From contig JBNGIO010006147.1 in NCBI GenBank assembly GCA_049999805.1, positions 16,864 through 54,712 of the forward strand: 37,849 bases of DNA. The letters are read 5' to 3'. This document shows positions 1-37,849 of the stretch, piece after piece (the first letter of the stretch is position 1; each line of letters begins with the position of its first letter). The translations under genes and the position numbers were made by a program. The stretch is from Folioceros fuciformis. Lineage: Eukaryota. The notes beneath the pieces were generated by a model. The model ran no database searches. It saw nothing but the letters and a program-made list of their open reading frames with translations, and was not told the origin of the DNA.

Positions 1-546
1 ACGAGCCTTCACTCGCCGACGCTTCTCCATTCCCTTAGCATACCGCCACAGTCCTTTGGACTCAGGGAGCCCGGCAACTCGCATACCAAGAAACCTTACG
101 TGCCCACTGGTCACATGCACAAGATGGTCCAACTGGGCGTCTAGAAGGAGATCTGTTTTAACCAAGTCCTGAATCTTGTGCTGAATATCCTTCATTGAAG
201 GTTTCGGCCCCGTGAAACCAACCAGAAACTCGTCACCATAACGAAGGTATCTTATCCTAACTTCTGCATCCCTCTTCCTGTAACTGTAACCCTGATCTGC
301 TTCTGATTCCGAATCATCTGAAACCTCGTCTTCCTGGTCATGAGTGTCCTCCTGAAAGTCATCCATGTCCCGACTATATTCATACTCGTTTTGCACCTCT
401 CGTTTTGCACCTTGCATACTCCTCAAAGTTCTTCCTAACAGGATAGTGTTCACCGCTAAGACAGTCCAGAGGAAGGCCTGCTCCTGCACCCGCCCACTCC
501 GCTTGTGCTGCCCGATGAGTGTACCAAGGACGTGGAGATTCAACAT
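1..546 (-). CDS. Group II intron maturase-like ORF fragment (RT subdomains ~4-7, matR/nMAT-like), 3' end outside the window; may be a pseudogene fragment
   Basis: Manual translation of the minus strand is stop-free from 633 to position 1 (Met at 546): MLNLHVLGTLIG...(acidic insert)...RIRYLRYGDEFLVGFTGPK...DIQHKIQDLVKTDLLL...VRFLGMRVAGLPESK...GMEKRRRVKAR. This matches the maturase YxRYADDxLxG, FLG and matR-type EKRxRVK motifs. It is absent from the ORF track because no stop lies inside the window. Confidence 0.75.
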   Translation of the reverse strand, partial: MLNLHVLGTLIGQHKRSGRVQEQAFLWTVLAVNTILLGRTLRSMQGAKREVQNEYEYSRDMDDFQEDTHDQEDEVSDDSESEADQGYSYRKRDAEVRIRYLRYGDEFLVGFTGPKPSMKDIQHKIQDLVKTDLLLDAQLDHLVHVTSGHVRFLGMRVAGLPESKGLWRYAKGMEKRRRVKAR

Positions 547-990
547 CCCAAAACGTGATTTGGCTGTCCCATCCACTGATGACCAGATATCGCACCAGAT
601 ATCTGGAGGTAAACTTGGGCGATGTCGGCAGACTCATGCATGTTGCTTGTGCTGACGGGATGGTCCCCAATCCCAGAGGTAATATAATCCGGCCCAAGGC
701 GCGTAACTGTGGAAGTTTGATAGGGAGTGGCTTGAGTGCAACCCTGAGTCGCACACAAAACCTTCCAGTCCCAAACCAGAACCCCACCATTAGCTTTGGT
801 CCCTCGCCATTGCTTGACATAATGTACCTACCATCAGGTAAAAAATTCACCTCTCAATCAAAGCCTGCACAATGTGGCTAGTAAACCTTTTCTTCCTGTT
901 GAACCGGAATCGCTCCCTTGTCGTGCAAACCATTCGATGTTTGGATGGACACTGATGGAGGGCACGAAATGTACTTGAGACTCTTTGATG
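545..990 (-). pseudogene. PRP17: PRP17/CDC40 (WD40 step-II splicing factor) C-terminal pseudogene fragment
   Basis: Frame-shifted minus-strand peptides KYIS, PSISVHPNIEWFA, RERFRFNRKKRFTSHI, AGF.xVNFLPDGRYIMSSNGEG, WDWK, SGWDSQITFWD follow the order of the plant PRP17 C-terminus ([32 protein letters not shown]...WDWK...CGWDGLIKYWD). Many indels and stops. Confidence 0.75.
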
Positions 991-1032
991 TACGGGAACC
1001 TCCTTTACGCCCAGGGTTACTCCCTTAATGTG

Positions 1033-1108
1033 CTACATATTAAATGGCTTCCTTGAATGTCTACATATTAAATGAGAGCTTTCTTGAATGTCTACATATT
1101 AAATGAGA
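1033..1108 (+). repeat. Short direct repeats near the pogo left end
   Basis: Three copies of CTACATATTAAATG within ~28-31 bp units. Confidence 0.8.
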
Positions 1109-1385
1109 AATCCTCATTTGTAGATGGGAACATGTCTCCCTAACATTAATGTAAATACACCTATGTAAAAGAAAAAATACATTTAAAAAAAATAAAGAAA
1201 TCATCTTATCGAGATTAAATCATGAGTTATTGAGATCATAAGCATTGTTCCTAGTACATAAGTTATTTCATTGTACAAGTTGTCTTAATGGTGTTATAAG
1301 TTGTGTTATGGTGTTGTAAGTTGTTGTCTTGCTATGAGATATTTTGTATGTGTTCCTTACCCATTCTCTTTGACGTGTAGGAACA

Positions 1386-2381
1386 ATGCCGCCCAAGCCG
1401 CCGCGCAATCATGCTACCCTAACAAAGCAACAAAAGAAAGAGGTTTGCAAATATTATGTCCAACACTCTTGCACACTTAAGGAGTTGACTAAATGGACAA
1501 CATAGAAGTTTTCAATAGCAGCTGCTAAAAGTGCATTATCTAGGATTGTGAATGACAAAGACAAATGGTTGGACCATGTTGTTGGTCCAACAATTAATAC
1601 GGCAGCAATGAAGGATAGACCAGTCGTATGCCCACAGGTTGACCACGCAGTACACGTTTGGGCTCTTGCAATCCAAGCTCAAGGTGCCACAATTTCAGAT
1701 GACTTGCTTCGTAAGTGCATCAAGTTGTATCGTGACTATCGTGACTATTAAGCAGTGGTTATGCTGGTAAAAGCTTGGACTTCATTTGTGAGTCCTCATA
1801 CCATACGCAATTGTTGGAGGCATAGCACTTCGGATACGGAATTGCATGCACAAGATGCTCGGTTCCGTGAGTCTTTGGATTTAAACAGCGCACCATGTGA
1901 TCCAGAGGATGCATTGTCTGATCCTCAAAATCACTCTAATTCATTGCAAACGCAGGTAGAAGAGCTACAACAGTCCATGCGAAGCTTAGCATTATTAACA
2001 TATGAGGATATGACAGGAATTGCTGATATTGGATATCCAACGATGACAGCTAAAGAGTATCTGAACTTTGAGAAGGATGAAGGATTGGAGACTACGTATA
2101 TTCCTACAGAGGATGAAATATGGCAAGCATTAATCCTTCCGCCTGCCAATGAGGAGAATGATACAGCGTAAGTGGAGACCATAGTGCCAAGACCGTGTAC
2201 GACAAAGGATGCTGTAGATAATGCTATGAGGATAGCAAAGATGTTTTTGGAAGAGATGCCACATAATACTCTTGATGCTTTGAAGTTGCATTCTCAATTG
2301 GAAAAACATATTGCTAGTCATTGGATGAAAGCAACTCAACATCAATCAAGGATTGATGATTATTTTAACCCAGCAAACTAG
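1386..2381 (+). pseudogene. CENP-B/pogo-type transposase remnant (HTH domains plus C-terminal tail; DDE core missing)
   Basis: One frame from ATG 1386 with three internal stops: LTKQQKKEVC...LSRIVNDKDKW...VDHAVHVW....QGATISDDLLR (HTH-psq and Tc5 HTH) joined directly to AW..VSPHTIRNCW and a terminal QSRIDDYF. A pyrimidine-rich splice acceptor ends at 1380. Confidence 0.8.
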
Positions 2382-2530
2382 AATTAGGTTGGCAGCTATG
2401 TAGTATGAGGGAGCATTTTAGATTTTTTGGAAGCTTTTAAGCTCTTTCAAAATTTTGATTTAAAGGATTTTTTTAATTTTTTTTCAAATATTTTTATTTT
2501 CAAAAAATATGAAAATGCCTAAACAGGAAC

Positions 2531-2581
2531 CCCTCTAAATGGGACGATTTTTGCTACTCCCAACTGTTCCCAATTAGAGGG
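2531..2581. repeat. Subterminal inverted repeat (hairpin) at the pogo right end
   Basis: CCCTCTAAATGGGA (2531-2544) versus TCCCAATTAGAGGG (2568-2581): 13/14 complementary. Confidence 0.8.
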
Positions 2582-2591
2582 TCTGACTGTA

Positions 2592-2740
2592 CTTTGATGA
2601 CCACTGGAATTCCCTTCCCCTACACGTCCCAAGACTTCAATACGTGTATCCATTTCTCAACTGTATTCATCCATTTGGCAAATAGATATAGATAGAGCTT
2701 GTCGCAATAGATACAGCTACAGAGCATGGGGAGCAAGTCT
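2592..2740 (-). pseudogene. PRP17: Upstream part of the PRP17/CDC40 fragment, separated by the pogo insertion
   Basis: Minus strand reads MDTRI..WDV then GIPVVIK immediately before the transposon; KYIS resumes on the other side (PRP17 has GIPVVIKYIS). The middle WD repeats appear deleted. Upstream limit is uncertain. Confidence 0.55.
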
Positions 2741-4316
2741 GCCTCATGAAAATCCTGTCTCAAGTTGGGGATCCTTCAGTTCATAATCTCCATCCTGTCG
2801 CTTCTCCATCCCCTTGGCTTATCGTCTGATTCCTTCGGACTTCGAAAGTCCACCACAGATCTTATTCCGAGAAACCCATCACCTACCATCCATGTCTTGA
2901 ATGTGTTCATCCTCTCCTTCTCTTGTTATCGAGCTTGTCGATATGGACATGCCCGAAGAGCCTTGAGAATTACGCGCGCTGCCTCGTGGGAGTTCCGTCC
3001 CAGGGACAGGAATCCTTCAGTTCATAACCGTATCGTGTCGTTCTCATGGGTGGGCAGCCACTAACTCCACATTCTACAAGCACAGTCTCACCATGTCCAT
3101 GAGGAGCTCATACTTGCCACTGGAACCACATGGCTACCTTATGATGTTCGTAGCCTCATCATCTATCTCTTTTAGCATCTCAGTTGTGCAAATATCAAGC
3201 CTCCCCTGTCATCCTGCACATGAAGGAAGATTGACGACCATCAGCCCTCTCTCGGGAACGTGACACCCAAACAAAAACCAGATGTTCTTAGGGCTCAGCA
3301 ACCATTTGACCTCCAAGTCGACCTACCCTTGCAAGCACAACATGTGGGAGAGGACCACAGAAGGCAGAACATTCACACCTTAGTTGATGAGGTAAAACCT
3401 GTCTTCTCATATGAGCCACCTTCTTAATCAAGAGCACCATCTCCTCAGCTCAGTCATATCCGACAATAGGGTTGGCCCAAACGGAACTGGATTCAATGTG
3501 GCTTACAAGTACATATTTAAACCTATCCGTGCCATGTTGAATTTTCCCGAAGTGTGTTTAAAGCTTCCACACATCAGCCGCTAGGAATTCCCTCGTCAAG
3601 TCGTGGAGCATCCTTGTGAATTCTTCCTGGCCATGTAGCTCACGCTTATGTCCCATGTCCAGCACCTTTTATCTCTTGACTTGGCAACTTCAGACTCTTA
3701 TCATATGGAAGGCCTATACCAATCAAACGTCAAAAAGACTCTAATACAAGCAACATATATATACTCCCTCGTCGCACGAAAACTGCCGCAACACCAAGGC
3801 AACCGACGTTTCCTGAACCAATTAGGCTTTCAACCAAACAGAAATTTCGGAGCTTCATACTCCAGAAAGCTCCAAAAGCTAAGAAACCAATATTGTTTTC
3901 ATCACCCTTCCCTCTCCCTCTCCTCCTTCCATGCTTCCTTAGTCTGTAGTTTTTGCTCCTAGCTCTTCATTGAGCTCAGCCTCCTCCTTCCAATTCATAG
4001 TATCCTTCCATGATGAATCCAAAAAAGTCCATACCTACTAGAAGTGTTAGGAGAGTGCTTCCCCATAAGCAGTTTCATTTGTTCAATTGCCAATACCCAC
4101 ACTCATCTCCTGCAATTGTAATACTTCCAATTGTATTGTGCACTTCATAACTCTGACTTCTAGTTTGCCTTCAATTAATAATACTTCTAAGTTCCAAATT
4201 AATGTTCGAGGTCTTTAGAACAATCTTCAAGCCTCACTTCTACATTTTGAGTTGGTTAATGACAAGGTGTCTATCTGAGCCATGTCATAATTTATAAAAG
4301 ACAAAAGTATCATGAA

Positions 4317-7261
4317 CCACTTACAAAGTGATTGCCAAAGTCTTAGCAAACAGGCTCAAGCCATTTTTGGACGACTTGTTGGAGGTGGAGCAACGGGGCT
4401 TCATCCAAAACATGTGTATTCTAGATAACCTACTGCTTTTGCGTGAGGCTAAGTTTAAAGCCCTATCTCACCACAAGCCGACAATGTTTATCTCCTTAGA
4501 TTTCTACAAGGCTTATGATTCGGTTGAATGACACTTTCTATGGAGATGTGTGAGAAACTTTGGTCTAGGTAACAACTTCTGCAGATAGATTGCAATTCTC
4601 TGTGAGGACACAGGTGCAATGGTCTCTATGAATGGCTCCTTCACTGACAGGTTTGACATCAAGCGATCGGTACATCAAGGATGCCCTCTAGCCCCGTTCC
4701 TGTTCACCATTGTCACTGACTTCCTTTGGCGGGTAGTTCAACAGGACCCAAGGATTGAAGGCATTCAGAATCCTGACGGCTCACAATTGCGTATCTCGTC
4801 TTTTGCTGATGATATCCTGTTATTCTCATCTGCAGATATGATGTCCTTATCAGCCTTGCTCTCCCAGGTACAGACCTTTGGTCAGCTATCAGGGTGCAAT
4901 GTGAATTGGAGCAAGACTAGGATGATGTGTGTTAACATGCAGGGGGAGCCATCCGACTATGTCAGACACATTATAAGGGTCCAGCCCGGCTCATCACACA
5001 AGTACTTGGGCCTACCATTCCAAGAAGAGGATGAGAATGCTGAGATTGGTAAATATGTTTGCCTTAGGTTCATCAGGAAAGCAATCAGTTTACGCCTGTT
5101 GGATCTGAGTCTTGCAGGCAGAATTGTGGTCATCAGTCATATTTTGACCGCTTCTCTATGGTACTACCTGTTCTTATGGGCCCCTAGCAAGGTAGACCTG
5201 AGGAGGTTGCAGCAGGTTATATCCAACTTCTTGTGGAGTAAGTCTAAGGAGCTGCCTCCTCTTCCTATAAGGTGGCGTGGTGACCTATTATCCAGAGCAA
5301 GCGCTTGGGAGGGTTAGGGCTGGTGGATCCTACATGCAAGATGAAGATCCTTCATGCACAATGGGTTCTGAAAGCAGCGGGCCCAATGGGCTACCCCTGG
5401 AAGAGTTGGTTAACCCAACACCTGCAACAAACTCAAGCGGTTGCCCGAGGGTGGAGATCTATAGACAACTTGGTGGCGAATAGACCCTTGCTTGACACTA
5501 GGGAGTGTTCTCACTCTTTGCTTCAATCTGGTGCAGCTTCTTGGATGTTAAGACTCTTCTTCACCCCACCATACCCAGGAATAGGGATGACGCACTGGGC
5601 CTCCCTCTGCAAGGGTTCAAGGGGCTCTGGTCCCAGGACTTCCTTTTGAGGGTGTACTGTTCCCAGATTTTTGGCTCCGCTGGTAGACAAGGCATTGTGC
5701 AACTCAGGCACCTGTGGAACCGAGTAGACGAAGGATGGAAAACAGCGGAGGAGGTTCGAGAAGAGTTTGGGACTCCAATTCGACATGTGAGACTGATGCT
5801 GTCTTGGCTACAGGAAGGGATGGCATAGGAGGTGAAGCAGGCGTTGTTTCGGCAAGCCCAGGTGGGCATCCACATGTGGGGGGTTCACCCTATGGAAAAT
5901 AGGATGAGAGACTTCGACCAAGAGGAGGATGCGGCCCTCCCAGAGTTCGACCAGGCAGTGCTCGTGTCATCACTGACGGAAGACAATGGGAATCTATCCT
6001 ACAGAACTCTAAATGCAGAAGGGCTTCTAGAGGTTGTAGGCAGAGAGGAAGGCATGCTCGGTGGGGTGTGCCTAAGAGGGATAACTATGCTTTATAGGGC
6101 TAGGCGTGCGGGGCATTGGCTCACCCAGGAAGAACATGACAACAAGAAGCAACATATGCACCAAAATCCTGTAAGATGTTGGTTTCGAATGAAGGAGAAT
6201 TGGGAATTAGTGATGAGACCTGACCTATATATGTGGCGTAGGAGCTTCTTAGTGAAAAAGCATATATAGTTAGCATTTAAGTAGCCAGCCTTATTTNNNN
6301 NNNNNNACAATAATTTTAATTTTATCTCTTTATGCAATCTTGCAACCGATCCTAGTCTGTAATTTTCCACTTCGGAATGATGCAGGCGCACGCGAGATCA
6401 CTCTTCAACTTTCCTTCGGCAGCCATCTACCTCTGATTGGTGCATGCACAGAAATCGCTTCAGCGAAGTCGACTGGCTCCTAGATTGAGGCTCTCCCAAT
6501 GTCGCCAGAAGGCAACGATTAAGCTCCTGTGGTCGACTATTGGGGTTCCCCCCAAGGTGCGGGTTACCATTTGGTGTTTCTTTCAAGCTTGTTTGCCAAA
6601 CGGAGATTGCTGGGACGGGTTGTTGGCAGCCACAGGGGAGGAGTGGTGCAGGCTTTGTAGTGTGGGAGCCTCTCACAAAAGCCAACATATCTTCTTTCAG
6701 TGTGACTATGCGCAAGCTATCTGGATTGAAGTTGGAAGGTGGCTTTAAAACCTTCTCCCAGAGAGAACCAATTTGGTTACAGAACAAAAATATTTCCCTA
6801 TTCGAGCTTGACGAGCGGACAAGAGAGCCTCTTGTCCAGAAGCAGTGGTGGGGAGTGGTTTGGTCTCTGTCTCTCTTTGCGCTGTGGCAAAATTGGACAG
6901 CAATGGTCTATGGCGGTAACGACCCGGTACCAAGGAAAGCTCTACTTTAGCGTATTTGGGAACAGGTCCTGGTGACTGCAGAGAGCATTCGTACTTCCAC
7001 CCACAACAAGCTTAGACGAACTAAGTGGAAGACAATCGGATTCCTTGGGCATAATGGCCAGTGGAATCACTCCTGCCCGTGGGGGAGGTGAGCCACCCAT
7101 CGAAGTGGGTTCTCTCGCTGGCACGACAGATCAGATTTGTTCACGTCTTCAGTCTAGGAATTTGTGGTTAGACTAATGCCTTCGCAGTTGCACCTGCAAG
7201 TGCTGTACTTTGGATGTAGCTTGAGCTACAGATAATCAGACCTTTTTCTTCGCAAAAAAAA
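4317..7261 (+). mobile_element. 5'-truncated L1-clade LINE (ORF2 RT plus zf-RVT), degenerate
   Basis: YKVIAKVLANRLK, LDFYKAYDSV, QGCPLAPFLF, FADD, KYLGLP, GLGL, PPKVR..W, C..C...HIFFQC..AQAIW; stops and frameshifts; A8 tail at 7254-7261; imperfect TSD AAAAGTATCATGAA (4303-4316) / AAAATAATCATGAA (7258-7271). N gap at 6297-6306 lies in an AT-rich interruption. Confidence 0.92.
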
Positions 7262-7321
7262 TAATCATGAAATTACAATTTATGTAGACAGATATGTAAT
7301 AGAATTTTTATGGCAATGCTC

Positions 7322-7912
7322 CATATCATTATTTTTGCACACTCACTAGTGGAACCTAACCAAAAGATTGGCACTAACCAAAATAGTAAGGTTACAAAAA
7401 AAAAGCCGCTACAATTTTGATGGAGTGTGACTCCAAACCCTACACACTAATTGACCATTTTAATGATTATTAAGATTCACAATGTCACAAACTGCTCCAT
7501 GGTACACTTGTTAAAATATGTGTTGCTATTTTTTATTTTAAATTTATATGAACTAATGAGATAGATATAATATACAATTTATGAAAACATAAATATTTTT
7601 TTCAAATGCATCCTTCACTTCATTTGCAAATTTGCACTTCAATCTTGGAAATCATGTGATTACACAATTATTAGAAATCAAATGTTTTTTTCCCTCATAA
7701 AACCCTCAAGACCTTATCATCTCCACTTTGAGGAGATCTTGTTATCAAGGATTGATGAAAAAACAAGCACGTGGGCTGCAAGTGCTCTTACACCATATGG
7801 TGCAAGAGCATGCATGTTACACAAAAGTTAATTGAATATGATCCATCTAAAGCTGTGTGAATTTTCTTTGATCCTCCAAAGTTATAACTATTAATATTGC
7901 CCACAAGTTAAA
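7322..7912. repeat. Dispersed repeat block A, copy 1
   Basis: Aligns by eye with 33641-33663, 33921-34234 and 35605-35780 (e.g. ACACTTGTTAAAATATGT, AAATTTATATGAACTAATGA, TGGGCTGCAAGTGCTCTT, ATCCTCCAAAGTTATAA, TATTGCCCACAAGT). Confidence 0.85.
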
Positions 7913-8394
7913 CCCTTAGCTCCACATAAAATGCACTACAATATATTTCAAGCATAAAACCTCTAGCATTACTATAAAATAGGTGTTTGTTACACTCTTT
8001 TGTCACACTTTTTGGAAGTGTTACAGAGTATAATAAGGAGTAATATGCTTTAGGATTGGCCAATTCCATCTTGTTACACTCTTGAAAATGTTATACACTA
8101 TTACAAGATGTGTGATAGAAAGTGTTTCAGAAACAATACATCACATGTATTATTTTCTATTTCAGAAACAATAACAAACCACTATATTTTATGTTTCCTA
8201 ACTTTAATGCAAGATATTATATTTTATAACAAGCAAATACGTTTTATGCTTCCTCTCTTCAATGCAAGATACTGTATTTTACAACAAGCACCTATATTTT
8301 ATGTTTCCTATCTTTAATGTAAAATATTGTATTTTAAGTGGTCTGACTTTGTTGCAAGATACTATATTTTGTGGACATGAATAGTGCTAATCGG

Positions 8395-8455
8395 GATTAG
8401 TGCCTTTGTCGCTCTTTGAGATTAGTGCCTTTGTTGATCTTTGAGATTAGTGCCC
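8395..8455 (+). repeat. 25-bp tandem repeat (~2.4 copies)
   Basis: GATTAGTGCCTTTGTyGmTCTTTGA repeated. Confidence 0.8.
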
Positions 8456-9038
8456 CTCTCGATTACTATCCTTGCAATTTCGTTGCTCTTCAGGACGAGG
8501 GCCATTATGTGTCTTGTTATGTGGCGAATTCTCAGCATTTGGAGATTTAGGGTCTAGGTTGGGCTCACCAAATTGATAGCTTCCACGTTTTCGAATGTAA
8601 CGTCCACAGGGTTTGCTAGCTGCCACCATTTGAAGGTTTTCAGCAAGATACAAAGGTCCAACCCTTCAAAATGTACACTATTCCTAGCATAGGCACGATT
8701 TTCCATCACTTAAGCCAACTATACAAGCAATAGCAACTAACCACGCAAAGCCCAAATTCAAGCATATTGCAATATCTGCATTGTGATTTCCTTCCACTAA
8801 CCGTTTCCTCCAATTTCCTTCCACAAACCGTTTCTTCCAATCCTATTCTCACCCTCCACTCTTGAGATCCATGTTGTTTGCCTTCCTTTGCTCATGACAT
8901 CCATGTTGTTTGCCCTCCTCTACTTATCCATGCCCCCCACGTCGGACACTCTCTCTTCTAGCTTCTCCAACCTCCTTTGTGTTGTCCTACGTAAGACAGC
9001 AGGAAACCCTTGTGGAACCTCCTTTGTGCTGTCCTACG

Positions 9039-9331
9039 TGAAGGATCTCTAGAGGAGCCACATGGTGAAGGAGGAGATGAGGAGGCAAGGGGGAGAGGAG
9101 AAAGAGAGGTCACACTCTCACACACAGAGTCTCAATAGCAAGGGAGCTCAAGGAGGTATTTATACCCTCTAGAAGAGCTCCCTAGGAGGCTTCACAAGAA
9201 GCGCATAGGAAGCTGCGCAAGAAGCTTTCTACAGATTAGCTTAAGCTAATTTAAACTAATGATACTTAACTAGAACCTAATCTTAAACTAAACACATTAG
9301 TCTAAGCACATTGGGCTTTAATAACCCTACA
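9039..9331 (-). repeat. 3' LTR of the Copia element (293 bp)
   Basis: Direct repeat of 12374-12677; about 13 substitutions by manual count plus an 11-bp indel. Confidence 0.95.
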
Positions 9332-9398
9332 ACCTCCCATTTAAAGGCCAATTTAATCATAGGAGACTGGTCTACCTCATGCCCATGAGTGTCCGAGC

Positions 9399-12007
9399 TT
9401 ATGCGAATTGCTCCGTAGAGAGCTCCTTGGTAAAAACATCTGCAGGGTTCTGACTGGTGTGAACTTTGACAAGCTGTACCCTCTTGTCTTCCAACACCTC
9501 TCGAATAAAGTGATACTTCACTTCCACATGTTTGGTCTTCGCGTGAAACACTAGATTCTTCGCCAATTGGATAGCACTCTGGCTATCACAGTGCAACACT
9601 GGCAGCTCAACCTTGATCCCCAAATCTCCCACTAAACGAGCAAGGCACATGGCTTCCTTGCAAGCCTCAGTCGCTGCAACATACTCAGCCTCTGTGGTAG
9701 ATAGTGTTATGCACGATTGCAAACGAGATCACGGTGAGACTGCCCCTTTAGTGCACATGAAGACATAACCTGATGTGGACCTCTTTTTGTCCATATCCCT
9801 GCATAATCAGCATCCGTATATCCCACTACAAATGCATCTTCACTACAAAAACGTAAGCACAAAGCTCTCGTACCATTTAAGTACCTCATAACTCCTTTCA
9901 CTGCCTCCCAATGCTTCCTGCCAAGGTTTGACATAAACCTGCTAACCACTCCCACTACAAAAGCAATGTCAGGACGTGTAGCAATCATTGCATACATCAA
10001 ACTCTCTATAGCTAATGAGTATGGAACCTTCTCCATTTCAGCTTTGTCCTCCGCAGAACTTGGGCAATCCTTGCTCGAAAGTTTCACCTATGGAGGCAAC
10101 AGAGTACTCAATACCTTCCCCTTCTCCATGTTGAAACGTTGAAGCACCTTGTTAATGTATTCAGTCTGAGACAAGTAAAGCAAATGCTTATGTCTGTCTC
10201 GACGAATACGCATGCCAAGAATATGGCTTGCCTCTCCCAAGTCTATCACGTCAAAGCGAGCATTCAACTTTGACTTCAACGCGAAAATCTCATCACTGTT
10301 AGTCCCAGGAATCAGCGTATCATCCACATAGAGGACCAGAATGAGCAAGCTTCCATCCTTAGCTTGCTTCGTATAGAGGCAATGATCCTCCTCGCTACGC
10401 TTGTAGCCTTGAGAAAGCATAAATGAGTGGAACTTGTAATACCACTCCCTGGGTGCGTGTTTCAAAATGTGAAGGCTCTTCTTTAACTTGCACACCAGAT
10501 TCTCTTTGCCCTTCTCAATGAAACCCTCTAGTTGCTGGATGTATACCTCTTCATGGAGATCACCATGCAGAAATGCCGACTTCACATCCATCTGGACAAG
10601 TTCCATGTCATTCCTCGCAACCAGACCAAGAACACATCGCAAGGTGGTCATTTTGACAACTGGTGAGAAAATCTCATCAAAGTCAATACCTTGCTGTTGC
10701 TTAAAACCTTTAGCAACCAATCGTGCCTTGTACTTGGGTTTGCCATAATCGGGTATGTCCTTAATCTTATACACCCATTTGCATGGCAACGCCTTCTTGC
10801 CCCTAGGCAACCGAACCAACTCCCAAGTTTGGTTCTTATGGAGCGAATCCATCTGTGACTACATTGCCTTCTCCCACTTGTCCTTGTAAGTCACTGACAT
10901 GGCCTTTTGATAACAAGAGGGCTCCCAATAGTCCGTCAGCATGATATAATCAAGAGATGCAACATACCTGTCAGGAGGCCGTGAGATCCTTCCTAACCTA
11001 CGAAGCACTAGAGCCTTGACCGGAGCTGGTTGCACTCTCTCCTCTTGTACAAGTGGAGGAACTTGTTCCTGCACATCACGACGTTCAACCTGTGCGGGAC
11101 GGTCAAGTCCATCTTCTTGAAAGACCACCCGTCGCACCTCCACGGTTGGAGTAGGCTTCTTGTGCAACTTGGTCTCATTGAAGAACATGTCATTGCTGCG
11201 AAGCACCCTCTTGGCCTCGGGATCCCATAGACGGTATCCCATCTCACCAGATTCACCATAGCCAAGAAAAATACATTTTCTTGACTTGGGAGCCAACTTG
11301 TCCCGAAACTCCTTCGGAACATGGTGGTATGCCTCGTAGCCAAACACTCATAGATGCTTGTATGACGGCTTCTTTCCAGACCACATCTGCTCTGGAACCT
11401 GCTCATCCACAACCCTATTAGGAGATCTGTTAATAAGATGCACTGCAGTAACCACTCCTTCTGCCCAAAATCCGTTAGGCAATCCAGAGTTTGACAACAA
11501 ACTACGCATCCTCTCCTCGATGGTCCTATTCATCCGTTCAGCCACACTATTCTGGGGAGGAGTATACAAGGCAGTCAATTCTCTCTTGATTCCCTTGGAA
11601 TCACAGAATGACTGGAAAGCCTTTGAAACATACTCTCCCCCATTGTCTGTCCTTAAACACTTCAGTCGGAGGCCAGACTAATTCTCCACAAGGGTGAGGA
11701 ATTTCTGAAACACTGTCAGAACATCATCCTTTTTCTTCAAAGGATAAACCCACACCTTGCGTGAGAAATCATCTATGAAAGTGACAAAATAGGATGCACT
11801 GCCTAACGATACAGCGGGCATAGGTCCACAAACGTCACTGTGAACCAATTCAAGAGGTTTACTTTTGTGTTTACCTCTTGCTCCATTTGGCGATTTTGTC
11901 TGTTTCCCATACAAACAGTGCTCACATACGGAGAAATTGGAGAAGTTAAAAGCAGGGACGTAACCAAAATGAGATAAGATCTTCATTCCTTTTTGAGACA
12001 TATGTGC
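9399..12007 (-). pseudogene. Copia pol remnant (GAG-pre-integrase, integrase, RT, RNase H)
   Basis: ORF pieces 11678-12007, 11348-11578, 10859-11347, 10088-10852, 9707-10087 and 9399-9722, separated by stops and one frameshift. Confidence 0.93.
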
Positions 12008-12373
12008 TGGGCTCCCCGGGCCTAGTAGAGCCCTTGGCAATGCTGGCCGGATCTTGGCCGCGCCCCTGCCCGTGCACGCTGCCGAGCGCCCTATGTGCCC
12101 GGGGCACCCTATGCGCCCACTGCGCCCGCGGCGCCTGTGTTCGCCCGTCCTCCCACGGCTTGGCGCCTGGGGCCTGGTGTCGCCCCGCTCCTGGAGCACA
12201 CCCTACATTCCTTGCTTTGCAACCTTGCATGGCAAGGTTGGAGATTGTTGCACCCCAGCACCGGGTCGCCGCACACTGCTCCCAGTGGTTCTCTCACTCC
12301 GAAGCCTTGCGCACCATGTCCGCAGCACCTGCAGCCATCACCAATCTTGCTCCACACTTGCTCTGATACCACT

Positions 12374-12677
12374 TGAAGGATCTTTAGAGGAGCCACATGG
12401 TGAAGGAGGAGATGAGGAGGCAAGGAGGAGAGGAGAAAGAGAGGAGAAAGAGAGGTCACACTCTCACACACAGAGTCTCAATAGCAAGGGAGATCAATGA
12501 GGTATTTATACCCTCTAGAAGAGCTCCCTAGGAAGCTTCACAAGAAGCGCACATGAAGCTGTGCAAGAAGCTTTCTACAGATTAGCTGAAGCTAATATAA
12601 ACTAATGATACTTAACTAGACAGTAATCTTAAACTAAACACATTAGTCTAAGCACATTGGGCTTTAATAACCCTACA
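12374..12677 (-). repeat. 5' LTR of the Copia element (304 bp)
   Basis: Adjacent to the PBS; direct repeat of 9039-9331. Confidence 0.95.
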
Positions 12678-12795
12678 CTATGTAAGACAACGGGAAACCC
12701 TTGTGGAACCTCCTTTGTGCTGTCCTACGTAAGACAGCAGGAAACCCTTGTGAAACCTCCTTTGTGCTATCCTACGTAAGATAGCAGGAAACCCT

Positions 12796-13190
12796 TGTGG
12801 AACGGAAAAGTTCGGTAATCAATCTAAATTAGTCTAAGGAAGTCTAACTTGGTTCTTTTTTGCTTAGGACAGTTCAAAGGGAGGGATGTGGAAGGTAAGT
12901 TTCTAGGCAAGCGTCCATGGTAGGTAGTGAGTGGGGGTAGGGACGTTTTTATCGGATTTTTTTATTTCTATTTTGGTAGGTTAGGTGTGTGATAATAGGA
13001 TGAGGTAGTACCGCATCAAGATAAGAAGATACCTACGGAGTAGGATGTCTACCTACATACATAGGGAGAGTACCTATGTGGGTAGATGCCTAGTGGTAAG
13101 GGTACCTACTTAGGTATGTCTACTTATAGGCTTGGAAGATACCTATGTAGGTAGGGAAGGTACTTATACAGTAAACACCCCACCTACAAC
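12796..13190 (+). repeat. LTR-like repeat fragment, homologous to the element starting at 29576
   Basis: Both copies start TGTGGAACGGAAAAGTTyGGTAATC and share AAGTCTAACTTGGTT, CCATGGTAGGTAGTGAG, GATAAGAAGATACCTACG, TAGGGAAGGTACTTATAC. Confidence 0.75.
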
Positions 13191-13669
13191 AAGAAGTGCG
13201 AGGCCACTGTAAATGTTCTAGGATATTGATGCCGCTGGCATCCGCTGGCGGAGGCCGCAGATTTCGAGTCTCAATCGCAGATAGAAGTGACCCCACCTTG
13301 CCCGCGGTGTGCCTCTTCACAGTCCCCTGTCGGAGACCATTCCCATGGCCAACTTCATCCTGGGAATCATGCCCTAATGAGCATACGCTTAGAAGCACTG
13401 CTCAAAGGGTGCAGGGTGGGAAACCTACTAAGGATGTCCGTGGAGAGCATCTGCATACCTGTCATGCAATTGGCTAGGGGTAGCCTTTTCCTTCCTATCA
13501 AGTTTGACTTGGGGGCTGTTGAGATTGAGCTAGTTAGAACTCTACTTAGGGCACGTTTGAACAATACTTTTAGCTATTACTTAGGTTACTGAGATGTGAG
13601 TAGGTATTGTAGATTCAGTTTTATAACTACTTTTATATGTTCTCCTTGACGTGGTTGTTTCTCTCTCAA

Positions 13670-15185
13670 TTTGTTTTTCGTAAGGAAAAAGCGTATTTTC
13701 TATGATTGAAAAAGAGATGGAAATTCCTATCTACTCCAAAGATTAGAGGAACAACCCCATTAGGACCAAAGGCAAAAAGAGGTACTCTCCCCTGCGAATA
13801 TCATTTTCAAAAACTACCTACTGTTCCCAAAATGTCATGATGTGGAATAACAAAAGGCCTACCTACCACCGGTGCGGAAGAAGCCGCTTGACCTACGCTT
13901 GTTGCTGTTCTAAAAACTGCATTGGCCAATGCTCGTTGCAAAGCAATGGATACACGTTGTCAAAAGAAGGCCAACACAGAGGAAAGAGGGAGAACACCAT
14001 TCCTATTGCTCTGATAAACCTTGGCGCACTCCTTGATAAACCTTGAAAAGTCCTTGCCCATAGCTCCATGAGTCTCAAGAGCAAGGGGGATGAAAGTATG
14101 CCCGTCTTGCAAGGGAGAATACTTATGGACTTTGGCACTTGCACAACCCTCTGTTGCCCAACCAAGGGGGTTGATGATGACGTGCTCACAAATCGAATCC
14201 CTAGTGGACTCTCTAACAACCACATCAGCAACACAAACCTATTCTCCCCTAGTGAAGAAAAGGTCGGCTCTAAGTGAAACCCCATTGCGCAAAGTATATG
14301 GACGCTCACTATACGGAAGAAACCCACACTCCCTAGCCATTGAGTACATGACATCTCAAACTGCATCATGAGTGGCAATGCGGTGCCCCCCAACGGAACA
14401 ACGTGCCAAATAGGACCCTGTATCGACAATGGCAACTCCACAATTGCATGTAGAGAGAGAAAAAGCCAAGGGGTGGGCCCAACCTAAGCAAAATCTTATC
14501 GCGGTGGCAAAAGTTGCTGGTGCAATTCGAAATGCCTGGATGCAAGGTTGAGCTAAAAGCCAAGAGCCCGCTCCTTTACCTGAATAAGATCGAATACGAG
14601 CTCGAGAAGACCTAAGGATGGATGAGTCTGAAAGAAGGGCTCTTAATACTTGGCCATATTGCTTTTCTAGGAGGGAGGCTTGGAGACCCTTCAACCCTTC
14701 CCTAGAAAAGGAGGTGAAAGGAAGTAGAGCCTCACGAGCCTCCAAAGGTAGAGAATCCCTTGCTTGCCTAAGAGATACCTGTAAAGGGAAAACGCCCTCC
14801 TCAACACCTGAGATAAAACTTTCAAGAACAGGGGAATGTTGTAGTAAAAAACAATAGGCCAAAATTGGAGCTGAGAAGGCCCAGCTGCCGAGAAAGGCAG
14901 TTGGGGTAGAGGCCTCCATGGCCAAAAGACCAACCCCTCCAAAGGCGGCTGGCAAAGAAGCCTGCTTCCGAGCCAAATCACCGACAGTACACTCAAAGGT
15001 GCCCGAACCTATGATATTCCCAAGAGCCTGCATAACTTGATTGTCAAACTTCCTGAGACTTGATAAGAAAAATGGAGAAGGCGCAATAGTTCTAGTGAGG
15101 TAACCTAGTCACCATGCAAAACAAGAAGAAAGAATACCAAACGCAATCTGAGGATCACCGATTTGTGAGAGGTCTATGAGGTCTT
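13670..15185 (-). mobile_element. 5'-truncated CRE-clade (R2 superfamily, restriction-like endonuclease) non-LTR retrotransposon
   Basis: DPQIAFGILSSC...RT, QASLP..FGGVGL, RARIRS.SGKGAGSWL.A.P, CxC...C..GG.RIATHDAV zinc knuckle, RAD...DV, KVHKY, FIPLALETHGAMG, RVSIALQRA. Several stops; 3' end approximate at a degenerate A-tract. Confidence 0.8.
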
Positions 15186-15517
15186 GTATCAACCAACCTG
15201 GTTAAGTTGATCACTACAAGACAGTCAAACATTGTAAATCTACATAAAACATTATTCAAGCTAGATTAGAAAGTTACCCAAATTCTTAGATCTAGCCATA
15301 GAACAATTAAGAATAGAAATGACGCAATAGCTGTAGATGGCAACCTACCCAATGTCCAGTGTATGGAGAACATGTTGTCCAATCTTGCGGTGAGTGGGGA
15401 ATTATTAGGCCTAGATTCCGATTAGAATGAGTATAGAAACTCCGGATGTGGTCACCTCCACTCAGGACATACAGACACATCAAATCTCACCGACCACACA
15501 TTCTCCCTCCATCAAAC

Positions 15518-16871
15518 ATGGCTGCAGCAAAAACCACAACAATCAACAACACAATTAAGATTGATTTCAAAGAAAGACAGATTTTCAGGCACAGATTATG
15601 ATATCTGGGCAATGCATATGCAATCCATACTTGAGGACAATGACCTCTGGGCGCTCATTGATAGCACCTATGCCAAACCTGTGACAACCGGGATAAATCC
15701 AGCTTCAGCAGTTGATGTTGCAGCCTGGGAGAAGACCGATAGGAGAGCACACAATGTGATCTTATCCGGACTTGATAAGACCACGGCTCATCATGTCACA
15801 GGGGCTAGAGATGCAACCACAGCATGGGCTAACCAATGTACCACTTGCAGATGGGTGAACATGAAGCTGTCTTCGAGCACATTAAAAAGTTTAGGGCAGC
15901 ACGGGCTCGATTGTCATCTTGCGGGATGACGTTGACTAAGGCTCAAGCAGCCATAGCTTTGCTGAGTTCTCTTCCCGAGAGTTATCGTACCTTCAAGACA
16001 ACACACAACGGAGTCATAAAACAAGCGCAGCTTGCAGCCAAGAAAGGGCAAGGTTCATATTTCACCACATCAGAATTACTCGGGGCTCTTATGGAGGAAG
16101 AAGCCACACGTGGCTTGGCTGGTACATCCAATTCTATAACCCAAGGTCAAGCTCTCTTTGTAGTTGGTGGCAAAGGGAGAGGACAAGGACGCGGTCAAGG
16201 CTGTCCTCCTTATAATAATAGGCCGTCTTTCTCATCTTTAGCACCTAGGAGGAAAGGAGCTTGCCATTGGCGCCAAGTAGAAGGACATTACGAGAAAGAA
16301 TGTCGTAAGAAAAGGGTCTGAAGAGCCTAGGAGAGGAGTACCGCCTTCAGCTAATATTACACAACAGAAATCACAAGTTCTCTTAGCTGTTTACCTTGTC
16401 ACCTCAAAGAATGACACCAATAGTTGGTGCATTGATAGTGGGGCTTCAACTCATATTTGTCATACTAGATCCTTCTTTTCATCATATCACCCTCGTGAAC
16501 CAGGCAATTGTGAATTGCTGGGTGATGACAATGGCTTGCAAGTCCAAGAAAGAGGCACCGTGCTGTTGTCTTGTGAGGAAAGTAGGAGTTTGAAATTAGA
16601 GGATGTCTACCATGTCCCTCAAATGTCAAGGAATCTAGTTTCAGTTCGTAGACTTACGCTGTCAAATCAGTACAATATTTACTTTACTCGAGACACCTGT
16701 ATGATCCAGGACACAGTCAGTTCCTTTGATGCATCATGTCTTTGCATTGGTCGCCCATTCAATGACTTATACAAAATAGATCTGCCCCCAAGATATGTCC
16801 TGAACATTGCAAACTTGACTCAACCCAAGCAATCAGTGCTATGGCAGCATAGGCTTGCACATGTAAAGTAA
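15518..16871 (+). mobile_element. Copia gag-protease remnant, truncated at the GAG-pre-integrase region
   Basis: FSGTDYDIWA..MQSIL...DLW, LLSSLPESY, degenerate zinc knuckle CHWRQVEGHYEKEC, protease WCIDSGASTHIC, LEDVYHVP..SRNLVSV, LWQHRLAHV; frameshifts. Confidence 0.9.
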
Positions 16872-17694
16872 ATTCACGTAATTCCCAGAATGGCGCGTGG
16901 ACACTTCGAAGGAAAAACTCCCACATTCCGGTGCGCATTCCTATGGTGGGCCACGCTCCAAATGTCCCTCAAAATGGCACGACGGAAAGGATTTTAATAA
17001 TATTTTTTTAGATTAGCAATTTCAAAGGAAGAATAGTTGGCACAGATTTGGTTACAAAAGAAGTTGTAACCTCTCTAGACCTGTATTGTTATCACCTCGT
17101 GGCCCCTGGACGTGATCCAGGCTATGCCTATCTTGATTTTTGCTTCTACTTCAGGTTGTGCCTGTCTTGAATCTCACTTCTGCTTTAGCCTGTACCTGTC
17201 TTGGCTCTGGCTCTAGTTTGCAAGTTCATCGTATGTATAAATCGATGTCCCATTCTACGCAAAAATTGTGGGGTGGCTTATTGTCGACACCAAAGTCCCA
17301 TATGGCAGGCAACGTTGTTCGTAGGCAGGAATGATTCCTAGGACAGTGGCTTACGAGACTTCCTGTGTTGTGTACTACAAGATATTCATGAACTCTAAAG
17401 GCCTGACAAAATATTCCGTGCTGGGAGCAGACTTTGACTGGGAGTCCTTACATACCCTCTTCCTATATTTGCTTGGAGGATATTGCTGTCTTGTGCGGCA
17501 CATATCGCTGGTGCATGCTAGAAGCGACAGTTGATGTGTCCTTCTGGATGAAAGCCCTGGCCCAGGCGAGCCCGCGTGATAAGATTCAGCTGGATAACAG
17601 AGCATGCCAAACATTGTCTGTAAGCAGTGTTCTCATACCGATGCCTGGGAATCAATTTCCAAGAAACCTGGAGACCTGGGACCATCGATATCAA

Positions 17695-17975
17695 TGTACC
17701 GAGCTGCCCTCGTCTGAGCACAGCTCACCTCATTCAAGTCGTGCCCAGCGATCCTGATGGACAATGACCAAGGGCTTGTTAGTCTCCAAGACCTGCTGAT
17801 CCCGTTGATTGCGAACGCACACGTCTCGAAACGCTCCTCCGCAAGGTTCAGCTTGTCATTGCAATGCGCAAGCACCTGATAGATCTGCTTGCAAGAAAGG
17901 GCATGCGGGGACCTGACCCTCAGTCAATGTCAGGCATCCATGAGCGCCAAAGCTGGCTTTCTACCCTTGGAGTCT
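17695..17975 (-). repeat. Dispersed block B, copy 1, containing a probable pseudo-exon (17729-17875)
   Basis: Aligns with 36045-36330 (e.g. CAGTCAATGTCAGsCATCCATGAGCGCCAAAGCTG). Minus-strand AG acceptor and GTGAG donor are present in both copies. Confidence 0.75.
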
Positions 17976-20900
17976 CGCTGACCATTTTGGTAACATACAT
18001 ACACCCCTACAGCAGTGCTGCAAAACTCTCCGAAATTCAAACATCACAGCATTCAAGTAACTCAAAGGATACTGAACCCATTACATAGCATAGCGAGAAA
18101 CCAAAGTGGACAGTCAAGCACAAAGATGTGGTGCGATTACCCGACTTCTACGGAGGTTGATTCTGGGTTGTGTTGACTGCATATGCTCGCGTCGCGGTAA
18201 ATCCGTTAATCTCATAAACCCCTTCTGTCCCTGCTCCTGACATCCGTGGTCTACACAAGCTTCCAGGCTCCAGAACTCCTTTATCGAGTCGGCAAGTCTA
18301 TCATAAACAGGCACCTCCGCCGGACACAATCAACAAACCGTGTACCTCCTAAACGCTCCTCCAGTGCAATGAAAAAACGTGGAGGGGGGTCAATTTCTTT
18401 TGAAATTCGGCATCCGCAAGTGTATCGGCAGCAACTTCCAGGTCGCAGCATAACTGAGTGCCAGCCCTCCGATGAACGAAAGCCATGGCAGCAGTCAGAG
18501 ATCTCGTGGTTGATGCACTCTGCTCAAAGTCATACGCACTGCCTTGTCGAGCAGCTTCAGTCAACTGAAGACCGGGATATGCTGGGAACCCTCACAAGAC
18601 TTGTGAGCCTCTAGCAGAACCCCACCTAGTCCCATTCGGTTTCCATTTGCGCAGTGTTCGTTGCCTCCCTCCATCAGGTTCTCATATTTGCCACAATAGG
18701 TAGCTGGTCCACGGGGTAACCTTATCATGTTCGTAGGGCCATCGTGTATCTGATACAAGTCTCCCATGCCCATCAGCATCTGCCTGCTCAATCATGTACG
18801 TCATCCTCCACATGAATGAAGCTCGAGGAGCCAGTATCAATCCGGCCACGATAGTTTTTGATGGTGTAACTTCTGTTTTGTGGGGGGCATTTGTACAGGC
18901 AGGGGTCTGACCAGACCATCAGTGACCATTCTAAGACGAGTGTCGAGCCGGCCAAACAGAACAGAAGTGCAGGCCAGCCGACAAAGCATCCATGTAAGCT
19001 TGGAGGTTGCTTGCTTTGAAGAGTGGGTTGGTGTGCCTTCCTCGACAGAGTGTGCGCTGTGAGACCACCTGCCCGCCTTGTCACGTTCCAAGAGCTCCTT
19101 TGCCCTCCAACTTCTGCACCACCGACTCAAGTCCCTCCCACCGGCAGTTTCCAGAAGTGGAAAGCAACTGCTGTGAAGGGAACTGACGCCACCGATAAGT
19201 GCTTTGATTCATCCTACATAAAGTACTGGCAAGCAGAAGCCTGCTGCGCCGTTGCACCGTCGATCTTCATGCATCGTTGTCGAGAAGGGTCCCACCCTGT
19301 AAACCAAAGAGAGCGGTTTGTTCCTGCAAGACCGGTGGCAGAGAGGGACGAGGGACGAGACAAGATAATCCACTAACAGATCACCTGCCACTTCCCCTTA
19401 AGCAGGTAACTGTGAAACAAATGTGTTGGCTCTTGTGCATACCGCACCCCATAAGGAAAACTTCACACAATTTACTCCACTGCCCAAAACCCGCTGTCTC
19501 TAACGCACCAATCAAAACGCAATTGATGAAGGAACAAAAGCATCTCAGGTGAGTCATGCCCCTCACACCGTTGCCAGCATCCCGGCTCTGTCATACCCCG
19601 CATATCCTTGCCACGCCCAAACTGCCGAATGCCGACTAGCCAGCACCCATCCCCTGTGAGAGCTAAAAATGACAGTGCACAGCTGCATGCAGCACTGCCA
19701 ATGCGAGGTCACCAGGCTCTCCTGCTTCAATCTGACGATACGAGCGACACCATCGGTTGCAAAATATCAACCCACGACAAACCCGTGGTCATAACTTGAT
19801 GCGGGCCCTGACAACCAGACCTGATCCACAGAAGCGGCCTCACCACCATGTTCCTGAATCCTCGCCCCTATTAGCATTCGTCACTCTAAACGGATGTCCT
19901 GCCCTATTCGATGAAAAATCGGCAATAGACGGAGTTACGTAATTCGCGAAAAGAAAAGAGAGGGAGTCCGTTTGGTTGGAAACCTAAACGGTCAGGAAAC
20001 CGACGCCTCCTTGTCCGGGAAGATTTGTGCGCTGAGGGAAAACGTATCAGGGGCCGGTAGGATACCAGCCTTTGATGCTTGGTTGCTGCAAGCGTTCCAT
20101 CCGGTGGGCAACAGGAGCGGGGTACCAGGAGGCAGAAGACGCGCGTGGGATCGGGAACAGAGCTTGAGGGACGTGAGCCAGAGGACTTCCGGGGAATCCT
20201 TCACGGCCTCAGGAGGAAATTGCTGGCTGATGCCTGGGGCCTGGACGAGAGTCCAGTGGTCAAGCTCTTGGAGAGGCAGAGGAGTGCCGGCATTTTGATT
20301 TCATCAGGCTTCCGGAATTGACCAAAGGGAAGATACTCTCGACGATCCGAAGTAGGTCGATCCCGATTTTCGCCAGTACCTTGCAACCGAAGAGCTACGA
20401 GCTCGTATACAAAGCTCGTTAGGGATCCACTCCGCTGATGCTCGCCTCCGCGGTTCTGGTTTCTTCTACAGAGTCAACAGGATCATGCTGCATATCCTCG
20501 AGGAAATGGACCTGGGCCTGGCTTACAGTCGTCTCCAGAGCGCGGCTGCTACTCAAAACCCATCCACAAATATGATTCTCCAACTCTTGAGCCCAAGCGG
20601 TCCAGCTAGCTTTCTTACTCAAGTTGTGTCCTCTAGCCTGTTGCAGATGCCACGGGATCGCGGCTCTCCAGCTGGACATTAAACCGTGTATATTCGCGGG
20701 CGGGGGAAGTTGATATGCTTATCGGCATTAACAACGAGTGGCAGCTTGTGGACAGGGGAGTGCGGGAAGGTGAAGACCACGTGGTTCCTTGTATTTTATG
20801 CCCGCAGCTCAGGCTGGAACAATATTTTGTGGAATGGATCAGCTTCTACACCACCGACCACTGTAGTCTGCTGAACTAGCCCAGAGATGAACTTGATTGC

Positions 20901-22409
20901 GTCTGATGGTGCCGATTGTCTGCATTTGCATGCCCCATGCCCATTGAGGCTCCTACAGGAAAGATCCCTGACGGGTTGTGTTGTGGAGTCTCCTAGCTGA
21001 CGGACGTGGCCGTGGCAGCTTTCAGAATTGATGCAAAAAGAATCAGGTTAAAATCTAGGGACTCGGGGCGGAGGGGGAGCAGATGGCTGTTTTGCTGCCA
21101 GATGCAGGTCTCCGCCACCGGAGGGAGGCTTCCTTCGCCAGCAGGCTCCTCGAACGGGGAGTCAAGGTCTTAGGAGCCGTCACTGTGCAGAGGAGTGTCA
21201 GCCATCTAGGCACCTGCAACGTGATCGACAACAAGGATTGGTTTGCGGGGGGGAAGGGTTTGTGACCATGGGGTTTTTCACATTTGCCTGCAGTTGAGGA
21301 GCTGGAGGATCTGCTGTACCACTGTCACTCGATCGCTGCACTGGCCTCCAGGAACTTCTATCAGGTTCATGTTCACCACCTTCTTCTAACTCCACGGTGC
21401 TAAAGCTCTCTCCTTGTTAATTTGCGATGAGCTCTGCTTCCAGCTGCGGGCGTTGATACCTGTAGCTCACAACCTGTGTGCAGTTGCCTTTAAAAGGAGA
21501 CATAGCTCAGTTCAACTTGTTCTACTGTATTGGATTCGAATCAAAGTAATTCAACAAGTCCTGGTACAGGTGGCCATTTGATCGCTTTTGAGTTCTTCCT
21601 TCTTGTATCATGCACGTAGGCAGCAAAGTGGTCCGCTCGTAATTCAGGCATACCGGGCCAGCATGCTGTGTTATGTTAGTCTTGGGGACTTTCAATTCAA
21701 GTATTTCTCTAGAAAAGAAAACTTCTGGATCAGACTGTGTGGAGGCATGTTCGTCTGTGGCTTGTGATTGGGCACGCTCCTCACCATAGCGGGGCTGGGG
21801 CTCTCATCATGCTAAGCTTATCTTCTTGTTCCATAGCTATTATTGTGCGGCGTAGTAGATTTCTGTGTGTGGACGCCAATTTGATGTGGTGGTCTCCGGC
21901 GCTCTTGCTGTGATAAACTTAATCCTCAGTGTGTCTCACAAGACGTGCCGAATGCGTGAAGGTATAAACTCTACAAGCGGTTGGATTCAGAAATAGTTTT
22001 CATACCAATTGTTGGATGCTTGCAAAATCAGAGAAGGAGAGCGAACAGAACCTGGCAACGAAATCTAAGGCTAGCACCGGACGGCCTTGCGCATGGGTAC
22101 TTGTAATGGATACACGTACCTAGTGTATGAAAGCATCGAATGTAGATATACATATAGCCCAGCACTGCAAGCATAATGTGAAATGCCCGTCTGTTACCCA
22201 GGATGCGCTTAGCGTCGACAAAAGCTTGCGAGGTCTTACCCCTCGACCCAGGTCCAGTACCACCCGAACTCACTTAGAATGGAGAGGACCTGGCTCGACC
22301 ATTGCCATCGTAATTACCCTTACGTCCTCACACGCGAAGGCACTGACATGCTGACATGCTCGGCAGGAGAAATCTCGCCACGTCAGGTAGTTGTCCTCTG
22401 AGACTGTCT

Positions 22410-22433
22410 GGCCTCTCCCTCTTTTCCTTACAG
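22410..22433 (+). promoter_or_regulatory. Probable 3' splice acceptor of a 5'-UTR intron of the F-box gene
   Basis: Pyrimidine tract CCTCTCCCTCTTTTCCTTACAG ending 194 nt upstream of the ATG. Confidence 0.45.
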
Positions 22434-22626
22434 ACCTAGAAAAAGACTCTCACACCAATCCCTAGAGGCTCACTTCCTGTCTTCCTCTTGCGATCGCCCT
22501 CCCTTGAGGTCTTCCTGCGCTCCCGCTGCTCCTTGAGCACTTTCTGCCAAGTCTGGCCCAAGTTTTCGTTGCTAGTGGCCAGTCCTTCCCTGTGTTGTCT
22601 AGTTGCTGGTAGCGCTTTGGTTAGCC

Positions 22627-25600
22627 ATGTCTGGGCAGGAGTCCTTCGTCTGCGCCGGCCACGATGATACACTTTGGACCCCGAAGACTCTACCAGTGCC
22701 CTACGTTCCCGCTCATGGCGATAGCGTGTATGGAACTTCCTCCCAAGAGACTAATATTGCTTATGGCCATCAAGAGGTAGTAGCGCTGCTGGACGACCCG
22801 ATGAACATGGTGGAGGGTCAGAGTCGTTTTGTGACCATGGAGAGACTCTCACAGGGTGAGAGTCCTTTTGTGCCAATAGAGCTAGCCAGCAATTCGTCTG
22901 ATGCTCTTTCTCATTCTGTCCATGCTACCTATCCTCCTTCATCCTCTTGGGGGTCTGGTATTGTCATGGCCCAAGAGTTGTTAGAGTCCTCAGTCTTTCC
23001 CGAGCATCCCCTTCTTATGGACTACATTCCATATGCAAGGTTCGGCTCTAGTAGCCACTTGGATGTCGTCCCTATCCCTACCCTGCACACATACATAACT
23101 CATGTGCAGGGACCCCTACCTTTGCGTCTAGAGTCTGCCTCTTCCATTGCCTCAGAGTCTTTTCTTCCTCTTTTATTGTCAGAAGCCCAAGAGCCAGGTA
23201 TCCCCTTCCCTCGGCCTCACAACTCTGCTCATGCTCACCAGCCGTGTGCCCTTTCCGATCATGGTCTGCAAACATATGCCCCTGCTGATCATGGTCTCCA
23301 GCCATATTCCCTTGCTGATCATGCTCTCTTGCGATACACCCCTGCTGATCATGCTCTCCAGTCATATGCCCCTGGTAATCACGCTCTTCTGCCATACACC
23401 CCCACTGATCATCCTCTTCCGCAATATGCTCCTGTTGACCATGCTGTCCAGCCATATGCCCCTCCTGATCATGGTCCCCAACCATATTCGCCTGCTGATC
23501 ATGGTCTCCAGCCATATTCCCTTGATGATCATGCTCTCTTGCCATACGCCCTGGCTGATCATGATCTTCAGCCATATGACCCTGCCAATCAGGCTCTCCT
23601 GCCATACGCCCCAGCTGATCAAGCTCTCCAGCCATATGCCCCTGCTGATCATGGTCTCCAACCATATTCGCCTGCTGATCATGGTCTCCTGCCATATTCC
23701 CTTGCTGATCATGCTCTCCTGCCATACGCCCCTGCTGATCATGGTCTCCAACCATATTCGCCTGTTGATCATGGTCTCCTGCCATATTCCCTTGCTGATC
23801 ATGCTCTCCAGCCACACGCCCCTGTTGATCATGCTCTCCAGCCATATGCCCCTGCTGATCATGCTCTCCTGCCACACGCCCCTGTTCATCATGCTTTCCA
23901 GCCATATGCCCCTGCTGATTATGTTCTCCAGCCATGTCCCCCTGCTGATCATGGTCTCCAACCATACTCGCCTGCTAGTCATGGTCTCCAGCCATATTCC
24001 CTTGCTGATCATGCTTTCCTGCCATACGCCCCTGCTGATCATGGTCTCCTGCCATACGCCCCTGCTGATCATGGTCTCCTGCCATACACCCCTGCTGATC
24101 ATGGTCTCCAGTCATATGCCCCTGCTGACCATGGTCTACAACCATATTCCCTTGCTGGTCATGCTCTCCTGCTATACGCCCCTGTCGATCAAGCTCTCCT
24201 GCCATACACCCCTGCTGATCATGCTCTCCAGCCATATGCCCTTGCTGACCATGGTCTCCAGCCGTATGCCCCTGCTGACCATGGTCTCCAACCATATTCC
24301 CTTGCTGACCATGGTCTCCAACCATATTCCCTTGCTGATCATGCTCTCCTGCCATACACCCCTGCTGATCGTGCTCTTCAGCCATATGCCCCTGTCGATC
24401 ATGCTCTCCTGCCATACTCCCCTGCTGATCATGCTCTCCAGCCATATGCTCCTCCTGATGGTCTCCGGACATATGCCCCTCTTCAAGCTCTCGAGCCAAA
24501 TGCAGTTGCTCATCATGCTCTCCAGCGATATGCCCCTGCTGATCATGGTCTCCAGACAGATGCCCCTCTTCTAGCTCTCGAGCCATATGCCCCTGCTGTA
24601 GCTCTTCAGCCATCTGTTCTAGCCCTCGAGCCATATGCCCCTGCTGTAGCTCTCCAGCCATCTGTTCTAGCTCTCGAGCCACATGTCCCTGCTCTACCTC
24701 TTGAGTTTGATGTCCCTGGGCTACCTGTTGAGCAATATGCTCCTGACCTATCTCCTGAGCCATATGTCCCTGGTCTTCGTCTTGAGAAATATGCTCCTNN
24801 NNNNNNNNCTCCTGAGCCATATGTCCCTGGTCTTCGTCTTGAGAAATATGCTCCTGACCTAGCTCCTGAGCCATATGTCCCTGGTCTTCGTTTTGAGCAA
24901 TATGCTCCTGACCTAGCTCCTGAGCCATATGTCCCTGGTCTTCGTCTTGAGCAATATGCTCCTGATCTAGCTGTTGAGCTAGATGTGCCTACTCTACCTC
25001 TAGAGCCATACGCTCCTGATCTAGCTCTCGATCCATATGCAGCTGCTCACCATGGTCCTCCCAGGCCCCTGCGCATGATCGCACCTGAACCGCTGGCCTT
25101 GCACCACTTGCGGAATGTCATCTATGATTACATCGGTGGACGCCCCAGGCCGGGATTGGTGCGAAGACAACAGGTGATCGTTAAGGGCCGATTCTTGTAT
25201 GCAGGAGAGAGCGAGGAGGAGATGCCGCAATGGGATGTGCACCATGAGGCGTGGGGGCTCCCCACCAACATGGCCCAACTCGTCATCGACGTGGAGATGC
25301 CGCACACGCTGGAGTTTCCTTCGTGGTTCGAGGTCTTCTGGCTCCCCCGGTCCTTACACCGTCTCCGCGAGATGATGGAGGAAATCCATCTCAGACTTTG
25401 GCACTATCTGCCACTCCAGGACCATACACTTGCCAACCAGGAGGGGACCTGCATCGAAGTGTTCCAAAACACCCAGAACATGCCAATGACCCAGGATAGG
25501 CCGTCCCTGCTTCCGCGCCTCCCAAGGGAAGTACTGCTGGAGATCTTCTGCCGCTTGCCGCTACGGTGTATCTTCAGCTCCGTCCGGCGTCTGAGCAGAG

Positions 25601-26805
25601 AGTGGCACCGTGTGATCTGGTGCAGGGAGTTCCGCGCCCTGCAGAGCCTGTACGCGCCGCAAGAGAACCTGCTCCTGGAGTTATCTTTGAACGACGTTCT
25701 CTACGAGCTGCCCGACGGCCCAAGTATCATGAACTCGGCGGGGCACGGGCTGGCCTCCATCTTCTACCCTGCCTGCAATGGAAACCCGGCAACCTGGCGC
25801 AATCTGGTGTGTGTTCTGCCCGGGTCCGTGCAAATAGTAGCCTTCAGCCGGGGCCTGGTATGCGCGATGCCCCTTCCGGGAATGGAGGATCCCGGCCCTC
25901 CCAGTGTCTACATGTGCGATCCTCTCTCTGGTACTGGCTCCTGGATTCAGTCCCCTCACGACTTGTGCACCGGATCACGGCAATCCCAGGTCTTCCACGT
26001 CGTGGGTGTGGTGGCGGAACCCAACGGCCCGGACTATCGGATACTAGGCATCCACGGCCACCAAGGGCCTGCGCAGATTTACGACTCTCGCACCGGCGTG
26101 TGGACCATCACCCAAGAATCCGTGCCGCACTCAGCAGCGCTTCGTCCGGGTCAGGGAATCACCGTCGACGTCAGCAACTCGAGACAGTGCTTTGGAAGGG
26201 GAACGGAGTACAGGGGGTGCATGTACGTGCTGGAGTGGTTGCAGAGGCCTGGCCTGCATCTGTTAGGCTACCCGTGGGGGCATCATCTTGGGCTGCTCAG
26301 GGCCAATTTGATGTCCGAGGAGCCGTGCACGTGGGCGTACCGAGCGCTGTCCCTGCCCAGGTACGTGCTCACGACGTGCCCGAATCTAGTGGTGGACTGC
26401 TTCAGTCGCCTGCTGCTGTTGACCAGCCTCCGGAAGATGAGGTCAGGCCAGGCCGGGGGGCCCTTCTCCGCTTGCATTTGGAGCCTCGACCCGGAGACCA
26501 TGGCGCTGGAGGAGGTGGCAGAGCTTCCCCAGGCCCTGGTGAAGCAGGAGTGGGAACTGGGTCGCTTTGTGCCCATGTCCTGGTTTGCTGGGGATGACAG
26601 GTTGCTGTACATCACCGTCCGTGGTGTGCACATGCAGCTTGTGTGCAGCCTACTTGCGCCGGAGGTAAAGTGGTGGTGGATGCCAATCAGTGCCCCCATT
26701 CTGCTCTGTCGGGGCCTCGACGGCAATTACGCTGCCATGCCCCTTACCCCTCGCTTCGACGCCTTCATTCCTGAGCCGGACGTTGAGATGGAAGTAGGTG
26801 AGTGA
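22627..26805 (+). CDS. F-box/kelch-type (beta-propeller) protein with a long N-terminal tandem-repeat region; single coding exon, ~1392 aa
   Basis: First ATG at 22627 (the track start at 22603 is TTG). F-box LPREVLLEIFCRLPLRCIFSSVRRLSREWHRVI at ~25510-25640. Downstream motifs typical of plant F-box/kelch-like proteins: VAFSRGLVC, YMCDPL, QIYDSRTGVW, IWSL...EEVAELP, terminal PRFDA. The frame crosses a 10-N gap at 24799-24808. Confidence 0.85.
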   Translation: MSGQESFVCAGHDDTLWTPKTLPVPYVPAHGDSVYGTSSQETNIAYGHQEVVALLDDPMNMVEGQSRFVTMERLSQGESPFVPIELASNSSDALSHSVHATYPPSSSWGSGIVMAQELLESSVFPEHPLLMDYIPYARFGSSSHLDVVPIPTLHTYITHVQGPLPLRLESASSIASESFLPLLLSEAQEPGIPFPRPHNSAHAHQPCALSDHGLQTYAPADHGLQPYSLADHALLRYTPADHALQSYAPGNHALLPYTPTDHPLPQYAPVDHAVQPYAPPDHGPQPYSPADHGLQPYSLDDHALLPYALADHDLQPYDPANQALLPYAPADQALQPYAPADHGLQPYSPADHGLLPYSLADHALLPYAPADHGLQPYSPVDHGLLPYSLADHALQPHAPVDHALQPYAPADHALLPHAPVHHAFQPYAPADYVLQPCPPADHGLQPYSPASHGLQPYSLADHAFLPYAPADHGLLPYAPADHGLLPYTPADHGLQSYAPADHGLQPYSLAGHALLLYAPVDQALLPYTPADHALQPYALADHGLQPYAPADHGLQPYSLADHGLQPYSLADHALLPYTPADRALQPYAPVDHALLPYSPADHALQPYAPPDGLRTYAPLQALEPNAVAHHALQRYAPADHGLQTDAPLLALEPYAPAVALQPSVLALEPYAPAVALQPSVLALEPHVPALPLEFDVPGLPVEQYAPDLSPEPYVPGLRLEKYAPXXXXPEPYVPGLRLEKYAPDLAPEPYVPGLRFEQYAPDLAPEPYVPGLRLEQYAPDLAVELDVPTLPLEPYAPDLALDPYAAAHHGPPRPLRMIAPEPLALHHLRNVIYDYIGGRPRPGLVRRQQVIVKGRFLYAGESEEEMPQWDVHHEAWGLPTNMAQLVIDVEMPHTLEFPSWFEVFWLPRSLHRLREMMEEIHLRLWHYLPLQDHTLANQEGTCIEVFQNTQNMPMTQDRPSLLPRLPREVLLEIFCRLPLRCIFSSVRRLSREWHRVIWCREFRALQSLYAPQENLLLELSLNDVLYELPDGPSIMNSAGHGLASIFYPACNGNPATWRNLVCVLPGSVQIVAFSRGLVCAMPLPGMEDPGPPSVYMCDPLSGTGSWIQSPHDLCTGSRQSQVFHVVGVVAEPNGPDYRILGIHGHQGPAQIYDSRTGVWTITQESVPHSAALRPGQGITVDVSNSRQCFGRGTEYRGCMYVLEWLQRPGLHLLGYPWGHHLGLLRANLMSEEPCTWAYRALSLPRYVLTTCPNLVVDCFSRLLLLTSLRKMRSGQAGGPFSACIWSLDPETMALEEVAELPQALVKQEWELGRFVPMSWFAGDDRLLYITVRGVHMQLVCSLLAPEVKWWWMPISAPILLCRGLDGNYAAMPLTPRFDAFIPEPDVEMEVGE
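23251..24450 (+). repeat. Coding minisatellite: 40 x 30 bp (consensus peptide PADH[GA]L[QL]PY[AS])
   Basis: Exact 30-bp periodicity with no indels over 1200 bp; 40 units counted in the translation. Confidence 0.97.
24451..25050 (+). repeat. Derived coding repeats: 48-bp (LALEPYAPAVALQPSV) and 54-bp (PDLAPEPYVPGLRLEQYA) units
   Basis: Two 16-aa units and at least four 18-aa units; copy number uncertain because of the N gap. Confidence 0.9.
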
Positions 26806-27800
26806 AAAGGGAATTAGGTTCTGCTGATGCACGTACGCGTGGTCTACAGACAAGATAGCTCTACGGTTTCCTTTGTGGTCGTCAGAGTTGATCTCGTAAC
26901 TTGGGTAAGGAAATCTTAGGCTTCGAGACTCTTTTTTCTTGTGTAAAATATTTCGATAAGAACACAAAGCCAGATCCTTCACTGCGGGCTGCAGCTGTTC
27001 TAGAGCGGCATCCACATGCATTCAGATGGACAGTGCCCTGGAGCTCCAAAAACGGAGCTAATAGATGCTGAAGGGCTCAGGCTGCAAGAAACACAAGCGC
27101 GACGGAACGTTGATTGCTTGAAAAAGTTTCATGACCTCTGTGGGAAGCCCAATGTACCGTGCTATGAGGAGGGTTCTGAATGGACTTCTGAATTGCTTTA
27201 TTTGCCAGGAGGTAGAAAATTGCCCTTTTAGGAGGCAGCAGAAGGGAAATCTCGTGATGTCCACCACTCAGGCTGACGTCGCATTTGGTATCTTAGCTTC
27301 AGCTTCCACTACGCTATTTATAAGAGACAATCTCTTGCTAGGAGACGACTATGTATATTTGCTTCGTTGCCATTTCCCCTAAAACAACTGGGAGCTTGCT
27401 GTTCCTGCTGCAGCACGTCCAAGAAGCCCGCTTTCCAATGTCCTCAGCAGCTCTAACAACGCGCCCGCAACACGTAGTGCCCAACTTTGCTAAAACATCT
27501 AGTAGCTTCAACTTTGTCATATACATGGGCCCTCAGTGGATGCTGAGGCCACGATACCTTTAGCCGTCGTCACCCTATGGACACGGAAACAAGCTTTTGT
27601 TACACTCCTGTAGTGCTCACCACCTGCCCCCTGACATTGCCAAGCTGTCACAGCAACGATAGTGAGAGGGAAGTTCATAAACCATGATTTCCTCGTATGG
27701 AATGATGATTTTTCGCCCAAGCTGAAGTGAGTTCGGACGCCTCTCGTGGGCGCGTATCCCACGCCTGTTCAACTCGTCTGTTATTTCCTCAATCGTAACC

Positions 27801-29575
27801 TGTTATAGTAGATTACGCACTCAGCATGTCTAGAGGGCACTTATACGAGACGCATTAATTTACGTTTATTTAATTGGTTAGGGTTTCGCACCTCATCAGT
27901 CACGACGGTTCGCCTTGCACCATAATTCTATCTGTTACTTTGCATAAACTCGTGAAGGTATCAGAACAATGGGCGCTTAGCACGAGAATGAATGACAAAT
28001 GCACTGCGAGGCACATTCTGCACTGTGGCAGGAGAGATGCCAAAAGCATGTGCATCGCCGGGACACTATGATGGCCAAGAAGGTCATCAACTTACTTCGT
28101 GCAGAATCTTTGCTGTATTTCTGCCCGCGATGGCCCGTAGGAGGCGCTATCGCTCTATCAACGCCTTGATCGCAGGTGGCCGTCTACCAGGGCTAGCCGA
28201 AAGGATTACCCAGAATCCGAATAATTTCAGACCCGTTTGGCAGCATACAGCCACAATCTTCACCGCGCGTCCGATAAACTCCACTAATTCCCTCTGCGAA
28301 TTGCAAGCCATTGTTAATGAATTGGCAAACCGAACAAGATCGCGTTTTCACTATCTTGGATTGCTCAAAACCTCGAGAGGATCATTGAACTTGTTCTTAA
28401 GATTGTGACCCGCCTTGATAGGCCACGAGAAGAAATTCAGGTTCTTCATTACTTGGATCATCCTCCCATGGGTTTGTGACCCAAGAATTTGGAAACGTCG
28501 TGTCGGTTGGTGTCCGACGACAAAAGTCACAACAATCTTCTCTATAGTTGGTAACAATCTTCCCTATAGTTGGTAGCACTATGCAGCGACAATAGCAAAT
28601 TACCTGAGGCATCTTGGCCAACTGAACAATGGGAACTGTGGTGCATAATTACAATGTGGAAATCAAGGATGGAGACTATTTTAACGGGTAGGACTACAAC
28701 ACTTGGGTTGTCCGAATGACTTCCATCCTCAACCAGGCTGGCCTCATGGGTGTGGTGGATGGCACTGATCCAAAAGTGGTCCTGGATGCTACGGCCTCAA
28801 ATCAAGCGGTCATTGATGCATGAAGGAAGAAAGATAAAAAGGCAAGGAAACTGATCCTTGCTGGCCTTGAACGGCCCATGCTACACCAAGTAGATGGGAC
28901 TACCACCTCAAAGCAAGCTTGGACTCAACTTGCTAATCTCTACCAAGCTGAGGACTTGGGGACCATGGTGGCAGCAACTAAGACTCTCTTTTCTCTACCG
29001 ATGAGAGAGTCAGACACTGTTCAAGGCCACATCACACAATTTAGAATAGCTCGCCCCAAGATGGCAAGTGTAGGCTAGCCTGACGTCTATTAAAGATAGG
29101 GACACCAAGAGCCAAGGCAGAGGTTGAGGGAGTACTAACAGAGGTTCTCTCAGCATTCATCCAAGATAGCACAACAAGGGGGATGCCTAGCACCTCAAGA
29201 TCCAACAGGATAATGTATGTTGGCCGTGGTCAAGGTCGAGGACGCCCTTTTCATCCTCAACAACAAGATAGGTCACACAGCCGTGGTCCACAATCTCCTC
29301 GACCTGCACACAACAACAGACGAAAAACAAGTAATTGTAACTAATGTGGCATCCTAGGCCATTGGGAGAACGAATGTAGAAAAAAAAGGCACATTTTTGC
29401 CTCGGAGAACAAACTCCTCTGCAAACACTATAACCACTGCTAGACAAGCACCTATGATTGCCTCACCAAGCATCATGGCTGTCTATCTTACCCGGAATCA
29501 TATTGACCATCATGGCTGGTACTTGGATTCTTGTGCCTCTGAGCACATATGCCACACTAAATCCTTCTTTGCTAC
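27801..29575 (+). mobile_element. Copia 5' remnant: putative short LTR, degenerate PBS, leader, gag-protease (ATG 28629)
   Basis: TGTTA start at 27801; AGGTATCAGAAC at 27956-27967 (10/12 to the tRNA-iMet PBS); FNG.DYNTW..RM.SIL....L.GVVDG, AWTQLANLY, WYLDSCASEHIC; cut off at 29575 by another repeat. Gag-protease call is firm, LTR bounds are tentative. Confidence 0.75.
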
Positions 29576-31555
29576 TGTGGAACGGAAAAGTTTGGTAATC
29601 GGTCTAGGAAAGTCTAACTTGGTTTCTTTTTGTTCAAAACAGTTCGAAGGGAGGCATGTGGCAGGTAGGTTTTTGGGCAAGTGCCCATGGTAGGTAGTGA
29701 GCGACTGCTGAAGGTTTTTATGGATTTTTTTTAGTTTTTTGGTTAGGATAAGAAGATACCTACGTAGTAGGATGTCTACCTACATACATAGAGAGAGTAC
29801 CTACGTAGGGAAAATGGAAGATACCTACGTAGATAGGGAAGGTACTTATACGGTAGACACCCCACCTACGGCAATGGGGTAGGCAACCTACCTACGAGAG
29901 GAGGGGTAGGGAACCTACCTATGAAGGGAGTAATAGGGAACCTACCTATGAAGGGAGTAACAGGGAACCTACCTACGAAGGGGACATCCTCACCCTACGT
30001 AGGGAAGGAACCTGAAGTTGAAGAATAAGTGTATCCCTTCCCTACCAAACCTATAGATGGTGGTCAAGGGATATCCCAAGAGATCCACATAGAGGAAGGC
30101 ACGGTGGAAGTTCGTGGATCCAAGAGAAGACGAATCCTAATGATGGAGGGGGGCCCAGTAGCTCAACCTTCAGACTCTACCTCCCTTCAGGAGCAGTCCT
30201 AGACACACCTTTTTGGAGAGAGGGACAACGAATCTTCTATGGCAATGCCGACAATCCTAATCTTCAGTGCCGCACACTGCCCTAGCAATTATTGGAAGGA
30301 CTTAGCCTCTTGGTAGGTGTGCGCAGTTAAAGTTGGTGGTGCCTAGTGTGAGAGAAGGGAAGCCCACCACCTACATGTAGGAGAGGGTTCATGTGATCTC
30401 TCTTATAAGGAGGGGCTACACAAAGAAACGAACCACCACATTCTACACTCTTCTCATGGTGAGTTCTCATGCTCAATAGAGCGTAGGAATCTTGTTGTCG
30501 GCTGTGTGCCATCACAGTGCCTGGTTGTGGCTAGAGTTGCAGTGGTCGAAGTGCTTGGCAGAGGGCTCATATTCTTCCATGGGCACCCCTGCAAGTTGCT
30601 TCCCTTGTGAATGGTTGTTGTGCTGTTGTAGGTGTGTGGCAATACCTGTGTGATTGTTGGCTTGAGGGTAGACTCTAGGGAAAGACTCCTTTGAAGTTCT
30701 CGCTAACAAGCACAAGCACGCAACAACCAGCCCAAGGAAAAGCTTGTTGGTCATTGGACATAGGGAGACGAGCAGTTGGATCGTTGTGGAAGGTGTTGTA
30801 AAGAGACTTGTGAGGAAAGGGGTGTTGAGTGTAGGTTCAACGAATCTGTTATGTTGTGTTTCCATGTTGAAGAGTTCTTAGGAGGAGCAAGAGGGTGAAT
30901 TGAGCCTAAAGAACGAATTGAAACTCAGAAAGTTCTAACTTTATGATGAACAAGAGACCTAAAAAATGGACCATACTAGGCTCAAGTATATGGAGACGAG
31001 ACTTTCCATCTTTTGGATTCAATTGGTGGGGATGAAAGCAAAGCAGGTGAGCAAATGGGTGGTGTTCAAGTTTGAGTGAGTGTGGAATCGGTGTTCAATT
31101 TTGGGATACGGAATGGGCTCCTATTGTATTGTTTTGAGTGCTTTGCCCAACAAGTGGATTGGTTTGTTTCTTCTTTTCTCTTTTGTGGCTCTTTAGTCCC
31201 GTTTTGTTTCCCTTGGTCTTTGGTGGTCAGCTTATGCGTTAGTCATACCTACGCGTATCGTAGGTATGAAAAGTCAATGTCTAACCAGCTTTCACTTGAT
31301 TATTCTAGTATTTGTGTCAGGAGGAGTGAACCTATTAAGACTGTCGGTCTAATTTTTGTAGGTTGACCTACGGCCATCAAGGGTGTCTTTTTGTGAGTGC
31401 TTGGTAGTGTGTTTTGTCAGTCCTACAGGTCAGTAGGAGAATCAAATCCTAGGTCTAACAGGATAATAAATGTTAAGTGTCAGTTAATGCCAGTTAAGTG
31501 CCCGTGGATAATAAACCTATGCGGCGGGTAGGCTAGACAATAAAGGGTCGTCACG
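29576..31555 (+). mobile_element. Long LTR-like segment (probably Ty3/Gypsy-derived), inserted into the Copia protease region
   Basis: Starts with TG exactly where Copia homology stops; 5' part is homologous to 12796-13190; CCTAC-rich; ends GGGTCGTCACG, similar to Gypsy LTR termini (GGGTCGTyACA). No TSD found, so the right end is tentative. Confidence 0.55.
29881..29983 (+). repeat. 27-bp tandem repeat (~4 units)
   Basis: AGGGAACCTACCTAyGAAGGGAGTAAy units. Confidence 0.85.
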
Positions 31556-31897
31556 AACATAAGGAAATTAAAGGAGATTTTGGGACATGTATGAGCATGC
31601 ATAGTGGAAGTAAGCGATGAGGAGTACACTGATGAAAATCACTCCTTGCTCTCAGATGCAAAGTAGTATAATGCAATGAATGAAAGAGTAAAGTACAAGC
31701 CTTTATATAGACTAAGTGGTTGAGGTGAATAGATGGTAATAACAATATGTTGTTGTAACCACTAAGTTGTTGTAACTAATAACAACTAACTACCTAGAGC
31801 AACTAAATAGGTAACTACTTAATGCCCTTGATGATAAAATAATGTTTAAGTGATGTGGCCCTAATGAATAGTGCTCTAAACTAGATATATTTCATCA
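31556..31897 (-). repeat. Possible solo LTR in reverse orientation
   Basis: Composition resembles the 9039 LTR (TTTATATAG box, AACTA-rich tract, ends CA); no partner or TSD found. Confidence 0.3.
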
Positions 31898-33640
31898 TAC
31901 ACATGTGTAGACTACTAGTACCTTCACAATGGGTGCAATTACAAGGCATACTCTCACCTTCCGCTCGTTCTTCAACGTTGAATGGCTGTCTACCTACCTC
32001 AACTCTTGCGAAAACAGAAGGAGCGGAGATTGACTAAAAGACGAGGTGTCTTGTTGTTGTAAGGGCAAGCTTCTTATGTATGCAGTGACAATTTCAAAGG
32101 CCAAGGAGCACAAGAAGACTGATTTCTTGGTGTGTGCAAGAGAGGTGGAGTCATGCGGCTTTGGTGTTTTGGGAAATTGGTAGATGCCTATATAAGATGG
32201 TCAAGGCTACCAAGACAACCCACGTTGACAGAATGAGAAGGCTAGAAGGAGAAGTGGCAAGGGGACCCCTTGCATTTAATTGTCTTGGAGGCTCAATGGA
32301 CAGAGAATCTTCCTCTGCAAAGTGATTTAGACCTAGCCAAGCTTCTTGCAGTGGCATCCAAGGAGTGAAGCACCCTTTCTATGAAGAAATCAACACCTCA
32401 CCTTTCCACAACTCCAAGAGACAACAATAAGGAGATTAGGTAGAGGATAGCAACGAGAGGACAAGATTTTCCTGTGCAATAGCTAGAGGAGGAGGATAAC
32501 TCGGTTGTGAGTGACAATTAAATCTCCAGATATAGAAATAGCCGATTGCCTCCTAGTTAGATGGGATACTTACCAGATTATTTTTTGGTTTGCTTTAATT
32601 ACATCATTGGCGCCTAGGAACCTAGCGTAGAATAGGTAAAAGGCTAGGAGTATAAGATTGGCTGAGATTGCTCATCTCTGTGTGGATTTCAGGTGTTGTG
32701 AAGGAGCCTAGTGTGGCGTTTCCGGACTTGGCTGAGGGCCCTTTTCTGTGCTGATTTTTGGAGGATTCAGTCCTTCATCTTGAGGAAATTGTCACTCTTG
32801 TTCTTCACTCTAGACCTCTCACAAGTTGGGCTGTTAGTTTTTGCCATCGTAAGTAGCAACTCGCTTATGGGGACGGACCAGAGAAACCTACAACAACAAT
32901 GGGTGTGGCCACTTAGCAAGGGTCCTTAGGGTTTTGGGGTCTCGAATGCCACAATGAGATCACCTAAATTCCTATCCTAAGGATGAAAGAGCCATCAAAC
33001 CCAATACCCCTTTTGTGATTTCAACCACTTGGCCTTGCAAAAACAGCAAAATCCCTATTCTCATTTTCAAGGCTTCACAAAGAACGTTGATCCCCCTTAT
33101 TTATATCATCCCAATTCACTTTATTCAACATACTTGCACATGCTAAGCATATAGTGGAGCTTCCCTCATTGAAAGGAAGGTGGACCTGGAAAATGTTAAA
33201 CATGTCCATGAGAAACTTTCTCATTGAAAATGGATAACAAAGTGAAGTTCTTCATACTCATAAGGTAAATACAACATCTCTCTCCAACTCTTATATATTT
33301 TAAATCTAAAAATTTAATAAAATAACTCTTTTAGAAACTTTAAAACAGCAGCTAGATATTTGAATTAGGGAAGGTAAAAGATTGTGGAACGAGAAGGTAG
33401 GAACAATACTCACCTTCTTCCTCCTTCTAAATTATGATATCTTAGGTGCTATTAGTAGTTTTTAGGTTCATGCAGCTTAAGAGGATAGCCCTTAGTGACT
33501 TGGTCAACTTTAAATTTCGTGGTTTCTTTTACTTGTTTAGGGGCACATAGTTTCCCATCTTGTTTTTCCATCTGTGGAATCTGCACATGTACATAGCCAT
33601 ATACATATGCATATCTACATGTCTGGATTACATGTGAATA

Positions 33641-35780
33641 CATATTATTTTGCACACTAACTTCTTGTCCTAAAGAACTTTTAAAAGAAGGAAGGCGTAC
33701 ATTAAAATTTTAATCAAATAGAATTGGATTTTAATTGGTGTTTTTGTGGACTATGTGTCCCTTAATAAGATTTCATGCTTAGTGCAACATTGAACTTCCA
33801 ATGTCATTTCCTTCCATACAATAATGGAGTGTGACCTTACTAACCATTCACAGCGATTGCCATTTCCTTTCATATAACAATGGAGTGTCGGTGTGATTGC
33901 CACTTCCTTTCATACAACAATGGAGTGTGACATTGAACCCTAAACTTTGACTGACCACTTTAACGATTATTGAGGTTCACAATATCACAAACCACTCCAC
34001 ACCACACTTGTTAAAATATGTATTTCTGGAAAATAGCTAATTCTATGTTTTATTTCAAATTTATATGAACTAATGAAACTCACATAATCTATTATTCATG
34101 AAAACATGAGTATATTTTAAAAATGCGTCCTATAATTCATGTGCAAATTTACACTTCAATTGAACAAATCATGTCATTACTCAATCATGAGAAATAAAAG
34201 ATTCTTTTCTTCCCTTCATGAAACCTTGGATACCAAGAGCCAAGAGGTTGTGACTATGCTAGACACTTTTGAAGCTCTCAAATTAGGCAATTTTGTTATG
34301 TTAGCACCCTTCTCACATCAACCACCATTACTCTTTTTAGGGAGTCTATCTTCTAGCTCACAGCATGGGAGCTTGACTCCTCTATTGTAGATGAGTATCG
34401 TTGCAACAGGGAATCATAAGGTCTCCAATTAGTCGAACATAATGTTGATGTGCATGGTGCACATCTATCTACTCTACAGTTACTATCTCTATGAATGGGC
34501 ATTGATGGCAACTTCAAGAGGAGCTTTTGTGCCTGATGGTATGCTAGGGTGAAGACGTGGCATGGTATGGTGGGGACAATGTCCTACTTCTAGACAATTG
34601 ATTTTGCTAAGCAATTGGTGGTGGCCTTGCAGGCTACCTACCTATCGTGGGGGCATCCTCCTTCTCATTCTCAGTGCTCAATGTATCCACATCCAAACTG
34701 TACTCTTTGTTGGTGGAATAGGCAATTCTTCCAAAGCACATGCCAATTGGTGCCCAGTATCACTTACAGTGAACAAAGAAGGACACTATGTGTAGTATTG
34801 AACAACAAGGGGATCTGGAAAAATACAAATTCACCTTATATGGAAGATGTTTCAGGCTGCCCTCCCCAATTCAAATTGTTGGCATGGGTTATTTGAGAAT
34901 TGTTGGAGCTCGCTTCTACACATTCTATCGGCAAGGTTAAGAAACGAAAGTGAGCGTAAATTTTTCCACTGCTCGTTTGCCAAATTGATTTGATGAAGGC
35001 TCGAAAGGTTGTTGAAGAGAGTCCTGAACAAACCCCGTATCAAGATGGCCAAAACATCTGCCCCTTTCGTTTGGATGGCCATCCTAGCATACCCTCGTGC
35101 AAGAGAGCATTGGTGGTCTATCCTTTGGGCCACTACCATACACCACCTAATGATAGTTTCATTGGACCTTAATGACATATGATGATGGAATAGACATCTA
35201 CAACCCCAATGCTCTTATATGCAATGTCTAGGAATCGACCATCCACTATGCTATGTCTCTAAAAAGTTTAGGCTCGAGGGTTCTCAAAGTGGCTCCCTAG
35301 CGTCATGCCGGCTTCCTTGCTTCTTGCCATCCTGGTTCATGGAGTCACAACTACACTTTTATTGAGATCAAGGCAAGATGCTGGATAGTGTTAGCCCCAG
35401 CATAGCTCCATTGAACTTCAGGCAATAAAATCTACCCCTTGTCCCAAGGAAGAGGTTGCTAGCATCGCTGAGTTTGTGTGGAATGTTACTATCATAGAAT
35501 AAGCGTTTTTCAGTCTTTAGGCCAAGGTTGGTGCCATCATTAGGCTGCTGCTCCTCCTCACGGGACTTTCTGCATTTCTTGTTATCTTTAATTGAAGAAG
35601 AGCCCTCTCTAGCTTAGAAGAGACCTTGTTACAATGAATTGATGGGAAAACTGGCACTTGGGCTGCAAGTGCTCTTGCACCATGTTGCACAAATAGTTGA
35701 ATGTTGTCCATCTAAACCTGAAAAAGTTTTGAATTATCTATCATCCTCCAAAGTTATAAATATTAGTATTGCCCACAAGT
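33641..35780. repeat. Dispersed repeat block A, copy 2, interrupted by a LINE fragment
   Basis: See the alignment with 7322-7912; also carries three ~35-bp CATTTCCTT..CATA.AA.AATGGAGTGT repeats at ~33801-33930. Confidence 0.8.
34242..35597 (+). mobile_element. Heavily degenerate 3' fragment of an L1 LINE
   Basis: Absent from block A copy 1; flanked by AAGAGCC direct repeats (34235-34241, 35598-35604); zf-RVT-like PPQFKLLAW and FFHCSFAKLI, and HWWSILW paralleling QWWGVVW of the 4.3-7.3 kb LINE. Confidence 0.7.
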
Positions 35781-36044
35781 CAGCCTAACGGCCGCTGAGG
35801 ATTAGCAGTAGGTAGTCACGATTTTATTTTCCGTTCTCACCAAAACATTCCCGGTTTCTTTCCTTAGAATTGTGGATTGGGAGATACTTCCTGTGGATGA
35901 TCCGTAAGAGAAGTTGGTTGGATCGAAATTTTTCCACAGCAGGTTCAAAGTCCTGATTAAGTCTAGGCATATGGCAATCAAGAGCGTACATTCACAACAA
36001 ATTCAACAGAGTGAGGAATGCATATGACAAATTGAACAATGCGG

Positions 36045-36330
36045 TGAGCAGACCTTGTCTTAGCACATCTCACCTTATTCAAGATGTGCCAAACTACTGA
36101 TGGACAATATTTATGACCAATGGCTTGTTCGTCTCCAAGATCCAGTTGTTAATGCCATTGACAGCTTATGCACAACTTCTCAACATTCTCCTCTGCAAGG
36201 TTCATCATATCATTGCAATCCGCATATGCCTGTTATATCTGTTTTTAAGGAAGGGCCATGCGACGAGGTGACTGTCAGTCAATGTCAGCCATCCATGAGC
36301 GCCAAAGCTGATTTTCTCCTCTGGAAGTCG
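36045..36330 (-). repeat. Dispersed block B, copy 2 (pseudo-exon 36074-36229)
   Basis: Aligns with 17695-17975. Confidence 0.75.
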
Positions 36331-36583
36331 TGTGGCTGAAAATTTTGAGAGCACGCACTACCTAAGCACTGATGTGACAACTCTCGTCACTGTGAACATG
36401 TAGAAATACGCGTAGATAAGCTGACCGTAGAATTCAGGACACCAGTGAACACGTCTATTCGTGAACGGTTGCGACCCTTCGGGACTCGTCTCCCTCATGC
36501 CCCTAGAGCATAAGCCTTGTACAGATATTACAACACACAATATATATAGAATCCTATCGTCTCACCATTCTTACCATAAGACA

Positions 36584-37849
36584 TGGTATCAGAGCTGCAC
36601 GGAACATGATCCAGAAAAATGGCTGGCCCTAAACAAATTTGGAAACCAAGGCAACATGCCAATAGGTTGAAACCCCAGAAAAATTGCTCACAGCAACAGG
36701 TCGCCATCACACCTCGCTCTCCCTGCCAGAAATGCAAGGAGATGAGGCCGGCCATACACAAGTTAGAGCGAGCTGCCATGAACAGCCATAAAGAAACAAT
36801 AGAACTGAAGAAACATATCAACTACCTAGATACTATCATCAGAGCAATCGTCTTCAAGTAGCTTGGGACCTTGACTCCCCTAAGAGGCAGGATGGCCCTC
36901 CCTGCTACACAAGTTAGGCAATATCAGATAGAAAAATTAACCCACCTAAATTATGCGACATGGTCCATAAGGGTGGAATCCCTTCTCAAAAGGTTGACAT
37001 TATGGCCTGTGGTGGACGGCTCGGAAGCCAGACCAGCCCAAGGTCATGCAGATGAACCTACTTGGATTGTGAAGGACGTCTCTGCCCACGCGGAGCTTAT
37101 CCTGCACATAGGAGACAGAATTTTATCCACCGTTAGGCGAGAGCCTAGCGCCAAATCCCTGTGGGACAAGCTAGCAACATCACTGCAGGAGGTGAGTTTA
37201 CCCTCACAACTTCTTGGCCTCCATCAAGCTCAAGGACGGAGCTTCAATCTCGGATTTCCTGGACACCTGGGAAAAGGCCCTAGACGAAGCTATCTCCACA
37301 GGACTTATCATAAAGGAGGAACAGCAGGTTACCCACCTATTGATGGCTCTCCCAAGATCGTGGAGATCATTTGTGTCTACAATCGCTAACCAGGCCACCA
37401 CCCAAAATCCACTAACCTTACCACATCTTCTGATCAAAATTCGCAATGAAGATGTCTTGATTGCAGAGGACAACTCCTCTCCTTCAGCTCTTTTCGCAGG
37501 CGGACGCAGAAACCCTAGATTCAAAACTGGATCCAGGTCGAATTTCAGTTCTGCTCCAGGACCTAACCGGCCACCACCACCAAACCCCAATCACAGGGAT
37601 AAAATTTGCCACTATAGCTCCAAGCGAGGGCATATAGCCCCGGACTGCAGGAAGAAACAGCGTGATAAAGCCGCTGGCATTTATAACCCACCAGGAAGTA
37701 CTTCTAGCACATCTGCTGTAGCTACCACTTCCAAGAATGCTTACCTATTTTCTGCTATCCCTGCCTTGGCTGCAAACTCCATTCTTCCAAATCAGTGGCT
37801 ACTTGATTCAGGAGCCACGGAACACATGACACCAAGAAAAGAATGGTTC
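36584..37849 (+). mobile_element. Copia element 5' part (PBS, leader, gag, start of protease), continues beyond the window; 5' LTR ends at 36583, start not determined
   Basis: ...GACA then TGGTATCAGAGC PBS (36584-36595); gag from ATG 36892 (IEKLTHLNYATWSIRVESLL...LWPVVDG), frameshift near 37215, LLMALPRSW, degenerate knuckle CHYSSKRGHIAPDC, protease WLLDSGATEHM. Confidence 0.93.
36619..36861 (+). CDS. 80-aa ORF between the PBS and gag of the Copia element (CxxC plus coiled-coil-like tail), function unknown
   Basis: AAAAATGG start context; PCQKCKEM then IHKLERAAMNSHKETIELKKHINYLDTII. Confidence 0.35.
   Translation: MAGPKQIWKPRQHANRLKPQKNCSQQQVAITPRSPCQKCKEMRPAIHKLERAAMNSHKETIELKKHINYLDTIIRAIVFK

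Follow-up and report, generated by a model that had tools for sequence, protein, structure and literature searches.

A long open reading frame in Folioceros fuciformis that combines an in-frame minisatellite with a divergent F-box and a predicted kelch-type propeller

The stretch of Folioceros fuciformis DNA considered here (37,849 nucleotides; hereinafter, the window) contains one long open reading frame on the forward strand in which, in the 5' to 3' direction, a unique leader is followed by 40 units of 30 nt, derived units of 27 and 21 nt, a linker, the F-box and a C-terminus of propeller type. Upstream, the frame is preceded by an in-frame stop that ends at 22602. The features of the locus are:

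22627..26805, + strand: complete open reading frame of 1,392 codons and a stop (stop-to-stop frame 22603-26805, first ATG at 22627)
22627..23247, + strand: unique leader of 207 codons, without a family and without a trace of the repeat unit
23248..24447, + strand: coding-frame minisatellite of 40 in-register 30-nt units, consensus APADHALQPY
24448..25040, + strand: derived repeats of 27, 30 and 21 nt, about 20 shortened units, with periods of 48 and 54
24799..24808, no strand: assembly gap (10 N) within the 54-nt repeats, with flanks in repeat register
25042..25509, + strand: unique linker of about 157 codons (residues 806-961), with GC3 as high as in the F-box part
25510..25620, + strand: F-box, residues 962-998, LPREVLLEIFCRLP...SREW, by Pfam and hhalign
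25621..26802, + strand: post-F-box region, predicted kelch/FBA-type beta-propeller, homologous to At5g15710-like proteins over its whole length

The original prediction of a single unbroken frame was confirmed over all 1,392 codons, as was the claim that this is the sole long intact frame of the window: among the 23 stop-to-stop frames of at least 150 aa, the longest without any overlap with it is a copia RT fragment of just 256 aa.

The F-box expected in the C-terminal part was recovered with Pfam at residues 962-998. In a scan restricted to the 440-aa C-terminus, PF00646 scores 21.1 bits and passes the curated cut-off of 20.5; on the whole 1,392-aa protein, both PF00646 (18.1 bits) and PF12937 (19.8 against a cut-off of 24.3) remain below their cut-offs. 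The LP...W core of the F-box aligns with that of the relatives described below. The kelch or FBA domain that was also expected gave no direct match, with no Pfam kelch or propeller family detected in the 440-aa part even at E<=10, and is supported instead through homology to relatives that carry kelch or propeller domains. A phmmer search of the window protein against PDB returned only one match, at chance level (E 2.1).

A full HMMER search of 1.84 billion representative proteins, with the C-terminal 500 aa as query, yielded three matches at E<=0.001: P0003 (476 aa, E 1.4e-8) and P0004 (391 aa, E 2.1e-4), together with P0002, matched in the F-box only; a word-indexed search with the same 500 aa found no relative. 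The BLASTP alignment with P0003 (E 9e-17, 434 columns, 25% identity) begins at the F-box and continues up to the last residues, and both P0003 and P0004 combine an F-box with Kelch_1 or KIB1-4 propeller matches, P0004 scoring 24.1 bits for Kelch_1 (cut-off 20.1) and 28.1 for the KIB1-4 propeller (cut-off 27.4). A profile search collected 6 proteins, including a moss protein listed by NCBI as 'F-box/kelch-repeat protein At5g15710 [Physcomitrium patens]'. Comparison of the moss alignment with the 440 aa of the window protein using hhalign (96.9% probability, E 1.4e-10, 326 columns) bears out the homology of the propeller-like C-terminus to F-box/kelch proteins, and the family profile matches kelch propellers of solved structure, with E values as low as 6.7e-11. 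The AlphaFold2 model built from 8 sequences is of low confidence (pLDDT 49.9, pTM 0.53) and contains 22 strands after the F-box; the best Foldseek matches are the F-box-propeller proteins Cdc4, beta-TrCP and Fbw7 and kelch domains, with TM scores of just 0.19-0.37 by query length. The single-sequence AlphaFold2 model (pLDDT 34) is unusable. Judging by sequence homology, the C-terminus is a divergent F-box plus kelch/FBA-type propeller, At5g15710-like by nearest match. Judging by titles, the At5g15710 group is represented in the literature chiefly by reference-gene papers.

The 40 indel-free 10-aa units described previously keep a strict 30-nt register over 23248-24447, that is, 1,200 nt of units with about 20% mutual divergence and zero indels. 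These units encode 34 distinct peptide versions, with D4, H5, L7, P9 and Y10 retained in 34-37 of the 40, and Lys and Arg together account for 2 per 400 residues. Tandem Repeats Finder reports 46.7 copies of period 30 at 23225-24613 (78% matches, 1% indels), 2.8 copies of period 48 at 24569-24702 and 6.1 copies of period 54 at 24710-25039, so that the derived units anticipated after the array are present as well. At no more than 3 mismatches, the 30-nt consensus has 18 matches, all within the array (0 in 100 shuffles), and the unit was not found elsewhere in the window. Identity between units averages 0.78-0.83 over lags 1-12, a comparison in which neither higher-order structure nor an age gradient of the 30-nt array was seen.

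Stops over the array in frames +1, +2, +3, -1, -2 and -3 number 0, 0, 37, 4, 37 and 1, respectively. Hence the earlier statement that the other frames over the array are broken or end is valid for +3, -1, -2 and -3 and fails for +2, which is open for 480 codons and in which a stop is unreachable by any single-base change of the unit consensus. Because frame +2 is also open and its consensus is one-step stop-proof, the open array alone is weak evidence of coding. In frame +1, the absence of stops compares with a mean of 4.4 expected under independent mutation at the observed rate (P of no stop about 0.01, or 0.09 by the most conservative count). The mismatches of the units to the consensus are distributed over codon positions 1, 2 and 3 as 38, 63 and 51; given that there is no third-position excess, they show no sign of selection on most unit residues.

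In the derived repeats, the six frames, in the same order, contain 0, 11, 19, 5, 1 and 13 stops, the reading frame alone being stop-free. Given the register of the flanks, 7 + 54k bases are missing at the assembly gap, and in-register closure preserves the frame because 7 + 54k equals 1 mod 3, the same as the 10 N; none of the contig pieces listed spans the gap. Run X3, for which the RNA label is a guess, contributes 15 small contig pieces, of which the 8 shown span 23228-26781 at a depth of 2.4-4.4; the contigs of this run, which do not reveal transcript ends, do not cover 22300-23104 or 26808-27100.

The leader is acidic (pI 4.9) and of mixed composition (S 14%, P 11%, L 10%). The length originally given for this low-complexity segment, about 200 aa, is right (207 codons), and the segment is not repetitive. 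An origin of the leader from decayed repeats is ruled out by the lack of a unit signal (0 of 616 positions reach 8 bits) and of 30-nt autocorrelation. The leader contains 0, 9, 7, 11, 12 and 7 stops in the six frames, and openness over its length in any frame was obtained in 23 of 20,000 shuffles, which puts it far beyond chance; the corresponding count for the linker, in which no Pfam family was detected, is 625 of 20,000. A word-indexed search with the leader and array together (724 aa), limited to candidates of 398-1,267 aa, found no relative. In the ESM Atlas, the leader gave no usable match and the array reached a best score of 0.89, below the lead level of 0.9, on unrelated repeat proteins; neither segment has a family in any of the libraries searched.

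The interpretation that we favour, and to which we give roughly an even chance, is that the locus encodes a lineage-specific F-box/kelch adaptor lengthened by a coding minisatellite. Under this interpretation, a plant F-box/kelch protein that has diverged strongly, nearest to the At5g15710-like group, would have gained about 960 codons at the 5' end of its coding region, consisting of the unique leader, the 40-unit minisatellite, about 20 derivative units and the linker. Judging only by the motif, the F-box would dock the protein on SKP1 within an SCF ubiquitin ligase, and the substrate would be bound by the roughly six-bladed propeller. The N-terminal portion of about 800 residues would form an acidic tail with scant Lys and Arg and abundant Pro, Ala, Leu, His, Asp and Tyr, that is probably disordered and would display a short D-H...L-x-P-Y motif about 60 times, being held in frame and loosely constrained in sequence. 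Such a tail would most likely act through multivalent docking of low affinity, or through self-association, to tune the site or mode of action of the adaptor.

It is possible, albeit on the unlikely side, that the gene is short, with the coding sequence starting at an internal Met and encoding a conventional F-box/kelch protein of 440-576 residues, and with the leader and array representing a 5' UTR, a promoter-proximal minisatellite or a separate upstream frame. In-frame Met codons are located at residues 817 (nt 25075), 866, 882, 891, 916, 917, 952 and 954; a start at Met 817 gives a 576-residue F-box protein, and a start at 952/954 one of about 440 residues. Codon bias speaks for such a start: GC3 of the leader (0.44-0.54) equals that of the flanking DNA (0.48-0.50), GC3 of the repeats is 0.20-0.38, and only from about residue 801, just past the repeats, does it climb to 0.58-0.86 (a step from 0.2-0.5 to about 0.76), with Met 817 located at this step. 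The step implies that the extension either has a history other than that of the F-box part or differs in coding regime. The relatives, which total 389-476 residues and have 40-95 residues ahead of the F-box, point in the same direction, as do the lack of relatives of the leader and array and the lack of a third-position excess in the units. Against a short gene, and in favour of a maintained long frame, stand the unique leader that is open in the same frame, the derivative repeats that are open in the reading frame only, and the deficit of stops in frame +1 of the array. Furthermore, all repeat periods and unit lengths (30, 27 and 21; 48 and 54), and accordingly all changes of unit length, are multiples of three.

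We also consider it unlikely, although worth weighing, that the locus is drifting, that is, a young F-box copy, specific to the lineage, within TE-rich DNA, with little or no expression, that is intact because it is recent and in which the minisatellite expanded neutrally. Such a history would be compatible with the near-neutral constraint on the unit residues and with the surroundings of the gene, which consist of decayed copia elements with fragments on each side. Excerpts of a study of plant F-box families describe many lineage-specific loci that are under relaxed selection, often unexpressed, and evolve in a near-neutral manner (PMC3030570), which likewise fits a drifting locus. At least one further diverged version is present in the same DNA sample: contigs of the DNA runs X1 and X2 represent a second version that differs by about 9% (29 of 325 bases, 25902-26226). 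Nevertheless, the array is not young, given that its units are about 20% different at all lags between 1 and 12, and still it contains neither an indel nor a stop. The differences in the second version also argue against drift: the 40 listed of 59 are distributed over codon positions 1, 2 and 3 as 16, 6 and 18, thus avoiding position 2, and alter 38 codons, 16 of these silently, with no stop added. The ratio of silent to replacement changes is 16:22 in the reading frame versus 13:24 in the one-base-shifted frame, a weak contrast. From these differences, the C-terminal part looks constrained.

A stronger version of the adaptor hypothesis, in which the array is translated and is a selected module, with the approximately 60 D-H...P-Y motifs mediating pH- or metal-dependent self-assembly (through His and Asp) or multivalent partner capture and the ligase thereby being located in a condensate or at a surface, appears to us quite improbable. 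The roles put forward in the original prediction, namely condensate formation, His-Asp metal binding and a decoy function, are conjectural. An origin from a transposon-borne minisatellite and a piece of an F-box gene picked up by a mobile element is very unlikely, considering that, despite the TE-rich surroundings, no LTR or other terminal direct or inverted repeat of at least 40 nt brackets the gene within 17000-33000, the unit is absent from the rest of the window, and the F-box/propeller part is complete to the C-terminus relative to P0003.

Should the long frame be translated, the lengthened adaptor would be an E3 substrate receptor with a very large multivalent disordered tail, more than twice as long as the longest FBK in the available excerpts of a wheat survey (643 aa; PMC8298115), and would provide a clean system for studying the recruitment of coding minisatellites into regulatory proteins. 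If the array were, in addition, a selected module, this would be an F-box/kelch architecture without a described counterpart. If untranslated, the array would be a case of a stop-free unit that produces a misleadingly long frame 5' of an F-box gene that is ordinary and evolves fast.

The unfamiliarity of the architecture noted in the original prediction holds up to comparison, in that none of the three matches among the 1.84 billion representative proteins carries an array. In the titles and excerpts of the literature consulted, we found neither a coding minisatellite on an F-box protein nor an F-box protein with a tandem-repeat N-terminus, although the supplementary tables of FBK surveys could hold odd architectures. 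The closest known proteins, the At5g15710-like group (moss P0004-P0009, and P0003), likewise have a kelch/FBA-type propeller after the F-box, and their collinearity with the window protein extends from the F-box as far as the W-W-x-P and P-R-L/F-D-A-F motifs at the C-terminus. Identity to these proteins is just 22-30%; unlike them, the predicted window protein has several lineage-specific insertions in the post-F-box propeller region and about 960 extra residues before the F-box, compared to 40-95 residues in the relatives.

According to the excerpts of the wheat survey, FBK proteins are 239-643 residues long, the upstream modules are PAS/PAC only, and classes with PAS, F-box and 4 Kelch are known in wheat, rice and Arabidopsis (PMC8298115). 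FBKs of the ZTL/FKF1/LKP2 type (PAS/LOV, F-box, kelch) resemble the window protein in that a module lies upstream of the F-box; in those proteins, this module is a folded sensor domain, whereas in the predicted window protein it is a non-globular tandem array that belongs to no family. As in coding minisatellites of eukaryotic genes in general, the units are multiples of three, in frame, and only weakly constrained in residue identity. Among proline-rich repeat domains capable of self-assembly, the zein repeat consists of short tandem units containing Pro, His and Leu, 8 hexapeptides in a secreted storage protein. In maize gamma-zein, as described in excerpts of the relevant study, the repeat domain at the N-terminus ('Zera') drives protein-body formation (PMC3342223). 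The window array shares with gamma-zein the short Pro/His/Leu-containing tandem units, a functional analogy only and not homology; unlike the zein repeat, it comprises about 60 deca- and nonapeptides that would be attached to an E3 adaptor of a cytosolic type.

The longest open frame in the window lies on the forward strand and exceeds all others by far: of the 23 stop-to-stop frames that reach 150 aa or more, the longest one lying clear of it spans 256 aa and is a copia reverse-transcriptase fragment. The parts of this frame are as follows.

Whole open frame, stop-to-stop 22603-26805, first ATG 22627, forward strand: 1,392 codons
Leader, residues 1-207, forward strand: unique sequence, acidic, S 14%, P 11%, L 10%
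Array, residues 208-607, 23248-24447, forward strand: 40 units, each exactly 30 nt, consensus APADHALQPY
Derived repeats, residues 608-804, forward strand: 27-, 30- and 21-nt units
Assembly gap, 24799-24808: 10 N within the derived repeats, flanks in repeat register
Linker, residues 806-961, forward strand: unique stretch, no Pfam family
F-box, residues 962-998, forward strand: Pfam F-box match
C-terminal region after the F-box, forward strand: about 395 residues

The frame, the 40 repeat units and the F-box described in the original prediction are all borne out. The array units encode 34 distinct peptide versions, with D4, H5, L7, P9 and Y10 conserved in 34-37 of the 40 units and positions 1, 2, 3, 6 and 8 variable; unit-to-unit identity is about 80% at each lag from 1 to 12, so that no obvious higher-order structure or gradient is apparent. 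Tandem Repeats Finder reports the derived repeats as periods of 48 (2.8 copies) and 54 (6.1 copies). Because the flanks of the gap are in repeat register, the missing piece is expected to measure 7 + 54k nt, which, like 10, equals 1 modulo 3, so that in-register closure of the gap would preserve the frame. Another assembly gap of 10 N is located at 6297-6306. The leader matches no Pfam family, and nothing in it recalls the repeats: not one of 616 positions scores 8 bits for the repeat unit.

In a full HMMER search with the C-terminal 500 residues, three of 1.84 billion representative proteins reached E<=0.001. The match to one of these (P0002) is limited to its F-boxes; the other two, an unnamed protein of 476 aa (P0003; E 1.4e-8) and a moss protein of 391 aa (P0004; E 2.1e-4), both contain an F-box together with Kelch_1 or KIB1-4 propeller matches. 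In BLASTP, P0003 is collinear with the locus from the F-box to the last residues (434 columns, 25% identity, E 9e-17). A profile search retrieved six proteins, including moss entries named 'F-box/kelch-repeat protein At5g15710' by NCBI, and a profile-profile comparison between six moss sequences and the 440 C-terminal residues gave 96.9% probability (E 1.4e-10, 326 columns). Kelch propellers of solved structure are matched by the family profile, with E as low as 6.7e-11; the locus's own sequence has no kelch match in Pfam or PDB. An AlphaFold2 model from eight sequences is weak (pLDDT 49.9, pTM 0.53) and has the F-box helices followed by 22 strands; the top Foldseek ranks go to F-box-propeller proteins and kelch domains, with low TM scores. 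The C-terminus is therefore a diverged F-box/kelch-type adaptor, with a propeller fold predicted by homology, and the domain call made originally, an F-box followed by a kelch-type propeller, was right.

The openness of the 30-nt array by itself is not beyond chance, because a second frame is also free of stops (0, 0, 37, 4, 37 and 1 over the six frames) and in frame +2 no single change of the consensus can yield a stop. Other features do speak for a frame kept open beyond chance. In frame +1, 3 of the 90 possible single changes create a stop and none of these is present in the array; if mutations arose independently at the rate seen (152 mismatches in 1,200 nt), 4.4 stops would be expected on average, with a probability of about 0.01 of none, or 0.09 in the most conservative count (49 of the 90 variant types seen). 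The units, about 20% diverged, contain no indels in 1,200 nt, and all repeat-unit lengths are multiples of three. In the leader, the reading frame has no stops vs 7-12 in the other frames. Any frame remained open in only 23 of 20,000 shuffles of the leader; the corresponding counts are 625 of 20,000 (linker) and 2,155 of 20,000 (24448-24798). Among the six frames of the derived repeats, only the reading frame is open.

That the array and the adaptor are fused in one protein, as originally proposed, is plausible from these sequence features, with about an even chance of being correct. A somewhat improbable alternative is a short gene that starts after the array. Several features count against a selected, translated array. 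The leader and the flanking DNA have similar GC3 (0.44-0.54 and 0.48-0.50); the value is 0.20-0.38 in the repeats and 0.58-0.86 beginning at about residue 801, and the in-frame Met 817 (nt 25075) sits exactly at this rise; initiation there or at Met 952/954 would yield a protein of conventional size, with 576 or about 440 residues. Amplification of a single founder unit can account for the low GC3 of the array but not for the value in the leader. No relatives of the leader or array were found in a word-indexed protein search of both or in the ESM Atlas.

We regard as unlikely a drifting, unexpressed locus. Among plant F-box loci, lineage-specific ones are often under relaxed selection and not expressed, a pattern termed 'genomic drift' (PMC3030570). 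Departures from the array consensus number 38, 63 and 51 at codon positions 1, 2 and 3, which also counts against a selected, translated array; arithmetic on these counts gives a dN/dS of about 0.7 among units. None of the six sequencing runs listed is recorded as RNA. For the C-terminal part, two DNA runs of one sample (X1 and X2), whose contigs cover all 30 bins, contain a second F-box/propeller version, about 9% diverged (29 of 325 bases at 25902-26226), which has equal to double the depth of the exact version (23.3 vs 10.9 in X1; 8.37 vs 8.28 in X2). This version, seen at 25516-26739, could be an allele, homeologue or paralogue. The 40 listed of its 59 differences are distributed 16/6/18 over codon positions 1/2/3; of the 38 codons they alter, 16 keep their amino acid, and no stop arises. 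The silent:replacement ratios in the shifted frames are 13:24 and 5:33. These differences modestly support coding constraint in the C-terminal part, with a rough dN/dS of about 0.4. The leader is covered by a single contig without differences, and no diverged version of it at >=90% likeness was found among the run contigs. At 26499-26739, the only contigs of X1, and also those of X3 (a run labelled RNA only as a guess), differ from the window in letters and X2 has both forms, so that the assembly and the sample differ locally.

Capture by a transposable element is very improbable. The retrotransposon fragments in the window are all broken, with frames of at most 256 aa, and the decayed copia-type elements around the locus indicate a plant-like, TE-rich genome.

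4589-5317: RVT_1 fragment
10088-12202, reverse strand: RVT_2, integrase and gag fragments, decayed copia-type
15426-16871, 28824-29693 and 36862-37849, forward strand: gag and Pol_BBD fragments, decayed copia-type

Directly 3' of one copia gag/Pol_BBD fragment, a 27-nt unit occurs in three tandem copies (29880-29982, 82-100% identity). The G+C content is 0.50-0.59 at 19000-27000 vs 0.35-0.48 in the flanks, the block starting some 3.5 kb 5' of the gene; none of the frames of at least 70 aa at 17000-22600 was recognised, and the two that were scanned have no Pfam family.

In plant F-box/kelch proteins, the F-box is normally located near the N-terminus. No report of an F-box protein with a tandem-repeat N-terminus was found in the literature searched. 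In a wheat survey (PMC8298115), one Arabidopsis protein combines LSM14, F-box and kelch domains, and the 74 wheat F-box/kelch proteins are 239-643 aa long with PAS/PAC as the only upstream modules.
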